IMG/VR virus record: IMGVR_UViG_3300009370_000001
Direction: 5' to 3' (one strand)
Length of the DNA: 64,000 nucleotides
Source of the DNA: a virus
Lineage: Duplodnaviria > Caudoviricetes
In this document: positions 1 through 64,000 of the stretch, piece by piece
Position numbering within the stretch: position 1 is the stretch's first letter
Layout: each line of letters starts with the position of its first letter
The notes under the pieces: generated by a model
Seen by the model: only the letters and a program-made list of their open reading frames with translations
What the model was told of the DNA's origin: nothing
Database searches by the model: none
Program-made: the position numbers and the translations under genes

Positions 1-1275
1 GAAGCCCAGCGCTATATTGCTACCGGCGTTTCTCCTATCGAACTACAAAGGGGGATTGAAATTGGTGTACGAGAAATTACAGAAAATCTTAGAGAGATGT
101 CACGGCCAGTGGCCAGCACAGAAGATATTGCACACATTGCTACGATATCAGCCAACAATGATACTACAATTGGAGAGCTTATTGCTCTTGCTGTGGATCG
201 GGTGGGGCAAGATGGGTCTATTACGATAGAAGAATCTCGCTCTTTGGAAACGTCACTAGATATCACCGAGGGGTTTCGCTTCACGTCGGGTTATTGTGCT
301 AGCGCATTTGTGACCGACGAACGGCGCGCGATGCTGCAATATGAAGAGCCCTTGATCTTAGTGACTGATCATAAAATATCAGCAGTTGAATCAGTCCTTC
401 CGTTGCTGGAACTAGTGGCACGGGAGGGTCGACCCCTCGTTATTATAGCTGAAGAAATAGAAGGACAGGCTCTCGCCGCGATGATTATGAACGCCATGCG
501 CGGCACGCTTAAAATTGCTGCCGTCAAGGCGCCTGATTATGGGGAACAACGACGCAACACTTTGAGCGACTTGGCTCTTTCCATAGGAGCTACCTTTATC
601 ACCCGAGAAAGCGGCGTAAAACTTCCTGATGTTAAACTCCAACATTTAGGATCGGCTAGTTCCATTGAATGTACTAAATACAATACAACGGTTATTGGAG
701 GGAATGCTAATTTTGAAGAGGTGGAGGCTCGAATCGAAAGCCTTAAAGAACTAGTTAAGACGACCGAATCACTACAAGAAGCTGAAAGTATTCAGAGTAG
801 AATAGTAAGACTAGCTTCAGGGGTAGGGGTTATTCGTGTCGGAGGAGCCACAGAGGTTGATATGACTGAAAAGAAACATCGCATTGAAGATGCCTTAGAG
901 GCGGTGAGATCTGCACAAGAGGAAGGGATTGTGACAGGCGGGGGTACCGCGCTCCTCCGAGCTACCAAAACATTAAACTTTTCAGAACTGGACAATAGCG
1001 ATCAAGCACTTGGCATCGCCATTGTCAAGGAGGCATGCAAAGAGCCGATTCGACAAATGGCTTTAAATGCCGGCGCCTCTGCCGATCTAGTATTAGAACA
1101 GGTAAGCGCCACGGAAGGGAATCAAGGATGGGACTTTCGCCGCGGCGAATTAATAGACTTATATGAAAATGGAGTAATCGATCCCGTGAAGGTCACGCGC
1201 ACTGCGTTGCAAAACGCCGCTAGCTGCGCGGGCACCTTAATCACTACTAATTTCGGGATCATACAAACGGAGTAA
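1..1275 (+). CDS. groEL: Group I chaperonin GroEL/Cpn60, 5'-truncated by the window edge
   Basis: Frame is open from nt 1 (EAQRYIATGVSPIELQRGI). Motifs AAVKAPDYG, GVGVIRVGGATE, RIEDALEA, GGGTALLRA, GVIDPVKVTRTALQNAAS. No C-terminal GGM tail. Confidence 0.97.
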   Translation, partial: EAQRYIATGVSPIELQRGIEIGVREITENLREMSRPVASTEDIAHIATISANNDTTIGELIALAVDRVGQDGSITIEESRSLETSLDITEGFRFTSGYCASAFVTDERRAMLQYEEPLILVTDHKISAVESVLPLLELVAREGRPLVIIAEEIEGQALAAMIMNAMRGTLKIAAVKAPDYGEQRRNTLSDLALSIGATFITRESGVKLPDVKLQHLGSASSIECTKYNTTVIGGNANFEEVEARIESLKELVKTTESLQEAESIQSRIVRLASGVGVIRVGGATEVDMTEKKHRIEDALEAVRSAQEEGIVTGGGTALLRATKTLNFSELDNSDQALGIAIVKEACKEPIRQMALNAGASADLVLEQVSATEGNQGWDFRRGELIDLYENGVIDPVKVTRTALQNAASCAGTLITTNFGIIQTE

Positions 1276-1279
1276 AAAA

Positions 1280-1480
1280 ATGAAAGAAGGCGATTTATGT
1301 TACATACCACAGGCGGTTCAGTTATTTGATCAACAAGACCCGTATGTTATAACAACACAAAAACCAATAGCAGCTATCTACCTGGGGGATAAGCATCCCC
1401 GCCATGCTTTGCTGTGGGTAAAGGGTCGAGAAATGTTAGCGCAGAGTCGACATGTTTATCCCATGGAGGAACGATGTTAA
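1280..1480 (+). CDS. Hypothetical protein (MKEGDL-type start)
   Basis: ORF tightly packed after groEL, co-oriented. Confidence 0.6.
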   Translation: MKEGDLCYIPQAVQLFDQQDPYVITTQKPIAAIYLGDKHPRHALLWVKGREMLAQSRHVYPMEERC

Positions 1481-1764
1481 TTAAACTCACGGAAGTGTGC
1501 GCCAATGGGGCCGTTACTACGAGCCAGCGTTATACATTGCGAGAAGTATTGGTGAACCCTGAACACGTTATTATGATTCGAGAAGAATCTTCTATGCGTC
1601 AACTGCACGAAGAGGGCTTGGTGCATGCTGGCTTGGACCGTAACCATAGATTTTCTAAACTTACAATTAATCGAGGTCATAACGGGACTGACATCGTAGT
1701 AATTGGAGCCCCAGAGTTTGTAGAAGAACAATTAAAATCTACCAAGCAATTATTAAGAGGATAA
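1474..1764 (+). CDS. Hypothetical protein, weak FlbD/SwrD-like pattern
   Basis: RBS GGAGG before ATG 1474; MLIKLT...VLVNPEHVIMIREE resembles the FlbD N-terminus. Confidence 0.5.
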   Translation: MLIKLTEVCANGAVTTSQRYTLREVLVNPEHVIMIREESSMRQLHEEGLVHAGLDRNHRFSKLTINRGHNGTDIVVIGAPEFVEEQLKSTKQLLRG

Positions 1765-1765
1765 C

Positions 1766-2128
1766 ATGAGAGTTAATATACAATATTCGATTGACACGGA
1801 AGAACTGCCGGAAATAACTGGGACACTGATTAAAAAGGCAATTGAGTCTATAGATATGGACTCTCTAGAGAAATTAAGCCAGCCCTATGAATTGTTAAGT
1901 TTAGAAACTGCCGAAACTATTGATGCTTTGCGTCAAGCGTTGGCCACTACTGATGCTTTATTACAGGATGCTCACAATATTATTATGGGATGGGTAAGAT
2001 ATAAGAGTACCCCTCCCGTTGCCGAGAATGACGCCCCTTCGGTCATCGCACCAGAAGAACTACAGGCCAAATTAGCCGCTTTTAAAACATCTTTAGATGC
2101 ACAGCAGGCCAATGAAGCCGCTGATTAG
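1766..2128 (+). CDS. Hypothetical protein
   Basis: ORF in a tightly packed + strand operon. Confidence 0.7.
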   Translation: MRVNIQYSIDTEELPEITGTLIKKAIESIDMDSLEKLSQPYELLSLETAETIDALRQALATTDALLQDAHNIIMGWVRYKSTPPVAENDAPSVIAPEELQAKLAAFKTSLDAQQANEAAD

Positions 2129-2876
2129 ATATAAAAATGGCAATTTTAAGTGCATCTCAGTAATTAAGGATTTAATCCCGCCGGGGAGCATTGTTCACTC
2201 CCATTTGTTATACAATGGGCAGATTGAGCTAGCGCTAGCCAGCGAGATGCGTTTTGTATGCGCACATACTACCCAATACGTTGTATATGAATTTTGGAAA
2301 TGCGCGATGGACAACCCACAGCGTATGCACGACATTATTACCGCCGGCACACTTAAATTTGATAATGAAAATATGCTGGCGCTGCTTCAGGAGTCGTGGA
2401 CTTCTTTTGCCGATCCTTATGTGCGCGCCAGCTTATTTTTTATACTAAGTAAATGCACTGATGAAGGATTGATCTCTTCGGGGAAACTAACAAACCGGCG
2501 ACTTAGCCCGCTGAGTCTTGCACATTTAAAAAAATTTCGTCCTACTAATTTTCACGTCTCTTTGGATTCTTCTTCCGGGCCTTTCGACAAGATACCGCCT
2601 GTTGAGGATACAGATTATCTCTTATGTCCGGTGGGACAATTTAATTATAATATGCTCGACGAGGCAAAAAGCTTGGGCCCCGAGACCACGTTAGTCAAGC
2701 ATGTACAATTGGCAGAATACTTACAAACTTTAGACCAGCGCTGGGTTGTGGTCTATAAATATCACCCTAGCCTTCTTGAGTTATACAAAGGCTCTCACAT
2801 TATTCAGTGTGATCATTATGGAGAAAAAACAATGAGGCAAAAGAAGACAGCAGAGGTGATCTTTGCCAACTTTTAA
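2112..2876 (+). CDS. Degenerate Dam-like (D12 class) DNA adenine methyltransferase homolog
   Basis: KPLIRYKNGN (cf. PLRYPGGK), VYEFWK, RASLFFILSKC layout; motifs FxGxG and DPPY are absent. Confidence 0.5.
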   Translation: MKPLIRYKNGNFKCISVIKDLIPPGSIVHSHLLYNGQIELALASEMRFVCAHTTQYVVYEFWKCAMDNPQRMHDIITAGTLKFDNENMLALLQESWTSFADPYVRASLFFILSKCTDEGLISSGKLTNRRLSPLSLAHLKKFRPTNFHVSLDSSSGPFDKIPPVEDTDYLLCPVGQFNYNMLDEAKSLGPETTLVKHVQLAEYLQTLDQRWVVVYKYHPSLLELYKGSHIIQCDHYGEKTMRQKKTAEVIFANF

Positions 2877-3213
2877 TATAATGGCAGGCATAGGACTCTT
2901 CATCCTGGGACATATTTTTGCGTGGTTTCAGCTTAACTCTCAATTTGTGTGGGAGTGGTGGCGCGACAAGCCCTTAGTAGCTGTAGGGATTTATTCAATG
3001 CCCGTGGGAACGTGCTTTTGGTATGCAACCAAATTAATTGTGGACGAAACAGGGGCCGCATGGTCGTCGCGATTTCTGGGCTTTGCTGCATCTTACTTTG
3101 TGTTTCCATTATTAACCTATGCGCTCTTAAACGAAAGCATGTTCACACCGAAGACATTAACGTGTATCTTCTTGTCATGCCTAATTATAGCAGTCCAACT
3201 CTTTTGGAAGTAA
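2863..3213 (+). CDS. Small multi-pass membrane protein, DMT/SMR-like
   Basis: About 110 aa with four hydrophobic segments; GAGGTG RBS before the TTG start. Confidence 0.6.
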   Translation: MPTFNIMAGIGLFILGHIFAWFQLNSQFVWEWWRDKPLVAVGIYSMPVGTCFWYATKLIVDETGAAWSSRFLGFAASYFVFPLLTYALLNESMFTPKTLTCIFLSCLIIAVQLFWK

Positions 3214-3255
3214 TGTAAAATAACCAACTATTTATAATGTTGAGGTAAAAATTAT

Positions 3256-6200
3256 ATGAGTTACGCAACCGATAAATGGTTCAACTATCTACGCAACGAC
3301 GTATTAACAGAGGGCGTGCGGGACATCGGACTTCCCGAAGTGGTCATCGACCGCATCGAAAGCACCCTCCCAGACGTATCCGAGAAAACTAAAACTTGGA
3401 TGGGACACCAGTGGAAGGACACGTCCGCCAACAACTTAAATCACTTCACAGGAATGGTACGCTTAACAAATCGAGAAGGCGTTGACCCCGAGGGGCGCGC
3501 CGTATCGGACTTCATGGTTCGTCTCCTTAACATCCTTACGGACTATTCTAGTAAGGGTGAACCAGGGTGGAAAGAACTTTCCCCTGAAGAGGCCGAGGAG
3601 AACGCCAAGAAGGTACGTTATGTGCTGACCAACCTAGCAGGGCCCGAAGGGATCGTTGCTAAAAAGCCTTTCGGCGCATGGAAGCGAGGCTTTGATAAAG
3701 CACTTAAAAATCTCAGCAAGTTAGGGGTTCATAGCGAAATAGTAGGAAAGGTTAAAACGCAATTGTATGCGCTCTTTACTCAAACCTTTGAGATGTTCTA
3801 TCGTCAATATAGCGACGTGTTCCAACTGCTTAATCTGGATCCCACCAACTTTGAATACATCAAGAGTGATACTATAGACGAAGCCGGTCGTACTGCTATA
3901 GAATACCTTGAACAGCGCGAAGATCCCGACCAAATCCTTCACACGTTTGACGACGGCTCTTATTGGTATGATCTTCAAACCTCTAACTGCTCTATAGAAG
4001 CGGAGCGCATGGCTCACTGTGGAGACGCAGACTATAATAATACGATGATTTCTCTTCGTAAGAAAGGGAAAAGACAAAAGCATTCTAAGTCTTATGTGAC
4101 CGTAGAATACGGAAACCATAGCGACACTATCTATCAGATTAAAGGACGTGCGAACTCTGTGCCCCCTGAAGAAACATGGCCCCACATCGCATGGCTGGTG
4201 GACAATCTCGGCGTGGACAGCATCGCAGAAAGCGGCGAGCATTCCAGCGAATACTTTGACGAATTGCTGGATTATCTGCGCAGCCACACTAATGCCACAA
4301 TCGACGGCGGCTTTGAAGCCCGTCAGGAAGCAATGCAAGAAGAATTAGATGAGATTCTCCGCGCTCATGACGGCAATGAAGGTTATGACGTCTGGGCCGA
4401 GGTCTACGATGAAGACATCGGAGAGGGCCAAGTTTATTATTCGGGCGGCGGTAGCATGTCCCTCCAGATTAATCTCGGTTGGCCCGCGATGAAAAGCGTC
4501 GAGGGCGAATACGTGCCGATGGATCTGGAAGGAAACGAACTTTCAGATATTGAGCGCATCCCCACCGATAATAATTGGACCGCCGCCAATGACTTTCTTG
4601 CTGAAGCCGGCATTAAAGACTGGGGCTATGAATTGCCCGGAGAAGAAGAAGAATTTGAATACCGGGTAGAAATGTTAGAGGGGCACGATCCTGCTTGGGA
4701 GATGGGTGATGATGACCCCCCGCGCACCGCACACATCACCATTGAAGTGCAGACGCGCCAGGAAACTTCTGACGACGCTAGCGCTTTCGATTACTTTGCT
4801 AGCGAAATGGAAGGCCATGCTGAAGAGATTAGCGCGACCCAACAGAAGCTACGCACTAAAATGGTGGAAGAAGGTTTCGCCGTCAAGAATGCTTTTGATG
4901 CAGGACGCACCGAGATCGGAGAGCTTGAAGGAGAGCTACAGAACTGGCAGGTTTATAATGAAGGCGGGGAAATTGAATTCTGGTTTAACCCAGAGGTTAA
5001 TGATGAGGGTGGGCGCTATACAATTATCCCCTCCGGTGTCGAGTTTCCCGTTGAGGTATTCTACTACACCGACCCGAGCTTCCGCGACGTGCGAAAGCAA
5101 TTTCAATATGTATGGCCGCATGCCCGAGGATCGCACGCAGGAATGGGGAAAGTAAACTTTAGCGGCGATAAGCTCAACCAAATGATGGCGCAACAGCTTG
5201 GTGCCCAAGATGCTATGGGACAACGTGCGCAACAAAAAGGACAAACTCAATTAGATTTTGGCCCTGAATACGCATGGCAACCGACACCGTTAGAACTTGC
5301 TCGCGACATGGAGTTTATAGTTATTCCGCAGGTTAATTATTTCAGCGACAGCCAGGGCATTAGCGACGTTACCATTTCCTATCGCCTCACCCTTCGCGTC
5401 GATCCTAACGACAACGCAGAAGAGATCGGCAAAACAATAAACATGGTCAAGTATCTGAACAAAAACCCCGAGCAGGTTCAAGAGGCAGCCCACGAAATTA
5501 TCCAGTTTTCGGTTGAGCCTACCCTTGAAAAGGCCGAGACGATGAAGAAAGATATGTTGGATGGCTCGCTAGCCACGACTCTGATAAGAGCCATTAATAG
5601 GCGATATGGGCAACAGGCCCACGATGGCAACAACGAAGCAGAGAAGGTGACACTGCTGGCAAGCTGGGCCCAGAAAAACTGGGGCGACATGACCGCCGTC
5701 GAGAGAACCGCTGTCATTAATACCTATCTTTATCCTGCTAGCCAAGGAGCTTTGAACCTTCACATTCTGGACCTTACAGATATGGACAATCTTTCTCATA
5801 TCGATCAGCTTGGCATGCCTGCCGGTTGGGAAAGCGACGTAAGGGAAGAGTTGCGATATCGCGGCGCGGGCCAAATGGTGCGCAACAACTATAAGTGGGC
5901 CGGAGGCGCCATGGCACAAGATGTGGAAATCAACGAGCCCGAAGATCTGTCGGAAGAGTTGGCCCCTTGGATTGAAACCCCGGAGAGGTATGAAGAGAAT
6001 CAACTTGGTCGAGTAGAAAAGTTACTAGAGAAATTGCGAGATCCTACCCACGATTTGCGCATCTATAATGTACGCGTCGGTTGCAACTTGATTGACCGCG
6101 TTGGTGGAACAGATGCCGAAATTGCCGCTGAAATCCGGGGGATTGATGGGGTCACGACAGTGCGACCTATTGCCGACAGCAAGCGTGAGATCACACCAAC

Positions 6201-6885
6201 AGAAACGTATGTGTTGTTCGACATTAAGTTTGAACTGGTGGGAAGCCAGAGTCGCGTTGAATATAGAGAAGCGATTTTGATTCCGCAGATGCGCCTTATT
6301 GATGGTATAAAAATTATTAACTGGAGCGCTATTCACAAGACCAACATTCAAGGAACGGTGCGCACGGTACGAGAGGCAGCACAGAACCTCTCCGAATATG
6401 GATTTGGCGCTAATACAGGCGCTAGTTTTGGAGGCGTAGCTAAAAATTTGGGTAGCGTTCGCTTCAACCCTTCGGCGGCGCGCCCCACTCCGACGCCTAC
6501 CTTGGATGTTATTGTGCAGGATTGGGCGGAAGGAGGAGTACAGGCATATGACTTTCCTACCAACACTAATGATATGCGTTATCATACTATGATGCCTGTA
6601 TCAGAACTCTGGCATCATCGTTCCGGCTATAGTCGCCACCCCAAGGATATTTTTGATGTGAAATATGGTCATTTTAATGCGGTATATCAGCGCTTAAAGG
6701 ATCAATTAGAAGATCCCAAAGCCTACCACGAGTTTATAAAAGATGGGGCCCATGGACCAGTTTATGTGGCTATTGGAAAGAATGGGAGAGTAAAGATAAC
6801 TGGAAATGAGGATCTAGTGTGGTTCGCTAAAAAAGCGGGTCTTGAAGAGCTACCAGTTTTTCTTAGTTATCAACGACAAGTGTAG
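3256..6885 (+). CDS. 1209-aa mosaic protein with a PcfJ-like domain and a C-terminal ParB/Srx-like remnant; probable virion protein
   Basis: CSIEAERMAHCG...ISLR...VTVEY...IYQIKGRANSVP (PcfJ-like); VKITGNEDLVWFAKKAGLEELPV (ParB-like); N-terminal KWFNYL...LTE leader. Confidence 0.65.
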   Translation: MSYATDKWFNYLRNDVLTEGVRDIGLPEVVIDRIESTLPDVSEKTKTWMGHQWKDTSANNLNHFTGMVRLTNREGVDPEGRAVSDFMVRLLNILTDYSSKGEPGWKELSPEEAEENAKKVRYVLTNLAGPEGIVAKKPFGAWKRGFDKALKNLSKLGVHSEIVGKVKTQLYALFTQTFEMFYRQYSDVFQLLNLDPTNFEYIKSDTIDEAGRTAIEYLEQREDPDQILHTFDDGSYWYDLQTSNCSIEAERMAHCGDADYNNTMISLRKKGKRQKHSKSYVTVEYGNHSDTIYQIKGRANSVPPEETWPHIAWLVDNLGVDSIAESGEHSSEYFDELLDYLRSHTNATIDGGFEARQEAMQEELDEILRAHDGNEGYDVWAEVYDEDIGEGQVYYSGGGSMSLQINLGWPAMKSVEGEYVPMDLEGNELSDIERIPTDNNWTAANDFLAEAGIKDWGYELPGEEEEFEYRVEMLEGHDPAWEMGDDDPPRTAHITIEVQTRQETSDDASAFDYFASEMEGHAEEISATQQKLRTKMVEEGFAVKNAFDAGRTEIGELEGELQNWQVYNEGGEIEFWFNPEVNDEGGRYTIIPSGVEFPVEVFYYTDPSFRDVRKQFQYVWPHARGSHAGMGKVNFSGDKLNQMMAQQLGAQDAMGQRAQQKGQTQLDFGPEYAWQPTPLELARDMEFIVIPQVNYFSDSQGISDVTISYRLTLRVDPNDNAEEIGKTINMVKYLNKNPEQVQEAAHEIIQFSVEPTLEKAETMKKDMLDGSLATTLIRAINRRYGQQAHDGNNEAEKVTLLASWAQKNWGDMTAVERTAVINTYLYPASQGALNLHILDLTDMDNLSHIDQLGMPAGWESDVREELRYRGAGQMVRNNYKWAGGAMAQDVEINEPEDLSEELAPWIETPERYEENQLGRVEKLLEKLRDPTHDLRIYNVRVGCNLIDRVGGTDAEIAAEIRGIDGVTTVRPIADSKREITPTETYVLFDIKFELVGSQSRVEYREAILIPQMRLIDGIKIINWSAIHKTNIQGTVRTVREAAQNLSEYGFGANTGASFGGVAKNLGSVRFNPSAARPTPTPTLDVIVQDWAEGGVQAYDFPTNTNDMRYHTMMPVSELWHHRSGYSRHPKDIFDVKYGHFNAVYQRLKDQLEDPKAYHEFIKDGAHGPVYVAIGKNGRVKITGNEDLVWFAKKAGLEELPVFLSYQRQV

Positions 6886-6894
6886 GTCTTATTT

Positions 6895-7674
6895 ATGGTG
6901 CGTAAAATATTACGACAAACAACAAAATTGATTCTTATAGCAGCCCTCACCATAGCTGCGATTATAGGAGCTTACACTAGCGCAACGAAATCTGTACAGT
7001 TTCCTACAGAAGAAGAAATTACCAGCCTCACCAATGTAGGCCGCTCACTTTCGGCGGGGGAATCGCTAGCGGTCGTTCGTTCTCGTCAAAGTGCAGTGCA
7101 GGTGATGTCATTAGATTTAAATGACGGTGGCATTTCCGCTTCTAGCGGAACTTATGTTAAATATAAAGGAAAATACTTTGTTCTTACCACTTCCCACGGG
7201 GTAGGGGAAGCGTGCCCGCTTACCCAAATCATAGCAGACGATGTATTGTATGACTGTGTTGCGTATGCTTTGCGCGATCCTCAAACTGACTATATTATTA
7301 TTCAGATAAATAAGATACCAGGACGTCTCCCGGTAGAGTTACCTGTCCATGCTCCCCATTCTCACGAATGGCAACGAGATATATCCACTCAAACTACCAC
7401 TTTCTATACTGGATATCCCAACGAAGGTGGCCCTTATACTTTTGATGGAAAGATTGTAGGCTACAAGGAAGGAGAAGCGCTCTTTGTAGATTCTTATGGA
7501 TGGAGTGGATCTTCGGGATCAGGAGTTTTTTCGGACAATGGAAAGCTCATCGGATACGTTATGGCGTTGGAAGTGGGAGAGACTTATTTCGGAAGACAAG
7601 TTTTAGAGAACTTTATCTGGGTTGTTCCACTATTTAAAGTAGATTGGATAGCAGCCGGAGCATTTGCGGATTAA
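6895..7674 (+). CDS. Trypsin-like serine protease with N-terminal membrane anchor
   Basis: VLTTSHGV (His), TDYIII (Asp), GWSGSSGSGVF (Ser); hydrophobic N-terminus. Confidence 0.85.
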   Translation: MVRKILRQTTKLILIAALTIAAIIGAYTSATKSVQFPTEEEITSLTNVGRSLSAGESLAVVRSRQSAVQVMSLDLNDGGISASSGTYVKYKGKYFVLTTSHGVGEACPLTQIIADDVLYDCVAYALRDPQTDYIIIQINKIPGRLPVELPVHAPHSHEWQRDISTQTTTFYTGYPNEGGPYTFDGKIVGYKEGEALFVDSYGWSGSSGSGVFSDNGKLIGYVMALEVGETYFGRQVLENFIWVVPLFKVDWIAAGAFAD

Positions 7675-7678
7675 ACTT

Positions 7679-7912
7679 ATGACAAAAAAACGACAAGAGT
7701 GCTATTTAGGGATTTTTAACAAGATCGATTGTATTGAAGATCGTATTATAGAAATTAAAGAACAATTAGCTAATTTAAAAGAGGGTTTTTTAGGCTCTGA
7801 CAACGCAGAGATATGTGTTGACGAAATAGAAGCAGAAAAAGCATTGCTTGAGATTATGAATGAAACAGCTATTGGCGCACTTCTCGATACAGACCCCCAG
7901 GGGGACGCTTGA
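7679..7912 (+). CDS. Hypothetical protein
   Basis: ORF in operon. Confidence 0.6.
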   Translation: MTKKRQECYLGIFNKIDCIEDRIIEIKEQLANLKEGFLGSDNAEICVDEIEAEKALLEIMNETAIGALLDTDPQGDA

Positions 7913-8259
7913 TGCACGAAGACGACAATGAACTTGTCGAATTAGCAACAGAGCCTGAAGATCTTAAGCCAAAAAAACCGAGCAACAGAGCGCCGGAAGG
8001 CATCAGGACTTTTACTGTTTGCCGACAACACGATGAAAGCGGAGTATCAGGTGAAGGTGTCGTCATTGAAGGCGCGACGTTTGCTACAGGCCACACGGTT
8101 ATCCACTGGCTCACCCCCGCACCGCGCGGCAGCATTGCTTTCTTTGATGCTTTCGATGATTTCATTAAGATTCATGTCACTTCTCATCCTGGCAACGGCA
8201 CTATTATTACGTTTGAAGACGGAGAACAGACTATTTATGACGGAGATAAGGACGAATGA
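7912..8259 (+). CDS. Conserved phage hypothetical protein
   Basis: DESGVSGEGVVIEGATFATG...IHWL pattern recalled from phage hypotheticals. Confidence 0.65.
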   Translation: MHEDDNELVELATEPEDLKPKKPSNRAPEGIRTFTVCRQHDESGVSGEGVVIEGATFATGHTVIHWLTPAPRGSIAFFDAFDDFIKIHVTSHPGNGTIITFEDGEQTIYDGDKDE

Positions 8260-9590
8260 GTTATAAATGGACTAGCGGAAGCGTTCGCCGCGGCGATATC
8301 TATTTTGAAGATGACGATACCGGCGCTGACACTTATATAGACTTTGGCCAAGACACAATAACCTTGCGCCCGAGTGGTGCGGCCATCCTCTATGCCGAAG
8401 AGGATGCAGTAGGTATTGGAACCACCGATCCTCAAACCACTTTGCATGTGAAAGGAGATCCCGGACAATTCCGGGTAGAAGATACTACAGTAGATTATGC
8501 TTATACCGTAGACTGTGACGGAGATGGAATCCGCACCCACTTTGGAGACATGACCGGCGTTGGCGATGAAGATTCATTTATGACCTTCGGCGCATACACT
8601 GGTATTAATCGCTTAGACACAGCGGCCCGTGATTTTCACATCTATGGCACCAACACTACCACCGGGTTCTACTTTGACGAGAGCGCAGGAAAGTTTGGAA
8701 TTGGTGTGACTGCCCCTGACGAAAAATTGCACGTCTCTGGCAATCTTAAAGTTGGCGGAGATGATCCGAGAATTAAGATCGTTGCAGATACCGATGATCA
8801 TCCCGGTGTTGAATTTTACGAGAACAGCACAAGAAAATGGATCATTTACAATAACTATACGAACGATAATCTCACATTTAAAACCGATAGCACTATAAGA
8901 ATGGTAATCGAACAAGACGGGAATGTGGGTATTGGGGTTGGAAACCCTGCGCAGGCATTAGAAGTGGCTGGCAACATCCGAGTGTCCGATAACGGGAACA
9001 TCTATTGCGATGGAACCGGAGAGTTATATTTAGGAAACACAGCGGGGGGAGTAATTCGTGTTGGAGGAGATGGCGGCACCTCAACGGCGCTGGCCTCGTT
9101 TAACCACTTGTCGCTTCAAACCAGCCGAGACGACGACGATATCTTCATTAAGACGGGGGATGCCACCACCACGCGGCTGTTTGTGGAAGGGGATACAGGT
9201 AACATAGCCATTGGCACCGCTGCCCCTGGTTCCACATTAGACATCAGCGGCTCTGTCTCCTTTAATGTTACTTCTTTCGGGGCTTCGGCAAACATTGGGG
9301 ATACTCACTATACATGCATAGGAAACTGTGGCCCTGGTGGTGCTAATGGATCTGTCACCCTTACGTTACCTTCTGCTACTGACGCTATGACTGGTCGCGT
9401 ATATGTTTTTAAGAGGGCCGACACAGGCGGTTCGGCCCCCGGTGGATCCGCCCTCGTGGTCGCTCGTAACAGCGCCTATATTGATGGAGGCACGGACAAC
9501 TTAGAACTCGGCAACGGGGACTGTATCACTATCCAGTGCGTCGGGCAATCATCTGGCTGGATCGTCTTAGGAAATTATGTGCCTATTTAG
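8256..9590 (+). CDS. Tail fibre / beta-rich virion appendage protein
   Basis: Repeated VGIGTTDP / FGIGVTAP / VGIGVGNP / IAIGTAAP units, each followed by LHV.G or LEV.G; C-terminal LTLPSA...GRVYVFKR domain. Confidence 0.7.
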   Translation: MSYKWTSGSVRRGDIYFEDDDTGADTYIDFGQDTITLRPSGAAILYAEEDAVGIGTTDPQTTLHVKGDPGQFRVEDTTVDYAYTVDCDGDGIRTHFGDMTGVGDEDSFMTFGAYTGINRLDTAARDFHIYGTNTTTGFYFDESAGKFGIGVTAPDEKLHVSGNLKVGGDDPRIKIVADTDDHPGVEFYENSTRKWIIYNNYTNDNLTFKTDSTIRMVIEQDGNVGIGVGNPAQALEVAGNIRVSDNGNIYCDGTGELYLGNTAGGVIRVGGDGGTSTALASFNHLSLQTSRDDDDIFIKTGDATTTRLFVEGDTGNIAIGTAAPGSTLDISGSVSFNVTSFGASANIGDTHYTCIGNCGPGGANGSVTLTLPSATDAMTGRVYVFKRADTGGSAPGGSALVVARNSAYIDGGTDNLELGNGDCITIQCVGQSSGWIVLGNYVPI

Positions 9591-9703
9591 GTAAACCATC
9601 GGTGCCCCTCTTACGCAGGGTGGATCAGCGCAGGTAGGTTGGGATCTGCGCCAAATTATGCCTCTTCTGTGAGTTAAAACTACTTACTGAAGAGAGGTTA
9701 ATT

Positions 9704-10675
9704 ATGTCTTTTGATAAGTGGCGTGAGTTTTTAGCGGAAGCTCCCCGGCGCGGTAGTCCTGCCGGGATACGGCGCTCTCTAAATACCCTGTTAAACACAG
9801 GACCACATAGCGATGGAAGTCCGTATAAAGATGAAGATGAGCATCTCAAAGGAAAAAAGAATCGCAATCAAATATCCGCGCCACCGGGTGCGCCGGGTGG
9901 GGGCAGCATTGGTGCATCGGGCCCTGCGTTAGAAGAAGAGGTGGAAGAAGAAACCTTTGAGATGCAGCCGGAACTTCAGCCGGAGATTTGGATAGATAAT
10001 CAGATATGGCCTGAAGTACGCAAACGCTTTTTAGAAATCGTGGAAGATTTTCTAGACGGCCTAGACCTTAATGTTCCAATTGAAGACGTGCGACTAACGG
10101 GATCGCTAGCGAACTATAACTGGTCTAAGTATTCGGATGCCGATCTGCATATCGTTGTAGACTTTAGCGAAATAGATGAAGATATTGAGCTAGTCAAAGC
10201 TTTTTTCGACGCAGCCCGGGCCCGATGGAACGACCACCATCAGATTAATGTTTATGGGTTTGAAGTGGAACTATACGTAGAAAACGTCGGGGATATTCAT
10301 CATTCATCTGGTGTGTATTCGGTCGACCAGAACAAATGGATTATTGAGCCTACTCCGCGAGATGTAGAAATTGATTTTATTACTGCTCGCAAGAAAAGCG
10401 ATGATATTGAAACGCAAGTGAACTTAGTAGAACGTATATTGCGTAATGGAAACACGCAAAGCGCCCTCAAGATTATAGAGCGCATTAAACACAAAATCCG
10501 TCGTATGCGACAAGCGGGACTGGATAGCCCCCAAAGAGAATTTTCACCAGAGAACATAGCTTTTAAAATATTGCGTCGTAACGGAACTTTAGAGCGGTTA
10601 AGCGGGCTGAAGCGCAATGCATACGACACCCAAATGTCACTCCCCGAGGAAGTCGATGAAGTTTCAAGCGATTAA
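9704..10675 (+). CDS. Pol-beta superfamily nucleotidyltransferase with N-terminal leader
   Basis: LTGSLANYNWSKYSDADLHIVVDF (GS...DxD) and VELYVE; N-terminus MSFDKWREFLAE. Confidence 0.85.
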   Translation: MSFDKWREFLAEAPRRGSPAGIRRSLNTLLNTGPHSDGSPYKDEDEHLKGKKNRNQISAPPGAPGGGSIGASGPALEEEVEEETFEMQPELQPEIWIDNQIWPEVRKRFLEIVEDFLDGLDLNVPIEDVRLTGSLANYNWSKYSDADLHIVVDFSEIDEDIELVKAFFDAARARWNDHHQINVYGFEVELYVENVGDIHHSSGVYSVDQNKWIIEPTPRDVEIDFITARKKSDDIETQVNLVERILRNGNTQSALKIIERIKHKIRRMRQAGLDSPQREFSPENIAFKILRRNGTLERLSGLKRNAYDTQMSLPEEVDEVSSD

Positions 10676-10898
10676 AAAAACTTCTCGTGTGTCACCTGGA
10701 GAGTATCTTTTGCATACTCCATCACAACAAATTGTATTATGTGGCGCGATAAAGCGCGATGAGGGAATGATTAGGGCTTTAGCCAGCGGGCGCCTGCTGG
10801 AAGACAAGATAGAAAATTTCCAGAAGATTTTTCTGCCTCGTGAAGAGTTGAGAAAAAGAAAAGTGAAACGACCCTGTTCGGGATGCAAAGGCTCATGA
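10656..10898 (+). CDS. Hypothetical protein
   Basis: ORF ending in CxxC (CSGC). Confidence 0.6.
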   Translation: MKFQAIKKTSRVSPGEYLLHTPSQQIVLCGAIKRDEGMIRALASGRLLEDKIENFQKIFLPREELRKRKVKRPCSGCKGS

Positions 10899-11104
10899 AA
10901 AACCCCATTGAATCAATGCGCCATTTTTGTGTGATTCAATTGGAATTGCTCAAGACGCGGGAACATAAACTAAGGAAAGAAATAGAAGATTGCGAGATCC
11001 AACGGGAGTTTTTATCGCAGGTATTAAAAGATATTGGAGACGTAAATCAATTCGAAGGAGATATAATCAGTAATCTCCTAGATACTATAAGGAGGAATAG
11101 ATAA
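10895..11104 (+). CDS. Hypothetical coiled-coil protein
   Basis: ATGA overlap with the previous gene. Confidence 0.6.
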   Translation: MKNPIESMRHFCVIQLELLKTREHKLRKEIEDCEIQREFLSQVLKDIGDVNQFEGDIISNLLDTIRRNR

Positions 11105-11379
11105 TGACAAGCAAATATATCCCTAATCCCCGGCGGGTAGAGGGCCCTCTCAACGAGGTAGAAAAGAGAATCGAAGATTTTGTTTATAACCTTTATTTTT
11201 CATATGTGTTTGATGAAACTGTTAAGTCCCATCAACAACTTCAAGATGATTACATTGAGGCATTCTTAGATCAAGACGACGAAAAGATGCGTGCCATTAA
11301 TAGAGAGTTAGTTGTTGTGGAGTCGGCATTTGAAGTTACAGCTAATATGATAGACGCTGTTGAGGAAGTGTATTCTTGA
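11104..11379 (+). CDS. Hypothetical protein
   Basis: Coupled ORF (TAATG overlap). Confidence 0.65.
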   Translation: MTSKYIPNPRRVEGPLNEVEKRIEDFVYNLYFSYVFDETVKSHQQLQDDYIEAFLDQDDEKMRAINRELVVVESAFEVTANMIDAVEEVYS

Positions 11380-11642
11380 CCAAGATTTATTGTTATTGTC
11401 TCTTTGATGGACGAGGCAATTTTCACGGGGTCTACTCTTCGGTAACTGCTGTCCATCGAGATGCGTTAAAGATCTGCAACAAAGGTTCTGGGCATGTCAC
11501 GATGGAGACTTCTACCGGACCCATTCCTCCTTCTGCCACTCTCCTCCGAAATGCTTTTAAGGGTGCGTTTGATGTGCAGGTGCATTATTCGGGCGGGCCC
11601 GGAAACCAAGCTAAGATTATAAAGACTAAACTAAAGGAGTAA
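11376..11642 (+). CDS. Hypothetical protein
   Basis: Coupled ORF. Confidence 0.6.
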   Translation: MTKIYCYCLFDGRGNFHGVYSSVTAVHRDALKICNKGSGHVTMETSTGPIPPSATLLRNAFKGAFDVQVHYSGGPGNQAKIIKTKLKE

Positions 11643-11643
11643 G

Positions 11644-11889
11644 ATGACCTATTTTGTATATGGGATTACGGACTGTCCGGCCTGTCTCCGAGCGTGTGCA
11701 GACTTGATGGAAGCAGATTTAGAATATGTTTTTATAGAAACTGATTTTGCACCCACTTATCGATCTCAACTCAAAAAGCAATATCGACGCTCCACATTTC
11801 CTATTATTATTAGAGAGAGTGGGCCCGAAACGTTAATAATTGGGGGCCATGACGATTTAACCATCCATTTAGCCAAGCGTTCTGGTTGA
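11644..11889 (+). CDS. Glutaredoxin-like protein
   Basis: YGITDCPAC (CxxC), TFPII (cis-Pro), IIGGHDDL. Confidence 0.85.
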   Translation: MTYFVYGITDCPACLRACADLMEADLEYVFIETDFAPTYRSQLKKQYRRSTFPIIIRESGPETLIIGGHDDLTIHLAKRSG

Positions 11890-11930
11890 CAAAAACTTTA
11901 CTTGCAACTGATCCTCACGCGTGCTATATT
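11886..11930 (+). promoter_or_regulatory. Partial (double-box) copy of the repeated early-promoter element
   Basis: TTGACA 11886, TTGCAA 11902, 17-nt spacer, TGC-TATATT 11925. Confidence 0.6.
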
Positions 11931-11953
11931 ATGATCAGACACATACTTACTAT

Positions 11954-12202
11954 GTGGAACTTAAACGAGGAGACTTAGTAAGATGGGTAACAGACTGGGG
12001 GATTTATGCAGCGAGCGCGGATGGGTACGTCCAACGAGAATACCCACAATATGCTTACGGCGTCATAATGGAAGTATCCCATCGAGACCCCGATGCTGTA
12101 GTGGTTTATTGCTACGATTCCAAACACGAATTCGCGGAACAAGACACGTGGGTTATCCTGCATCTGGTTCACGACGAATTCGAGTTAGTAAGCGAGGGTT
12201 AA
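11954..12202 (+). CDS. Small xGDLV-family protein
   Basis: GTG start, ELKRGDLVRW; the upstream track start lies inside the promoter. Confidence 0.6.
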   Translation: MELKRGDLVRWVTDWGIYAASADGYVQREYPQYAYGVIMEVSHRDPDAVVVYCYDSKHEFAEQDTWVILHLVHDEFELVSEG

Positions 12203-12205
12203 AAT

Positions 12206-12481
12206 GTGTCTAAGGCGACCGAAGAAGAGGCGCTGGAAGCGCTTAAAAAAGAAATCCGGGTATGGTGTCACACACCATTTTTGGTTAATACAGGAACAGA
12301 TGACGGGGGGCGTTATCTGCAAATCTGGATCGAACGCCAGGAACCATCAGCACGTTTGGACGCCTGGATGGTAGAAATGCTCCCCGGTAGTAAATATATG
12401 GGTTGGCGCTTAATTGTAAGCAAGTGCCCACCCGACTATATAAGATTATTTATTTTAAATAAAAAACAAAAGGATTGGTAA
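12206..12481 (+). CDS. Hypothetical protein
   Basis: ORF in operon. Confidence 0.6.
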   Translation: MSKATEEEALEALKKEIRVWCHTPFLVNTGTDDGGRYLQIWIERQEPSARLDAWMVEMLPGSKYMGWRLIVSKCPPDYIRLFILNKKQKDW

Positions 12482-12825
12482 TGGAGGTTGGGGAACTGGT
12501 TTGTTTATACCGACGAAAGCATAAAGGGATTGGAATCGTCTTAGAAAAAGAAACGATTAGCGATGAAAAAATAAGAATAATAGAGATTGCTCAAAAAGCC
12601 GACTGGAAACAAAAAGAAGAACTAAAACGCAAAGCTCTTAGTGGGGCGTCTCAAAAAGGATTAATCGAAGCGGCCTTTCTCTATAACTTGTGGCAAGCGA
12701 ACGCGAAGCTCAAAAAGGATTTTGTTTATATTAAATGGTTTCAGTGTCCCTCGGAGTATGAACAGACAAAAACTACCACGGATGCTGATTGGTTTCCGGT
12801 TGATTGGGTGGGAAGAATAAACTAA
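12481..12825 (+). CDS. xGDLV-family protein
   Basis: MEVGELVCL...GIGIVL. Confidence 0.65.
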   Translation: MEVGELVCLYRRKHKGIGIVLEKETISDEKIRIIEIAQKADWKQKEELKRKALSGASQKGLIEAAFLYNLWQANAKLKKDFVYIKWFQCPSEYEQTKTTTDADWFPVDWVGRIN

Positions 12826-12841
12826 CTCTATACTTAGTTAT

Positions 12842-13111
12842 GTGGCAACTACTCACATTCCAGTCTACAAAATCGGGGATCTTGTAAAGTGTATTTATGA
12901 TCTATTCGATCACTACCAGTATTTCTGGGATCAAGAGCCCGCAAGTGGCTATCCTTTCCACGGGATTATCATAGATATCCAAGACAATATGCTGATGGAC
13001 GAAGAGGTTCACGAATACGGTTATGAGAAACTTTATATTGTTCGCTGTTTCGATGGACACGTCAGATTTTTTGCTCACTGGGAAATGCGGCTCGTGTCAA
13101 CATCTTCTTGA
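12842..13111 (+). CDS. xGDLV-family protein
   Basis: YKIGDLVK...GIIIDI; stop TGA lies inside TTGACA. Confidence 0.65.
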   Translation: MATTHIPVYKIGDLVKCIYDLFDHYQYFWDQEPASGYPFHGIIIDIQDNMLMDEEVHEYGYEKLYIVRCFDGHVRFFAHWEMRLVSTSS

Positions 13112-13151
13112 CAACTTTGTGGTTGACACCGGTATTAGAAGATGCTATATT
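13108..13151 (+). promoter_or_regulatory. Double-TTGACA sigma70-type promoter driving tRNA-Leu
   Basis: TTGACA 13108, TTGACA 13123, 17-nt spacer, TGC-TATATT 13146. Confidence 0.8.
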
Positions 13152-13159
13152 AAGAACAT

Positions 13160-13247
13160 GGCCGAGTGGTGGAATAGGTAGACACACCGGACTTAAAATC
13201 CGTTGATCATTATGATCGTGAGGGTTCAAGTCCCTCCTCGGCTACCA
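13160..13247 (+). tRNA. tRNA-Leu(TAA)
   Basis: Acceptor GGCCGAG/CTCGGCT, anticodon loop CT-TAA-AA, long variable arm, T-loop TTCAAGT, encoded CCA. Confidence 0.95.
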
Positions 13248-13259
13248 CCTTACATCTTC

Positions 13260-13303
13260 TTGACAACTTTTGGCTTGACCACACAAACTGGGCATGCTAT
13301 ATT
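13260..13303 (+). promoter_or_regulatory. Double-box promoter element directly after tRNA-Leu
   Basis: TTGACA 13260, TTGACC 13275, 17-nt spacer, TGC-TATATT 13298. Confidence 0.75.
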
Positions 13304-13360
13304 ATGAACACTGACCACATTAACATCTTCACCGACGAAGAAATCAACAAGGAGCTACGG

Positions 13361-13744
13361 ATGGGCACCCGCTCACACATTTATATTGAAACCGAACCAG
13401 GAAGATTTCTGGGAACTTACTGTCAGTTTGACGGCTATCCTTCCCATATGTTTCCACAACTTGAAAAGCGCAGCCATGACGAAGTATATAGTATTATCGT
13501 CAGAGGACAAACACGCGGTGGCTTGGTAGGCATTGCTGCTACGCCGTCTTCTCCTATTGAATATCAAGATGGAATGGGGGAAGCATCTTTTCTTTTTAAT
13601 CCGACAGACTATCTCGAAAGCACCTGCGTTAACTACGTTTATGTAAAGCGACTGGATGGAACGGTACTATGGCGGGAAACCCGCAACGCTGAACCTGGAA
13701 TCCCGATGCCCTGGTATAACACAGCACCCGAGGAGGAAGAATAA
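13361..13744 (+). CDS. Conserved phage hypothetical protein (MGTRS...YCQFDGYP family)
   Basis: AAGGAG RBS before ATG 13361; YCxxDGYP motif. Confidence 0.7.
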   Translation: MGTRSHIYIETEPGRFLGTYCQFDGYPSHMFPQLEKRSHDEVYSIIVRGQTRGGLVGIAATPSSPIEYQDGMGEASFLFNPTDYLESTCVNYVYVKRLDGTVLWRETRNAEPGIPMPWYNTAPEEEE

Positions 13745-13745
13745 A

Positions 13746-13967
13746 ATGATGTTTGAAGCAGGCGAAAAAGTTATTGTAATGGCAGGCAGTGTTCATTCTC
13801 CGTCCTATCTACAGGGCGAGAGCGGAATGATCCTTGAAGTATCGGGATCATCTGATTATGTACCTGAACATTATACTATTAAGTTTGAGAAAGAGACTCA
13901 TATTCTTTATGGGTCCGAACTACGGAGAGAAGAAAGTGAACAAGACGTGACGTATGAACTAAAATAA
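13746..13967 (+). CDS. xGDLV-like small protein
   Basis: FEAGEKVIV...GMILEV. Confidence 0.6.
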   Translation: MMFEAGEKVIVMAGSVHSPSYLQGESGMILEVSGSSDYVPEHYTIKFEKETHILYGSELRREESEQDVTYELK

Positions 13968-13973
13968 GTGGTT

Positions 13974-14128
13974 GGCCCCTGGAGTAATACTTAAGGACAT
14001 TCGGGTTCAATGTCTACAATGAACCTTGTACCCATCTGGTGAGGTGAAACCTGCGAGGGTAATGCAGGAGTGGAAAGTAGGCTAACGAGTGGAAGACGCG
14101 GTGAAGACAGCGTTCCTCTCCAGGGGCC
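13974..14128 (+). ncRNA. Candidate structured non-coding RNA (family not recognised)
   Basis: Intergenic; perfect 11-bp closing stem GGCCCCTGGAG/CTCCAGGGGCC; internal hairpins with complementary loops. Confidence 0.6.
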
Positions 14129-14144
14129 TTTACATTGATTTGAC

Positions 14145-14173
14145 TTGACAAAGAGAAGAAAATGAGATATATT
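14145..14173 (+). promoter_or_regulatory. sigma70-type promoter
   Basis: TTGACA-17 nt-TATATT; ATG 14180 at the expected +1. Confidence 0.65.
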
Positions 14174-14179
14174 ATACAT

Positions 14180-14386
14180 ATGAAAAAGGGTGACGTAGTT
14201 AAGTTTGTTTCTCCCCCAGGACTTCACCACTTGGATTCGGTGATGAACTGGAAACAGCAGAGTCCTGGTTTGGTCGTGGGGAGCAAAGACACTTCTCTCA
14301 AGAAGCGGTCTTATGAAGTGCTGTGGAAGAACGGCGAAAGAACTTTTGAATGGGAATCATATTTGGAGATTATTAGTAAAGCATGA
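14180..14386 (+). CDS. xGDLV-family protein, probably leaderless
   Basis: MKKGDVVKF...GLVV...YEVLW...YLEIISKA. Confidence 0.65.
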   Translation: MKKGDVVKFVSPPGLHHLDSVMNWKQQSPGLVVGSKDTSLKKRSYEVLWKNGERTFEWESYLEIISKA

Positions 14387-14562
14387 TTTATACAGTTATT
14401 TATACAGATTACAAAAACGATTTGAAGTCCGAGGTAACGGATGGTCCGATGGACCGACCCGAAGCCTGGAAGGAAATGAAACGAGAATACGGCACAGTGC
14501 TGGCAATGGTGCCTGGGAGTCATCCCGTGTATACCAGCGGCTCAATGGAGCGAAAAGATTAG
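14383..14562 (+). CDS. Hypothetical 59-aa protein (below the ORF-track cutoff)
   Basis: ATGA overlap with the previous gene; MIYTVIYTDYKNDLKSEVTDGP... Confidence 0.55.
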   Translation: MIYTVIYTDYKNDLKSEVTDGPMDRPEAWKEMKREYGTVLAMVPGSHPVYTSGSMERKD

Positions 14563-14622
14563 GAGACTGCTTACAGAGCATAAACAGTAAAGCTGGACGC
14601 TCAAAACATTAACCCCTATCCT

Positions 14623-14698
14623 GCGCCGGTAGCTCAGGGGTTAGAGCGTTGTTCTTATAAAGCAAATGTCGGTGGTTCAAGTCCACCCCGGCGTACCA
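14623..14698 (+). tRNA. tRNA-Ile(TAT)
   Basis: Acceptor GCGCCGG/CCGGCGT, anticodon stem TTGTT/AGCAA, loop CT-TAT-AA, T-loop TTCAAGT, CCA; 76 nt. Confidence 0.92.
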
Positions 14699-14705
14699 TT
14701 TTTTT

Positions 14706-14915
14706 ATGACGAGGATATATACTAATATGAGCCATCACTATGGAGAATACTGGTCAAGCTGGAGCCACCAGCCTGCCACACCTAAAGAGCCTGAACTGCT
14801 TGAAGAGATTAAAACATTTCTTTTGACTCTCCATGAGAGTGATAAAGCTGCGGAGTTACTCCAAAAAATAGAGGCGGAAGCCGCCAAAGCGAATAAGCCT
14901 AAAACTGATTTTTAA
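14706..14915 (+). CDS. Hypothetical protein
   Basis: ORF between tRNAs. Confidence 0.55.
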   Translation: MTRIYTNMSHHYGEYWSSWSHQPATPKEPELLEEIKTFLLTLHESDKAAELLQKIEAEAAKANKPKTDF

Positions 14916-15139
14916 TGTTACCAGAGATTGACTGGCTTGAACACCAAATAGCGCAACTGCGAGAGCGGTGCGATCAGCTTGAGAAAGAAAACTTTGAGCT
15001 TAAGCGATGCATTGGCCGAGCTATCACAAACCTGGAACGAGATAATCAGCAGACCCGAGAATACATTGAGAAAGAAGAAACGAAAATCGTAGCGTTCGCC
15101 CCCAACTTCAAGAAGCCGAAGTGGGAAACGCAAGATTAA
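14915..15139 (+). CDS. Hypothetical coiled-coil protein
   Basis: TAATG-coupled ORF. Confidence 0.6.
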   Translation: MLPEIDWLEHQIAQLRERCDQLEKENFELKRCIGRAITNLERDNQQTREYIEKEETKIVAFAPNFKKPKWETQD

Positions 15140-15150
15140 CCTTTCAATTT

Positions 15151-15226
15151 GGGTCCATAGCTCAATAGGTAGAGCATCGGACTTTTAATCCGCAGGTCGT
15201 GGGTTCGATTCCCACTGGACCCACCA
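15151..15226 (+). tRNA. tRNA-Lys(TTT)
   Basis: Acceptor GGGTCCA/TGGACCC, loop CT-TTT-AA, T-loop TTCGATT, CCA; 76 nt. Confidence 0.95.
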
Positions 15227-15244
15227 TTTTTTTAAGAGAGAACA

Positions 15245-15421
15245 ATGAAACAAGAACACTATATTATTCAAGAATATAATCGCAAGACTCAAAAATATAC
15301 GACGATAGGTGAAGCTCAAGGGCTCACTGCCGACGCTGCCAAACTCAAGTTTATTGAGCAGACCAACTGGAAGCCGCGCCGCAACATTATCCTTTTCGTC
15401 CAGCACCCCCTCTGTCGTTGA
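15245..15421 (+). CDS. Hypothetical 58-aa protein
   Basis: MKQEHYIIQEYNRK...; stop TGA lies inside TTGACA. Confidence 0.55.
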   Translation: MKQEHYIIQEYNRKTQKYTTIGEAQGLTADAAKLKFIEQTNWKPRRNIILFVQHPLCR

Positions 15422-15472
15422 CATTTACTTGACAACTTTGGGGTGGACAAGTGGCTTGCCCTATGCTATATT
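15418..15472 (+). promoter_or_regulatory. Triple-box early-promoter element
   Basis: TTGACA 15418, TTGACA 15429, TGGACA 15444, 17 nt, TGC-TATATT 15467. Confidence 0.8.
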
Positions 15473-15478
15473 GTATGT

Positions 15479-15568
15479 ATGATCAGCAAATGGCTATGGA
15501 TTCCGATTCTTCTGGTATACGGTTTCATCTTTGGAGCCAGCTACCTTCTAACCTCGTGGATGGTCTAA
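15479..15568 (+). CDS. Leaderless 29-aa hydrophobic peptide
   Basis: MISKWLWIPILLVYGFIFGASYLLTSWMV; ATG at the predicted +1; TAATG coupling to the next gene. Confidence 0.5.
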   Translation: MISKWLWIPILLVYGFIFGASYLLTSWMV

Positions 15569-15765
15569 TGAGCCCAGGCAACCTTGTAATGATTAAGCGT
15601 GCTGCTATCGGCGTGCCTGCTGGCACCCTCGCACTATGCTTGAAGCGCGACGAGAAGCGCGGAGATTATGACGAAGGCCATGAGATTTGGACAGTCCAGC
15701 TTATGCATGGGCAGCTACGGGGCATTGAGCGCCGGTATCTTGATATTGATTTGGAGATATTGTGA
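15568..15765 (+). CDS. xGDLV-family protein
   Basis: MSPGNLVMI...IWTVQL...DLEIL. Confidence 0.6.
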   Translation: MSPGNLVMIKRAAIGVPAGTLALCLKRDEKRGDYDEGHEIWTVQLMHGQLRGIERRYLDIDLEIL

Positions 15766-15965
15766 AAGTCGGTGACTTGGTAAAGAGCGCAGATCGTTTA
15801 GTTGGCAATCGGAATCGCATGCGCCTGGGAGTGATCGTAGAGGTAGACCCCGATAAAGCCGATCAACCGGGTTGTTTCGGGAGTTGTTTTATCCAGTGGA
15901 TAGGCGATGCAGATTGGACATTCGTGTACGAAGAAGATATTGAGGTAATCAATGAAGGTCGGTGA
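15762..15965 (+). CDS. MKVGDLV-family small protein (SH3/KOW-like barrel inferred)
   Basis: MKVGDLVK...LGVIVEV...IQW...DIEVINEGR. Confidence 0.75.
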   Translation: MKVGDLVKSADRLVGNRNRMRLGVIVEVDPDKADQPGCFGSCFIQWIGDADWTFVYEEDIEVINEGR

Positions 15966-16140
15966 TTTAGTAAGAAACCTTAACTCGGAAAGCGGTCTGC
16001 TTGGCGTTATTGTTTACTGGACAGATACCAAATGGCCCGACAACAATCAATGTACGAACCATCCAGTCGTACACTGGAACGACGGGCGCACAAGTTGGAT
16101 TATGGCGCATCGTGTGGAGATTATAAATGCAAATCGGTGA
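15952..16140 (+). CDS. MKVGDLV-family small protein
   Basis: MKVGDLVR...LGVIV...VHW...VEIINANR. Confidence 0.75.
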   Translation: MKVGDLVRNLNSESGLLGVIVYWTDTKWPDNNQCTNHPVVHWNDGRTSWIMAHRVEIINANR

Positions 16141-16351
16141 CATTGTAAGGGTACATTGGGGCGCATGCGACTGGTCCGGCACGGAAGGTGTTGACTGGGG
16201 ATATGGCGTTGGCGTTGTGACGGGCGATATTGTGTGGTGGGAGAACACACGGCGTCTTGTGTCTCCGTGCGGCGACGTAGAGATTCTATTTCGCGGCGAG
16301 CGCGTAAACTATAACCTTGGTCGGCTGGAGATTGTAAATGAAAGTCGGTGA
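16127..16351 (+). CDS. MKVGDLV-family small protein
   Basis: MQIGDIVR...VGVV...LEIVNESR. Confidence 0.75.
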   Translation: MQIGDIVRVHWGACDWSGTEGVDWGYGVGVVTGDIVWWENTRRLVSPCGDVEILFRGERVNYNLGRLEIVNESR

Positions 16352-16520
16352 CTTGGTGAGATATAAAGATTCACTCCGCGATGACGTGGGAGTTGTAATG
16401 AAAATACAAACCGAGGGATCGTGTTCAATCTTTGGTCACACAGTGATCGTACAGACAACCGATGGGATTTGCCGTCAATATACCGAAAAGAATCTGGAGA
16501 TTTTAAATGCAAGTCGGTGA
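16338..16520 (+). CDS. MKVGDLV-family small protein
   Basis: MKVGDLVR...VGVVMKI...LEILNASR. Confidence 0.75.
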   Translation: MKVGDLVRYKDSLRDDVGVVMKIQTEGSCSIFGHTVIVQTTDGICRQYTEKNLEILNASR

Positions 16521-16695
16521 CTTGGTAAAGATTGTGCAGTCAGCAATAGATCCGCTCAAGACTCCATTTTTGGAACAGGTCGGTGTGATTGTTAGAAAGA
16601 CTACACTTGAATCAGAACAAAACGATTGGTATGATGTATTAACGCGGGATAGGATTCACTCATTCCGCGCAGACTATTTGGAGAAGATAAAATGA
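16507..16695 (+). CDS. MKVGDLV-family small protein
   Basis: MQVGDLVK...VGVIV...YDVL...YLEKIK. Confidence 0.75.
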   Translation: MQVGDLVKIVQSAIDPLKTPFLEQVGVIVRKTTLESEQNDWYDVLTRDRIHSFRADYLEKIK

Positions 16696-16955
16696 AAGCA
16701 GGAGATTTAGTAACACTTTCGGCGTATGCGAATGGGCTTCAAGCCCTCCAGCGGTGGTCAGACCGCTTCCGCCAATACCATAAAAAGCAGCCCCTGGTGG
16801 GATTGGTGATTAAAATCTCCCCGTCTCGGTGGGCGTGGGAAGGGATGCAGTATGAAGTACGATGGATGGAGCCGCATGGGCCGAAAGGTCGGGAGGGTAA
16901 CTACGGCGTACACACATTCAACCGCAAAGATTTGAAGTTTGTGAGTCGAGGATAG
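16692..16955 (+). CDS. MKVGDLV-family small protein
   Basis: MKAGDLVT...VGLVIKI...YEVRW...DLKFVSRG. Confidence 0.75.
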   Translation: MKAGDLVTLSAYANGLQALQRWSDRFRQYHKKQPLVGLVIKISPSRWAWEGMQYEVRWMEPHGPKGREGNYGVHTFNRKDLKFVSRG

Positions 16956-17332
16956 TGGAAAATCTCACTCCAGAAAATTTTTTCCTGGTATTCCAGGTAT
17001 TTATCAAAGTTTTAGTTATATGGAGTCCCGTATTGTTTGGGACGTGGCTTTATATGTATTACACGCGCCCTAAAAAGCGCACAACCCAACGCAACAAAGG
17101 AAAGAAGATAATGAGAGCAGGCGAAGTATTTGAATGGCTGGATCAGGGACCAGCGGTATTGTTGGCACCATGTAAGATTGCCGATCCTATTCCCGTAGAA
17201 AAGAAGACCGAGTTTCTAAAAGATCCCGAAGGATTCTTGAAGGCATGGCCCAGCGAACAAGGCTGGACTATTAAACTTCTGGAAAGCGGCGACATCATCG
17301 ACGTGCATGAAGACACGTTGACATACTCTTGA
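16955..17332 (+). CDS. Hypothetical protein with N-terminal TM helix
   Basis: Hydrophobic N-terminus; stop lies in the second TTGACA box. Confidence 0.6.
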   Translation: MENLTPENFFLVFQVFIKVLVIWSPVLFGTWLYMYYTRPKKRTTQRNKGKKIMRAGEVFEWLDQGPAVLLAPCKIADPIPVEKKTEFLKDPEGFLKAWPSEQGWTIKLLESGDIIDVHEDTLTYS

Positions 17333-17372
17333 CAAGATTAACCTTGACTTACCGTCGCTGGCATGGTATATT
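17318..17372 (+). promoter_or_regulatory. Triple-box early-promoter element
   Basis: TTGACA 17318, TTGACA 17329, TTGACT 17344, 17 nt, TGG-TATATT 17367. Confidence 0.85.
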
Positions 17373-17378
17373 ATTAGC

Positions 17379-17510
17379 ATGAAAACGAAGAAAGTACCCA
17401 AGGCTCGTAACTGGCTCGCTGTCCATGCGTGGAATCGCAAGGGTGGAGCTATCCCTAACAAGAAGAAAGTTATGAATAAGAAGGCATGCAGGAAGAAGGT
17501 GCGAGCATGA
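17379..17510 (+). CDS. Leaderless 43-aa highly basic peptide
   Basis: MKTKKVPKARNWLAVHAWNRKGGAIPNKKKVMNKKACRKKVRA; ATG at the predicted +1; ATGA coupling to the next gene. Confidence 0.55.
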   Translation: MKTKKVPKARNWLAVHAWNRKGGAIPNKKKVMNKKACRKKVRA

Positions 17511-17707
17511 GCAAATATGATTATGTTCCGTTTTTTGAGCGCGGCGATCTGGTAGAGATCAGCTTTGGCTATGGAGCTAAGAGCCTGGGCCTTTTTATGC
17601 ATTATGAAGGATGGGCTGACGATCTTCGCGCTAAGGTTTTTTGGGATGGTCAAGACCTTTCCACTCCGGTCGTGCAACTTACACTAATCAAGAGAGCAGC
17701 AGAATGA
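17507..17707 (+). CDS. xGDLV-family protein
   Basis: FERGDLVEI...LGLF...AKVFW. Confidence 0.65.
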   Translation: MSKYDYVPFFERGDLVEISFGYGAKSLGLFMHYEGWADDLRAKVFWDGQDLSTPVVQLTLIKRAAE

Positions 17708-18003
17708 ATATCTGGGTATTTATGGGACGCTGCGAAGGGGATCTATTCGCCACCACACACCTAACGGAGAAAGGCGCAGTCCTGGCGGCACTGGCGGATA
17801 TTCTGGAATATCTGGGAATCGACAGCGACGAAGATGCGCGATCTAACCCCGAAGATGCCGATGCCCTCTTGCCCTGGGATTACGACGAGCTTAAAACATT
17901 TCCCACCACGCAGCTATGGGAAGTCTACGCAGGATATCGTGAACATTTGTGGGATGATTTTTCGTATGAGATTGACATTCATCAGACACAGGTGACAGGA
18001 TGA
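17704..18003 (+). CDS. Hypothetical protein
   Basis: Coupled ORF. Confidence 0.6.
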   Translation: MNIWVFMGRCEGDLFATTHLTEKGAVLAALADILEYLGIDSDEDARSNPEDADALLPWDYDELKTFPTTQLWEVYAGYREHLWDDFSYEIDIHQTQVTG

Positions 18004-18287
18004 AACTGGTTAGAGATAACATTCCCAAGATCATTAATGACTCGGGACGCGAATGTAAATATCATAAAGCTGACGAAGCTGAACATATAGCACGCCTCAA
18101 GGATAAAATGGAGGAGGAGCTAACAGAGTTTATGCTTGAGCCATCTTGTGAAGAAGCAGCCGACATGCTGGAAGTGGTGCGCGGTTTGTGTCACATTCAC
18201 GGCATTGATTTTATGGATGCGCTGGATGCAGCCAACAATAAACATGCTCGACGTGGTGGCTTCGATGGAGGGATCGTATTGTGGTAA
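18000..18287 (+). CDS. MazG-like / HisE-like nucleoside triphosphate pyrophosphohydrolase
   Basis: KLVRDNIP...KMEEELTEF...EEAADMLEV...KHARRGGFDGGIVL. Confidence 0.85.
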   Translation: MKLVRDNIPKIINDSGRECKYHKADEAEHIARLKDKMEEELTEFMLEPSCEEAADMLEVVRGLCHIHGIDFMDALDAANNKHARRGGFDGGIVLW

Positions 18288-18502
18288 AAGATACACTGCT
18301 GCAAGTCGGTGACTTGATAAGACATAAAACTTTGGGACACACCGGGTTGATTCTTCAAAGCGATCCGCGTTCCCTATGCAGTGAAATGATCCCAAGCTAT
18401 TTTTTGATTGTGTGGAGCGATTGGCCTCGACTGCCCCAAGCAGATAACCAGACGTGGGCACTTGCAGATGATATAGAGGTGATTAATGCTGCAAGTAGGT
18501 GA
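18281..18502 (+). CDS. MKVGDLV-family small protein
   Basis: LQVGDLIR...TGLIL...IVW...DIEVINAASR. Confidence 0.7.
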   Translation: MVKDTLLQVGDLIRHKTLGHTGLILQSDPRSLCSEMIPSYFLIVWSDWPRLPQADNQTWALADDIEVINAASR

Positions 18503-18734
18503 TATCGTTAAGTTTTTTGACTATGACTATGCCGCATTTCACCGCGATACGTCTGGTGAATGTTGGCGCATCGGTGTTGTGTCGGAGATCCGTCACGAGG
18601 TGTGGGATGAAGATTGGGATCCCGCATGTCTTCCGCTTGTCGTTGTCGTTCACGACGGACACAGCCAACCCCTCGTGATGCCAAACGAAAAAAATATCGG
18701 AACCTGGGTGGAGCTTATAAGTGCCCGTAAGTGA
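18486..18734 (+). CDS. MKVGDLV-family small protein
   Basis: LQVGDIVK...IGVVSEI...VELISARK. Confidence 0.7.
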   Translation: MLQVGDIVKFFDYDYAAFHRDTSGECWRIGVVSEIRHEVWDEDWDPACLPLVVVVHDGHSQPLVMPNEKNIGTWVELISARK

Positions 18735-18738
18735 TCGA

Positions 18739-18813
18739 ATGTGGGTTATTGTTTCATTGGCGTTGGCCGTGACGGTGTGGTATTATGTGCGCTTCGGGGG
18801 AGGGGCATTATGA
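18739..18813 (+). CDS. 24-aa hydrophobic peptide
   Basis: MWVIVSLALAVTVWYYVRFGGGAL; ATGA coupling to the next gene. Confidence 0.4.
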   Translation: MWVIVSLALAVTVWYYVRFGGGAL

Positions 18814-19019
18814 AGGTCGGTGATTTGGTGCGACAGCGCGACGTTGGCATGCCTCGGCAGAATCGGAGAGTGGGCGTGGTGCGCGAGATCCGAAAGAAGG
18901 ATCACGCACGCTGGAAGGGTGATGGCTGGGATTCAGTCAGAGTATATTGGGGCGACAACCAGCGCATGAACGAGCGGTGGACTGTGCGCGGGTCATTAGA
19001 AGTTATTGATGGCGCTTGA
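18810..19019 (+). CDS. MKVGDLV-family small protein
   Basis: MKVGDLVR...VGVVREI...VRVYW...SLEVIDGA; stop in TTGACA. Confidence 0.75.
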   Translation: MKVGDLVRQRDVGMPRQNRRVGVVREIRKKDHARWKGDGWDSVRVYWGDNQRMNERWTVRGSLEVIDGA

Positions 19020-19070
19020 CATTCTCTTTACAACATTAACCTTGACTACACCCCATTTACATGCTATATT
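19016..19070 (+). promoter_or_regulatory. Triple-box early-promoter element
   Basis: TTGACA 19016, TTTACA 19027, TTGACT 19042, 17 nt, TGC-TATATT 19065. Confidence 0.85.
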
Positions 19071-19094
19071 ATAGGGGCAATCAGGAGAAAATAG

Positions 19095-19328
19095 ATGGCA
19101 GTTTATGAAGCAACCGTCACCCGTGTGCGCTATGTTCACACAGTTATCGAGGTAGAAGCCGATAGCCCCGAGGAGGCACGAGAACAGGCACAACAAGTTA
19201 TTGATGCTGGCGTCTTTGGTCAACCAAATGTGACGCACCCTTATCCAGAACCCGTTTATCAATGGACAACGCACAACCGCGAAGGTGTGCTGGGTCACGA
19301 CGAATATGAGATTGTCGACATCGCTTGA
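19095..19328 (+). CDS. Hypothetical protein (single-gene cassette between two promoter elements)
   Basis: AGGAG RBS; stop in TTGACA. Confidence 0.7.
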   Translation: MAVYEATVTRVRYVHTVIEVEADSPEEAREQAQQVIDAGVFGQPNVTHPYPEPVYQWTTHNREGVLGHDEYEIVDIA

Positions 19329-19379
19329 CATTTACTTTACAACTTAACGATTGACAAACCCCCTGAAAAATGGTATATT
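19325..19379 (+). promoter_or_regulatory. Triple-box early-promoter element
   Basis: TTGACA 19325, TTTACA 19336, TTGACA 19351, 17 nt, TGG-TATATT 19374. Confidence 0.85.
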
Positions 19380-19406
19380 ATAGGGGTAATCAAGGAGAAC
19401 ACTAAC

Positions 19407-19757
19407 ATGGCCTATCTTCACAAACAAGACATCGTAATCATTCGCCAGGGCGGCAAGACCATCCAGGCTCGCGTGGTAGACATGCGTTTCCGGCGCTTTA
19501 GACGCGCCTGGAAGGACCGCAAGACCGGCGAGAACAAGTCACGCTGGAAGTCGGTGCCCTACGCAGTGTGCGAGGTATTTGCGGGGCTTCCCGTGGGGAC
19601 CGAGTTTATTATTGCAGGCTACAAGCTGAAGAACGAAACCAAAGACGGCGAAAAGCTGCTGGTGCTGCGCGACAAGTATGCAGCCGAGTTTAATGGCGCG
19701 TGGGTAAACACCCTATTGGCCGAGAGCAAGAATATCCGTGCAAAGAGGAGTGCATAA
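19407..19757 (+). CDS. Hypothetical basic protein
   Basis: AAGGAG RBS; ORF follows the promoter. Confidence 0.7.
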   Translation: MAYLHKQDIVIIRQGGKTIQARVVDMRFRRFRRAWKDRKTGENKSRWKSVPYAVCEVFAGLPVGTEFIIAGYKLKNETKDGEKLLVLRDKYAAEFNGAWVNTLLAESKNIRAKRSA

Positions 19758-20126
19758 ATGGGTTATCGATCACAAGTAGTATTGGCTATCGGAGAAGCAT
19801 TGATTCCACAGTTTATGGTGACAATGGCTAAATGTCCCGAGGCGCGAGCTATGTGCTTTGGGGATGCCGATCAGACGCGAGATTTCCAGGGAGAAAAGGG
19901 CAGTCTCTTTTTTGAATGGGATCATATTAAATGGTATGCCGGTTATGAAGAGGTCCAAGCCATCGAGGATTTTCTAAACTGGGCTGAAGATAAGCTGAAG
20001 ATCGACGGCAAAGAGATTGATGGCGACGAGCATTTTCGTTTCGTTCGCATTGGCGAGGAATATGATGATATTGAAACCCGTGGGTGGGGGTTTGACATTC
20101 ACCCTGTTAGAAGTATTGAGTATTAA
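19758..20126 (+). CDS. Conserved phage hypothetical protein (MGYRS...RIGEEYDD family)
   Basis: MGYRSQV and FVRIGEEYDDIE motifs. Confidence 0.7.
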   Translation: MGYRSQVVLAIGEALIPQFMVTMAKCPEARAMCFGDADQTRDFQGEKGSLFFEWDHIKWYAGYEEVQAIEDFLNWAEDKLKIDGKEIDGDEHFRFVRIGEEYDDIETRGWGFDIHPVRSIEY

Positions 20127-20237
20127 GGAAGGATAACATGACAGGTATGGCAACATTCACATTTATTTGTATTGCGACGGGATTTAGCGCGTTTGCAGTT
20201 GCAGTAAAACGAGAGATTTGTATTAAAAGAGGAAAAA

Positions 20238-20486
20238 ATGAATACTAAAGTATGTAAACACTGCGATGAGATTTTTAATCTTGATTCGATTGCTAAAAAA
20301 GCAGCGGGTGGAAAGATTAACGAGTGCCCCGACTGCGTTGAGGAGTTGGGCACCGAGACTGCTGTAAAATATACAGGGCTTCAGATTGAAGAAACAGGAT
20401 CGTTTGCGATCAGTCGGCATGCTACAGAAGCAGACCGGCAGAAACACATGAACGACCGGCTGAAAATGGATGACTTGTCAAAATGA
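20238..20486 (+). CDS. Zn-ribbon protein
   Basis: CKHC...CPDC. Confidence 0.65.
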   Translation: MNTKVCKHCDEIFNLDSIAKKAAGGKINECPDCVEELGTETAVKYTGLQIEETGSFAISRHATEADRQKHMNDRLKMDDLSK

Positions 20487-20734
20487 AAATGACACTTGTT
20501 ATTGATAGTGAAGATTTGGATGGTATTAAAGATTCATTTAAGATCATCAAGATGATGAACGATAAATATAACACGCCAGCGCGTCAGTATAATGATCGTT
20601 CATTCGGAAAGATTCGCTACATTAAACTTCTGCGTAAATACGCGAAGTTTGCGGCTGATGAAGATTTTGACGTTGATTCGCTCAAAGCCGCTAAACGCTT
20701 TGCCGATGCGTTGTGGGCAGGCGATTTTGATTGA
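20483..20734 (+). CDS. Hypothetical protein
   Basis: Coupled ORF; stop in TTGACA. Confidence 0.65.
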   Translation: MKMTLVIDSEDLDGIKDSFKIIKMMNDKYNTPARQYNDRSFGKIRYIKLLRKYAKFAADEDFDVDSLKAAKRFADALWAGDFD

Positions 20735-20785
20735 CATTTACTTGACATGATAATGATTGACAGCAACGCCTTTTCATGCTATATT
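20731..20785 (+). promoter_or_regulatory. Triple-box early-promoter element
   Basis: TTGACA 20731, TTGACA 20742, TTGACA 20757, 17 nt, TGC-TATATT 20780. Confidence 0.9.
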
Positions 20786-20812
20786 ATAGGGGCAAATAAG
20801 GAGAGAACCACA

Positions 20813-21139
20813 ATGAGATTTGAGTTTACAGAAGAAGAAGTCGGCGCTTTGATCGAGGCACTCGGCGCGTGGATGGAGCAACCGAGCGAATGGGAAGGCG
20901 AGGAGTGGTTGCGACGGCAGGACATCGGCGCAGACCTTGACCTTGAGTTGCGCGAGGGGCTGGCCACTGGTGATGGAAACGTCGTCGATGATGCAGCCGA
21001 GGCTTTTATTCAGGCAGGCATCGACGCCCGCGAACAAGCTAAGGCAACATCCCGGGCCGCAACGCGCCGTGAACAAAGGCTGGCCGAACTGGCGAAAGGC
21101 ACCACGGCTACCCTCGCCAACGACCCCGCAGACTGGTAG
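20813..21139 (+). CDS. Hypothetical protein
   Basis: AAGGAG RBS before ATG 20813. Confidence 0.7.
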   Translation: MRFEFTEEEVGALIEALGAWMEQPSEWEGEEWLRRQDIGADLDLELREGLATGDGNVVDDAAEAFIQAGIDAREQAKATSRAATRREQRLAELAKGTTATLANDPADW

Positions 21140-21145
21140 CATAAA

Positions 21146-21355
21146 ATGAAAGTCGGTGATTTGGTTAAATGGTCCTGGCACCTTGATACAGATTGGGCGA
21201 CGACGCATTTTATGGGCGTCATCGTGGGCTCCAAGCTATACAAGATGGCGAATGGGCTGGATAAATGTATCGTGCTGCAAGTATTGACCAGGAATGGCCA
21301 AACCATCCAGGTCCGAGAAGACGAAGCAACCTTAAAGTTGATCGCCGCGTCTTGA
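21146..21355 (+). CDS. MKVGDLV-family small protein
   Basis: MKVGDLVKW...MGVIV; stop in TTGACA. Confidence 0.75.
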   Translation: MKVGDLVKWSWHLDTDWATTHFMGVIVGSKLYKMANGLDKCIVLQVLTRNGQTIQVREDEATLKLIAAS

Positions 21356-21406
21356 CATTCTCTTGACAACTTTCCTATTGACTCTCACCTATCCAGGTGG
21401 TATAAT
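21352..21406 (+). promoter_or_regulatory. Triple-box early-promoter element
   Basis: TTGACA 21352, TTGACA 21363, TTGACT 21378, 17 nt, TGG-TATAAT 21401. Confidence 0.9.
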
Positions 21407-21435
21407 GATGGCATATCAAGTAAGGAGATATATCA

Positions 21436-21657
21436 ATGGCTACTAACCTTCCCTATGTAATGACCTTTGCACAAGCGTGCGACTACTTCACCGACGAGAT
21501 TCTGCCCTTGGTTCAAGAGCAGCATGAGCAAGACGGTGTACCCGATTGGCCCGCCCGATGCGAAACCTGGAACAACTGGACCGATAGCCTATGCAAAGAC
21601 GGACAGATCAGCGACTGGCAGTATATGAACTGGACACACCCGCCCTGCAACGGTTGA
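21436..21657 (+). CDS. Hypothetical protein (single-gene cassette)
   Basis: AAGGAG RBS; WNNWTDSLCKDGQI; stop in TTGACA. Confidence 0.7.
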   Translation: MATNLPYVMTFAQACDYFTDEILPLVQEQHEQDGVPDWPARCETWNNWTDSLCKDGQISDWQYMNWTHPPCNG

Positions 21658-21708
21658 CATTCACTTTACAACATTAACCTTGACATCCACACCCCAGCAT
21701 GCTATATT
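21654..21708 (+). promoter_or_regulatory. Triple-box early-promoter element
   Basis: TTGACA 21654, TTTACA 21665, TTGACA 21680, 17 nt, TGC-TATATT 21703. Confidence 0.9.
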
Positions 21709-21733
21709 GTATGCATAGAACGGAGAAAACTAT

Positions 21734-22522
21734 ATGGGAAACTATAACGGAACAGTCCACTGCGGGCATTGCTACCAACAAGGACACAACCGGAGATCGT
21801 GCCCGAGAAAACTGGAGAGCCTGCAACGGCAATACGCCGAGGCTAAGGAAAGCGGCAATGACAATAGCTATACACAGTATTACGCGCAGCAGATTGCAAA
21901 GATGACCGGCACGAACCCCGAGACTGGGGCGACACGCAAGCGTCGGAATGAAAGCTATGGGCGCAAGTGTTCCTATTGCCGCGAGGGTGGCCATTCGCGC
22001 CGGACTTGTCCAACGCTCAAAGAAGACCAGCGCAACTATCGCCGCATGTCGTCAGTAGTGCGGAAAGATATGCTGGCTCGCATGCAGGAGCATGGTTTCG
22101 GTGTCGGTTCCCTGGTAACGATGACAGCGAACCAGTGGAATCAAGCAGCAGGCGAGTATCAGGAGGTAAAGAACGCTTATCTGGTGACAAACATTAAGTG
22201 GGACAGCATTGGACCCCACAACCAGCACGGCAATAGCTGTGTCAAAGTGATGTCGGTCAAAGACCCGAGCAATCAAGTCTGGATGACGATGCCCACGGAG
22301 GTCAGCGGAAGCGAAGAGAACCGCTACAGCCGCGCCCCGGAGATTGTTGGGGCTACAGCCCCGGAAAAGATTAACCCTCCGTCAGCGTGGACAGCAGGAG
22401 CCCGAGCAGAAGAAGGCGAGAACGCACCTTTTGAGAAGGGTGCCCAGCGTCAAGGATACTGGTGGCACAACGAGGGCAGCGTTCTCCTGGATCGCTGGGC
22501 AGGGATCGAGTCAACCGAGTAG
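21734..22522 (+). CDS. Protein with two CCHC zinc knuckles
   Basis: CGHCYQQGHNRRSC and CSYCREGGHSRRTC. Confidence 0.8.
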   Translation: MGNYNGTVHCGHCYQQGHNRRSCPRKLESLQRQYAEAKESGNDNSYTQYYAQQIAKMTGTNPETGATRKRRNESYGRKCSYCREGGHSRRTCPTLKEDQRNYRRMSSVVRKDMLARMQEHGFGVGSLVTMTANQWNQAAGEYQEVKNAYLVTNIKWDSIGPHNQHGNSCVKVMSVKDPSNQVWMTMPTEVSGSEENRYSRAPEIVGATAPEKINPPSAWTAGARAEEGENAPFEKGAQRQGYWWHNEGSVLLDRWAGIESTE

Positions 22523-22577
22523 TTGACATTCCCTTTACAACTTGGGGGTAGACAGCCCCCAGGTTCTATGGTATAAT
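22523..22577 (+). promoter_or_regulatory. Triple-box early-promoter element
   Basis: TTGACA 22523, TTTACA 22534, TAGACA 22549, 17 nt, TGG-TATAAT 22572. Confidence 0.85.
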
Positions 22578-22600
22578 GCTTGCATACGATGGAGAAAGCG

Positions 22601-22765
22601 ATGAGCCCCTGGATGACCGAGAGACTAAACACCTTGAAAACAGAGAACCAGCCCGAGCGTCCCGCGCTCCGCATCCCGACACCGCGCCCGGCACCGGCAC
22701 GTCGCCCCGAGCGTCGGCCCGAACCCACTCGCGGCGTTATTATCGTTGACTTGACAATCAGTTGA
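22601..22765 (+). CDS. Small Pro/Arg-rich protein ending RGVIIVDL
   Basis: GGAG RBS; stop in the second TTGACA box. Confidence 0.6.
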   Translation: MSPWMTERLNTLKTENQPERPALRIPTPRPAPARRPERRPEPTRGVIIVDLTIS

Positions 22766-22805
22766 CAACTTCCTTGTTGACAGACCTATTTACCCATGCT
22801 ATATT
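22751..22805 (+). promoter_or_regulatory. Triple-box early-promoter element
   Basis: TTGACA 22751, TTGACA 22762, TTGACA 22777, 17 nt, TGC-TATATT 22800. Confidence 0.9.
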
Positions 22806-22846
22806 ATTAGCGTAAGAAACAAAGAACCCCGAACCCGGAACCAATC

Positions 22847-23935
22847 ATGTCAGTAGACTTCAAGACCTTTCAAACCGTAGTAGCTCATATCCTCGATTAC
22901 AAGTTTCCCGTGCTGGTGCGCGGTAGGCATGGCGTCGGCAAATCCGAGGTAGTGTATCAGATTGCTGCTGATCGCAACCTTCCGATTGTCGAGCGTCGTG
23001 CAAGCCAGATGACAGAGGGTGACTTGCTTGGTCTTCCCGATACCTGTGACACCGCTATCAGTGGGCGCAAGGCTACCACGTGGAACGCTCCAGATTGGCT
23101 TGTGACGGCTTGTGAGCAACCCGTGGTACTCTTCCTCGATGAAGTGGACCGGGCAACGATGGAAGTCCGTCAGGGACTCTTTGAGTTGACCGACAGTCGC
23201 AAGATCAACGGCTGGAAGCTGCACCCCGAAACCCTCATTGTCGCCGCTGTCAACGGTGGCGAGCATGGCGCACAATATCAGGTAGGAGAAATGGACCCTG
23301 CCGAGTTGGATCGCTGGACCGTGTTCGATGTCGAGCCTTCCGTAGAAGACTGGCTCACCTGGGGCAAGGACAATGTTAATGAAGTGCTGTGGGACTTCGT
23401 GAACCACAACCGTCAACACCTTGAGCATCAGGGCGAGCATGAGCCGAACAAAGTTTATCCTTCTCGCCGTAGCTGGAAGCGGTTTAATGATACCGCTGTT
23501 CCCACTGGCGCGTTTACCGAGGATGGACAGAACGGCGAGTTGCTGTATCAGCTTGCAACCGCCTTTGTCGGCTTTGAAGCCGCTGTAGCACTTAAGGACT
23601 TCGTTGAGAAGTATGAGTGGCAAGTGACGGTAGAGGATCTGCTTGACAACGGACAGATCGAGCGCACCGAGAAGTGGGGCATCAATGACCATGCTGCGAT
23701 GATCGAGAAGCTGGACGCCTCCGGTGTCCTGGCTGAAACGCTCAACGAGACACAGGTTAGTAACCTTGCCACCTATTTCGTCTCGCTGCCCTCGGAAGTG
23801 GCCATGAAGTTGTGGACCGTCCTGGGAGACACCGACAACATTGAAAATGTCGTAGCACTCCACAAGGCAGAATCGGCCTCTGGACAGAAGGTTAGTGAAC
23901 ACCTTGTGGAAATCCTGGGAGGCTCCCAGGAGTGA
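22847..23935 (+). CDS. MoxR/dynein-related AAA+ ATPase
   Basis: Walker A GRHGVGKS, Walker B VLFLDEVDRA, AAVN sensor, MDPAELDRW. Confidence 0.92.
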   Translation: MSVDFKTFQTVVAHILDYKFPVLVRGRHGVGKSEVVYQIAADRNLPIVERRASQMTEGDLLGLPDTCDTAISGRKATTWNAPDWLVTACEQPVVLFLDEVDRATMEVRQGLFELTDSRKINGWKLHPETLIVAAVNGGEHGAQYQVGEMDPAELDRWTVFDVEPSVEDWLTWGKDNVNEVLWDFVNHNRQHLEHQGEHEPNKVYPSRRSWKRFNDTAVPTGAFTEDGQNGELLYQLATAFVGFEAAVALKDFVEKYEWQVTVEDLLDNGQIERTEKWGINDHAAMIEKLDASGVLAETLNETQVSNLATYFVSLPSEVAMKLWTVLGDTDNIENVVALHKAESASGQKVSEHLVEILGGSQE

Positions 23936-24141
23936 GGATCTTGAAGGCTGGCGACCTACTAATCAGGGAGCGCGATAAGCGCCCCTGTATCGTCTTGGAG
24001 GTCCAAGAGAGTACGAAACCCCAGTGGGGCACCCTGGACGCCAGCAGACGGCGATACAGGCTCTTTGAGAGCCATTCTGGAGTGTCCCGCTGGGTAGTCG
24101 ATACCGAGGTTGCCGTCAAATACACCCTAACAACCGATTGA
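23932..24141 (+). CDS. xGDLV-family small protein
   Basis: LKAGDLLI...CIVLEV; stop in TTGACA. Confidence 0.65.
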   Translation: MRILKAGDLLIRERDKRPCIVLEVQESTKPQWGTLDASRRRYRLFESHSGVSRWVVDTEVAVKYTLTTD

Positions 24142-24192
24142 CATTCACTTGACAACTTTTCCCTGGACAAACCTACGTACCCATGCTATATT
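24138..24192 (+). promoter_or_regulatory. Triple-box early-promoter element
   Basis: TTGACA 24138, TTGACA 24149, TGGACA 24164, 17 nt, TGC-TATATT 24187. Confidence 0.85.
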
Positions 24193-24217
24193 GTATGTGT
24201 AGAAAGGAAAGAACCCT

Positions 24218-25474
24218 ATGAGCGACGACAAACCCACTCCCTTTGACTTGAACAAGCACACGGCGCGGCTGCTTATGCGCGAGCCGTTTTTCGCTGGGCT
24301 GTCTCGGCGGATCGACAAGACCCCGACGACTGAGATCCCGACTGCCGGTGTTCGCATTAATCCCGAACGGGCACAGTTTGAGTTGATGTATAACCCTGAC
24401 TTCATGGCGAGCCTTAGCGACAAGCACCGACTTGCGATCTTGAAGCATGAGTTTTACCATATCATCTTTGAGCATGTGACACACCGCAAGCCTGCCGATG
24501 GCATTAGCCGCCTGGACAACATTGCGATGGATCTGGCAATCAACGGCTTGCCCGACATGAAGACTAACCTTCCCAACGATGCCGAGCCAGGACCACCGAC
24601 CGGATCGGCTGGTGAGCCCATGAAGGCATGCATCCCCGGAGAAGGGCCATTCGCTCACTTGCCTTGTGAGAAGTCCTATGAGTGGTACAAGGCAGCACTC
24701 CAAGACATGCAGAAAGAGAAGCCAGAAGGCGAGCCAGGGGAGCCAGGACAAGGCGAGCCCGGTGATGGCGATCCCTTCGGCGGCATGGATGCGCTGGACG
24801 ATCACGGCGAGTTTGGCGAGGGTCAAGGCACCGCAGACGAGATCGCTAAGGAACGTCTGAAGGAAGCGGTAAAGCAGGCAGCAGAGGAAGCCGAGAAGGC
24901 TAATAACTGGGGCACTGTTTCAGGAAACACCCGGCGCGACATTATGGATCGCATCGCTACTAAGGTTGACTGGCGCAAGGTGTTGCGTTATTTCGTGAAG
25001 ACCACGCAACGCTCCGACAAGACCAGCACGCCGAGGAAACTGAACCGCAGATTTCCACGCATCCACGCAGGAAAGCGCGTCCGTCGTCACGCTCGCATTG
25101 CTATCAGCATCGACCAGTCTGGATCGGTGGATGATAAAATGCTTCAAGCGTTCTTCTCCGAGTTGAACAAGTTGGCCGAGATTGCCGAGTTTACTGTTAT
25201 CCCATTCGATTCAGTAGTGGGCGAGGATAAGATTTATGTATGGAAGAAGGGTGCAACCCGCAGAACCGAGCGCGTTATGTGCGGCGGGACTTGCTTTAAT
25301 GCTCCAACCAAGTACGTGAACGAACACGGATTCGATGGACATATTATCCTTACTGACCTGATGGCACCTAAGCCGATGGCGAGCAAGTGTCAACGCATGT
25401 GGATGACGACTAAGGCATACGCGGCGCGTCCCTACTTCCAGACTAACGAGCGAGTCATCGCAATCGACAGTTGA
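24218..25474 (+). CDS. DUF2201-type metallopeptidase + vWA-like domain protein
   Basis: IPTAGV, ILKHEFYH (HExxH), NIAMDLAIN, SIDQSGSV (MIDAS), GGTCF, ILTDL. Confidence 0.88.
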   Translation: MSDDKPTPFDLNKHTARLLMREPFFAGLSRRIDKTPTTEIPTAGVRINPERAQFELMYNPDFMASLSDKHRLAILKHEFYHIIFEHVTHRKPADGISRLDNIAMDLAINGLPDMKTNLPNDAEPGPPTGSAGEPMKACIPGEGPFAHLPCEKSYEWYKAALQDMQKEKPEGEPGEPGQGEPGDGDPFGGMDALDDHGEFGEGQGTADEIAKERLKEAVKQAAEEAEKANNWGTVSGNTRRDIMDRIATKVDWRKVLRYFVKTTQRSDKTSTPRKLNRRFPRIHAGKRVRRHARIAISIDQSGSVDDKMLQAFFSELNKLAEIAEFTVIPFDSVVGEDKIYVWKKGATRRTERVMCGGTCFNAPTKYVNEHGFDGHIILTDLMAPKPMASKCQRMWMTTKAYAARPYFQTNERVIAIDS

Positions 25475-25524
25475 CAAGCACTTGACATTTCGGGGTAGAC
25501 AACCTGCCCCGAATATGTTATATT
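25471..25524 (+). promoter_or_regulatory. Triple-box early-promoter element
   Basis: TTGACA 25471, TTGACA 25482, TAGACA 25496, 17 nt, TGT-TATATT 25519. Confidence 0.85.
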
Positions 25525-25552
25525 GCTATATACAAACAGGAGATCCCTACTT

Positions 25553-26362
25553 ATGGCTCGCACAACCTACGCCGACCGCTTGAAAGCCCTTATCACCAAC
25601 CCCGCTATGTCTGCGCGTGACTGCCAGTTTGCAAGCAGCTTGCTTGCCTACTACGTCAAGCGCAAGTCGCTGACCAGTGGCCGCGCTCGCTGTGTGCGCG
25701 AGCTTGAGGCACGGTACAGCGCCGAGGCAGTAGCCGAGCGTGCAGCCCGCACCGCACCGCTAACGGCTCGATTGCAGGCGCTCACTGCCCGTGTGACCGA
25801 GGGTTCATGGGCTGGCGGGTTCGTGGAGTCTTTGACCGAGCAAGTGGCGTCAGGACGCAACCTAAGCCCACGCCAGATCGAGATCCTGGAGAAGATCGAG
25901 AGCGAGCATAGCGACGAGGCTATTAATGCTGCCGCTTCCTGGGATGCCGACTTCTCCGATGACATGCGCGACCGGCTGACCGTTGCGGCACGTTATTATC
26001 GTCGCACTGGCTACTTTACTAACCTTGTGGATCGTGCGTTGACCCCTGATGGCCAACCGACCGCATTTATTCCGACTGAAAAGCAGTATCGGAAGGTCAC
26101 CGAAAACAAGTATGCACAGAAGGTATTGACCGCGCACTATGACGCGCCAAAGTACGCCACTGGCTCGATGGTGCAACTGCGCCCGAGTTGCGGCTATCTC
26201 GCACGTTCCAAAGCAGGCGACAAGCCCTGTGTCGTTATCTCGACCACGGAGCCCATCGTGAGCGCGTGCAAGGGTGCAAAGATGTATCGGATCTTGCCCA
26301 TCGGATCCGCAACTATGATCACAATCGAGGAGCGTCACATTAAGAAGGCGCGAGGAGTATAA
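25553..26362 (+). CDS. Hypothetical protein
   Basis: AGGAG RBS before ATG 25553. Confidence 0.75.
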   Translation: MARTTYADRLKALITNPAMSARDCQFASSLLAYYVKRKSLTSGRARCVRELEARYSAEAVAERAARTAPLTARLQALTARVTEGSWAGGFVESLTEQVASGRNLSPRQIEILEKIESEHSDEAINAAASWDADFSDDMRDRLTVAARYYRRTGYFTNLVDRALTPDGQPTAFIPTEKQYRKVTENKYAQKVLTAHYDAPKYATGSMVQLRPSCGYLARSKAGDKPCVVISTTEPIVSACKGAKMYRILPIGSATMITIEERHIKKARGV

Positions 26363-26364
26363 AC

Positions 26365-26670
26365 ATGAAGAGAATCCTAACCAACAGTAAAGTGATCGAG
26401 GCATGGCAGCGCGGAGAACGCGCCGCTAACCATCGTGGCACACTTCAATGTTACAGTGATGGCACGCTGTATAGCTACAACCTGCATATCGGCCAGCGCA
26501 CACCGTCAGGAGTGTGCATTGTGGGCGATTACACGGCTCCTGGCGGGGGGTTCAAGTCAGTGACTACCTCGTGCCATGTCGGACGCGCCAAGCGCGTTCC
26601 TGGGGTCACTGTGATGCACCCGCTTGTGTGGGTCGATTCTCCGTTGAGTAACGAGGAAATCCCATTCTAA
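26365..26670 (+). CDS. Hypothetical protein
   Basis: GAGGAG RBS; YSYNLHIG...SVTTSCHV pattern. Confidence 0.7.
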   Translation: MKRILTNSKVIEAWQRGERAANHRGTLQCYSDGTLYSYNLHIGQRTPSGVCIVGDYTAPGGGFKSVTTSCHVGRAKRVPGVTVMHPLVWVDSPLSNEEIPF

Positions 26671-26683
26671 CCCGAGACAGATT

Positions 26684-26929
26684 ATGGAAGACAACAATAT
26701 CATTAACCTTGTCGAAATCCTTGAGGAGAAGGAAAGACAGAAAGAGAGAGAAGAAGAAATGGAAAAGGCCGAGCTACGCGATCAACTGCAATGGGTGTTG
26801 CAGAAACTCCATGAGAAGAACATCACCTATCGAGCAGAAGACGAAGAAGAAATAGGGTTTGATGCTTATGAGCGAGTTCCTAAACGTAACTGGTTCCAGC
26901 GTTTTCTGGACCGCTTTCGATACGATTGA
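26684..26929 (+). CDS. Hypothetical acidic protein
   Basis: Stop in TTGACA. Confidence 0.65.
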   Translation: MEDNNIINLVEILEEKERQKEREEEMEKAELRDQLQWVLQKLHEKNITYRAEDEEEIGFDAYERVPKRNWFQRFLDRFRYD

Positions 26930-26980
26930 CACACACTTGACAACCTAAACCTTGACAGTCACCCCGAAAAGTGCTATATT
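26926..26980 (+). promoter_or_regulatory. Triple-box early-promoter element
   Basis: TTGACA 26926, TTGACA 26937, TTGACA 26952, 17 nt, TGC-TATATT 26975. Confidence 0.9.
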
Positions 26981-27003
26981 GTATGCATACAACGGAGAGA
27001 ACT

Positions 27004-27195
27004 ATGACCACTTTGCCCCTTGAATCCGCCGCATATGCCTGTGAGGGCGTTATTACCGCTGTCGCAGTCCTGTCGCAAGTGCTGGAAGTCCAGCGCGTTG
27101 CGCCTGAAGACCCGCAGACCCCTGACGCAGTTAATCTGCTGTTGGAAGCCTATGCACTCGCATGCGTTGGTAGCGGCTGCGTAGCGGAGGCTTAG
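27004..27195 (+). CDS. Hypothetical protein
   Basis: GGAG RBS before ATG 27004. Confidence 0.6.
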   Translation: MTTLPLESAAYACEGVITAVAVLSQVLEVQRVAPEDPQTPDAVNLLLEAYALACVGSGCVAEA

Positions 27196-27196
27196 A

Positions 27197-27442
27197 ATGA
27201 CTATTAAAGTTGTACGCGAGAACCGCAACCCCCGAGATCATCAGATCCGAGTGGGTGATCTGATTCGGATCGTTAATCACGATCCAACAATGTCGATCCC
27301 CCTGGCGGCTGTCCCGCACACTCTCGGCCTTGTCACAGAAATGGGAGAACCGGCGACGTGCCCCGACTACGTGATCGCTGTCTTCCCGCACCTGGGCGAG
27401 ACAGTCGTATACGAAGACGAATGGGAAGTGATTAGTGTTTGA
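27197..27442 (+). CDS. xGDLV-family protein
   Basis: IRVGDLIR...LGLVTE...EWEVISV. Confidence 0.7.
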   Translation: MTIKVVRENRNPRDHQIRVGDLIRIVNHDPTMSIPLAAVPHTLGLVTEMGEPATCPDYVIAVFPHLGETVVYEDEWEVISV

Positions 27443-27674
27443 CGTGGGAACCATTGTATCAGTTATTTCGACCGACCAGCCACTTAAAGGGATCGTCGTG
27501 CCGAATGGTTTTGATCCACCCGTGCATATCAACGCGGATCTTAAGACTCCGCCCTATCCGTGGGATGATCTTCCCGGTGTATCAATGGTGCTGATTACAA
27601 GTAGCGGAGAGTATCAAGGAAAAGTGTATCCCTTTCAGAAGCATCAACTGGAGATTATAAGTGACTCAAGTTAA
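27435..27674 (+). CDS. xGDLV-family protein
   Basis: FDVGTIV...KGIVV...LEIISDSS. Confidence 0.65.
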   Translation: MFDVGTIVSVISTDQPLKGIVVPNGFDPPVHINADLKTPPYPWDDLPGVSMVLITSSGEYQGKVYPFQKHQLEIISDSS

Positions 27675-27972
27675 AGTCAGTATCCCGCCCGCGCTGTTCA
27701 CAGCCCCGAGCGGTCAACGCTATGCGGTTGCAGGCTCACAGTGGATTCGTGTGCCCCTGGACACGACTCACGCGACCCTTGACCAGTTTGTGAGCTACTC
27801 GCCGCCAGAAGTCCAGCAGGACGACAATAATGGATCGTGGCAAGTGCAAGGCTCCAAGGGCAACACTTATACTGTGCGCGTTCGCGCCGGTCAGTGGTTC
27901 TGCTCCTGTCCTGGCTATGGCTTTCGGCGCAAGTGCCGACACATCGAGGAGACAAGAAATGCAAATCGGTGA
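27661..27972 (+). CDS. SWIM zinc-finger protein
   Basis: GSKGNTYTV...WFCSCPGY...KCRHI. Confidence 0.8.
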   Translation: MTQVKVSIPPALFTAPSGQRYAVAGSQWIRVPLDTTHATLDQFVSYSPPEVQQDDNNGSWQVQGSKGNTYTVRVRAGQWFCSCPGYGFRRKCRHIEETRNANR

Positions 27973-28168
27973 TTTGATTCGTTTTGTTAATACGGGTTGT
28001 CATGGCGTGGTTCTGTCCGTCCGTCCGTCCCGCCACCACATCGATCCCGACTGGATTTATGTCTTGTGCGGTCCTGATGCTGATGGCCACCGGGCAACAG
28101 GCGAACCTACGGCTTTTCCCAGGGACTACCTCGCAAGAGTGTCGGAGGTTATAAATGCAAGTCGGTGA
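27959..28168 (+). CDS. MKVGDLV-family small protein
   Basis: MQIGDLIR...HGVVLSV...EVINASR. Confidence 0.7.
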   Translation: MQIGDLIRFVNTGCHGVVLSVRPSRHHIDPDWIYVLCGPDADGHRATGEPTAFPRDYLARVSEVINASR

Positions 28169-28343
28169 TCTCGTAGTGTTTAGGGATGACCGGGTGCCTG
28201 GAGTGATTGTAGCAGAAAGGCGCGACGATCCGCTCCCCAAGAAACTCCGTGTGGGTGTATTGTGGATCGATTGTAATGATGTGTCGTGGGAGCCAATCCA
28301 ATACTTGCGAGTGATAAGCGAGACAGATAATGAAAATCGGTGA
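28155..28343 (+). CDS. MKVGDLV-family small protein
   Basis: MQVGDLVV...GVIV...VLW...YLRVISE. Confidence 0.7.
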   Translation: MQVGDLVVFRDDRVPGVIVAERRDDPLPKKLRVGVLWIDCNDVSWEPIQYLRVISETDNENR

Positions 28344-28512
28344 TCTAATAACATTTCAGATTGACTATGATTCAGAGTGTATTGAAGATATAGGGATTGT
28401 CACAGAAATAGAACCGACTCTTGGTTATGCCATAATCGCATGGCCGTGGGGACAGGGGCGACACCGCACATGCGGGTTGCATATATTAAGCGAGAACGGA
28501 GAACAAGAATGA
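28330..28512 (+). CDS. MKVGDLV-family small protein
   Basis: MKIGDLIT...IGIVTEI...IAW...LHILSE. Confidence 0.7.
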   Translation: MKIGDLITFQIDYDSECIEDIGIVTEIEPTLGYAIIAWPWGQGRHRTCGLHILSENGEQE

Positions 28513-28610
28513 ATATGAGAAAAGCATATATTATGATCGCAGTGGATATTGCGCTGTGGATCATTATGTTGGGCTTAACGTGGCATTATGTAACATGCCC
28601 GTTGACGTAA
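28509..28610 (+). CDS. 33-aa single-TM peptide
   Basis: MNMRKAYIMIAVDIALWIIMLGLTWHYVTCPLT; ATGA coupling. Confidence 0.45.
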   Translation: MNMRKAYIMIAVDIALWIIMLGLTWHYVTCPLT

Positions 28611-28624
28611 AAGAGGGAAGAGGA

Positions 28625-28921
28625 ATGTATAAAAGAATCGAATGTAAAGACGGCTTCAGTATGAGCGTTCAAGCAGGACAGGGACACTATTGTGATCCCC
28701 GTGACGATACTGGCCCATATAATAGTGTTGAGTGTGGATTCCCAAGCGAATACGAAGAGTTGATCATAGCCTACGCAGAGTCAAGGCACGAACCGACTAA
28801 AAGTGTATACGGTTGGGTGCCTGTCGGTGTCGTGACTAATGTAATCGCCAAGCATGGCGGCCTCGTCGGCGGAACAGTGCCTAATGGCGTAGCACCACTA
28901 AAAGGGGGCGAGAGTGATTAA
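28625..28921 (+). CDS. Conserved phage hypothetical protein
   Basis: IECKDGFSMSVQA...YCDPR...YNSVECGFPS motif; GAGGGAAGAGG RBS. Confidence 0.7.
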   Translation: MYKRIECKDGFSMSVQAGQGHYCDPRDDTGPYNSVECGFPSEYEELIIAYAESRHEPTKSVYGWVPVGVVTNVIAKHGGLVGGTVPNGVAPLKGGESD

Positions 28922-28994
28922 AAATATACTATTAGTATTAGGTATCATCATAGTATGGGAACACAGGTATGGTATCATTAAGTTAATAGAAGGT

Positions 28995-29720
28995 ATTTGA
29001 TGTTTCTGTTTGTCTTTGCTAATGTGGTTATACTTGTATCAATGTGGTACGTAGTGGATCAAAGTGGAGCGTGGTGGTAGTGTGGATGTATGTGATATGG
29101 ATATTTCTATTCTAAATGTATATTTATTTGTGTTGGTTTGCGGTGGTATGTGGTTTAATACTTTATACCCTGCCCGGATCGCGCTGTCAACGGGTGCGTT
29201 TTGATACGCCCACGCCGTCGCATTAAACCGCATGCCGTATACATTCTTATACGGTGCGCCGGGATTGATGGCCGAGAGAAGAAAACATAATGATTAAACG
29301 TATCAAGAAAGCAGCGTGCCTATCCCACAGAGTGCTGGGGTATAGTATCTTACTCGCCGCCATATATGCGACAGCGTTGGGTTACATGTATAGTAACGCC
29401 AAGCATGACAAGAAACATTAACCTTTAATATGTGTACGGTCAGCTCACGAACATTAACCTTAGCCGACCTGAGCCAAGCGAGCGCAGCGAGCGATTAATG
29501 GCCGAGAGTAACAAAAATATATATATAAAACATATATAACAGACAAAGCTTTTACGCGACAGCAGTACCCCCCACCCCCCTCCTACCCGGAATCTATGTC
29601 ACACTATAGGAATAGATGTATCAGCCGGGCTAGATCCCTTTTCGATATCGCTAAGAAAAAATCAGAATATTGAGTTTGTTAAAAATGCGCCGGTAAAAAT
29701 TTCCCAAACCTACCTACTAC
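28995..29720. other. Long non-coding, compositionally skewed region (candidate origin, terminus or regulatory boundary)
   Basis: No credible ORF; G/T-rich tract then A/C-rich tract; direct repeats GATT(G/A)ATGGCCGAGAG (29263, 29493) and AACATTAACCTT (29414, 29450); hairpin CCGTATA/TATACGG 29235-29254. Confidence 0.55.
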
Positions 29721-29723
29721 AGG

Positions 29724-29966
29724 ATGGAGACTAAAGAAAAGCGCTTTCGATGCCGCATGATGGCCGCAGACTCAAAGTGTCCAAAGTGTGGTTTCCGAGT
29801 ACATTGGAGTTGCAACGGAACCAAAGGCTATGCCTACTGCGGACATTCACCCACCGCCACACGTATGTGGATCCCAGGTTCCCCCATAACGTTTTGTGAG
29901 TGGGAAGGCAAGTGTAAGCGCAGACCAGACGGAAGAGTAGAAATATTTTATTTAGAAGAGATATAG
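29724..29966 (+). CDS. Cys-rich (Zn-binding) hypothetical protein
   Basis: CPKC...C...C.H...C...C. Confidence 0.6.
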   Translation: METKEKRFRCRMMAADSKCPKCGFRVHWSCNGTKGYAYCGHSPTATRMWIPGSPITFCEWEGKCKRRPDGRVEIFYLEEI

Positions 29967-29967
29967 C

Positions 29968-30213
29968 ATGCCATTCGACAAGCTATATCTCAAAGTCAAG
30001 TGCAATGTGTGCGACGGTACGCGCCTTCACAACCACGGACACCATGACCCACATGAGCCGTACAAGTGGAAGAGGTGCCCATATTGCGATCCTAACGGGC
30101 ACGTCGTCATTGAGGCAACCCCAGACCTTATTGCCGACTACATCGCCGGCACAGACGATTTAACGCGCCAACGATTGTGGGAGAAACTAGTCGAGATTCA
30201 AGAAAAGAAATAG
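29968..30213 (+). CDS. Zn-finger hypothetical protein
   Basis: CNVCDG...CPYCD. Confidence 0.65.
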   Translation: MPFDKLYLKVKCNVCDGTRLHNHGHHDPHEPYKWKRCPYCDPNGHVVIEATPDLIADYIAGTDDLTRQRLWEKLVEIQEKK

Positions 30214-30221
30214 TTATAGGC

Positions 30222-30461
30222 ATGAGGGCCCGCTATAAGAAGCAGCAATTCGTTGTTGGAGACTTAGTATACTACCGAGGATTCGAGATATTCGAACGCC
30301 ACCCACCCGACAATTACGTTGGCATTGTGGTAGGAGAGCCTTCAGATGCATATGCTTCCGGAACATATTATGTATTTTGGTTTAAATCAGGCTTGACAAC
30401 AAGGATGCATTGTGATAATATGACATTAGTATATGAAACAGAGCGCGCACCAAAAGAGTGA
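30222..30461 (+). CDS. xGDLV-family protein
   Basis: FVVGDLVY...VGIVV...YYVFW. Confidence 0.6.
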   Translation: MRARYKKQQFVVGDLVYYRGFEIFERHPPDNYVGIVVGEPSDAYASGTYYVFWFKSGLTTRMHCDNMTLVYETERAPKE

Positions 30462-30651
30462 TTTAGTCAGATGGTATGACTACTATGAAGATAGAATTGT
30501 GCGAGATGCAGGACTGGGCGTCGTTGTACAAGATCGTGGACATGGCGGTATGTACTTGGTGTATAGATTTAAACACGGTAATACGATGTGGTACGACTCA
30601 TATGACCTGGCCCCTATAGAGGAAATAAATGCTCCAGTTCCCGAAAGGTAA
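30433..30651 (+). CDS. xGDLV-like protein
   Basis: KSDLVRW...LGVVV...YLVY. Confidence 0.6.
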   Translation: MKQSAHQKSDLVRWYDYYEDRIVRDAGLGVVVQDRGHGGMYLVYRFKHGNTMWYDSYDLAPIEEINAPVPER

Positions 30652-30664
30652 ACTATTTATGAAT

Positions 30665-30946
30665 ATGGCTGATGAACAAACTTTACCGCTTCGCAATCTT
30701 CGTTATCTTATCCGAGAAGCTTTGACAAAAACTGATAAAGCTGAAATTAAGAGTATTGTTCGCAAGGAACTTGAGAGCGAACTTAAAGCTAAGCTTTCCA
30801 AAGCTGTTGAGGATGAAGTTGCAAAAGCGCTTAAGGACAAGTCGACGAAAGAAGAGATTGGCGAGATCGCCAAGAAGGTCCTTAAAAAGCTTTACAAGGA
30901 CCTCTCCATGCATCACCCATACATTATCGACCGAATCAAGGTGTAA
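30665..30946 (+). CDS. Helical hypothetical protein (LRYLIRE motif), possible virion protein
   Basis: ACTATTTA motif directly upstream. Confidence 0.65.
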   Translation: MADEQTLPLRNLRYLIREALTKTDKAEIKSIVRKELESELKAKLSKAVEDEVAKALKDKSTKEEIGEIAKKVLKKLYKDLSMHHPYIIDRIKV

Positions 30947-30947
30947 T

Positions 30948-31151
30948 TTGAAAGATATTTTTACTGTATTGAACCAATTTGCGTATGCAGGGTCTTTTAT
31001 CAAGGATCTCACTCATCAAAAGAGATCGCTTGGTTATGTGCTTGAGGTCAATAAAGAAACCAACATGATGCGAGTGCGGTTTCCTAAGATCGGTCGAGAT
31101 GCTTGGATAGTGTGGGGAAATCACGGCCATTATAGAGTTATTGGTAAATAA
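30948..31151 (+). CDS. Hypothetical protein
   Basis: TTG start after the previous stop. Confidence 0.5.
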   Translation: MKDIFTVLNQFAYAGSFIKDLTHQKRSLGYVLEVNKETNMMRVRFPKIGRDAWIVWGNHGHYRVIGK

Positions 31152-31196
31152 CGAACTATTTATCACCTAAGAGCCAAAAAACAAAGGATTTTTGCA

Positions 31197-31436
31197 ATGA
31201 AACTAATTTACTGGAGTGCGACGGCGATTGCGCTTGGTGCTGTTGCTCCGCAACCTCACTATTTTCAAAGTAACGTTATAGAGCGCGATCATGTGGAGGT
31301 GGTTTATTTACCAAACAACACATGTCATATTACGGGACCTTTGATTACACCTGCTGCAAATTATAAGGATTATGTGAGAGCATGCCTTAATAATCAACAT
31401 TTAAGAAAAAAGATCAACACTTACCTCCCTAATTAA
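31197..31436 (+). CDS. Secreted hypothetical protein
   Basis: Signal-peptide-like N-terminus. Confidence 0.55.
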   Translation: MKLIYWSATAIALGAVAPQPHYFQSNVIERDHVEVVYLPNNTCHITGPLITPAANYKDYVRACLNNQHLRKKINTYLPN

Positions 31437-31442
31437 GGGAGA

Positions 31443-31685
31443 ATGGAATTAACTTTAACTGTCGGTGATATCGTCATCGATAAAATAAGTGGTGAGATTG
31501 GTTTATTGGTAGAACGCTATTTGCTTACTAATAAGGGCCCGGATGATCCTATCGCCTTGTGGGCATGGGATGTGTACTGGGTAGGTGCGAAAATTATACC
31601 TGAAAAAAGATTAACTCCGTGGACTGAGTATGGGCTAACCAATATAATTAAAGCTGGTACTTTTATGCATTATCGGAATATTTAA
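31443..31685 (+). CDS. xGDLV-family protein
   Basis: LTVGDIVI...IGLLV...WDVYW. Confidence 0.65.
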   Translation: MELTLTVGDIVIDKISGEIGLLVERYLLTNKGPDDPIALWAWDVYWVGAKIIPEKRLTPWTEYGLTNIIKAGTFMHYRNI

Positions 31686-31687
31686 TG

Positions 31688-31716
31688 TTGCATTGATGAC
31701 CAATAAGTGTTATATT
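31688..31716 (+). promoter_or_regulatory. sigma70-type promoter
   Basis: TTGCAT-17 nt-TATATT with TG extension. Confidence 0.55.
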
Positions 31717-31742
31717 ATTAATATTCAATCATAGGAGATATA

Positions 31743-32195
31743 ATGAATTGGAATGTTTACAAGGTGTTTAAAAACGGCAAACGTGCTAAAGCACCGATAA
31801 TAACCTTTAAACATGCGGGCAAGAAAGAAGAAGTAACTCAATATTTTAATGCAAATATTAAGAAAAATTTTAACGAAAAAAATCGCGGATTAGAGTTTGT
31901 GGTTCTTCGAGAGGATGAATGCCAAGATCGTGCCGAAGAAAAAACCCACCAACAAGAAGAGGTCGCGCTTAAAAAACAAACCATTGTCCTGGCGCGCCTC
32001 TTAAAAGAGTCCGGCGTCAAATCAAAGCATAGGATGGTTGGCGGCCTTATTTTTGCGTCTGCCACAAACTGGAAGTGGCAATGGTGTGCACTGGAAGCCG
32101 GCTCAAATAATTATATCGAGGGACTTTCTCCTCGATTCGATAACCCCACGGAAGCGCATCGATGGATGAACCAACAAGTCCAAACTTTAACATAG
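31743..32195 (+). CDS. Hypothetical protein
   Basis: AGGAG RBS. Confidence 0.7.
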   Translation: MNWNVYKVFKNGKRAKAPIITFKHAGKKEEVTQYFNANIKKNFNEKNRGLEFVVLREDECQDRAEEKTHQQEEVALKKQTIVLARLLKESGVKSKHRMVGGLIFASATNWKWQWCALEAGSNNYIEGLSPRFDNPTEAHRWMNQQVQTLT

Positions 32196-32398
32196 AGTGG
32201 CGGATTAAGATTGGGGATATCGTAAAAATAATGCGTTATGATTATGACGCTTATAGTGTTCCGGTTTATGGAGTTGTAGTTAGTAGAGAGGAAACAAATC
32301 AAATCTATATGTTTCCGGCCGTCGAGGTCTTTTTATTTGAATCCCAGCAAATTGAGATGTTCCCTGCCGGCACAGTGGAAGTAATCTCTAGTGCTTAA
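32162..32398 (+). CDS. xGDLV-family protein
   Basis: IKIGDIVK...YGVVV...VEVISSA. Confidence 0.6.
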   Translation: MDEPTSPNFNIEWRIKIGDIVKIMRYDYDAYSVPVYGVVVSREETNQIYMFPAVEVFLFESQQIEMFPAGTVEVISSA

Positions 32399-32579
32399 AA
32401 CAAACTTTAACATTCTTTCTTATGGCGCCATTTTTTTAAATTTAGGAATCTTGTTTGTAGCATGGCACACAAATGAGGTACAATTACAGTTTTTAGCAAT
32501 TTTCAACATGATTATGCTCACAATTGGTCTTTTATTAAGATCACCGGAGAAAAAAGACAAGCAATAACATAGTTATTGT

Positions 32580-34187
32580 ATGAAGAATTTAAAAAAAATT
32601 GCCATTTTGTGTGCTAGCCTACTAATAAGCTGCAGCGATTATGAGTTAAATCCAAAAGTAGAAGAAATTCCTATTATTGAATCGCCCAATATTGAGGTGA
32701 CACCTTCTTCTCTTAATTTTGGACACTTAGATGCCGGCGTGGGCGAGTCCAAAGCCCAAGTCATTACAATTACCAACGTGGGGAACAAAGATCTTAACTT
32801 ATCCCATGTTGGCTTAGATGCCGCTGACTTAGTGTATACAATTACACTCCCCCATTTAACGACGCTAGAGCCCGATCAAGCGACTCGTGTGACAGTTACT
32901 TATATACCGCGCACGTATGAGACGAATTCCAATAGTGTTCTCATTAATTCTAATGACCCTGACGAAGCAGTGGTGAAAGTACCCCTAAGAGGTGAAAGCT
33001 CGGCGCCGGTTATTGAAATCGATCCGACTTATTATGATTTCGGCACAACCTATATTGGATGCGAAGCTAAAACTGTAGTCGGCATTACCAACGTTGGTGA
33101 TTCTGATTTAGTGATCACTGACATCCAATATTTTGTTTCTTACCCTCCGGAACTTTCCATTGAAATCGACACCGCCGCCATGGGTCCCTTTCCATGGACA
33201 TTAGAACCCAACGAGAGGCAGCTTGTTACTATCTATCATGAACCATGGGACATCCAGGAAGATTCTGGCTTTGTCGAAGTACACTCCAGCGACCCGGCTA
33301 CGCCTATAGCTCAAGCCGATCAAGAAGCTATGGGGGATTATTATGCCTGGGCCTCTGACTTTTACGAACAAGAAGAAGTAGCGAATGCCGATATCTTGTT
33401 TATAATTGATAATTCGTGTTCAATGCACAGCCATCAAACCAATCTTAGTAACAACTTTTCTTCTTTTATAAGTGTCTTTGCTAATTCTGGTGTAGATTAT
33501 CAAATCGCCTTCATTACGACCGATAATGAAAATTTTGTTAATGGAAAGATAATACGCAGTACAGATGCCGATCCCATCGGAGATGTTACGGATATTATCA
33601 GCCAAATTAGCATTACGGGCCATGGTCTTGAGCGAGGATTATGGGAAAGCTATGAAGCCACGCAGGCTGGTGCAGACGCAGGTCCTGGAAGTACCTTTCT
33701 TCGAAATGACTCTCGACTTGTGATGGTTTACCTCTCGGATGAGCGCGACGGTTCCACCACATATTCGTCGATGACACCTACTGATTATGCCAACCATCTC
33801 CTGACACTGAAACCTTTATCCGATCAATTATCAATTAACGCAGTTGCTGGCGATCATCCGAATGGCTGCAGCCCTCCATACGCCCAGCATGGCGCCGGCT
33901 ATTATGAAGTCGTCCAACAACTGGGAGGAACGTTTATGTCTATTTGTGCTACTGACTATGGATTACAGATGGATACCTTGGCGCGAGATTCAATTTTATT
34001 AAGCGCGTTTGAGCTTTCAGATATTCCCATTGAAGAAAGCATTATTGTAACAGTAGATGGCTACCAGTCGACCAACTGGACCTACAATTCCACCGAGAAT
34101 GCCATTTATTTTGACGCGTCGGCTATTCCTCCTACAGATGCAGAGATTTATATAGATTATGCGGTTTTAGCCGAATGCCCCCAATAA
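32580..34187 (+). CDS. Lipoprotein with two Ig-like (choice-of-anchor D / ASH-type) domains and a vWA domain
   Basis: Lipobox LLISC; LNFG...ITITNVGNKDL and YDFG...ITNVGDSDL repeats; ILFIIDNSCSM (DxSxS); YLSDE. Confidence 0.85.
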   Translation: MKNLKKIAILCASLLISCSDYELNPKVEEIPIIESPNIEVTPSSLNFGHLDAGVGESKAQVITITNVGNKDLNLSHVGLDAADLVYTITLPHLTTLEPDQATRVTVTYIPRTYETNSNSVLINSNDPDEAVVKVPLRGESSAPVIEIDPTYYDFGTTYIGCEAKTVVGITNVGDSDLVITDIQYFVSYPPELSIEIDTAAMGPFPWTLEPNERQLVTIYHEPWDIQEDSGFVEVHSSDPATPIAQADQEAMGDYYAWASDFYEQEEVANADILFIIDNSCSMHSHQTNLSNNFSSFISVFANSGVDYQIAFITTDNENFVNGKIIRSTDADPIGDVTDIISQISITGHGLERGLWESYEATQAGADAGPGSTFLRNDSRLVMVYLSDERDGSTTYSSMTPTDYANHLLTLKPLSDQLSINAVAGDHPNGCSPPYAQHGAGYYEVVQQLGGTFMSICATDYGLQMDTLARDSILLSAFELSDIPIEESIIVTVDGYQSTNWTYNSTENAIYFDASAIPPTDAEIYIDYAVLAECPQ

Positions 34188-34232
34188 CCCACTAGTTAAT
34201 GTGTTAGAGAACACTGAAAAGGAGACACATTA

Positions 34233-34961
34233 ATGAAATTTTTAAGTATAGTACTCGGCGCGCTGTTAGTAAGTCCCACTCACGCCACCGAAATCATTAA
34301 AACCCACGATACTGACACCCGGACAATTGAGATAAGTTCGCAGATGTCTGACACTGAAATGGCCGTGCGGGGTGCCGCAGTGCGAGTAACGAGATTTGGA
34401 GAAGGCGGCCATGGCTCGGGTTCCCTGGTGCAGTATAAGGACGTCCAACTTGTTTTGACAGCCCAGCATGTAGCTGACGCCATTATTGGTACACCTTATC
34501 GTATTACCCATGATGGTGAAATACGCGAAGGTATTTTAATATATTCAAATGAGGCACACGATATTGCAGTTTTATGGGTACAAGTGCCATGGCCACGTGG
34601 ACACGCACTAAAGTGGGATCCCACCACAGAAGTTGCTGAGGTGGGATCAAAAATAACTTATTCGGGCTTTCCCGGGCCACATAGTTTGATGACTTATCGT
34701 GGCCGTGTTGCGGGTTATGAGTTAATGCCTGATGGCTCTACTAACATTTTACTCCACACTTATGGATATTTTGGATGTTCAGGCGCCGTAATTTACAACG
34801 CAGACAAAGAAATTGTAGGAATCCTATGGGGAATCGATAGAGGGCGTATTGCCCCTATAGAAGATATGATATGGGTATCTCCGATACAGAATTTAAATAT
34901 TGATTTATCATTGCGAGGATTGTGTCAGACATTACGTAATGAACCACGCGCATGCCGATGA
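34233..34961 (+). CDS. Secreted trypsin-like serine protease
   Basis: Signal peptide; VLTAQHVA, HDIAVL, YFGCSGAVIY. Confidence 0.85.
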   Translation: MKFLSIVLGALLVSPTHATEIIKTHDTDTRTIEISSQMSDTEMAVRGAAVRVTRFGEGGHGSGSLVQYKDVQLVLTAQHVADAIIGTPYRITHDGEIREGILIYSNEAHDIAVLWVQVPWPRGHALKWDPTTEVAEVGSKITYSGFPGPHSLMTYRGRVAGYELMPDGSTNILLHTYGYFGCSGAVIYNADKEIVGILWGIDRGRIAPIEDMIWVSPIQNLNIDLSLRGLCQTLRNEPRACR

Positions 34962-35413
34962 AATATTCATGGAAAGGCTTTCTTGGCGAAGGCAAAGAAT
35001 CAGAAGTTGGAATTGTTGCTTGTCTAAACGATGAGCAACAATTTCTTATTTTAAGACGTTCAGAGATGGATGATCGAGCAGGGCAATGGACAATGCCGGG
35101 AGGACATATTGATCCAGAAGACAGTTCTATAGAAGCCGGCACACTTCGAGAATTGAACGAGGAAGCTAATTTAACGTGTAAAATTAGTAATTTAATGTAT
35201 TTGGGCTCTCCAAAAAAGAAAAAATACTATTTTTTGGCTCTTAAGTGGTCGGGAGAAGTAAGTGTAGATAAGCCAAATCCAAAAACTGACGAAATTGAAC
35301 ACGATGACTACAAATGGGCAACAATTAATGAGATAAAAGACATTGACGATACTAATATTCCGATCTATTTACTGGAGAAAGCTTTAGAAATCCAAAAGGA
35401 AGGTGAAGAATGA
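34958..35413 (+). CDS. NUDIX hydrolase with leader-like N-terminus
   Basis: PGGHIDPEDSSIEAGTLRELNEE Nudix box; N-terminus MKYSWKGFLGE. Confidence 0.9.
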   Translation: MKYSWKGFLGEGKESEVGIVACLNDEQQFLILRRSEMDDRAGQWTMPGGHIDPEDSSIEAGTLRELNEEANLTCKISNLMYLGSPKKKKYYFLALKWSGEVSVDKPNPKTDEIEHDDYKWATINEIKDIDDTNIPIYLLEKALEIQKEGEE

Positions 35414-35667
35414 GGTTTTTAACACTATTTTTGATGTTCTCGACCACTGCGATGGCAGACACGCCAGAAGAACCAACAAACGAGCGACAAATCGTTTACA
35501 AACAACGCACAGAAATTGACTTTGAAGGTCTTGAAATCGAGGGAACACTCGTTCGACCTCAAGGCGCCCTAATCTTAGACAGAACGGCTGGATCATTTAA
35601 TCCTCTTATCCGTTTAAGAATGGATTTCGAGCCAGAATTAAACAACTCGGTGAATTACATAAAATGA
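35410..35667 (+). CDS. Adventurous gliding motility protein CglF/GltF-like secreted protein
   Basis: Signal peptide; IVYKQRTEIDFEGLEIEGTLVRPQG...FNPLIRLRMDFEPELNNSV matches the recalled myxobacterial CglF/GltF pattern. Confidence 0.75.
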   Translation: MRFLTLFLMFSTTAMADTPEEPTNERQIVYKQRTEIDFEGLEIEGTLVRPQGALILDRTAGSFNPLIRLRMDFEPELNNSVNYIK

Positions 35668-35761
35668 AAACTCTCGATAAAGCTTTAGAAGAACTTTCAG
35701 CCGCAGAACTGGCGGAATACGAAGAAGTCATCGAACTTTGGATTACATATGGTGGCGACTG

Positions 35762-36256
35762 ATGAAACTTATAATGGAAAATTGGCGGCGTTATTTAACA
35801 GAACAAGAAGCTTCTTGGGGAGACTGGACAATTGAAGAACTCGAAGACTTAATTAAAAATGCTCGTGAAGAAGAGAATGTACAAGCCAAAAAATGGCTTG
35901 GGAAAACAATGGGTATTGAATTTATAAAACTCATTCCTGTTCTTGGTCACGCATTAACTGGAGGTGAGGTCTTGAGCGGTCTTTATAAGAAGCACAAGCG
36001 ATCTGAGGCAGAATCCGATGATAATCCTGAAGATTTTCCAATTTTAGATATTTTAGACGTCGATCCTTATCTTATTCAAACACTCGATCAAGAAATTTTA
36101 AATAGTATTGATGAAGAATATGAAAAATATTTACATGGCTTGCCGGCCGGAACGCGCATAAAAGACATCACCGATATTAATGATTTTATTCGAGGAATCG
36201 TTGCGCGCCAAACGAAGAAGCATGTTACCATTGTTGATCAAAGCGGAGAAGGTTAA
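35762..36256 (+). CDS. Leader-bearing hypothetical protein
   Basis: MKLIMENWRRYLTE. Confidence 0.75.
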   Translation: MKLIMENWRRYLTEQEASWGDWTIEELEDLIKNAREEENVQAKKWLGKTMGIEFIKLIPVLGHALTGGEVLSGLYKKHKRSEAESDDNPEDFPILDILDVDPYLIQTLDQEILNSIDEEYEKYLHGLPAGTRIKDITDINDFIRGIVARQTKKHVTIVDQSGEG

Positions 36257-38856
36257 TGATCAAGGTCCGTATTGGAAAAAAGAAATCGCATTGCGGCGAA
36301 GCCAAGAAAATAGGCTTTGGTCAGGGCACACCTCCAAAAGGTGAATGGTATAAGAAGCAAGAGATCGTCGTTGAAGACACAAAACTCCTCCGCGAACTCA
36401 CTGAAGACGAGCTTGAGCGCGCGCTAGCTGCCGTCGAGGAAATCGATCCCGACGAATTGGCTTTTAACCAAATCTTTGGCGATAAAAAGCGCCTCGTTAT
36501 TGATTTTCCTGTCGCTAATTTAGATTCAGAAGCGGGACGCTTCATTAACATGTGGGGCGATCTGGATGATGTGGAGACCGGCAGCGGCTATAGCGCCGAT
36601 TGGCAAAAAGGAATTATCTCAGGACTGCGCACTATCAAAGATGAAAGTCTTGTTGGTGTGCCTGCCGAGATAGAGCGCGCCGCGTTTGGTTTCGGTGGCG
36701 AGAAAGAAAAAGGCCCGAAACAGAAGAAAGTCCAAATGAAAATTGGAAAATTCTTTGCCAAAATACACGATTTAGCCACAAAGCGTCAAGAGATTATTCA
36801 ACTATATTGGAAAAAGCACCACGAAAAGCATTTTAAAGGCGACCGACCTTATAGAGGGGGCCAAGCAAACTTTTCTCACATTCCAGTCGGAGAGATCCGA
36901 GACCTAATTGGAGACGAAAAAGTGGAGCGTTACGATCAACTGACCAATCAGCTTAAAATGTATTTAGGCACCAAAGGAATGACCCGATTTGCCCAATTTC
37001 CAGACACCGCCCTCCGCGCTGGCGAATACTGGCAGAAAAACGCAGGTTTTATTAAGAAAAACATCGACGGGATGACTAACGATAAATACGCCATCGTTAT
37101 TACGCGTGATCCAGTCGATATGTTTCGCATGAGCGACTTCAATCAAATTACTTCATGCCACTCTCCACCATCAAGACCTTCGGAATCGGGCAATTCATAT
37201 TATAAATGCGCGGTTGCTGAGGCTATGGGTCACGGAGCAGTCGCCTATGTAGTCGACAAGACCGATTTGCTGGCTGCTGCTGACGCTGAGGCGCTTCCAG
37301 AAGCAGAAGACAATATCCAGGAAGGAGAACTTTTTGCGGACGAGACACGGGGCTCTCACGTCGGTTATGAAATGGATCTGGTTCCGCTCTCGCGCATTCG
37401 TTTGCGTCAGTATCGCTATTACGACAGCACCGCTCTAGCAACTGACGCAGCAGACTATGCAAAACCTAGCATTGAAGGCGGCACACAACTGGCTGTGCCT
37501 GAAATTGGAACCACACCATATGGTCTTAATATCCCAGGCTTCCTTGAACGCTTAGAAGGCTGGGCGAGAGAAAACCAGCAAGAGGCCATGACCCAAGTAC
37601 CCAAGACGAGCAAAGGTAAAATAGAGTCGGGAGCCTTTGTACTTTATGGAGGAGCTTATGAAGAAGCTAGAACGAGCGGAGGCATGGGCCGCCGCAAAAT
37701 GCTTGCAAGCTTTTTTGAAGTGCGCTTTGATGAAATGACAGGCGAGCCTCGACAAGACACGTCGACGGAACGCAAACTGCCAAAAGATATTGGAAAAGGA
37801 ATAATTGAGTTTACTGAAGAAGCAGTCGCACGAGTTGCGATGCAATGGAATGACTCTTGGCATCGGAGTTCACCCGGAACTGCCGAACACCCAGGCATGC
37901 AGGTCTTCGCCCGAGTAGAAGACATGGGACAAAACGAGGATGGCGGATATGATTTTGCTATCGAGGGATCCGCAGTGATGCGTGTATTTTGGGATGCCGA
38001 TGAGTGGGAGAGGCTACCAAGAGCCGATGAGACAGATTGGATAGATCGCGAGGTTGCAGAATATGGCTTTGGCTTTGTTCAGGATTTAGTGGTCATTAGG
38101 CGTGGAGATATGATATATGCTAAATTCGATATTAACAATAATGGGGTTTATAATCTCTATCATTACGGTACGTCTATCGAAGTTGATTTAGTACATACTG
38201 GGGTAACTCACTCGCCAGACGGCTTCGAAGAATATTGTCTGGAAATTAACAAGATAGATGATGTTCGAGAAGGACTCAAGGCTGTTCTCTCCACCTTTTT
38301 TAAACGCCAAGGCTGGCTTCAAGGGGGCGCCTACATGCAGTTAGCCATGGATATTGAAAACGACGAACTGACCTCTTATGAATGGGATCTCCGAACAGAC
38401 GGAGAATATGAAGACTCCTATGAAGCCACCGCCACCGTTACACATGACTTTGATCCCGAAGAGTTAAATATCAATCCTGAAGTGTTATTGGGGATTCTTG
38501 AAGACCGGGAATTTAGATTGCTGGTACGCACTCAATTCTTGCATGCGTTGCAGAAAACGACAGGCATAGACTTTCAGTTGGATATCGTGCCCGAGAAAGT
38601 AACGAATATTGGTGGGACGCTGCGGTTTCCATTTACTTTTCAAGTTACAGCCGATGACCCCACTGAACGTGTAGAATTATTTCGCGCTCTCGTTGAAGAG
38701 ATCGACGACGAAGATGATATTGCGGCGCGCTTCGAGAAAGCGATGGCTCACGCACTAAACAACATGAAGCCCGTAGCGTATCGACAGAATTTGGACGAGA
38801 ACAAAAAATATGATGCCGATTGGGCACTAAAAAGATGGAAACAAAATTTTAACTAA
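36256..38856 (+). CDS. 866-aa hypothetical protein, probable virion component
   Basis: Long ORF; LLRE/LTE motifs near the N-terminus; ITRDPVDMFRMSDF...SCHS...CAVAE block. Confidence 0.75.
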   Translation: MIKVRIGKKKSHCGEAKKIGFGQGTPPKGEWYKKQEIVVEDTKLLRELTEDELERALAAVEEIDPDELAFNQIFGDKKRLVIDFPVANLDSEAGRFINMWGDLDDVETGSGYSADWQKGIISGLRTIKDESLVGVPAEIERAAFGFGGEKEKGPKQKKVQMKIGKFFAKIHDLATKRQEIIQLYWKKHHEKHFKGDRPYRGGQANFSHIPVGEIRDLIGDEKVERYDQLTNQLKMYLGTKGMTRFAQFPDTALRAGEYWQKNAGFIKKNIDGMTNDKYAIVITRDPVDMFRMSDFNQITSCHSPPSRPSESGNSYYKCAVAEAMGHGAVAYVVDKTDLLAAADAEALPEAEDNIQEGELFADETRGSHVGYEMDLVPLSRIRLRQYRYYDSTALATDAADYAKPSIEGGTQLAVPEIGTTPYGLNIPGFLERLEGWARENQQEAMTQVPKTSKGKIESGAFVLYGGAYEEARTSGGMGRRKMLASFFEVRFDEMTGEPRQDTSTERKLPKDIGKGIIEFTEEAVARVAMQWNDSWHRSSPGTAEHPGMQVFARVEDMGQNEDGGYDFAIEGSAVMRVFWDADEWERLPRADETDWIDREVAEYGFGFVQDLVVIRRGDMIYAKFDINNNGVYNLYHYGTSIEVDLVHTGVTHSPDGFEEYCLEINKIDDVREGLKAVLSTFFKRQGWLQGGAYMQLAMDIENDELTSYEWDLRTDGEYEDSYEATATVTHDFDPEELNINPEVLLGILEDREFRLLVRTQFLHALQKTTGIDFQLDIVPEKVTNIGGTLRFPFTFQVTADDPTERVELFRALVEEIDDEDDIAARFEKAMAHALNNMKPVAYRQNLDENKKYDADWALKRWKQNFN

Positions 38857-38867
38857 AGGAAGAGAAA

Positions 38868-39518
38868 ATGAGAAAGAGATTAATCGAAGCATGTGCATTT
38901 ATGCTTTTGTTAGTAGCATGCACAACGTTAGTGTTTGGTATTGCAGGATGCAAGCCCAAGTTAACTACCGACGATAGCACAACCCCACCTATCCCCCAGG
39001 TAGATGATTCTGCTATTACAATTTCCCCCACCGATAGCGATGATCGCTCTTGGGTAACTTGGGAGACTTGTTCACAAAAACCAGGAGATCATCCCTGTGA
39101 TTTTGAATTGATGGATCAGCATGGAGATATGGTGAGTCTATACGATTATCACGGAAAGGTTATTGTAATTGATCTGTCAACAATTTGGTGTGGGGTGTGT
39201 AACAACATCGCACAAGAAGGTGATGAGTGGCTCAATGATTATGGTGCGGAAAACTTTATCTGGCTAACTATCTTAATTGATAATGCTACAGGCGATCCTC
39301 CCACATTAGCTGATATCCAGCATTGGGCTACGGTATACGGCATCGAAGTGCCTGTGCTAGTAGGCGACCGAAGCTTAGTAGATCTAACCGCTGAAACGGG
39401 TTATCCGTGCACCGGTTGGCCAACACTAGTTGTAATCGACCGAGAGATGGTTTTACAATACGGTATTAATGGATGGAATGAAACAACCATTCGTGGGTGG
39501 GTGCAAAGTCTGTTATGA
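38868..39518 (+). CDS. Thioredoxin-fold (TlpA/AhpC-TSA-like) lipoprotein
   Basis: Lipobox GIAGC; DFELMDQHG, STIWCGVC (CxxC), GWPTLVVID. Confidence 0.88.
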   Translation: MRKRLIEACAFMLLLVACTTLVFGIAGCKPKLTTDDSTTPPIPQVDDSAITISPTDSDDRSWVTWETCSQKPGDHPCDFELMDQHGDMVSLYDYHGKVIVIDLSTIWCGVCNNIAQEGDEWLNDYGAENFIWLTILIDNATGDPPTLADIQHWATVYGIEVPVLVGDRSLVDLTAETGYPCTGWPTLVVIDREMVLQYGINGWNETTIRGWVQSLL

Positions 39519-40084
39519 TGTCCTTGTTGCTACTCTTGGGGTGCACCAACGCGCCTGTCATCGTAGTGCAAGAGACAACTACGCATGAAGAACGCCAACT
39601 CCATAAAGTATCAGAGACTATTGATGCTTCGTTCTTTAATCGTGGCCCACAAAGTCAAGGAGGATGGCAGGGCACCCCCGACATCCGTGTGTGCACCACC
39701 GCACCCATTTCTCAGCGGAGAGTAGAAAAAGGACTTGACTTTTGGCGAGAACTAGGTTATAGTTTTGGTAGGATATATTATAATGATGTATCGAGACATT
39801 GTATTGAAGATATATTTTCATATAATACAATAATCATTGATTTGATTGACGGAACACACAGAGAGCCAGCGCTCGCCACCACAACGTCGTGGATTGACCG
39901 AGAAACCCGAGAGATTTTGAAAGCCAAAATTGCGCTTAAAAATACATGGGGCGAAGCCGACCGAATTCTAGAACACGAGCTTGGGCATGCGCTAGGCTGG
40001 CTCGACTATAATCAAACTGGTCATATTATGCACCACGAATGGAGTCGAGGAGGACTAAATACCATGGGAGTGGAAGTCCAATGA
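39515..40084 (+). CDS. Matrixin/metzincin-like metalloprotease lipoprotein
   Basis: Lipobox LLLGC; HELGHALGWLD (HExxHxxGxxD) followed by the Met-turn HIM. Confidence 0.8.
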   Translation: MMSLLLLLGCTNAPVIVVQETTTHEERQLHKVSETIDASFFNRGPQSQGGWQGTPDIRVCTTAPISQRRVEKGLDFWRELGYSFGRIYYNDVSRHCIEDIFSYNTIIIDLIDGTHREPALATTTSWIDRETREILKAKIALKNTWGEADRILEHELGHALGWLDYNQTGHIMHHEWSRGGLNTMGVEVQ

Positions 40085-40710
40085 AACTTTTAATGGAAAA
40101 TTGGCGAGAGTTTTTGAATGAGACCTCACCTCCTTTTGAAGAGATTCAATCTATTATTGATCAAAATCCTTATTTAAAAGGCAAAGTTAGTGCAACTGAG
40201 GAGACAGTCTACGATATGGGGGATAAATATCTCCTGATGTCGGGGGTTTCCCACATAGCCGAGCGCCACCAAGATAAATGTTTTCCAGGCTCTCTTTTTC
40301 TCCAAGATGAGGAAGTGATAAAGAAAGCAATTCTCAATATTGTAGCCCAAATGCCCCCTGCGGAAGGAAAAGCGCTAGCTATGCCTTCGGGGATTTCTGG
40401 ACTTGGAATGGAGAGATTAGTCAAAACAACACCTGAAGAAGTCGCCGGACTTGAAGATTACACGATGAATGATGGTACAATTGTTAAAATTAAACGCGAA
40501 GGCAATAATCCCGGGCAAGTAACCGATAAATTAACAGTTATTGCTCCCTCTATTGGCAACATAGGTGGAAAGCCTCTACTTTCTCTAATAACTGCGTTTC
40601 CGGGTTTCATGGGAACTGGGCGCGGCGGTGACGGAGATATTGAGATCCTTGACCGCAGCGATTTTACAAAAAATGGATATTATTTTTTAATCCCAGAGGA
40701 TTGTAAATGA
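40081..40710 (+). CDS. Leader-bearing protein with RNase-toxin-like motifs
   Basis: MKLLMENWREFLNE; GVSHIAERH...GSLF and C-terminal LITAFP. Confidence 0.55.
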   Translation: MKLLMENWREFLNETSPPFEEIQSIIDQNPYLKGKVSATEETVYDMGDKYLLMSGVSHIAERHQDKCFPGSLFLQDEEVIKKAILNIVAQMPPAEGKALAMPSGISGLGMERLVKTTPEEVAGLEDYTMNDGTIVKIKREGNNPGQVTDKLTVIAPSIGNIGGKPLLSLITAFPGFMGTGRGGDGDIEILDRSDFTKNGYYFLIPEDCK

Positions 40711-41153
40711 AACTCCTACTTGAAAATTGGCGGAAGTATTTGACGGAGACAATCGGATTAGACGATAATCCTGATTTATCACAAGACGGCTTTGAAACGG
40801 CAAAATTGCCTATTCCCTTAGAATTTAGATATGCAGAAACAGACGAGACCATTGAAACAAAAGAAGGTCCAGTAAACGCAACCGCCGGCGATGCTATCAT
40901 GACCGGCACTGAAGGTGAACAATGGCCGATCCCCGCAGAGAAATTTGCAGAGACTTATGATGATTTAGGCGACGGAACAGCCGCAAAGAAAAACATTCCT
41001 GTTTTTGCTAAAGAAATGGCTGAGCCCTTCCAAGTTAAAGTATCATGGTCAGATGATTTATTACAAGGCGAAGCAGGAGACTATTTAGTTCAATACGGCG
41101 TGGGTGACTACGGCGTTGTGGGCAGAGAAATATTTGGAAAAACATATAAATGA
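40707..41153 (+). CDS. Leader-bearing PGDYG-family protein
   Basis: MKLLLENWRKYLTE; TKEGPVNATAGDAIMTGTEGEQWPI...FAETY; AGDYLV. Confidence 0.8.
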   Translation: MKLLLENWRKYLTETIGLDDNPDLSQDGFETAKLPIPLEFRYAETDETIETKEGPVNATAGDAIMTGTEGEQWPIPAEKFAETYDDLGDGTAAKKNIPVFAKEMAEPFQVKVSWSDDLLQGEAGDYLVQYGVGDYGVVGREIFGKTYK

Positions 41154-41878
41154 AACTCCTACTTGAAAATTGGCGAGAGTTCATAAATGAAAACCAAGAA
41201 GGATCTGGGCTGCTTTACCACGCCACCTTGTCTGGTGAGAATAACAGCATTGTTCGTTCATTTATTGATAACGGGATCGATCCAACGCGCGCTGGGGGCT
41301 TTGGTCAAGGTGGAGGCTTCTATCTTTGGACCGATATAAAGGATGCCCATCATTATATTAAAGGCTTGGTTTACGGCATGAAGGGCGCTTCGAAAGAGGA
41401 GGAGGTCGAAGGCAAGCCCATTATAGTAGTGGTTGACGAACCAGTTACTCCTCAAAACTTTGATATTGATTATGAACTGTATGCTAAGGGGCTTATTGGT
41501 TTTATCGAAGGTAACCTTGATTACTTTAAACAAAATGGTGAAGCCCTAGGTATTATAACAAAAAAGCTTGACAGTCATTTGAGTGTTGATAAAAAAGCAC
41601 TTGGCCTCCAGGGCGGGAGGAAGACTGTTGCTCGATGGGATTCTCGCGCTTCGTGGGATAGTGACATACATGGAGAAGACTACGGAATTGATATTGGCAC
41701 TGGTGAACTGTTGGGAATGGTGGCATCTAAACTTCATGAATTGGACCCCACAAAATATGAAGAGTTTGAGAAGCAGGCTCTCCCGCCTGCCCGGGCTTTA
41801 AAATACAATGGCGAAACAAAGATTTGGCCATTACGCATTGAAGATGCCGAAGGCAATGTTCTGTGGAGCAGAGAATGA
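41150..41878 (+). CDS. Leader-bearing ADP-ribosyltransferase-fold protein (H-Y-x clade)
   Basis: MKLLLENWREFINE; LYHAT...NGID...GFGQGGGFYLWTDIKDAHHY. Confidence 0.65.
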   Translation: MKLLLENWREFINENQEGSGLLYHATLSGENNSIVRSFIDNGIDPTRAGGFGQGGGFYLWTDIKDAHHYIKGLVYGMKGASKEEEVEGKPIIVVVDEPVTPQNFDIDYELYAKGLIGFIEGNLDYFKQNGEALGIITKKLDSHLSVDKKALGLQGGRKTVARWDSRASWDSDIHGEDYGIDIGTGELLGMVASKLHELDPTKYEEFEKQALPPARALKYNGETKIWPLRIEDAEGNVLWSRE

Positions 41879-42501
41879 AACTCCTACTTGAAAATTGGCG
41901 GAAGTTTTTAAACGAGAAAAAATGGGAAGACTTTGATCATCCCAAGAATCAATGGGCCGATGTTTCACCCAGTGATATCAAAGCCGCACAACATCCGATT
42001 AATGTAGACTTATCTGATGAATTATATGATCTGATTGATGTTGCATATGCTGCCATAGGAGGCAATTTTGATTTTGCTAACTCTGGCGATCTTCCTGGCG
42101 ATCATGATCAGTGGGGAGCTATTGACATCGATGATGATCCGGAACCAGATGCACTTCGTGTTTCCAAAACAAAGCCGGCCGGCTCAAAGATGACTGTCGC
42201 AGGTCATGACGGGTCCAAGTCTGGAAAAGATGCCTATATTAGCAGGACTGCCGAATTATTATCACAACCGGGACACTATGCGGAAATGTCCAAGAAAATT
42301 GCGGATATTATGATAAAATATTATGATATCCCGGCGGTCACCGACCCCGAAAAAGTACAGCAAGTATTGGGTCCTAATAAGTCTATCAAATGGCTCGGAC
42401 CCCACCCAGAAGGAAAGCATCCTGGCATTGACGGCTGGTATACGAGAGACATCGGTCCCAATAAAGATATTCTCAAGATTATGCTTGGGAATCCAAAATG
42501 A
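41875..42501 (+). CDS. Leader-bearing conserved phage hypothetical protein
   Basis: MKLLLENWRKFLNE; LIDVAYAAIGG, IDIDDDPEPDA, GHDGS blocks. Confidence 0.75.
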   Translation: MKLLLENWRKFLNEKKWEDFDHPKNQWADVSPSDIKAAQHPINVDLSDELYDLIDVAYAAIGGNFDFANSGDLPGDHDQWGAIDIDDDPEPDALRVSKTKPAGSKMTVAGHDGSKSGKDAYISRTAELLSQPGHYAEMSKKIADIMIKYYDIPAVTDPEKVQQVLGPNKSIKWLGPHPEGKHPGIDGWYTRDIGPNKDILKIMLGNPK

Positions 42502-42947
42502 AAATTCTATTTTTACACGGACTTGAATCAACCCCAGGCGGAAGAAAGCCCACGACCATCTCAGATGCTGGCTACGAAGTGATTGAGCCAATTCTTCCTG
42601 CGAACAGTTGGAACGATAGTATCAGCGCAGCCCAAGAGGCATATGATGAAGAACAACCAGATATCATAGTTGGTTCGTCCCGGGGAGGAGCAGTTGCTAT
42701 GGCCGCTAATCTTCCTGCACGTAAAATGATTTTAATTGCGCCGGCGTGGAAAAAGTATTGCCCTGGTTGTACTATTGCTCCCAATACAATTATTCTTCAT
42801 TCGCCTGATGACGAGGTAATAGCCTTTGCAGACAGCAGACTATTGTCGAAGATGTTCGGCGCCGAACTAGTTATAGCGGGCGATGACCACCGCATGAATG
42901 ATAGCGGAGCATTGGCTAAGATGATGCAGGCAATAGATAACTCATGA
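42498..42947 (+). CDS. YqiA/UPF0227-like alpha/beta hydrolase (esterase)
   Basis: LFLHGLES, VGSSRGG nucleophile elbow, HSPDDEVI (Asp), GDDHRM (His). Confidence 0.88.
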   Translation: MKILFLHGLESTPGGRKPTTISDAGYEVIEPILPANSWNDSISAAQEAYDEEQPDIIVGSSRGGAVAMAANLPARKMILIAPAWKKYCPGCTIAPNTIILHSPDDEVIAFADSRLLSKMFGAELVIAGDDHRMNDSGALAKMMQAIDNS

Positions 42948-42979
42948 AACTCCTACTTGAAAATTGGCGAGGGCTATAA
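42944..42979 (+). pseudogene. Orphan leader stub MKLLLENWRGL*
   Basis: Identical leader DNA truncated by TAA, immediately followed in frame by ATG 42980. Confidence 0.8.
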
Positions 42980-44425
42980 ATGGCAATAACTCTAGAATAT
43001 ATGAGGCGTAAACAAAAACAACTGGAAAGAAAAATGCGGCGCGAAGCTGAATTGGAAGCTGAAAAAGAGGCAGAACGAGTTGCTGAGATAGAGGCCGAAC
43101 TTCGCGAACAGGAAGAAATTGCTGCAAGGGCGCGCCTTCTTGTGGAACAACAGGAAGATAAGCGCCTTCATCAGAGGTATCTTAAAAGAAAGCAAAAAAT
43201 AGCAGATCAAAAATGGGATAACCAGTTTGACGCTTTAATGACTCAGATAAAAAATCAAACCCAAAAGGATAATAAGCTTGAAGAAATAAGGTTTATAATC
43301 CAAAATCGCGAACCCTCTCTTCAACAGCTTGATTGGGATACGTGGTTATCCGTTCCTTTCAATCAAAGGCTCGCTGAATTGGATTTTGAGCGGGCGATGG
43401 AAATGTTTAAGCGCGATAATCTAATGTCTGCACGGCGTAAGAAAACGCGCGGGAAGTCTCCCAAGATCGATGCTGCTGTTAATTATGCATTATCATTCAC
43501 TGGCAATGATGCAGTAGGCGCCCGCGCAGATTTGGTCGCAACATCGTTTACTCCTAATGATCCTACAAATAAAGGCTTTTCAAGTTCTGACAGAAAACCA
43601 CTTGCAGAATCAGGATTTACTATATCATTTTGGTGGAGACCAGACCAAAACTATCAGGATTCATTTCCTATTGGCTGGAAAAGAGATACACATGCCAGAT
43701 TTGACTTTGGAATAAGAAATGCATCAAAACCATGGTTTGGTTTAGGCAGTTCAGAATTAAAAGGCGTAACTTGGGAAACTATGTTTGATGATTCAGGTAA
43801 TTCAGATTTAAAAAACACATTATTGGATAGTGGCGAAGGAACAGACCCCGGCTCTGGTAATCATTTAATACTGGGTAAATGGTATCATCTTGTAGCAACA
43901 TATGCAGGTACTGATAATCCTGATGGTGATGGTTACATGCTCCGTAAAATATATTTAAATGGATATCACATATATGGGGGATTTGGTGAAGCAAAGCAAT
44001 CTGTGAACTGGACGAGCCACACTGGCGCTCAGATGGCCCGGGGTTTAGCTTTTGGTATGCGCGTAGTAGTAGCTTCAGGAACGGACTCAGAATCAGGACT
44101 AAGAAATGCTAAATATAACAACGGAAACGCATGTGGGCTTGATGAAATAGCTATTTATAGTGAAGCCAAAGATGCCGATTGGGTTACGAATGTATATAAT
44201 GGTGGTGTGGATTACAATCATAAAGATTCGGGCGGCGATGGTCTTGTAGGATATTGGAGACTTAATGAAGGTAATGGAAATACTGTTAAAGATTTATCAG
44301 GATATGGTTGGCACGGAACATTCACTAATGCTTCATACGGAACAAAGATTGATGCCGCTATAGCCGATCTACCACCTTCAGGAACACCAACTTGGATCAA
44401 GGTACCAACAGGATACGGTCAATAA
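42980..44425 (+). CDS. Coiled-coil + LamG/concanavalin-A-like domain protein
   Basis: E/R/K-rich N-terminus; FTISFW, WYHLVATY, IYLNG, GLDEIAIY, LVGYWRLNEGNGNTVKDLSG. Confidence 0.85.
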   Translation: MAITLEYMRRKQKQLERKMRREAELEAEKEAERVAEIEAELREQEEIAARARLLVEQQEDKRLHQRYLKRKQKIADQKWDNQFDALMTQIKNQTQKDNKLEEIRFIIQNREPSLQQLDWDTWLSVPFNQRLAELDFERAMEMFKRDNLMSARRKKTRGKSPKIDAAVNYALSFTGNDAVGARADLVATSFTPNDPTNKGFSSSDRKPLAESGFTISFWWRPDQNYQDSFPIGWKRDTHARFDFGIRNASKPWFGLGSSELKGVTWETMFDDSGNSDLKNTLLDSGEGTDPGSGNHLILGKWYHLVATYAGTDNPDGDGYMLRKIYLNGYHIYGGFGEAKQSVNWTSHTGAQMARGLAFGMRVVVASGTDSESGLRNAKYNNGNACGLDEIAIYSEAKDADWVTNVYNGGVDYNHKDSGGDGLVGYWRLNEGNGNTVKDLSGYGWHGTFTNASYGTKIDAAIADLPPSGTPTWIKVPTGYGQ

Positions 44426-45009
44426 TGAAACTCCTACTTGAAAATTGGCGACGATTTTTAAATGAGGAGCAGGAGTACGAGATTTACTGTGACATGGATG
44501 GTGTGCTTGTAGACTTCGAATTAGGGGCCGTAGAGCACATCACAAGCGACTTAAAAAGCGGAAAGGCTTCCGAGCTAGAGGAAGAGCTTGGACGCGATTA
44601 TATCACCGCTGAGGATATTAGGTCAAATAAGTCCGTTAGAAATTATATGTACAAAGAATTAGAACATAACGCAGAATTTTGGGAGAACTTGCCTTGGATA
44701 GAAAATGGTCCCGAATTGTGGGCCGCAATTGCTCCATATAATCCGAATATATTAACAACCCCTATGGGATATGGATCCGAAATTGGCAAACAAGCTTGGA
44801 TTGATAAAAACTTAAGCCCCCTCCCCCAACAAGTTTTTATGTCGAGAGATAAATATCGCTGGGCCGATAAAAATAGTATTTTGATCGATGATTGGACAAA
44901 AAACACCATTCCTTGGGAAGAACACGGCGGCATAGCTATTTTACATCGAGATTCAGACATAGAAAAAACACTGTCAACACTGCAGGAACTCGGACTGCAA
45001 ACTAATTAA
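44425..45009 (+). CDS. Leader-bearing HAD-family 5'(3')-deoxyribonucleotidase-like protein
   Basis: MKLLLENWRRFLNE; IYCDMDGVLVDF, FWENLPW, ILTTP, GKQAW, ILIDD. Confidence 0.88.
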   Translation: MKLLLENWRRFLNEEQEYEIYCDMDGVLVDFELGAVEHITSDLKSGKASELEEELGRDYITAEDIRSNKSVRNYMYKELEHNAEFWENLPWIENGPELWAAIAPYNPNILTTPMGYGSEIGKQAWIDKNLSPLPQQVFMSRDKYRWADKNSILIDDWTKNTIPWEEHGGIAILHRDSDIEKTLSTLQELGLQTN

Positions 45010-45033
45010 AAGAGTGCGGCAGGAGGCAACAAT

Positions 45034-45351
45034 ATGGCTGATGGAGAATCTTGGGATCAATATTCCCGACTAGTTTTACAACAACTAGAAACACTTTCAA
45101 ATGGCATTGAAGCTTTGCGTGGAGAGCTTCAAGATGTCAAAAACCAACTCACAGAATTAAAAGCAAAAGAGGATCGGGTACAAGACTTAAAAGATTGGAA
45201 AGAGAAGATTGACGAGGTCGCGTCTCCTTCTCAGCTACAAAATGCGCTACAAGAAATAGAAGATTTAAAGACCTTTAAGACAAAAGCGGTCACTATTTTT
45301 GCTGTAGTGCAGTTTTTGATGGCTGCAGCAATAGCTTTATCTAGGATATAG
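45034..45351 (+). CDS. Coiled-coil protein with C-terminal TM helix (holin/XhlA-like architecture)
   Basis: Heptad-rich body; terminal AVTIFAVVQFLMAAAIAL. Confidence 0.6.
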   Translation: MADGESWDQYSRLVLQQLETLSNGIEALRGELQDVKNQLTELKAKEDRVQDLKDWKEKIDEVASPSQLQNALQEIEDLKTFKTKAVTIFAVVQFLMAAAIALSRI

Positions 45352-45365
45352 TAGCTATTTATCAT

Positions 45366-45656
45366 ATGGGATTTGACTACATAGATGAAAAAAAATTTAA
45401 GCGATTGGTTAAGCAAATTAGTGGAACCATCACTGAGAGAGATGGAGAATTAGTCCCCTATCACTCCATAATCGGTAGTGGTGCGATGTGGTGCTATCAA
45501 CCGAGTAACAAAACTATGGTAAGAGTTCTTCGCGGTACAAAAATCTTTGTTTTAGATTATGGAGACGAAACAGACGAACGCTGTCTGGCGTTAACCACGG
45601 ATGGGGTACCCATTTTGATAAAAAAAGACGAAATTATAGAAATAGGCTTTGATTAG
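45366..45656 (+). CDS. Hypothetical protein
   Basis: GCTATTTA motif upstream. Confidence 0.65.
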   Translation: MGFDYIDEKKFKRLVKQISGTITERDGELVPYHSIIGSGAMWCYQPSNKTMVRVLRGTKIFVLDYGDETDERCLALTTDGVPILIKKDEIIEIGFD

Positions 45657-45800
45657 TGTTATTTAAATTTGATAAATTTTGGAAAATTATTTTAGTAACG
45701 ATAAGTTCGTGGCTTGTCTACGCCTGCGCAGGTTATGAATTTACTACTATCACCTTGTTATCCCTTATATTAGCGGATAACCTTTTTAGTGCGACAAACG

Positions 45801-46037
45801 ATGGCAAAAAAAAGAAATAAAAGTAAAAATTATGACATCACAGGAATTGTAGAAGTCATTAATATTACTCCGGGACATCGGAAAGCAACTATATTGAACT
45901 TAGATGAACGTCGTTCGGTAGAAAAAACGGAAATTTCTGGCTCAATAGTTATAAAAAGAGCTATTTATGAAGCAAATGCTACAAAAGAACTCTCGAACCA
46001 AGAAATACCTGCCGAACGACCCAGCGATGAAAGGTAA
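45801..46037 (+). CDS. Hypothetical protein
   Basis: ORF MAKKRNKSKN... Confidence 0.5.
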   Translation: MAKKRNKSKNYDITGIVEVINITPGHRKATILNLDERRSVEKTEISGSIVIKRAIYEANATKELSNQEIPAERPSDER

Positions 46038-46185
46038 GACACTATATATTCTTTATCAATTTGATATGAACAAAGACGAATTAGTGTCTGATGGCCCTTA
46101 TTTAAAAAAGGAAGAAGCTTATAATCACATGCACGGTTTTTTGAAGAAAGGTATATGTGCCTGGGTAGTCGTCTATAATGGATGA
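46027..46185 (+). CDS. Hypothetical protein
   Basis: Overlapping coupled ORF. Confidence 0.5.
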   Translation: MKGKTLYILYQFDMNKDELVSDGPYLKKEEAYNHMHGFLKKGICAWVVVYNG

Positions 46186-46438
46186 ACAGGAACCATTTGG
46201 CACGATAGCTGCTAATAGTTTAAAAGTAGGAGATATTGTAGAATGGTCGACGTGGGATCCTAGCCGTGATAATTGGGAATTGAATTATGGAATTATTATG
46301 GAAATTAAAAATGAGGTAAAGGGCAATCGATTGGTTTCGGTTTCCGTAGTGATGCCGTTAGTAGGTCCAAAACAAGAAATTGAATTTTTTACTCCAACTT
46401 TAAAACTTATTTCTGAGGCCTCTAAAGTAGGCGACTAA
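46178..46438 (+). CDS. xGDLV-family protein
   Basis: LKVGDIVEW...YGIIMEI...LKLISEA. Confidence 0.65.
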   Translation: MDEQEPFGTIAANSLKVGDIVEWSTWDPSRDNWELNYGIIMEIKNEVKGNRLVSVSVVMPLVGPKQEIEFFTPTLKLISEASKVGD

Positions 46439-46783
46439 ATGAAATCGATTATAGACCATATAGCCCTTAAAGTTGAGGATCTAAAGATCGCAGAAGAGTG
46501 GTATTGCAACAATTTAGATGCTGAAGTCACTTTTCGAGATAAAAAGTACACAAGATTAAAGGTAGAAAATACTAACATTGCCTTAATCGACAAAAAATAC
46601 TATCCTTGGGAGCATATTGCAATTTTGATAGAGAACAAAGAGGATTTGCCTCATGATTTAGGAAAAACTATAGAACATCGCGATGGAACGGTGGGAGTTT
46701 ATGTAAAAGACCCATTTGGTAACTATTTAGAGTATATCTGGTACTCTGAAGAGCAAAAAAAGGTATTTTTAGATAATGATTGA
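46439..46783 (+). CDS. VOC/glyoxalase-family protein
   Basis: IDHIALKVEDL...EEWY, HIAI, YVKDPFGNYLE. Confidence 0.88.
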   Translation: MKSIIDHIALKVEDLKIAEEWYCNNLDAEVTFRDKKYTRLKVENTNIALIDKKYYPWEHIAILIENKEDLPHDLGKTIEHRDGTVGVYVKDPFGNYLEYIWYSEEQKKVFLDND

Positions 46784-47726
46784 TATTATTAATCCGATGA
46801 TTAAGCAATTTATGCCTTTTGCACAGGAAAAAATGGGTTTTCACAAGCCCCCTAAATTGTTTTTGCGTGGATCTCCTAAGAACGCTGCTAACCCACTGGG
46901 GAAAACGGCATTCTATGATCCTGCCGCACAAGCTATTACCATATATATTACAGATCGTCACCCTAAAGACGTTATGAGGTCACTATCACACGAATTAGTA
47001 CACCATACACAAAACTGTCGGGGTGACTTTGACAATGTCGGAGAAATGGGTGAAGGATATGCCCAAAACGACGAATATCTGCGCGAAATGGAGCGCGAAG
47101 CATACGAAAAAGGAAATATGTGCTTTCGAGACTGGGAAGACAGCATCAAAAGTACTATTTATTTTGAACATCTACAAAAAGGAGCTAAGAAAACGATGTC
47201 TACTAAAGAATGGAGAAATGGAGAATTAACCACGATTCTCTCAGAAGCTTTTGGTTTTAAGTTTAATCTTGACCATCTTACTGAGGAACGAACTGGTTCA
47301 GGAATCGATCACGGTGGTGACGATGATGAAGAGGCTGAGGAAGAGACCGAAGGCACAGCCGATAGCAAACGCGAAGAAAAAGGTCTTCGTGATGAAGGAC
47401 AAGTTTCAAGCGGTCGCAATGGGCCAAATGACAGGCGCCCAGATCCACGGAAGCGTCCGATGGAAGAGGAAGAAGAGCCTTGGGGAATGGATACGGTTAA
47501 AGATCCGAAGCCCCACAAGCGCCAGGATACCCTTGCACTCCCCGCTCGTAAAAAATGTGAGGATGGTTCGAAACCTGATCGACGAACGGGCAACTGCCCT
47601 GATGAGCGTGTACAGGTCGATTATCGAGCGTCCCCCTACGGACTTGAAGAAAAAGCTGAAATTACTGAGGTTCAAATCCGCGAAGCTGCCAAACGTGTTT
47701 TGGCTCGGCTCAAAGGAGGAAAATAA
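46776..47726 (+). CDS. Zincin-like metallopeptidase domain plus charged C-terminal region
   Basis: KTAFYDP, RSLSHELVHHTQN (HExxH), EREAYEKGN. Confidence 0.8.
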   Translation: MIDIINPMIKQFMPFAQEKMGFHKPPKLFLRGSPKNAANPLGKTAFYDPAAQAITIYITDRHPKDVMRSLSHELVHHTQNCRGDFDNVGEMGEGYAQNDEYLREMEREAYEKGNMCFRDWEDSIKSTIYFEHLQKGAKKTMSTKEWRNGELTTILSEAFGFKFNLDHLTEERTGSGIDHGGDDDEEAEEETEGTADSKREEKGLRDEGQVSSGRNGPNDRRPDPRKRPMEEEEEPWGMDTVKDPKPHKRQDTLALPARKKCEDGSKPDRRTGNCPDERVQVDYRASPYGLEEKAEITEVQIREAAKRVLARLKGGK

Positions 47727-48020
47727 ATGGGAAAATCATGGAAAAGACGCTGGAACGCCGCCCGGTTGGCCTCGTATAACACTACTACGACTGACACGGT
47801 TACAACTACGGCACCAGAAGTAGAGACAATCACAGTAGAAACAACGACTCCCATAGTGGAAGCGACAGCGGCAGAGGAAAAAACAACTTCCCCTCAAACC
47901 ACTACAAAGAAAAAGACAACTACTTCGACTCGTACTGCCCGAAAAAAGGTAACCAATACAACAAAACGCCAAACACGCAAGAAAACCACTACTACCGAAG
48001 CCACAACTCACACTACTTAA
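47727..48020 (+). CDS. Thr/Lys-rich low-complexity protein
   Basis: AAAGGAGG RBS; TTT/KKK runs. Confidence 0.6.
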   Translation: MGKSWKRRWNAARLASYNTTTTDTVTTTAPEVETITVETTTPIVEATAAEEKTTSPQTTTKKKTTTSTRTARKKVTNTTKRQTRKKTTTTEATTHTT

Positions 48021-48034
48021 AGGAATAAGCAAAA

Positions 48035-48292
48035 ATGTCGTTAAATAAAGTCTGGAATGATTTCTTACTGAATGAAAATCTTCAAGATAAAAATATTTTT
48101 ACTTATTTGCAAGGTTTAGAAGAAATAATCTCCAATATTAAGCCAAAATCGATGACAGAAGAGCGTCGTTTGTCTTTGGCGAGGCAGCATCTGAAAGAAG
48201 CTCGCAGATCTGCACGCAGAATGCAAAACGAACTCCAAGTTCTAGAAGAAAGGCTTAATGTATTGGAAGAAAGCCTAAACGAGGGCTCGTAA
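48035..48292 (+). CDS. Helical protein with leader-like N-terminus
   Basis: MSLNKVWNDFLLNE; AAGGA RBS. Confidence 0.7.
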   Translation: MSLNKVWNDFLLNENLQDKNIFTYLQGLEEIISNIKPKSMTEERRLSLARQHLKEARRSARRMQNELQVLEERLNVLEESLNEGS

Positions 48293-50217
48293 TGGGTGGT
48301 GCGGCGGGCCATATGGCTCATCCCTTCGATTTGGGATGGGTAAACTCGGGTTCTGACCTCTTAGATTTCTTTGAGAAGGCAAAAACCTATGTTGAGAAGA
48401 AGGGCGCTGGCTCCGTCAAGATAGATGGCGTCAATGTATCGTTCAAAGTGGTCGGAGACGACGAAAACAAGCAATTTGCGGTTGATCGCGGCTCCTTAAA
48501 GCCAATAGACATCGATGGAATTACGATGGACCGCGTTGATGACCGTTTTCCAGAAGGCCACGGCATGCGGCCGGCGATCCGGACCCTTTTGACCATTTTA
48601 AATGAAGCTTTGCCCGATATTCAACAAGAATTAGAAGAATTAGGCATGTGGGACGACCCATCGCGCTTTTTAAACACCGAATATGTCGCCGGAACGACAA
48701 ATGTGACTCAATATGATGAAAATTTCCTTGCAATTCACGGATTAAGCCAATTTTATCAAAAAACCGCTAAATCTGGACCCAGCAAAGGAAATATACGCCC
48801 TGGAATGGCGCGCCCGGAAGGAGTAAAGGCTCCAAGCGTCGAAGTGGCCTATGATCCTCAAACAATGGACAAATTAGTCACGAAACTCAATTCTGTAGCC
48901 GAAAACTACGGTTTTAAGGTATATGGCTCCGTTCCAACCGAAAAAATCGACGAAATCGACTTTTCATCGACTTTATCGCAACCTTTTACAGTAAACGTGT
49001 CTCCTGATCGCCAAATCACTAAATCTTTGGAAGAATGGTTGCGCGAAGTCCAAAATCCACGTTATAAAGTGGTCAAATTAAAAGATGGGACCAAAATACA
49101 CTCTCTACATAAACAACTTTATCTTAATATCTTAAATGGAGAGACCCCAGTGGTAGATTTACTTGATCAGGCAGATGCGCAAGATGCTATTTATGGTGCA
49201 GTGCTGATGCACGCCACTCGAATGCTTGGAAATGATGTTATGAAGGCCCTGACAAGCCCGATGGGCGATGTAATGAACCATGAAGGTATTGTTATGCGAG
49301 ATGAGAAACTTTTTGGACCAAATCCTGTCAAAATCACCGGAGACTTTATTGTTGGTAACCTCGGAGGCGGATTTGGACAGGTCACTGAAGAAGAAGAAGA
49401 AATAGAGGTCATCGACAACGAAGATGCAGATCCTGTGGGAGAATTTGCTGGTGGTGAAACGGTTGCTATTGTCCCCGGCGCATTTAAGCCGCCACACCGC
49501 GGCCATCTTGCAATGGTAGAACAATATGCCGATGAAGCAGACCGTGTAATAGTGTTAATTTCAGCCCCTGTGTTAGCAGGTAGAAAACTACCTAATGGGC
49601 GCGAAATTACTGCTGCAGATTCTCAAAAGATTTGGGAATTGTATGTTGATCACTTACCAAACGTTGAAGTAGAGATTTCCTCGCATGCTTCTCCCATAAA
49701 TGCAGCTTATGAATATGTTGGAGAGGAAGGACCACTCAATGCGGGCGATAGTGTTATTCTCGGCTGCAGCAAAAAGGATTGTGATTGGAAACGATGGATG
49801 GGCGCTGAAAAATATATTAAAGATGGGGTAAGCCTGCTACCGCCCGAAGGTGTTTCCCCGACATATCGGGATAATGGTGAGCCATTTAGTGCTACCGAAA
49901 TGAGAGACTTGCTTGGGCGCGCACAAGAAGACTCAGATGCAATTGAAGAATTAGAAGAATTTACCGGCGAAGATAATGTTTTTGATGTTTTGTCTATTTT
50001 GGGCCTAAATGTTGGTTTAAGTGAGATGTCTTCAATGGGTGGCGGGGCCGTCCAAGGTGCAGCCGTAGGAGCCAAGGGAGGACCTTGGCGCCACACTGAT
50101 ATTGAAGCCGAGAACGAAAAAGAAAAGAAACGTAGTAGACTTAAAAAAGAAAATATAGATTTATCTATGGTTGATGAAGTAATGAGACTATTTATGGAAA
50201 GAGGGATTATCCAATGA
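48292..50217 (+). CDS. Ligase-like nucleotidyltransferase domain fused to an HxGH (cytidylyltransferase-like) domain
   Basis: GGAAGHMAHPFD, KIDGVN, HEGIVMRD, PVKITG; PGAFKPPHRGH, FSATEMRD. Confidence 0.75.
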   Translation: MGGAAGHMAHPFDLGWVNSGSDLLDFFEKAKTYVEKKGAGSVKIDGVNVSFKVVGDDENKQFAVDRGSLKPIDIDGITMDRVDDRFPEGHGMRPAIRTLLTILNEALPDIQQELEELGMWDDPSRFLNTEYVAGTTNVTQYDENFLAIHGLSQFYQKTAKSGPSKGNIRPGMARPEGVKAPSVEVAYDPQTMDKLVTKLNSVAENYGFKVYGSVPTEKIDEIDFSSTLSQPFTVNVSPDRQITKSLEEWLREVQNPRYKVVKLKDGTKIHSLHKQLYLNILNGETPVVDLLDQADAQDAIYGAVLMHATRMLGNDVMKALTSPMGDVMNHEGIVMRDEKLFGPNPVKITGDFIVGNLGGGFGQVTEEEEEIEVIDNEDADPVGEFAGGETVAIVPGAFKPPHRGHLAMVEQYADEADRVIVLISAPVLAGRKLPNGREITAADSQKIWELYVDHLPNVEVEISSHASPINAAYEYVGEEGPLNAGDSVILGCSKKDCDWKRWMGAEKYIKDGVSLLPPEGVSPTYRDNGEPFSATEMRDLLGRAQEDSDAIEELEEFTGEDNVFDVLSILGLNVGLSEMSSMGGGAVQGAAVGAKGGPWRHTDIEAENEKEKKRSRLKKENIDLSMVDEVMRLFMERGIIQ

Positions 50218-51035
50218 AAGCTGAGCAAGAGCAAATCTTAAGAGAGAATATAAGACAGTTAATTGAAGTTGTCAAGCAAAAAAGAAGTACAGTCCAAGAA
50301 ACACTGTTATTAGAAGAAGAACGCCTCCGCGGGATCGTTAGAGACTTAATTGATGTTGAACTCCAATCGCTCCGCGAGGATACTACCCCTGACAACGACC
50401 CGGTGCCCAATAAGTCTACTGGCATTAACGTTCTCGAAGATCTTTTGAAGAAAATTATTCCTGTCCTAGAGACTGATTATAAATTACTTACTACCGATGC
50501 CGAACAGCGCCAATCATTCCGCGCGCATGTTATTAATGCTGTAGTTGATGCCTTAACACCTGCTGAAGTTAATAATGAGGCTGGTGAGGAGGTTGCTGCA
50601 GCGGATGCACTAGAAGAAGAAGTAGATATAGCTATTGGCGATGAAGATAAGTTTATCGATATTCGAACTGATGCAGAAAAAAGTGCTGATGATGAAGAAG
50701 TCGAAGAGGACCCCCGCGATGGTTTTGGCGTCGCCGGCGAAGATGAAACTGGACGCAATGTAGCTTATAATGCCTTTAAAAAGATTCAAACTTCAATTAT
50801 TGATTCTTATGAATTATTATCTAATCCTGAAGACCAAGAATTGTTTTATGATTATTTGATCGCCAATCTTAAATTGTATTTTGATAAATTCGAAGGCGAA
50901 TTGGCGCCAGACGTAGAAGAGCCCACAAATCAAGCCTATGACGATGCTAAGAGCGAAGAAGGCGATATGGGCGCGCCAGATGACACTGAGATGGATTTCG
51001 GTGGTGATGAAGAAGAGATAGAATTAGAATTATGA
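50214..51035 (+). CDS. Acidic hypothetical protein, possible virion/scaffold-like
   Basis: LRENIRQLIE motifs; ACTATTTA 20 nt upstream. Confidence 0.7.
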   Translation: MKAEQEQILRENIRQLIEVVKQKRSTVQETLLLEEERLRGIVRDLIDVELQSLREDTTPDNDPVPNKSTGINVLEDLLKKIIPVLETDYKLLTTDAEQRQSFRAHVINAVVDALTPAEVNNEAGEEVAAADALEEEVDIAIGDEDKFIDIRTDAEKSADDEEVEEDPRDGFGVAGEDETGRNVAYNAFKKIQTSIIDSYELLSNPEDQELFYDYLIANLKLYFDKFEGELAPDVEEPTNQAYDDAKSEEGDMGAPDDTEMDFGGDEEEIELEL

Positions 51036-51796
51036 AAATTTTAATGGAGAATTGGCGCCAATTTATAGAACATGGCGCGTCGACACCTGAGAATGGAAAA
51101 ATATATCTTTTCGAAGATGAAAAGATCACAGAAGCATCTTTTAGCATAAGATTAAATCTATTAACAGAATCCACCACAGAGATAGAAGGCTTTTTGCGAG
51201 AATGGGAGACGTCTGCCGATTATGTGTTAAGCAAGAATGTTCTTAATGAGGGCGTAATGGATTTAGTTTCTCAGGCGGCTGCAGTGTTGAAAACACTCGC
51301 AGAGAAATCTTGGGATACGGTCACAAGTGTCACTTCAAAAGTTTTAAATTTTATTGAGAAATTTAAAGAAAAACACCCCAAAATATATAGCGCCCTCAAA
51401 TGGGCCTGTATAGCAATAATATGTATAGCGGCACTTTATCTAATAGCCAAAGCCACAGGAATGACAGCTGTTGTCCAAGCTATGGAATCACTTGCTACAT
51501 TCCAATGGCCCGATGTAGCAATTTCTGAATTGGTAAGAGATCTAACCAACCAACAGACAGTAGATGCTCTTCGAAACCTACAAGACGCATTATTAAATCG
51601 AGCAGGAGACATAGGAGTAGATCTGGTGCAAAGTGATCATCAAATCCTTCAGGATCTAGGAGATAAAATCTTAGATTCTATTCCATCGGAGCAGTCGGCT
51701 GAAGCAGTATCGGATTTCTGGGGTCAGGCGATGGAACGGTTACAGCAAGGCGCCCAGGCCGGCACGGGACAAATTGAGACCTTCACTCCAAATTAG
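51032..51796 (+). CDS. Leader-bearing protein with internal TM segment
   Basis: MKILMENWRQFIE; LLTE and VLNE motifs; WACIAIICIAALYLIA. Confidence 0.75.
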   Translation: MKILMENWRQFIEHGASTPENGKIYLFEDEKITEASFSIRLNLLTESTTEIEGFLREWETSADYVLSKNVLNEGVMDLVSQAAAVLKTLAEKSWDTVTSVTSKVLNFIEKFKEKHPKIYSALKWACIAIICIAALYLIAKATGMTAVVQAMESLATFQWPDVAISELVRDLTNQQTVDALRNLQDALLNRAGDIGVDLVQSDHQILQDLGDKILDSIPSEQSAEAVSDFWGQAMERLQQGAQAGTGQIETFTPN

Positions 51797-51813
51797 ATAT
51801 CTCTGAGAAAAAA

Positions 51814-52176
51814 ATGATAAAAAGTTCAAAAAAGAACTTGACAACCAAAAATAAGAGCGTTATACTAGCATTGAAGGCTAAAAACCTTATAGATGATAGT
51901 TTGTTAGTTTCTATTAATAGTTTAACTTTAGAAGATCTAATAGCTATAAAGTTTGAACTTTCAGCTAACCATATAAATAATAGACCTTATGGATTTGACA
52001 TTTGGAGAAAATCAAGTTATATTATAAAAGAGGCTTTACTAAAGTTTGCGCTTTCAACCACCAACTCTAAAAAAGACGCGGCAAGGTTTTTAGGTTTAAC
52101 CTACAGTGATTTTAAAAAAGCCATTAAAAAATACAAGGTAACCAACTTTTTTAACGACGATGTGGAAGGTTTATAA
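51814..52176 (+). CDS. Protein with C-terminal Fis/NtrC-type HTH
   Basis: ALLKFALSTTNSKKDAARFLGLTYSDFKKAIKKY; the true start may be downstream of the internal promoter. Confidence 0.65.
   Translation: MIKSSKKNLTTKNKSVILALKAKNLIDDSLLVSINSLTLEDLIAIKFELSANHINNRPYGFDIWRKSSYIIKEALLKFALSTTNSKKDAARFLGLTYSDFKKAIKKYKVTNFFNDDVEGL
51838..51866 (+). promoter_or_regulatory. sigma70-type promoter
   Basis: TTGACA-17 nt-TATACT. Confidence 0.65.
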
Positions 52177-52402
52177 ATATAACGGACACTATATCATGGG
52201 CGACTTGGTCGGCTCACACAAAACAGAAGCTGCCGCCATGAAAAAAGCAAAGAAAGAAATAAAATTTAAATTTTCTGTGAGAGAAAAGAAAAAGAACGAG
52301 ATACTTATTTGGCTTGATGGTGAAAACCACGAACCACTAGGAGTTATCACACACGAATTAAAGGGGACGAAACGGCCTCGACAGGGTAAGGAGAAAGGAT
52401 AG
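52160..52402 (+). CDS. Hypothetical basic protein; 3' end overlaps the tmRNA
   Basis: MWKVYKYNG...; last 40 nt lie within the tmRNA 5' end. Confidence 0.6.
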   Translation: MWKVYKYNGHYIMGDLVGSHKTEAAAMKKAKKEIKFKFSVREKKKNEILIWLDGENHEPLGVITHELKGTKRPRQGKEKG

Positions 52403-52784
52403 TGCAAGTAGTCAAACGTACCAGCAGACTTTAAATGCAGATACAAAACATAATTGCTAATAATAATAACAATTTCGAATCTGTCCGCTTAGCGGCTTAA
52501 TCGGGTGGTTACCTAAAGCCATCAATCCAATTTAGGTATTTATCGCAACAGGATGGTAAGCGATATCTTATAGCCATCTATCTTTTTGTTAGTTTCTGAT
52601 AGCAAACTGACGCATCGATTGGAAAGGGTGAGGGTTTAGCTTGTCAGTCGATTAATCACCCCGCTTTTGTTGATTTTCACATAGCGGATGCCGGCCGTCA
52701 GACCGGTAAAAATCAACTAAACTTGTGAATGACTTGAATTTTAATATGCTTTGGACGCGGGTTCGACTCCCGCCGTCTCCACCA
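52363..52784 (+). ncRNA. ssrA: tmRNA
   Basis: 5' GGGGACGAAACGGCCTCGAC; 3' GGACGCGGGTTCGACTCCCGCCGTCTCCACCA; acceptor GGGGACG/CGTCTCC with G3-U; tag ANNNNNFESVRLAA* at 52456-52500. Confidence 0.96.
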
Positions 52785-52796
52785 TCTTACTAAGGA

Positions 52797-53495
52797 ATGC
52801 GTATATATCAAAATAAAACTAAGACAGCCATATTGCTTATTAATTTAAAGGCGGCTTCTACATCTGCTGCGACACATTGCCGAAAAGGCGAAATTTCACA
52901 GGTTACGAATTCATCAACAGAATATCGTAAAGTTGCAAGAGATCCACTATTATATAAACTAATGATAGTGCGAGAGCCCTACCAACGAATTGAAAGTTTT
53001 TATAAAAGTCGTTTTTATGTGCCTTACTCTCAAGATGAATGGCAAAAGCTCTTAAACACAATCACAGACTTAGAAATATATCAATGCCCTCTAACAGGCA
53101 AGTTTAAAGAGAGAAAATCCGGAAATAAATTACCGTTTTGGGTACGTATGGTAAATCATATATGTGAATATTTTGATAAAGAAGAATATTTTGCTGAAAA
53201 AATAGATTTTGAACAGTTTGTTATAAATGGGGTAGGAAAGGGATATCACGGACTTGGGCATTTATATGAACAAACCCGACTCTTGGAGCGCTCCCAAATT
53301 AACGCCGCGGCGGTAAATGAAATTATAAAACTTGAAAATCCGGATTTTACAAACTTAAACTCTTATTTTAATATAAATTTTGCTCATGAGAATAAAAGCT
53401 CGATAGACACGACCTTAATTTGGACGTCCGAAATGAGGCAAATAGCTTATGAAAAATACAAAAAAGATTTCGAAGAATTTAAATATACAAGATAA
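52797..53495 (+). CDS. Sulfotransferase family 2-like protein
   Basis: NLKAASTS (PAPS loop), IVREPYQRIESFY, HLYEQT, YEKYKKDFEEFKY. Confidence 0.8.
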   Translation: MRIYQNKTKTAILLINLKAASTSAATHCRKGEISQVTNSSTEYRKVARDPLLYKLMIVREPYQRIESFYKSRFYVPYSQDEWQKLLNTITDLEIYQCPLTGKFKERKSGNKLPFWVRMVNHICEYFDKEEYFAEKIDFEQFVINGVGKGYHGLGHLYEQTRLLERSQINAAAVNEIIKLENPDFTNLNSYFNINFAHENKSSIDTTLIWTSEMRQIAYEKYKKDFEEFKYTR

Positions 53496-53612
53496 TGAAT
53501 TAACAGACGAACAATTAGAAATAGTATGTGGCGGAATGAGAAAAGAAACATTCGACATATACGCAACAGATTTAATAAATAAAAATTTATTCTACAAACA
53601 AAAGGAAAAACA

Positions 53613-54053
53613 ATGAAAACAGTAGAAGTTGGAAACAACGTAAAAGTCCATTACGTAGGAACCCTTACAGATGGCACAGAATTTGATAGCTCGCATAAGC
53701 GAGGCGAGGCACTTCTTGTAGAAGTGGGCTCTCCTGGGCTATTAAAAGCTTTTGACGAAGCAATCGTGGGAATGACCGAGGGCGAAACAAAAGAGATCGT
53801 ACTCTCCGCTGAGGAAGGATATGGTCCCCGAAACCCCGAAGCAATGCAAACGGTTCCCAAGGAAGCCTTTGGCCCTGAATTTGAATTTGAAGAAGGTCAG
53901 ACTGTCCAAGGCAATGGCCCGTATGGACCTTTTTTAGCTACAATCAAGCAACTGGAAGAAACTCAAGTGGTATTGGATATGAACCATCCTCTTGCTGGTG
54001 AAACACTCAAATTTCAAATTGAAATGTTAGAAATTATTACGGAAGGAGAGTAA
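53613..54053 (+). CDS. FKBP-type peptidyl-prolyl isomerase (SlyD/FkpB-like)
   Basis: VKVHYVGTLTDGTEFDSS, AFDEAIVGM, EEGYG, DMNHPLAGETLKF. Confidence 0.95.
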   Translation: MKTVEVGNNVKVHYVGTLTDGTEFDSSHKRGEALLVEVGSPGLLKAFDEAIVGMTEGETKEIVLSAEEGYGPRNPEAMQTVPKEAFGPEFEFEEGQTVQGNGPYGPFLATIKQLEETQVVLDMNHPLAGETLKFQIEMLEIITEGE

Positions 54054-54054
54054 A

Positions 54055-54270
54055 ATGAGCTTTTTAGACAAATTTAAGAGTATTATTACATTTGATAGGC
54101 TAACAGTAGGAAATAAGGAAGTAGAATCAACACCAACAACCTCTACTTCCTCCGCTCCCGATCTGTCGACGCTTAAGGTTACGGAACTGAAGGCTCTGGC
54201 TAAAGAGCGAGGCATAAAAGGCTATTCTACATTAAAGAAGGCAGAACTGTTAAGCTTGTTGAGTGAATGA
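54055..54270 (+). CDS. Small protein with a Rho N-terminal / HeH domain
   Basis: LKVTELKALAKERGIKGYSTLKKAELL. Confidence 0.85.
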   Translation: MSFLDKFKSIITFDRLTVGNKEVESTPTTSTSSAPDLSTLKVTELKALAKERGIKGYSTLKKAELLSLLSE

Positions 54271-54617
54271 CTTATTTGTTATTATTGCTAATCGGATGTC
54301 TTCCGCCATTAGCTTATAGAAATTACGCCGGATCTAATTTCGATACTACTCGAAGTCCTTGCGTAGATGCTCTGTACGTTAATTTGGATAATTCCACCTG
54401 TGATGATGCTTTAATTTTCGATTTTCCTTATCATGATTATTTCATGGTTAGATGTATTGACGATAACCCTGGAATAATTGATAATTGGACAATCCACTCT
54501 TTTTATATCACTTCTCGATATAACACCTCTACATGGACCACGTTTATGATGGATGAATCATATACGTGGTTCTGTTCTGACCAGCAAATGGTCGTATATA
54601 CCAAACCAAGGAATTAA
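54267..54617 (+). CDS. Small lipoprotein
   Basis: Lipobox LLIGC. Confidence 0.6.
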   Translation: MTYLLLLLIGCLPPLAYRNYAGSNFDTTRSPCVDALYVNLDNSTCDDALIFDFPYHDYFMVRCIDDNPGIIDNWTIHSFYITSRYNTSTWTTFMMDESYTWFCSDQQMVVYTKPRN

Positions 54618-54618
54618 A

Positions 54619-54741
54619 ATGGATATAATTTCACAAATGTGTTTTCTAATGGCCGCACTTACATTCGGTGCTTTAGCAGGACACTACACAACCAAAGATT
54701 ACTATATCAAACAACTATTAACAAGGAAGGAAAATGAATAG
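54619..54741 (+). CDS. Small single-TM protein
   Basis: AAGGA RBS; hydrophobic core. Confidence 0.45.
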   Translation: MDIISQMCFLMAALTFGALAGHYTTKDYYIKQLLTRKENE

Positions 54742-56638
54742 ATTAATTTTATTACCCTTGTTGCTTGTTCCAGCATGCAACAAGGACTCGGGAAAGGATG
54801 CTCCCGACAGTGGCGACAGTGCCGCTGTAACTCCATTAGACCCACAAGGTCGAATTGGAGGATTTGTGACGGATGAAAATGGACAACCTATCGAAGGGGT
54901 TCTCATTTCTGCACAAGAAACCACGGCTACGTCGGCCGCAGATGGCTCCTATACTCTTTTAGAGATGGAGCCACAAACTGACATCGTGCTTAAATTTAGT
55001 AAGCGCGGCTATGCGTCTAATTATAAGGTCACTTCATTGATGACTTGGGAAACAGTCGCATCCAACGCAACTCTTTTGTCAATTGACGGAAGCGAGACGT
55101 TCTCTAGCTTTGATGAATCTTATTTTATCATTGAGGATACTACTGTAGCTTTTGAGCCTAATAGTTTCACGGATAAATCCACAGGACAGCGTTACAATGG
55201 CGATGTTACTGCTGAAGTTACTCACGTTGACCCGTCAACTGACGAGCTTTCTGGCGCACCCCGCGATCTGTCTGCTATTTCTAACAGTGAAGACTCTCAA
55301 CTAGTTTCTTATGGAATGGTTGACGTGTCATTGTTTGGCGAGAATGGCGAAGAGCTTTCGATTGACTTGGATAAGCCCGCAACCCTGCGCATTCCAATCA
55401 CCAATGGAAGCCTTCCAGACGGTCTCAAATTGGAGCCCGGAGACATTCAGAATACTTGGTCCTTTGATCCCCTCCAGGGAACCTGGATCGAAGAAGCAAC
55501 CGGCACTGTCAGCGCCACTGACGATCAGTTGTATTTCATTTTTGAAGCTCCGCACTTTTCGTGGTGGAACTGCGATATGGGATTCGTTCCATCGTGCGCA
55601 GAAGGTCGTGTAATCGACTTTCAGGGCTTTCCGGTACGTGGAGCCGATGTGACGTGCGCCGGCGGTCAGACGACCTCTACGGCGGTCACAAATGACGATG
55701 GAGAGTATCAATGCAGCATCATGGTTGGCGATTATGTCAGCTTCACCGGCCACACTTTTGTCGGTGGACAAGATTGGCAAAAGACGAAGGGATCTATCTT
55801 TATGGATAGTGAAGGTTCATCGGCTGCAGACTGCGAACCGATTCCAGACATTCAGATTGATGTCTGTCGCATTGCGGGAGCAGTTAATATTGAAAACTAT
55901 GATTCTATTGTAGATATCAATGAGCCTCAAGGCGTCGGAGCAGACGGAATTTCTGCTGTCTTTTGGGAACCCCCCGGACCTATTTCATATTGTGAAAACC
56001 CTTGGGATAGCTTAGAAGCCGGCGAATGCTGGAGTGGAACTAATGAAGAAATTGTTTCTATGTTCCCAGAGAGCGCTTTCCCTGGAATTCCCGATAGTGC
56101 CCGTTCCGCAGGCAACTGGGTTGAACTTTCCAATGATTATCGTTCTTATCGAATGGAGAAAAGCTTTGAAGGAACTTTGCCCTTTTATGTTTGGAATTCT
56201 CACGAAATGGAAGAAGGTCGTATCTTAACAGATCGCCCGGACTTCAAGCAAGGACAAAATATCAGCGTCGAAGCCGATGGCGACTTTACGTCGTATTTTG
56301 GCACCTGGAGCGTCGAAGAATTTGCGACCATACCTGACCAAGTATATTTTTCTGCAGACAATCTAGTGTACAATGGCGGCGGCTTACTCGTAGATTATGG
56401 CAACGCTAGTGGAGATCATGTCTTCTTTGCAGCCATTTTAGGAGAAAACCAAATGCTTTGCAAGTTTGATAACGATGGTGGGTTTATGGTACCCGCTGAC
56501 GCTCTCAACAAGCTAGATGCAGGATGGGGAGGAGCATCGGTATTTAATCTATCGATGGAACTTTCCGCAGGTCCCGATGGCTTGCCAATTTATTCGCAAG
56601 TATTTTCAGGAGAAACTGTTCCTCTGCGAGTTGAGTAG
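54734..56638 (+). CDS. Large lipoprotein with carboxypeptidase-regulatory-like beta-sandwich domains
   Basis: Lipobox LVPAC; GFVTDENGQPIEGV...ADGSY, APHFSWWNCD, GRVIDFQG.PV.GA.V. Confidence 0.8.
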   Translation: MNRLILLPLLLVPACNKDSGKDAPDSGDSAAVTPLDPQGRIGGFVTDENGQPIEGVLISAQETTATSAADGSYTLLEMEPQTDIVLKFSKRGYASNYKVTSLMTWETVASNATLLSIDGSETFSSFDESYFIIEDTTVAFEPNSFTDKSTGQRYNGDVTAEVTHVDPSTDELSGAPRDLSAISNSEDSQLVSYGMVDVSLFGENGEELSIDLDKPATLRIPITNGSLPDGLKLEPGDIQNTWSFDPLQGTWIEEATGTVSATDDQLYFIFEAPHFSWWNCDMGFVPSCAEGRVIDFQGFPVRGADVTCAGGQTTSTAVTNDDGEYQCSIMVGDYVSFTGHTFVGGQDWQKTKGSIFMDSEGSSAADCEPIPDIQIDVCRIAGAVNIENYDSIVDINEPQGVGADGISAVFWEPPGPISYCENPWDSLEAGECWSGTNEEIVSMFPESAFPGIPDSARSAGNWVELSNDYRSYRMEKSFEGTLPFYVWNSHEMEEGRILTDRPDFKQGQNISVEADGDFTSYFGTWSVEEFATIPDQVYFSADNLVYNGGGLLVDYGNASGDHVFFAAILGENQMLCKFDNDGGFMVPADALNKLDAGWGGASVFNLSMELSAGPDGLPIYSQVFSGETVPLRVE

Positions 56639-56657
56639 ACTAAGTAATAGGAACTTC

Positions 56658-56687
56658 GGGGGCCAGAGCAATCTGGCTCCCTTTTTT
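56658..56687 (+). terminator. Rho-independent terminator
   Basis: GGGGGCCAGA-GCAA-TCTGGCTCCC followed by TTTTTT. Confidence 0.85.
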
Positions 56688-56702
56688 ATAGGAGACAAGA
56701 AA

Positions 56703-56918
56703 ATGGACAGACTTCAACAAAGGCGCGATCAAATTCGTGCACGCAACCGGGTTCGTTATACTGCGGACCAAGAAATCATGAGAACATATCACATTAATGC
56801 TGATTTAACTCGTGAAACTACCGATGAAATCGAGAAGGCTCTGTGGGAGTTAAAAGACTCGATGGATCTGCCAACAGAAGAGATTGAATTGGCTATTGCT
56901 TCACGTCGATTAAAATAA
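56703..56918 (+). CDS. Hypothetical protein
   Basis: AGGAG RBS before ATG 56703. Confidence 0.6.
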   Translation: MDRLQQRRDQIRARNRVRYTADQEIMRTYHINADLTRETTDEIEKALWELKDSMDLPTEEIELAIASRRLK

Positions 56919-56979
56919 ATTATTTTTTTATCCTTCTGTTAAAAAATATGGTATAATTATTAATGAAGGAGAATTATGA

Positions 56980-57426
56980 GTGGGAACTATTTTTGCGTTT
57001 AGTCTCGGATTACTTTATGCAAATTTCATGGAATGGTACGTCCACAAATATTTCTTTCATGGTCTTGGAAAAAAACAAAATAGTATTTTCGCTTTTCACC
57101 TAAGACAGCACCATATTGAATCACGCAATAATAAGTTCCTAGATACTCGCGTAACCAAGCGCGAAACACTGGGGCTTTTAGCGTTTCTGGCGCTCTATCT
57201 GCCGCTCTATTCTGTAGTGCCCGCGTTTTATATAGCGCTGGTGGTATATGGGGCGGCATTTGTAATTGTGCACAAACTTTTACATATATACCCCCATATA
57301 GCTAAAAGGCATTTTTGGTGGCATTGGAACCACCATATGCATAATCAAAATAAAAGTTGGAACGTCGTCTTTCCTCTAATGGACTGGATCACGGGTACTT
57401 TGGAGGAACGCCAAGATGAAAGTTAA
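56980..57426 (+). CDS. Sterol desaturase / fatty acid hydroxylase family membrane protein
   Basis: His boxes HKYFFH, HLRQHH, HKLLH, HWNHHMH; WNVVFPLMDWITGT. Confidence 0.85.
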   Translation: MGTIFAFSLGLLYANFMEWYVHKYFFHGLGKKQNSIFAFHLRQHHIESRNNKFLDTRVTKRETLGLLAFLALYLPLYSVVPAFYIALVVYGAAFVIVHKLLHIYPHIAKRHFWWHWNHHMHNQNKSWNVVFPLMDWITGTLEERQDES

Positions 57427-57910
57427 AGTCGCGTTCTACAAAGGAAAGGGCAACTGGAAACATAAGATAGTGCGGTGGTGGACAAAAAGTCCCTATAGCC
57501 ATGCCGAACTTATCATGCCAGACAATTACACATGGATAAGTATCAGCCCTCTTTTGACGGCCACAGTTTCAAAAAGGATTAAAACTGATTTTGATTTAGA
57601 CAATTGGGATTTTGTATCTTTAGAAATTGATGAAGTACAACATGAAGTTATTCAAGATTTTTATCAAGAAACAGAAGGGTGTAAATACGACTGGGTGGGA
57701 ATGATTTTATCTCAATTGTTGTCTTTTAATATTAAACAAAAAAACAAATGGTATTGTAGTGAATGGATCGCTTATGCTCTCCGTATTGCTGGCATAATCG
57801 ATTGGAGAGTAATAAAAATTTATGATCAAAGTGATTTGTCTCCCAAAAAGCTTTATGAGATTATAACAAGCCAAAAAGAGGAACAACAAGAATGTCCTCC
57901 GGAAAATTAA
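57416..57910 (+). CDS. Permuted papain-like (YiiX/NlpC-P60-like) enzyme
   Basis: SPYSHAEL (His), KYDWVG, WYCSEW (Cys), LSPKKL. Confidence 0.8.
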   Translation: MKVKVAFYKGKGNWKHKIVRWWTKSPYSHAELIMPDNYTWISISPLLTATVSKRIKTDFDLDNWDFVSLEIDEVQHEVIQDFYQETEGCKYDWVGMILSQLLSFNIKQKNKWYCSEWIAYALRIAGIIDWRVIKIYDQSDLSPKKLYEIITSQKEEQQECPPEN

Positions 57911-58140
57911 TCGAAGAAATCAAGGCGGGCGATTTGGTTCTCTTAAGAGAGCGCCGCAAAAAATATAAGAAAAGGCCCGCATTAATATTAAAAGTTTTGA
58001 GCGATCATGAGCGGATTTTTGTTGAATCTACGATCTGGACCGATTTTCACTATATGGTATACACTGAAGGAAAGACTATGTACGTGTCGGAGGGTCACAT
58101 AGATCGAGTTATAAGCAGTAATGAAGAGCCGGAAATTTAA
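57892..58140 (+). CDS. xGDLV-family protein
   Basis: IKAGDLVL...ALILKV...IDRVIS. Confidence 0.6.
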   Translation: MSSGKLIEEIKAGDLVLLRERRKKYKKRPALILKVLSDHERIFVESTIWTDFHYMVYTEGKTMYVSEGHIDRVISSNEEPEI

Positions 58141-58327
58141 AATAGACGAATGGGTACTATATGACCCTTATCTATCTGGTGAAAACACTACACTACGACT
58201 CAAAGCAGTGGTCCTGGAGGTGCTAGAAAATGATTTATTCTATGATTACAGGATTTTTATCGACGGTAGGGGTACTATTACAAAAGTGCGGGAGGAGAAT
58301 CTCTTTCTTTGTGAAGAAACTACGTAA
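58121..58327 (+). CDS. xGDLV-like protein
   Basis: FKIDEWV...AVVLEV...YRIF. Confidence 0.6.
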   Translation: MKSRKFKIDEWVLYDPYLSGENTTLRLKAVVLEVLENDLFYDYRIFIDGRGTITKVREENLFLCEETT

Positions 58328-58383
58328 TAATGAGGAGCCACCATTCCGTTGCCCTTGCTGCGGTTTTGCTCCTTGCGACTGCG

Positions 58384-59280
58384 ATGACCATTAAAAAGAT
58401 AAAATTACTACTTTTAACAGCTTTAATAGTGCTCGGTTGCCAGCCAGATTATGGTATGCAGTACGAGGTGATAGAAGAGATCCAGCCAACTGAGGTAGTT
58501 GTAGATTCGTTCGTACAACCAAGCCCTCCGACCAAATTAGATGTATTGATTGTGCTTGATACTTCGGGTTCAATGAACGATAATTTTCAACAAGTAAGCA
58601 CAGGAGTGGAGTTGTTGCGCGGAGATATCGAAGCCCTAACACTTGATTATAAAATTGGCTTTATAAACTCAGGATTGGTCAGTCCGTATTTTGCTGGTCC
58701 TTATGACTATAATTCGGATTCTATTGATTTTTTGTTGGCCCCTTATATATTGGGCGCTGATTGGTACGAAAGAGCGTTCCAGACAATGCATGGGTTCGTC
58801 TCAAGCACACCTGAAGGCATCGCATTCTTTCGAGATGATGCAGACAAATTAATTATTTTTGTTTCTGATGAAGACGAGCAAGGAGCCATCCCAACAAATA
58901 CTTTTCATGATTGGCTTGTAGACAAGTTTAAAGGAGTGCAACATGACGTAGTGGCCATTGTGCAAGTTGAAGATGGTGAATGCGCAAGCACTTGGCAATA
59001 TGATGTAGGTCAGAAATTTATTGATTTAGTAGCTTATTATGGAAAAGTGGGAATTGACATTTGCAGCGATTGGGAAGCGTGGCTAGCCGACAGCACATTT
59101 TTAGTAGGTGAGATTAATTATATAAACCTCACTCAAAAACCACTCGAAGACAGCCTTGTAGTTTATAGAAACGGTCTGGAAACCGCACTATGGTATTATT
59201 TGCCTAGTACTAACACGGTATATTTAGACTTTGTGCCGGATCCGGGAGAACTCATTGAAGTAGGATATGTTGTTTTATAA
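58384..59280 (+). CDS. vWA-domain lipoprotein (paralog of the C-terminal half of 32580)
   Basis: Lipobox IVLGC; VLIVLDTSGSM, FVSDEDE, IDICSDW, WYYLPSTNTVYLDFVP. Confidence 0.85.
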   Translation: MTIKKIKLLLLTALIVLGCQPDYGMQYEVIEEIQPTEVVVDSFVQPSPPTKLDVLIVLDTSGSMNDNFQQVSTGVELLRGDIEALTLDYKIGFINSGLVSPYFAGPYDYNSDSIDFLLAPYILGADWYERAFQTMHGFVSSTPEGIAFFRDDADKLIIFVSDEDEQGAIPTNTFHDWLVDKFKGVQHDVVAIVQVEDGECASTWQYDVGQKFIDLVAYYGKVGIDICSDWEAWLADSTFLVGEINYINLTQKPLEDSLVVYRNGLETALWYYLPSTNTVYLDFVPDPGELIEVGYVVL

Positions 59281-59286
59281 AAATAC

Positions 59287-59314
59287 TTGACTTTCTTTTA
59301 GATGGTGTTATAAT
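59287..59314 (+). promoter_or_regulatory. sigma70-type promoter
   Basis: TTGACT-16 nt-TATAAT with TG extension. Confidence 0.6.
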
Positions 59315-59338
59315 ATAAAAGGAGTCAAGGAGGAAATA

Positions 59339-59554
59339 GTGGACCCGAATAACGAAAACAATAAAAGCTGGAAACAAGAAGGTATTTTTGATACTTATAA
59401 CGAGGCTGATAGTACACGAGCAGTAATGCTCTCAATGAATACTGATAATAAGCTATTAGTAAAAGTAAAAAGGTGCGGACCTGGAGGAACGCGATTTAAG
59501 GTTAAATCGTACTATCCACCCGAACCTAAAAAAAATAAGAAGAGGAAAAATTAA
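59339..59554 (+). CDS. Hypothetical protein
   Basis: GGAGG RBS, GTG start. Confidence 0.65.
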   Translation: MDPNNENNKSWKQEGIFDTYNEADSTRAVMLSMNTDNKLLVKVKRCGPGGTRFKVKSYYPPEPKKNKKRKN

Positions 59555-60048
59555 TGACGATTCACCGCGATATGTATGATGTTAAGAAAGAAAAGCCAAC
59601 TGTAATGGTTTCTGGAGGATTTGATCCAGTGCATGCCGGACACATTCGATTAATTCGTGCGGCTGCAGAACATGGTGATGTAATCGTTATCGCCAATTCA
59701 GATGAATGGTTGTTCCGTAAAAAAGGATTTGTATTTATGGATTTTGATGCCCGGGCAGAAATTTTAAATGCAGTTAAGGGTGTTGTGGTGGTAGATTCGG
59801 TTGATGATAGTGATGGCACTGTTTGTGATGCTATATATCGCCATCGGCCTACCTATTTTGCCAATGGTGGTGATCGAGGCCGAAATAATACTCCGGAGCA
59901 ATCAGTTTGCGAAGAATTGGGAGTAGAATTATTGTGGGGAGTTGGTGGAGATAAAAAACTAGCAAGCTCCTCCGATCTTGTCGAGAACGCACGCAGTTTT
60001 GAGGAGAAGCCTCCGCGCCGGTATACTAGTAAAGTTTCCGAAAAATAA
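59554..60048 (+). CDS. Cytidylyltransferase-like (HxGH) nucleotidyltransferase, TagD/RfaE-like
   Basis: VSGGFDPVHAGH, ANSDEWL.RKKG, RAEIL, FANGGDR, SSSDL. Confidence 0.92.
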   Translation: MTIHRDMYDVKKEKPTVMVSGGFDPVHAGHIRLIRAAAEHGDVIVIANSDEWLFRKKGFVFMDFDARAEILNAVKGVVVVDSVDDSDGTVCDAIYRHRPTYFANGGDRGRNNTPEQSVCEELGVELLWGVGGDKKLASSSDLVENARSFEEKPPRRYTSKVSEK

Positions 60049-60066
60049 TTATTTATGGAAAAGTAC

Positions 60067-60095
60067 TTGACAAATGCCAAATTTTAGATTATATT
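60067..60095 (+). promoter_or_regulatory. sigma70-type promoter
   Basis: TTGACA-17 nt-TATATT. Confidence 0.6.
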
Positions 60096-60183
60096 GTGAA
60101 TTAGTGTTATTTTCCCTCGCAGGATTTATAATATGTTATATAATTGATGGAGGGTTAGGATAGACTATCAAAAAAACGATATT

Positions 60184-60429
60184 GTGTTGGTAAAATCAGT
60201 TGCAGGCGATGCAATTCCGCTAATTCATGTTCGCCTACTAGAAAGAGAGATCAGACCGCCCTCTAAGGGAAGCACTTTTGATTGGCCCGGATATTCAGGA
60301 TGGATGGCAACGCCAATTTATCAAAAAGAGATCGAGATTTTAAAAAAAGAATGGAACATTCCATTTAAAAAAGCAAACAAAGATTTAACATTTGTTTATG
60401 ATAAAAATATCATTAAAAAAATTATTTAA
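60184..60429 (+). CDS. Hypothetical protein
   Basis: ORF before tRNA-Asn. Confidence 0.55.
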   Translation: MLVKSVAGDAIPLIHVRLLEREIRPPSKGSTFDWPGYSGWMATPIYQKEIEILKKEWNIPFKKANKDLTFVYDKNIIKKII

Positions 60430-60433
60430 AAAT

Positions 60434-60509
60434 TGGGGTGTAGTTCAATCGGCAGAACGTCTGACTGTTAATCAGAAAGTTGCAGGTTCGAGTCCTGCTG
60501 CCCCAGCCA
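60434..60509 (+). tRNA. tRNA-Asn(GTT)
   Basis: Acceptor TGGGGTG/TGCCCCA, anticodon stem TCTGA/TCAGA, loop CT-GTT-AA, T-loop TTCGAGT, CCA; 76 nt. Confidence 0.95.
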
Positions 60510-60529
60510 CACACCATAAAGGAGAAAAC

Positions 60530-60706
60530 ATGACTGTTGCAAACAATACACAGCAACTTAAAGAAGCAAAACAAGAGATTTTACAATTGCGCTTACGTAT
60601 TAGCCAATTGGTTGACGAGATCACAACATTGAAGGCAGACGTTCGCACGTTCAAGAATAGTGTTGCAGAAGATGTAAAGTATTTGACCACCCGCGTCGAT
60701 GGCTAA
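60530..60706 (+). CDS. Small coiled-coil protein
   Basis: AAGGAG RBS before ATG 60530. Confidence 0.6.
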   Translation: MTVANNTQQLKEAKQEILQLRLRISQLVDEITTLKADVRTFKNSVAEDVKYLTTRVDG

Positions 60707-60902
60707 GTGGAAAAAATTTAGTAAATTTTCACTAATTTGGTATAGCCAGCAATTTGCAATTCCTTTTTGGATTGTTGGACATATTCACTTGCATCTTAAT
60801 GATTACCGTGATATAATAGAATTATCAAGTTCGGCTGTAATGCATTTTATGGTCGCACTTGGTTTTTGGTTTGATTGGAAAAATTATGATAAAGGAGAAT
60901 AA
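60699..60902 (+). CDS. Small membrane protein
   Basis: Two hydrophobic segments. Confidence 0.55.
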   Translation: MAKWKKFSKFSLIWYSQQFAIPFWIVGHIHLHLNDYRDIIELSSSAVMHFMVALGFWFDWKNYDKGE

Positions 60903-61376
60903 ATGTCATTTACTCAAAAATTAAAGAACCTGGAAGTTGATCCTTCCACAACGGCAACGTTGACTTATATTGATGGGGTCGATGTATTCGTACACAATGA
61001 GACAGAGATTGAAACCGCCCTGGCCGAGACCAATGTGGTAAATCAATTATGTGAATTAGTAGCCACACCCGGTTTAAATGTAACGACTGCATATGGAACT
61101 CATATTTTGCAAGAATTGCGCAACTCCCACCTTCTCGAAGAATATGAACGTGGTAGTTTTGAGTTTTCAGATTATCTTACTGGTGTTGTCAGTGAGAATT
61201 TCTATGAATTTGATTTCATCGATGCAAACATTCAAAAATTTGATCATAAGCGTGGCTTTTGCGAATTGCGCGCCGAGGTTAAAGTTCCAGTTGGTGAATT
61301 GATCGACGCGAGCGCTTTCTTGAGTACCTGGACCGTTTCTGTGCCGACAGAAAATGGCGTCCTTACTCTAGAGTAA
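60903..61376 (+). CDS. Hypothetical protein
   Basis: AAGGAG RBS. Confidence 0.7.
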   Translation: MSFTQKLKNLEVDPSTTATLTYIDGVDVFVHNETEIETALAETNVVNQLCELVATPGLNVTTAYGTHILQELRNSHLLEEYERGSFEFSDYLTGVVSENFYEFDFIDANIQKFDHKRGFCELRAEVKVPVGELIDASAFLSTWTVSVPTENGVLTLE

Positions 61377-61379
61377 AGC

Positions 61380-61475
61380 GCGTCCGCTGTATCGTCGGGT
61401 AAATAATAACGATACGTGGCTGCCGAACGTCACGCAGGCAGGGGTTTACGGTCATCCTTGGACGCTTAAAACCGT
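61380..61475 (+). ncRNA. Candidate pseudoknotted structured RNA
   Basis: Intergenic GC-rich stretch with five complementary pairings, two of them crossing. Confidence 0.5.
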
Positions 61476-61496
61476 TTCCTCATAGGCTAAACACAA

Positions 61497-62234
61497 ATGA
61501 TTATTTTTCATCAATACGGTGCACGAAGAACTGGCACCAATTATATTCAAGCCTTGTTAGAAGAAAACTATTCTAATGTAATGGTGTTAGATAATATTGT
61601 ATGGAAGCACGGCCCGGCCCCATCGGCAGACGAATTTATTGGGTATTTTCTTCAAGATAGAGAAGAGCATTTTAACAACACATGCGCAGGACGCCAAGAC
61701 TTATATGAATGTCTACAGAAAAAAGTACTTACTAATGAAGTTATACCTCTCTTAACCATTAAAAATCCCTACGCCTGGGTCGAGAGCATGTGGCGCTATG
61801 CGAAAAATTTAAGGCTATGCGATCCCCACGAATTAGGAACTAAATATGTTTTTTTGGATCCTACACAAAAATTAAGCTCTCAAGAAGAGAACATCACTGA
61901 ATTAATGAACTCATATAATCAGAGATATCAACAGTGGGGGCATACTACACGTTTTGTTGTACGATATGAGGATTTATTGATTGATTATAAATCAATTCTT
62001 TCTTTTTTCGAAGAGCAATATTCCTTGCAGCGAATTAATAAAGATTTGTTAAATATTAAAAGCGGCTGTGATCCTATACCTGTAAATTTAAAACGCATTA
62101 ATCCGGATTGGGATTATGCAAATTATTATTTAACTGAAAGTTACTTAAAAAATCTACCCTCAAACATCATTGAATGTATTACAGAAGCCACAGATTGGGG
62201 CTTGTTTGAGAAATATCAATATAGTGCAATTTAG
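61497..62234 (+). CDS. Sulfotransferase-like (P-loop) protein
   Basis: YGARRTGTNY, WKHG, IKNPYAWVESM, VRYEDLL. Confidence 0.8.
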   Translation: MIIFHQYGARRTGTNYIQALLEENYSNVMVLDNIVWKHGPAPSADEFIGYFLQDREEHFNNTCAGRQDLYECLQKKVLTNEVIPLLTIKNPYAWVESMWRYAKNLRLCDPHELGTKYVFLDPTQKLSSQEENITELMNSYNQRYQQWGHTTRFVVRYEDLLIDYKSILSFFEEQYSLQRINKDLLNIKSGCDPIPVNLKRINPDWDYANYYLTESYLKNLPSNIIECITEATDWGLFEKYQYSAI

Positions 62235-62283
62235 GCAAGTGAACTATATAAGAACAGCATAAAGGCCTTTCACTTTAATTATA

Positions 62284-63621
62284 ATGGCTAAAAAAAATTA
62301 CGTTTTAGATACAAGCGTGTACCTTACTGATGCAGAAGCAATTTATAGCTTTGACAATCACGATATCTTTATTCCACTGAAGGTGCTTGAAGAGGTTGAC
62401 AAACATAAAAAACGTCAGGATTCAGTCGGGGTTAACGCACGCAAGATTATTCGCATACTAGATGAATTACGCTCTAAAGGAGATCTCCACAAGGGGATTC
62501 GTATAGCGAAAGGAAAAGGCATTTTAAAGGTAATGTCTTATGGTTGCCTTAAAAATTCATTACAATTTCCGCCCGATCTTGATTTACGCATTCCAGATCA
62601 TACAATCATAGCGACAGCTTTGGCTGTTAAAACACTAGAACCAAAGCGTCCTATCGTTTTAGTTTCTAGAGACATTAACATGCGTGTTATTTGTGATTCT
62701 ATTGGAATCGCAGCACAAGATTATATTATTGAGAGCGCAGTCACATCCTCATCAGAATTATATCAAGGGTTCATTGAATATCTGGTAGATGATGCTGTGG
62801 TTGATAGATTTTATAATGGCGACGATATTCTTATCGAAGCAGATGAGATTGAGAGCGAGTGGCATCCGAACCAATATGTTATGATGGTATCCAATGCTCA
62901 TCCTAAGAAATCAGCTTTAGCGCGCTTTGACGGTCACCACACGCCTCTTAAAAAAGTAATACATAGTAGCATTCCGGATTGGAAAATTAATTCAAGAAAC
63001 AAAGAGCAGGCGTTTGCAATTGATTTGTTGATGGATCCTCGGGTGAAAATTATTAGTTTAGTAGGCAGAGCAGGCTCAGGCAAAACATTATTAGCAATTG
63101 CTGCTGGTCTTCAACAAACAATTGGTTTGAGACAAGACGAAAATTATTATTCTCGACTTATCGTGTCACGACCCGTGCAGCCTCTTGGAAAAGATATTGG
63201 CTTCCTTCCCGGAACAATGGAAGAAAAGATGCTGCCATGGCTGATGCCCATTCAAGATAATCTCAAGTTTTTAATGGGGGATAGAACGAATCTAGAAATG
63301 TATATCGATAAAGGAAAAATCGAAATAGAAGCTTTGACATATATTCGAGGGCGCTCTATTGCCAATGCGTTTATGATCATTGACGAAGCCCAGAATCTCA
63401 CTATGCATGAAATTAAAACAATTATTACCCGGGTAGGAGATAATACTAAAATTGTATTAACTGGTGATATTGAGCAAATTGATAATATTTATGTAAATGA
63501 AACTTCTAACGGTTTGGCCCACGCAGTTGAAAAATTTAAAGAATATCCCATAGCAGGACACGTTACCTTTAAAAAAGGTGAAAGAAGCGAAGTTTCCACT
63601 CTCGCATCAAAAGTATTATAA
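62284..63621 (+). CDS. phoH: PhoH-family ATPase with N-terminal PIN domain (PhoH2/YlaK-like)
   Basis: VLDTSV, VLEEVDKHK, PDHTII, VSRDINMR (PIN); GRAGSGKT, GFLPG, RGRS, IIDEAQN, GDIEQID, ERS. Confidence 0.95.
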   Translation: MAKKNYVLDTSVYLTDAEAIYSFDNHDIFIPLKVLEEVDKHKKRQDSVGVNARKIIRILDELRSKGDLHKGIRIAKGKGILKVMSYGCLKNSLQFPPDLDLRIPDHTIIATALAVKTLEPKRPIVLVSRDINMRVICDSIGIAAQDYIIESAVTSSSELYQGFIEYLVDDAVVDRFYNGDDILIEADEIESEWHPNQYVMMVSNAHPKKSALARFDGHHTPLKKVIHSSIPDWKINSRNKEQAFAIDLLMDPRVKIISLVGRAGSGKTLLAIAAGLQQTIGLRQDENYYSRLIVSRPVQPLGKDIGFLPGTMEEKMLPWLMPIQDNLKFLMGDRTNLEMYIDKGKIEIEALTYIRGRSIANAFMIIDEAQNLTMHEIKTIITRVGDNTKIVLTGDIEQIDNIYVNETSNGLAHAVEKFKEYPIAGHVTFKKGERSEVSTLASKVL

Positions 63622-63627
63622 AAAAAG

Positions 63628-63656
63628 TTGCATAATCAATAAAGGTATGTTATAAA
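63628..63656 (+). promoter_or_regulatory. sigma70-type promoter (overlaps a TATAAATA)
   Basis: TTGCAT-17 nt-TATAAA with TG extension. Confidence 0.5.
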
Positions 63657-63672
63657 TAAAATAGGAGTTATT

Positions 63673-63972
63673 ATGAGCGACACAGATACCACAGTCACAG
63701 AAGAAGATTTGCATTCAAATCCTCTCTTGGCCGCACCAGTTGAAGGGACCACAGAACTTAAAGAATTTTTGGTTAATTATACTGGCACCAAATTACAACC
63801 AGAAGATGAGCAGGTCACTGTTCATATGATAGCTGAAACAGTGGCAGCGGAATTCCCAGAGTTTATGTTCGCAATCGCAGAAGAAAACTTTTTAAGAGGA
63901 TACCAACTAGGATTAGAAGATGCTACAACACTTGAAACAGAAACAGAAGCAGATACAGGAAATGAAGAGTGA
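63673..63972 (+). CDS. Acidic hypothetical protein
   Basis: AGGAG RBS. Confidence 0.7.
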   Translation: MSDTDTTVTEEDLHSNPLLAAPVEGTTELKEFLVNYTGTKLQPEDEQVTVHMIAETVAAEFPEFMFAIAEENFLRGYQLGLEDATTLETETEADTGNEE

Positions 63973-64000
63973 TTTTTACACTTCGCGCGGAACACACGTA

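Follow-up and report, generated by a model that had tools for sequence, protein, structure and literature searches.

A common N-terminal tag on unrelated cargo genes of an uncultured marine T4-like phage, a probable counterpart of the T4 capsid targeting sequence

Why should neighbouring phage genes whose products are unrelated begin with the same stretch of DNA? The question arises in the window analysed here, a 64,000-nt stretch of the IMG/VR record IMGVR_UViG_3300009370_000001 (Duplodnaviria; Caudoviricetes), which derives from the genome, about 200 kb in size, of an uncultured marine T4-like myovirus. An exact 26-mer, ATGAAACTCCTACTTGAAAATTGGCG, starts at positions 40707, 41150, 41875, 42944 and 44425 and occurred in none of 100 shuffles. 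An earlier note on this DNA had claimed an identical 26-nt leader at these five positions, and it is indeed there, the letters typed in that note being off by one base. Position 40081 carries a variant with five changes relative to the exact 26-mer. The translations of the cargo genes start with MKLL(L/M)ENWR(K/E/R)(F/Y)(L/I)(N/T)E, and each copy overlaps the preceding stop codon, as ATGA at 40081, 40707, 41150, 41875 and 42944 and as TAATG at 44425, both as previously described. In total, the window holds about ten tagged genes and one stub, and all window genes described below lie on the plus strand.

The array opens at 40081..40710 with the leader variant MKLLMENWREFLNE fused to a 195-aa cargo. 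This cargo had been read as RNase-toxin-like; its fold matches the CdiA-CT, YxiD and MafB toxins with Z about 5, a weak resemblance to RNase toxin domains. Next comes the exact leader with a PGDYG-domain cargo (40707..41153; Pfam 2e-18), an identification that the domain search confirmed. The cassette is ~80% identical in four other loci (L046, L088, L056 and L025), where homology runs from this leader to the next one. The following cargo (41150..41878, exact leader) is probably ADP-ribosyltransferase (ART)-like, as had been proposed: its H, Y and E motifs (H24, Y58 and E109) vary little or not at all among 30 homologues, and all of its fold matches are ADP-ribosyltransferases, with Z up to 7.9. 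Foldseek searches of both cargo models against the PDB returned no match with E below 0.001. At 41875..42501, the exact leader precedes a cargo of unknown fold, which belongs to a cluster of 11 members and for which an Atlas search returned nothing. It is followed by a 149-aa gene without leader, alpha/beta-hydrolase-like by weak Pfam matches below the cut-offs (42498..42947). The copy at 42944..42979 is a stub of 11 codons, MKLLLENWRGL*, consisting of the exact 26-mer, two codons and a stop, with no cargo; directly adjoining is the ATG of a 481-aa coiled-coil and LamG protein that is not fused to the tag (42980..44425; Pfam Laminin_G_3 5.7e-7). The last cassette joins the exact leader to a cargo confirmed as a HAD-type 5'-3' deoxyribonucleotidase (44425..45009; PHROG 2e-24).

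Four further tagged genes lie outside 40081-45009, two of them with a short form of the tag. The short-tag genes encode a 323-aa protein of a PHROG family of unknown function (9704..10675; tag MSFDKWREFLAE) and a NUDIX hydrolase with homologues in 46 loci (34952..35413; tag MPMKYSWKGFLGE; PHROG NUDIX 1.5e-14). A leader gene, MKLIMENWRRYLTE, at 35762..36256 has a 164-aa product with a cargo domain of unassigned function, and a divergent one, MKILMENWRQFIEH, at 51032..51796 encodes 254 aa. Between the NUDIX gene and the array lies an 866-aa protein (36256..38856) that is untagged here, is kept in every version of the slot described below and has no Pfam or PHROG match; its distant homologues start with a short tag, for example MKKMNNSWRNFLNE. 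Downstream of the array, 45034..45351 encodes a protein of 105 aa that includes a coiled coil and, at its C-terminus, a hydrophobic segment; homologues of it occur in 70 loci.

We collected 428 leader ORFs from about 200 IMG/VR loci. The cargos of their 343 unique proteins formed 140 unrelated clusters, none with BLAST similarity to another, and this number of families is a lower bound. The claim that one tag precedes unrelated folds is thus borne out. Cargos have a median length of about 195 aa and a maximum of 837 aa. The Pfam domains found among them are ART-PolyVal, protein kinases, NUDIX, Zeta-toxin kinase, poly(A)/CCA polymerase, RNase T and a papain-like toxin domain, while most families carry no known domain. 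In AF2 models, the leader is a helix of its own, modelled with low confidence, and a linker comes after it; one homologue has a 35-aa insert between tag and domain. Distant ART homologues bear other leaders, which also end in [LIV]-x-E. The tandem order and the common start could be taken to mean that these are ordinary paralogues, arisen by tandem duplication, of which only the N-termini were kept. With cargos in unrelated Pfam families and folds, the absence of BLAST similarity among the 140 clusters and the same cargo family found behind different leaders, we consider such an origin scarcely credible.

The tag itself resembles the capsid targeting sequence (CTS) of T4, as the earlier note had suggested. 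Its logo, from 245 unique copies, reads M-K-L-L-[LFM]-E-N-W-R-x-[YF]-[LIV]-x-E, with W8 present in 245/245, [YF]11 in 231, [LIV]12 in 226 and E14 in 209. Conservation ends there, positional entropy rising from 1.1 to 3.5 bits directly past E14. In T4, the hydrophobic or aromatic targeting residues 4 and 7 and the processing residues 8 (I/L) and 10 (Glu) of the CTS have been mapped in IPIII, and gp21 cleaves after L/I-x-E (PMC9026906). The i, i+3, i+4, i+6 pattern of the T4 CTS, MKTYQEFIAE, is repeated by W8, [YF]11, [LIV]12 and E14, so that the spacing fits the mapped residues and the end of the tag matches the gp21 cleavage motif. M1, K2, E6 and the terminal Ar-x-x-Ar-[IL]-x-E are common to both peptides, which are too short for statistics. 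Outside the strict leader genes, the core motif W-x-x-[YF]-[LIVM]-x-E lies within the first 45 residues in 120 of its 130 occurrences. Two features count against this reading: small residues are not favoured directly after Glu14, and Glu14 is missing in some copies, such as MKLLLENWREYRNM and the window gene at 51032.

The array occupies a variable slot between conserved genes, the NUDIX gene (34952..35413) forming its left flank and the small coiled-coil gene (45034..45351) its right flank. Both flanks were recovered in 24 loci, with intervals of 3.9-10.3 kb. A comparison across relatives, looking for cargo swaps at this locus, found the same syntenic slot filled with different cargo sets. 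Only the NUDIX gene, a protein of roughly 800 aa and gene Y are kept in all 24 versions, and the first two are themselves tagged in some phages. Homology between relatives breaks preferentially at leaders. Of 1,486 internal homology endpoints, 326 fell at -10..+50 of the 428 leader starts, as against 156 for 2,118 control ORF starts. Per start, the leaders have ~10 times as many endpoints, which peak at 0 and +25..+42. Apart from the ART-like cassette at 41150, which had a cluster to itself in the loci fetched, every window cassette has relatives in which homology begins at leader base 1. The earlier description of a plug-and-play array therefore stands as regards unrelated cargos, swaps and breaks at leader edges; recombination inside the 26-mer, as distinct from mere cassette borders, is something that we infer. 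Local gene conversion was rejected as the main cause of leader identity because the mean 26-nt distance was 3.3 within loci and 3.9 between loci, and within-genome homogenisation is weak across the family.

Judged from codon usage, the leader DNA is constrained beyond the peptide that it encodes. The rare codons CTC, CTA and CGA prevail in the leader, at 46-53% compared with 9-15% in cargo bodies, and GAA is used at E6 in 96% of copies, against 79% of the Glu codons at E14 and 69% of those in cargo bodies. At conserved residues, codon identity reaches 68% in codons 2-9 and 46% in cargo. The exact 26-mer is also shared by phages that have only ~60% identity in their core proteins and differ by 9 points in GC content. 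The leader also carries signals in all three frames: the start lies in frame 1, the ATGA stop in frame 2 and a TGA (nt 15-17) in frame 3. At 221 of 358 junctions the leader DNA contains the upstream stop, in 180 cases at ATGA and in 41 at nt 15-17. Stubs like that at 42944 precede the LamG gene in other loci too (L061, L119/L043 and L094) and other genes in L100/L016 and L024.

These observations speak for a conserved DNA or RNA element, such as a re-initiation or coupling signal or a protein-binding or recombination site, of which the peptide would be largely a by-product; the 11-codon stubs, in which just the 26-mer is conserved before untagged genes in several phages, the stops in both other frames and the rare-codon bias all count in its favour. 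Other aspects of the leader run against it. The exact 26-mer made up only 24% of the copies when sampling was nearly unbiased, and many synonymous variants kept the peptide. Residues 10-14 are conserved as amino acids while their codon choice is free, and the short-form tags, from which the MKLLLEN part is absent, retain W-x-x-[FY]-[LI]-x-E. RNA folding of six junctions gave no shared structure (z-scores -3.4 to +1.8), and sigma-70 promoter and terminator scans stayed at shuffle level. The T4 late-promoter motif TATAAATA was not enriched, with seven sites against 3.6 expected and none at the array. RegA (Pfam PF01818), a candidate binder of the leader RNA, had no match in five complete relatives, a search in which the control genomes gave no match either. 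We consider it improbable that the nucleic acid is the main object of selection; its role is best seen as a second layer over a peptide function.

If the peptide matters, the question becomes where it leads. A gp21-type prohead protease (Peptidase_S77) was found in all six IMG/VR genomes that carry the leader and have a completeness of 90% or more (180-200 kb), and a gp23-type capsid protein in all five leader-bearing near-complete relatives searched, where its N-terminal extension has conserved L-x-E sites. In 3 of 13 head modules, the core tag motif heads the gene directly after the protease, and looser forms of it occur in that position in L117 and on a head-module gene before the protease in L201. 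Because a PHROG scan of the protease-adjacent genes gave no annotation, their identity as scaffold proteins is assigned by position alone. A predicted complex between the protease of one relative, G002, and residues 1-40 of a leader protein from the same genome scored 0.00, which is evidence neither way.

The tag could instead address a different partner. Another compartment of the virion, such as the lumen of the tail or baseplate, is one candidate; a membrane site, a GroEL-like chaperonin of the phage and an enzyme that modifies N-termini are others. The phage does have its own chaperonin gene, and the arrays do not adjoin head genes; in G002 they lie at ~113-120 and 147-148 kb, far from the protease at ~17.6 kb. 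Set against this are the spacing of the mapped T4 CTS residues, the gp21 cleavage motif at the end of the tag, the occurrence of the motif on genes adjoining the prohead protease and the tagging, in some phages, of two of the three genes constant in the slot. The peptide is moreover charged and therefore no signal peptide or lipobox. Another address is, in our judgement, unlikely.

Since the key CTS residues recur in a tag carried by many unrelated enzymes of a fast-changing array, we propose that a variable set of enzymes is probably packed into the phage head, to be injected. Each cassette product joins an amphipathic helix, its 14 N-terminal residues, through a linker that is short and flexible to a cargo domain unrelated to the others. 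The aromatic pair W8 and Y/F11 would dock the protein on the scaffolding core during prohead assembly, and the gp21-type protease would cut after [LIV]12-x-E14, freeing the cargo within the head. The cargo would then enter the host with the DNA, where the ART-like, nucleotidase and RNase-like enzymes could act before phage gene expression. The cassettes would be exchanged as leader-to-leader units in the hypervariable slot between the NUDIX gene and the small coiled-coil gene. To this explanation as a whole, in which the tag is the lineage's version of the T4 CTS, we assign a probability of roughly 0.6 on the sequence evidence.

The first 26 nt would serve in this scheme as common punctuation. 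With a start in one frame and a stop in each of the other two, a cassette can follow most upstream genes and be translationally coupled to them. A bolder extension, tentative and on balance doubtful, is that these 26 nt are a selected, dual-coded element, at once the start of a head-loading tag and a universal cassette junction, kept even in stubs. It would work like an integron without an integrase, through which diverged marine T4-like phages swap ready-to-package effectors, possibly belonging to hundreds of injected families.

The idea of hypervariable internal-protein (IP) loci with CTS tags is not new: PMC2839356, PMC3012670 and PMC12373910 cite Repoila 1994 for its description in T-even phages. 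The likeness extends to a short N-terminal tag that starts with M-K, stands on unrelated proteins and has an aromatic pair three apart followed by I/L-x-E. It also includes the setting, a T4-like phage with gp21-type protease and gp23-type capsid genes and one ART-like cargo, comparable to Alt, the packaged ART of T4 (PMC9026906). In both cases, the variable loci are non-essential and distant from the head genes, as the T4 ip genes are (PMC9026906, PMC3012670, PMC12373910). The tag here is longer, at 14 residues against 10, and includes an additional MKLLLEN part, although a short form of 10-12 residues occurs as well. Its cargos are mostly enzyme-sized (up to 837 aa), whereas the T4 internal proteins are small basic inhibitors, and at least 140 cargo families in a small sample compare with about 30 known T-even IPs. 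The genes also form one translationally coupled operon and are so far known from sequence.

Repeats at cassette borders have likewise been described for the hyperplastic regions of T4-type phages, as IP-locus repeats (Repoila et al. 1994) and as PeSL promoter-stem-loop cassettes, in the accounts of PMC2839356 and PMC4122927. As there, variable genes occupy slots between conserved genes and homology breaks at a short border repeat; here, however, the repeat lies within coding sequence and encodes the tag, instead of consisting of a promoter and terminator. Polyvalent or injected effectors of phages and conjugative elements, among them proteins with ART-PolyVal and similar Pfam domains, probably function at the entry stage. 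Their repertoire overlaps with that of the cargos in ARTs, the papain-like toxin domain, kinases and nucleases, but here each cargo has a small gene of its own and shares the tag with the others, in place of one giant multidomain protein.

Should the head-loading reading hold, the tag would be a simple sequence handle with which to catalogue the proteins injected along with the DNA by myoviruses that are abundant in the ocean and uncultured, a class that would probably be rich in anti-defence and host-takeover enzymes otherwise invisible in metagenomes. The CTS principle would extend from three small inhibitors of a laboratory phage to a large, exchangeable natural repertoire of enzymes. The T4 CTS is already in use for packaging foreign proteins, and the leader would therefore offer a second, natural tag. 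Conservation at the nucleotide level, combined with leader-bounded mosaics, makes the shuffling of phage accessory genes directly testable in metagenomic time series.

We did not find the leader printed in the literature, and Flavobacterium phage immuto, the nearest cultured relative, is without it. Among 50,697 GenBank phage records (INPHARED), the 12-kb array region had no near match and a 46-nt leader query gave only chance matches (blastn, E up to 1). In 185,579 prokaryote species genomes, the exact 26-mer turned up on just two short MAG contigs, which are probably mis-binned phage DNA.

The exact 26-nt leader ATGAAACTCCTACTTGAAAATTGGCG occurs in the window at 40707, 41150, 41875, 42944 and 44425 (pattern search; no occurrence in 100 shuffles), and a sixth copy, at 40081, differs from it at five positions. 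Five genes start with MKLL(L/M)ENWR(K/E/R)(F/Y)(L/I)(N/T)E in a six-frame translation of the window. The pattern search and the translation thus agree with the earlier note, which had reported the exact copies and the shared start peptide. As also described there, the start codon of all six copies overlaps the stop of the preceding gene, in the form ATGA or TAATG. The 42944 copy is a stub, that is, a leader running into a stop codon without a cargo domain: its 11 codons are MKLLLENWRGL*, and the start codon (ATG) of a gene for a 481-aa LamG-domain protein comes immediately after them. A looser search retrieved further tagged genes at 35762 (MKLIMENWRRYLTE) and 51032 (MKILMENWRQFIEH), as well as short forms of the tag at 9704 (MSFDKWREFLAE) and in the NUDIX gene at 34952 (MPMKYSWKGFLGE). 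The array also contains untagged genes, one alpha/beta-hydrolase-like and two lipoprotein-like. The latter, both on the plus strand, encode a product with an AhpC/TSA thioredoxin fold (38868-39518; signal LVAC; Pfam 1e-11) and one that has a HELGH zincin-like motif but matched no family (39515-40084; signal LLGC). Among 24 syntenic loci, this gene pair was present only in the window's version of the array.

The cargos behind the leader are highly diverse. We retrieved 428 leader ORFs in 209 loci, corresponding to 343 unique complete proteins, which fell into 140 clusters without mutual similarity, in agreement with the claim that unrelated cargos follow one leader. No Pfam domain was detected in about 110 of the 140 cluster representatives; the remainder included NUDIX, two protein kinases, poly(A)/CCA polymerase, Zeta-toxin-type kinase, RNase T, tRNA-ligase CPD, ART-PolyVal, a papain-like toxin domain and a transglutaminase-like domain. 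Within the window, domain assignments confirmed PGDYG at 40707 and a 5'-3' deoxyribonucleotidase at 44425, as first proposed. The cargo at 41150, previously described as ART-like, is probably an ADP-ribosyltransferase-like protein: H24 and E109 are invariant and Y58 nearly so across 30 homologues, and its model matches ADP-ribosyltransferases only (Z up to 7.9). In this it recalls T4 Alt, a packaged ADP-ribosyltransferase. For the 40081 cargo, described earlier as RNase-toxin-like, the likeness to RNase domains of the toxins CdiA-CT, YxiD and MafB is weak (Z about 5) and hints at such a fold, and an Atlas search gave no match for the 41875 cargo. In a near-identical contig (L211; JGI 3300009103), the ART-like cargo gene (4070-4797) is split into ORFs of 76 and 166 aa, as would be expected of a frameshift allele of the cassette gene in the population.

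The array occupies a variable slot whose flanks, the NUDIX gene at 34952 and a small coiled-coil gene at 45034, are each kept in dozens of loci. Comparing the locus across relatives had been proposed as a check, and in the 24 loci containing both flanks the slot spans 3.9-10.3 kb and always encodes a protein of ~800 aa, with differing sets of leader cassettes. Alignments between contigs gave 1486 internal ends, of which 326 fell within -10 to +50 of the 428 leader starts, versus 156 within the same interval of 2118 other ORF starts, with peaks at 0 and at +25 to +42 relative to the leader start. For every window cassette except the ART-like one at 41150, which is a singleton among the fetched loci, there are relatives in which homology begins at the first base of the leader and often stops within the next leader. 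For example, 40705-41191 is about 80% identical in four contigs where its neighbours are different. The mosaic unit is leader to leader. In line with the earlier proposal that the leader DNA acts as a recombination junction, homology breaks at the leader, and crossing-over may take place inside the 26-mer.

The leader also carries a constraint at the DNA level. It favours rare codons, with CTC at L3 (46% in leaders versus 9% in cargo bodies), CTA at L4 (52% versus 12%) and CGA at R9 (53% versus 15%), and GAA accounts for 96% at E6 and for 79% of the Glu codons at E14, versus 69% in cargo bodies. Several exact 26-mer copies are found both in the window phage and in G002, a complete leader-bearing relative; among the proteins compared, even the most conserved are only about 56-61% identical between the two phages, whose GC contents are 44% and 36%, respectively. 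When homologous cassettes are compared, conserved residues are encoded by the same codon in 68% of cases for codons 2-9, 61% for codons 10-14 and 46% for the cargo. Only 24% of the copies in a near-unbiased sample are exact, and copies from one locus resemble each other hardly more than copies from different loci do, so the nucleotide constraint is real but partial, and local gene conversion was rejected as its main cause. In 221 of 358 junctions the leader contains the stop codon of the preceding gene, 180 of these stops being part of ATGA and 41 being the TGA at nt 15-17. Moreover, in four phage lineages the LamG gene is preceded by a conserved 11-codon stub that retains just the 26-mer (77-83% identity), and elsewhere such stubs precede other genes. 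Both the internal stops and the conserved stubs fit a junction role. No common RNA fold was found among six leader junctions, nor was a RegA homologue or a promoter found.

All window genes are encoded on one strand. They include a GroEL-like chaperonin (97-1275, truncated at its 5' end by the window edge), a MoxR-type ATPase adjoining a 418-aa protein annotated in PHROGs as HNH endonuclease (22847-25474) and PhoH (62284-63621), all on the plus strand and about 56-61% identical to their G002 counterparts, together with a tail-fibre-like protein. The window also carries four plus-strand tRNA genes, Leu(TAA), Ile(TAT), Lys(TTT) and Asn(GTT) (13160-15226 and 60434-60509), and a full-length plus-strand tmRNA (52363-52784; Rfam RF00023, 112.5 bits) with the predicted tag peptide ANNNNNFESVRLAA, parts of whose region align with relatives. 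A protein identical to one of the window was found on a 203.7-kb metagenomic contig, and the exact 26-mer was present in more than 115 IMG/VR contigs among the matches listed. Six leader-bearing contigs, of 180-200 kb, have a completeness of at least 90%, and two of them carry terminal repeats. A Peptidase_S77 (T4 gp21) prohead protease is encoded in all six, and a gp23-type capsid protein in the five of them tested for it. The closest cultured phage is Flavobacterium phage immuto (48% identity for the protease, 44% for GroEL), in which the leader was not found. In a search of 185,579 prokaryote species genomes, only two short MAG contigs contained the exact 26-mer; they bear the labels Woesearchaeota and Gammaproteobacteria, respectively, and are probably mis-binned phage DNA. 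Given the T4-type head genes of the relatives, the missing leader in immuto and its near absence from prokaryotes, the lineage is an uncultured marine branch of T4-like myoviruses.

As a peptide, the tag follows the logo M-K-L-L-[LFM]-E-N-W-R-x-[YF]-[LIV]-x-E across 245 unique copies, with a column entropy of 1.1 bits at E14 versus 3.5-4.1 bits from residue 15 onward. A degenerate-pattern scan recovered many copies with different codons and conservative substitutions, and the homologues of one cargo include the forms MRLLFEKWNKFLNE and MNNLFENWRRYIKE, indicating that the peptide itself is under selection. In AF2 models of two cargos, residues 2-14 are predicted with low confidence as a separate helix followed by a linker, and a 35-residue insert separates tag from domain in one homologue. 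The capsid targeting sequence of T4 internal proteins, MKTYQEFIAE, uses residues 4 and 7 for targeting and 8 and 10 for processing, with gp21 cleaving after L/I-x-E (PMC9026906). Its i, i+3, i+4, i+6 pattern is repeated by W8, [YF]11, [LIV]12 and E14 of the tag, which also shares M1, K2 and E6. Outside the strict leader genes of these phages, 120 of 130 occurrences of the core motif W-x-x-[YF]-[LIVM]-x-E lie within the first 45 residues. The motif starts the NUDIX flank gene, a conserved 83-aa protein, distant homologues of the ~800-aa slot protein and the gene that immediately follows the prohead protease in 3 of the 13 head modules; looser forms start two more head-module genes, right after the protease in L117 and before it in L201. 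In the gp23-type capsid proteins of five complete relatives (L223-L227), the N-terminus is extended by ~60-65 residues that include conserved LTE, LLE and LRE sites. Within this extension the segment ALLxKWxxTGLLE resembles the tag, a likeness that might serve only as a lead. On motif logic and co-occurrence, the best-supported reading is that the tag would be a capsid-targeting propeptide removed by the protease, with a probability of about 0.6.

The concept of tagged internal proteins is already known from T-even phages (PMC9026906, PMC3012670, PMC2839356, PMC12373910), and a literature search did not find this leader sequence in published papers. The anatomy of the array, its cargo diversity and the mosaicism of its cassettes are direct observations, and its scale, enzyme cargos and putative dual-coded junction set it apart from the T-even concept.

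A second leader type was also detected. Distant homologues of the ART-like cargo carry other leaders, likewise ending in [LIV]-x-E, such as MKVIRNLIREILIE. A leader resembling this type, MKITKLRLRRIIKEEIE, starts the gene that directly follows the prohead protease gene of G002 (808-1419, minus strand, of its protease locus L118). Leaders of this type, found at this locus and in P0036 and P0037, end in I-x-E.

Follow-up and report, generated by a model that had tools for sequence, protein, structure and literature searches.

The window analyzed here is a 64,000-nt stretch of the viral record IMGVR_UViG_3300009370_000001 (Duplodnaviria; Caudoviricetes), and all features described below lie on its plus strand. 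At 42944..42979 it contains an 11-codon mini-open reading frame (mini-ORF), MKLLLENWRGL followed by a stop codon (ATG at 42944, TAA at 42977-42979), to which we refer as the leader stub. Upstream of the stub lies an untagged gene for a 149-aa alpha/beta-hydrolase-like protein (42498..42947; weak matches to Abhydrolase_6 and UPF0227), the TGA of which overlaps the stub ATG in the sequence ATGA. The TAA of the stub abuts the ATG at 42980 of another untagged gene (42980..44425). Its 481-aa product is charged and coiled-coil in the N-terminal part and bears a LamG (Laminin_G_3) domain at the C-terminal end. This start of the gene, hereafter LamG, is backed by an N-terminus, M-x-ITxEYMRRKQ, that is conserved in its relatives. 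The TAA of LamG shares its final A with the ATG at 44425 of a leader-tagged gene for a 194-aa 5'-3' deoxyribonucleotidase-like protein (44425..45009; PHROG 2643, E = 2e-24). Overlaps of the ATGA or TAATG type chain the whole gene array. A Shine-Dalgarno (SD)-like motif, GAGGG, is found in codons 9-10 of the stub (42969..42973), 6 nt 5' of the LamG ATG. The original prediction had described the same leader at 42944, followed in frame by the LamG ATG, and 27 nt shared by the copies at 42944 and 44425; the coordinates agreed with ours, and the shared stretch was recovered as an exact match in a search of the window.

These 27 nt (42944..42970 in the stub and 44425..44451 at the start of the nucleotidase gene) make up the DNA-level conserved block of a gene-start module. 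The search returned exact copies at 41150, 42944, and 44425 and copies with one mismatch at 40707 and 41875, far above chance, as no match was expected from 100 shuffles. The additional exact copy (41150..41176) opens the gene for a 242-aa protein, and the mismatched copies open those for a PGDYG-domain protein (40707..40733) and a 208-aa protein (41875..41901). Looser copies start genes at 35762 (MKLIMENWR, 35762..35788, on a 164-aa protein), 40081 (MKLLMENWR, 40081..40107), and 51032 (MKILMENWR, 51032..51058, on a 254-aa protein). With at least eight genes in the window headed by the leader, the copies on either side of LamG belong to a family and do not constitute a pair. Stubs of the same kind precede three other untagged genes, namely, an 82-aa gene, an IscU-like gene, and a 293-aa gene. 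Separate, promoter-like repeats occur elsewhere in the window, at 13-27 kb.

At least 115 IMG/VR contigs, from marine T4-like phages, carried the exact 26-mer. The phages carrying the leader are T4-like, and the clade consists of marine T4-like phages of approximately 190 kb. The sequencing runs listed with matching sequence were all marine DNA metagenomes, with no RNA data set among them. No similarity to cultured phages was found for the DNA between 40000 and 46000 or for the proteins of the 866-aa and LamG genes, and a literature search did not find the leader peptide in any paper.

We analyzed codon usage in 48 leader copies, taken from loci that protein homology had identified. In codons 2-9, the synonymous sites were nearly fixed: CTC was used for 38 of 46 Leu (10% background) and CTA for 32 of 44 (11% background), whereas AGA, with a background frequency of 38%, was never used. 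Codons 10-14 varied freely. Nucleotides 1-27 of the leader are, hence, conserved at the level of DNA. The full tag encoded by the module reads MKLLLENWRxFLxE, with mostly L, I, or V at position 12 and E at position 14 in 38 of the copies, and thus has the (L/I)-x-E motif of the prohead protease at its end. Its second half, F/Y-L-x-E, which is absent from the stub, is the part that is conserved as a peptide, and it is similar to the cleavage motif of T4. The proteins that follow the tag, including PGDYG, the deoxyribonucleotidase, and several unknowns, have no mutual similarity. By analogy with T4, the tag may serve as a capsid-targeting signal. Of 10 related contigs with leaders that were searched, 5 encoded a Peptidase_S77 prohead protease (one of five plus four of five), among them both that were 100% complete according to CheckV; this protease was not found in the window.

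The stub was not peculiar to this locus. Of 74 distinct relatives, 40-86% identical at the protein level, 26 had a canonical stub directly 5' of LamG, and these 26 were spread across the whole LamG tree, including both basal clades, with at least 11 state changes. The other relatives contained remnants of the stub at graded stages of decay, or none, so that the leader part has been lost or degraded in about two thirds of them. Genes downstream of the stub-LamG units belonged to 29 different families. Where the stub was canonical, LamG was immediately followed by a leader-tagged gene at 25 of 26 loci, as compared with 25 of 41 loci that had no stub (Fisher p = 0.0012). How old and how widespread the stub is can be read directly from these loci, and the sequences point to its attachment to LamG since before the gene family diversified. 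In one relative, L159, the hydrolase-LamG-nucleotidase order of the window is found without a stub, with TAATAA-ATG at the LamG start, and in four others (L001, L137, L195, and L208) LamG is coupled straight to the upstream gene by ATGA. Thus, the leader part is dispensable for LamG. The perfect conservation of nucleotides 1-27 in a third of the lineages could be due to pure gene conversion without any function. The first stub may have been born by the collapse of a tagged gene or by an insertion into a leader. A one-base frameshift of a full leader, in which the L-N-E codons hold TAAATG one base out of frame, was considered as a source and rejected, as the resulting ATG would miss the frame of the cargo.

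Comparison with relatives revealed natural alleles with breakpoints in the leaders. A 4.3-kb block of the window (40081..44424), comprising four tagged genes, the hydrolase gene, the stub, and LamG, is absent from the L010 contig. In its place is a chimeric leader, the 5' part of which is like the copy at 40081 and the 3' part like that at 44425, which puts the crossover relative to the window inside the leader. This leader joins a homolog of g39497 to the nucleotidase gene, with no more than 212 nt of sequence to the left of the junction before the contig ends; LamG was not found in this contig, a record only 12% complete. Tagged nucleotidase homologs without LamG upstream were likewise found in L011, L012, and L013. 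L003 and L005 differ from the otherwise 99.8% identical L004 by a single tagged cassette of 395 nt with leaders at its boundaries, a difference that could in principle stem from assembly collapse at a 49-nt repeat. Finally, L048 carries a 10-codon stub in place of two tagged genes of L051, between the same flanks. In each of these three comparisons (L010 against the window, L003 against L004, and L048 against L051), the conserved repeat forms the boundary of the indel or replacement. In nature, leader copies act as points of crossover at which related phages gained or lost cassettes, and recombination between the copies at 42944 and 44425 could therefore delete LamG.

A precise deletion of this kind, with the order hydrolase-leader-nucleotidase, was not found among the relatives. 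The closest to an empty site is L010, with one leader before the nucleotidase gene, but its left flank corresponds to g39497, 4.3 kb away. We also compared Logan contigs of four sequencing runs with positions 39500-45400. In the probable source runs, one contig spanned 41876-45400 intact, and no excision joint occurred in their contigs. The joints present in other runs had sides of 26-46 nt, mostly 26-30 nt, as expected when the leader repeat of other phages produces cross-matches. Since contigs are blind to rare variants, this survey speaks neither for nor against excision. The proposal that recombination between the repeats could excise LamG thus holds insofar as leader crossovers exist in relatives, and the precise allele was not among them. 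Scans of the genes from 35762 to 51796 with Pfam and PHROGs found no recombinase or integrase in or beside the cassette.

The junction between the stub and LamG has the geometry of translational coupling, with the mini-ORF stop within a few nucleotides of the next start, and this geometry is conserved in the canonical stubs of relatives. The stop directly precedes the LamG ATG in 21 of 26 canonical stubs (19 TAA and 2 TAG), and the other stubs overlap the ATG. In 60 of the 74 LamG relatives, an SD-like motif was found at -15..-5, and relatives in which the stub has decayed were among them. The RNA of the junction was less folded than its shuffles (z = +1.66), and a search of it for a leader/SD hairpin found none. 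This arrangement suggests that the stub is translated and that LamG is coupled to it.

We consider it probable that the stub is the vestige of a leader, retained as a coupling mini-ORF, a carrier of the ribosome-binding site, and a homology arm, and that LamG itself is untagged. The stub would be a truncated copy of a portable gene-start module that this clade has placed on many unrelated genes. Its 3' end would serve LamG, providing GAGGG as the ribosome-binding site and a stop set against the ATG. Ribosomes arriving from the hydrolase gene through the ATGA, or started on the leader, would terminate at the LamG start, so that LamG would be made without a tag. Nucleotides 1-27 would stay identical either via recombination with other copies or via a DNA- or RNA-level role common to leaders. 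All leader copies, including the stub, would act as direct-repeat homology arms for the gain, loss, and swap of cassettes between coinfecting relatives.

The original prediction viewed the stub as the scar of an insertion, in which a cassette entered the nucleotidase leader and duplicated it much as at an att site. In its full form, this explanation holds that LamG integrated recently and that the two copies recombine to excise it, possibly as a circle. Direct repeats of 27 nt do flank LamG, recombination from leader to leader did remove LamG-containing DNA in L010, and mini-circles formed at repeats of T4-type phages offer a precedent (PMC2839356). The repeat, however, exists in many more copies than the two such an event would leave, with at least eight in the window and hundreds elsewhere; the stub-LamG unit is ancient and adjoins 29 downstream gene families, not the nucleotidase alone; L159 keeps the gene order without a stub; and no integrase or recombinase was found in or beside the cassette. 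We therefore regard a recent att-like insertion as improbable, and the stub does not appear to be its scar. The alternative offered with it, readthrough of the TAA to yield a leader-tagged LamG, is unlikely as well. Low-rate readthrough of the stub stop or other recoding, tagging a fraction of LamG, would accord with the single in-frame stop between the stub and LamG, both here and in 20 further canonical cases, but the frame is kept automatically because the stop abuts the ATG. The stop is TAG rather than TAA in two relatives, the frame is not kept in five relatives with canonical stubs and in many with decayed ones, and out-of-frame, overlapping mini-ORFs are found in L136/L138, L142/L151, L003-5, and L145. 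TAA serves as an ordinary stop throughout the window, in which no suppressor tRNA was found. Of all the explanations weighed here, we give readthrough the least credence.

Other explanations assign the stub a function of its own. It might be a selected regulatory mini-ORF, with the 27 nt acting as an RNA operator or an SD-independent ribosome loading site of all tagged genes and LamG being coregulated without a tag. The conserved synonymous sites of codons 2-9, the several leaders without an obvious SD upstream, the unstructured junction RNA, and the perfect retention of the block in a stub that tags nothing are all compatible with such a role. This possibility is tempered by the loss or degradation of the leader part in two thirds of LamG relatives, by gene conversion, which gives the same pattern, and by the fact that a cognate RNA-binding regulator was not identified; we hold it to be possible but rather unlikely. 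To much the same degree, it is conceivable that the 27-nt gene start is a dedicated signal for cassette exchange, integron-like or PeSL (promoter-early stem-loop)-like but on a translated repeat, with tag-only stubs as docking sites that mobilize untagged genes (LamG, IscU-like, 82 aa, and 293 aa), perhaps via excised circles. The free 11-residue peptide might also be the product, competing with tagged cargo for a tag receptor, for example, the prohead core or the protease, and thereby tuning loading. Residues 1-9 are intact in 26 lineages, and ORFs that consist of this tag alone are found ahead of other genes as well, but the missing F/Y-L-x-E half of the tag and the free decay of the stub in many lineages make this idea very improbable, more so than the recent insertion.

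If the stub is a vestigial leader retained for coupling and recombination, the locus illustrates how genes are organized in a fast-changing region of a large group of uncultured T4-like ocean phages. One translated module of 27 nt would combine a protein tag, a translation start, and a recombination handle, and a gene that must stay untagged, such as LamG, could persist for long in a tagged array by keeping a truncated module. The alleles described above provide concrete, testable cases of repeat-mediated gene shuffling in environmental phages. For annotators, the lesson is that a mini-ORF made up of the tag alone is a conserved feature rather than noise from the assembly.

Termination-reinitiation coupling at abutting or overlapping stop and start codons, such as UGAUG and UAAUG junctions, is familiar from bacterial and phage operons. 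The junctions described here resemble it, as the stub stop abuts the LamG ATG and the hydrolase stop overlaps the stub ATG. They differ from the usual case in that the relay ORF, the function of which is putative, would be the fossil of a protein tag and not a normal gene.

The tag, in turn, is reminiscent of the T4 capsid-targeting sequence (CTS), a short N-terminal peptide common to unrelated proteins of a variable locus. The leader tag starts with MK and ends with F-(L/I)-x-E, as compared with F-I-A-E in T4, and a T4-type prohead protease is encoded in related contigs. However, the tag comprises 14 residues rather than 10, its sequence is not demonstrably homologous to the T4 CTS, and packaging and cleavage are putative here. 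A tag-only stub ahead of an untagged gene has not been described in T4.

PeSL cassettes bring about the shuffling of modules within hyperplastic regions of T4-type phage genomes (Arbiol et al. 2010, PMC2839356; PMC4122927), and their repeats are the ones that give rise to mini-circles. Unlike PeSLs, which are intergenic and consist of a promoter and a terminator, the leader repeat lies within genes, as their first 27 nt, and is translated, and in place of a stem-loop it is unstructured, with an RNA fold weaker than that of its shuffles. As with PeSLs, however, the repeats are short and conserved, mark the boundaries between genes of a hyperplastic region in T4-like phages, and flank single genes in direct orientation, and the breakpoints of insertions, deletions, and replacements between relatives fall within them.

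The stub, an 11-codon ORF encoding MKLLLENWRGL, begins on the + strand with the ATG at 42944 and ends with a TAA at 42977-42979. The codon right after it, at 42980, starts the 481-aa LamG gene, whose product combines a Laminin_G_3 domain with a charged, coiled-coil N-terminal region. Upstream, a 149-aa hydrolase-like ORF (42498-42947) ends in a TGA that overlaps the stub ATG, and the last A of the LamG TAA is the first base of the nucleotidase ATG at 44425. Four frames are thus chained with zero gap, and the layout given in the original prediction (stub, TAA, abutting LamG ATG and next leader at 44425) was confirmed. A GAGGG (42969-42973) lies 6 nt 5' of the LamG ATG, and the RNA at this junction is less structured than its own shuffles.

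Exact repeats of the 27-mer at 42944 lie at 44425 and 41150, and copies differing by one mismatch at 40707 and 41875; chance alone predicts no match. Looser leader copies start the genes at 35762, 40081 and 51032. The cargo proteins are mutually unrelated and include a PGDYG-domain protein, a 5'-3' deoxyribonucleotidase (PHROG 2643) and several without a family. The reported direct repeat flanking LamG therefore does bound the gene, but its two units are two among at least eight leader copies.

We analyzed 48 leader copies at loci chosen by homology of neighboring proteins, and hence independently of the leader itself. Across codons 2-9, synonymous sites are nearly fixed: CTC is used at 38 of 46 Leu positions (10% in the background), CTA at 32 of 44 (11%) and AGA, with a background of 38%, not once. 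In codons 10-14 the peptide is kept and codon choice is free. Nucleotides 1-27 are thus held at the DNA or RNA level, and this is precisely the part that the stub retains.

The stub is an old feature of the LamG gene. Among 88 LamG-relative loci, 74 had a distinct, complete LamG protein, and 26 of these carried a canonical stub, defined as a leader that immediately precedes the LamG start and differs at no more than 3 of 26 nt (LamG protein identities to the window, 40-86%). Recognizably degenerate copies were found in 7 of the 74, and many remaining relatives have only a short remnant mini-ORF and a ribosome-binding site. Some have no stub: in L001, L137, L195 and L208 the upstream gene is ATGA-coupled straight to LamG, and in L150, L202, L204 and L205 a tRNA gene directly upstream and a CTATTTA-type motif replace the tagged-gene array. 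On a maximum-likelihood LamG tree, the canonical stub occurs in both basal clades, and at least 11 state changes are required. Its most widely kept part is the 3' end: 60 of the 74 relatives have an SD-like GAGG/AGGG 5-15 nt upstream of the ATG. The stop lies immediately 5' of the LamG ATG in 21 of 26 canonical stubs (19 TAA, 2 TAG); the others overlap that ATG out of frame.

Leader copies are recombination points. In L010, the closest relative of the flanks (g39497 C-terminus, 100%; nucleotidase, 90%; downstream genes syntenic), a single leader separates the g39497 homolog from the nucleotidase, and the 4.3-kb block 40081-44424, including LamG, is missing. The 5' half of this leader has the variant bases of the window copy at 40081 and the 3' half those of 44425, which places the crossover within the shared 12 nt. 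This overlap is too short for an assembly join, although the contig ends only 212 nt to the left of the junction. Because L159 shares the g41875-hydrolase-LamG-nucleotidase order with the window, loss of the block from the L010 lineage is the more parsimonious account. L003/L005 match L004 at 99.8% identity across 13 kb, apart from one leader-tagged, 132-aa cassette of 395 nt with leader copies at its bounds. Between common flanks (78-85% identity), L048 has nothing but a 10-codon stub at the position of two L051 tagged genes (148 and 342 aa); this stub keeps the upstream ATGA overlap and meets the next gene at a TAA-TTG junction. An 11-codon stub in L019-L021 and L026 adds exactly 36 nt between the gene for the 866-aa protein and a conserved 82-aa gene; in relatives such as L032 and L034 these two genes are directly joined, the TGA of the former overlapping the ATG of the latter. 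Tag-only stubs also precede an IscU/NifU-like gene in L134 (2349-2769) and, in the marine phage contigs L048/L051, a 293-aa gene without assigned function. Stubs thus appear to be a recurrent by-product of tagged-gene array turnover; those that persist retain, for the untagged gene that follows, a ribosome-binding site and a closely set stop and start.

A leader-tagged gene directly follows LamG in 54 of 74 relatives, and once the tag is removed, 29 families account for the 36 complete downstream genes. The downstream leader is present at 25 of 26 canonical-stub loci versus 25 of the 41 loci that lack a stub (Fisher p = 0.0012), so the leader portion of the stub persists when LamG is embedded in an array, which fits homogenization by recombination with neighboring copies. 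L159 (Ga0208684_1003728), syntenic over 376-4976 with window 41875-45656, has the window's gene order at identities of 75% (g41875), 54% (hydrolase), 47% (LamG), 73% (nucleotidase) and 79% (g45034). In L159 no stub intervenes, and the LamG ATG directly follows the hydrolase stop (TAATAA); the hydrolase-LamG-nucleotidase order is therefore old, rather than a recent insertion into the nucleotidase leader. The lower identity of LamG (47%) than of its flanks (54-79%) suggests allelic replacement between lineages. Contigs from two sequencing runs of unrelated seawater metagenomes (X5, X6) cover LamG (window 43200-44424) at summed depths of 100-290 and barely cover its neighbors, indicating that LamG relatives are widespread and the surrounding cassettes variable.

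We favor, with some confidence, the stub as a vestigial leader kept as a putative coupling mini-ORF, ribosome-binding-site carrier and homology arm, through which LamG would be expressed untagged amid an array of tagged genes. The main rival, in which nt 1-27 are under selection for regulation at the RNA level, would account for the fixed synonymous sites and is considerably less probable. A neutral 36-nt scar was rejected, as it could not remain 26/26 identical across such LamG divergence. The proposed att-like insertion into the nucleotidase leader fails on copy number, on age, on the lack of a recombinase among the genes scanned from 35762 to 51796 and on L159. Excision between the repeats fares better, in that leader repeats are recombination substrates and recombination of 42944 with 44425 would cleanly remove LamG and leave the tagged nucleotidase intact, but no precise LamG-excision allele or joint was seen among the contigs examined. 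Readthrough of the TAA into a tagged LamG is unlikely: the stop varies from TAA to TAG among relatives, in several of them the frames do not match, and no suppressor tRNA is encoded in the window.

The window covers part of a large uncultured marine phage and itself encodes GroEL, PhoH, a CobS-like ATPase, tRNAs and a tmRNA; no cultured relatives were found by DNA search (40000-46000) or by protein searches with the 866-aa and LamG genes. ARAGORN placed the tmRNA at 52363-52784 (tag peptide ANNNNNFESVRLAA) and tRNAs at 13160 (Leu(taa)), 14623 (Ile(tat)), 15151 (Lys(ttt)) and 60434 (Asn(gtt)). At least 115 IMG/VR contigs contain the exact leader 26-mer, and 5 of 10 leader-carrying contigs searched encode a T4-type prohead protease (Peptidase_S77), including both rated 100% complete (186 and 196 kb). 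In all relatives the 866-aa gene lies at the edge of the hyperplastic region, and in most its product ends in a tag-like W-(K/R)-x-(F/Y)-(L/I) motif (e.g., TWKGFL, VWRRFI), resembling the leader's second half (window 38800-38856; L137, L195, L208, L034 and others). A second shared gene-start family, 9 copies of a 33-nt repeat (15749-28174), encodes M-(K/Q)-(V/I)-G-D-L-V at small-ORF starts in the early region.

The internal proteins of T4 are diverse and have a single conserved part in common, the capsid targeting sequence (CTS) MKTYQEFIAE (PMC8442874; PMC3012670). The leader peptide, MKLLLENWRxFLxE, resembles it in the MK start and F-(L/I)-x-E end, and by analogy the tag may be a CTS-like capsid targeting signal. 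The tagged array likewise resembles the T4 internal-protein locus, as a candidate member with a putative CTS role. The leader arrays behave closest to the modular shuffling mediated by promoter-early stem-loop (PeSL) cassettes in T4-type phages (PMC2839356); the repeated unit here is a translated gene start instead of a promoter-terminator cassette, and as the PeSL-defining promoter and stem-loop are absent, membership is not established. Elsewhere in the window (13249-26990), genes are preceded by 11 copies of a 65-nt module that contains a TATATT box and three TTGACA-like boxes; this module is a probable early promoter cassette and a candidate for the true PeSL-like element of the phage. The present analysis contributes the conserved tag-only stub, together with documented leader-to-leader recombinants.
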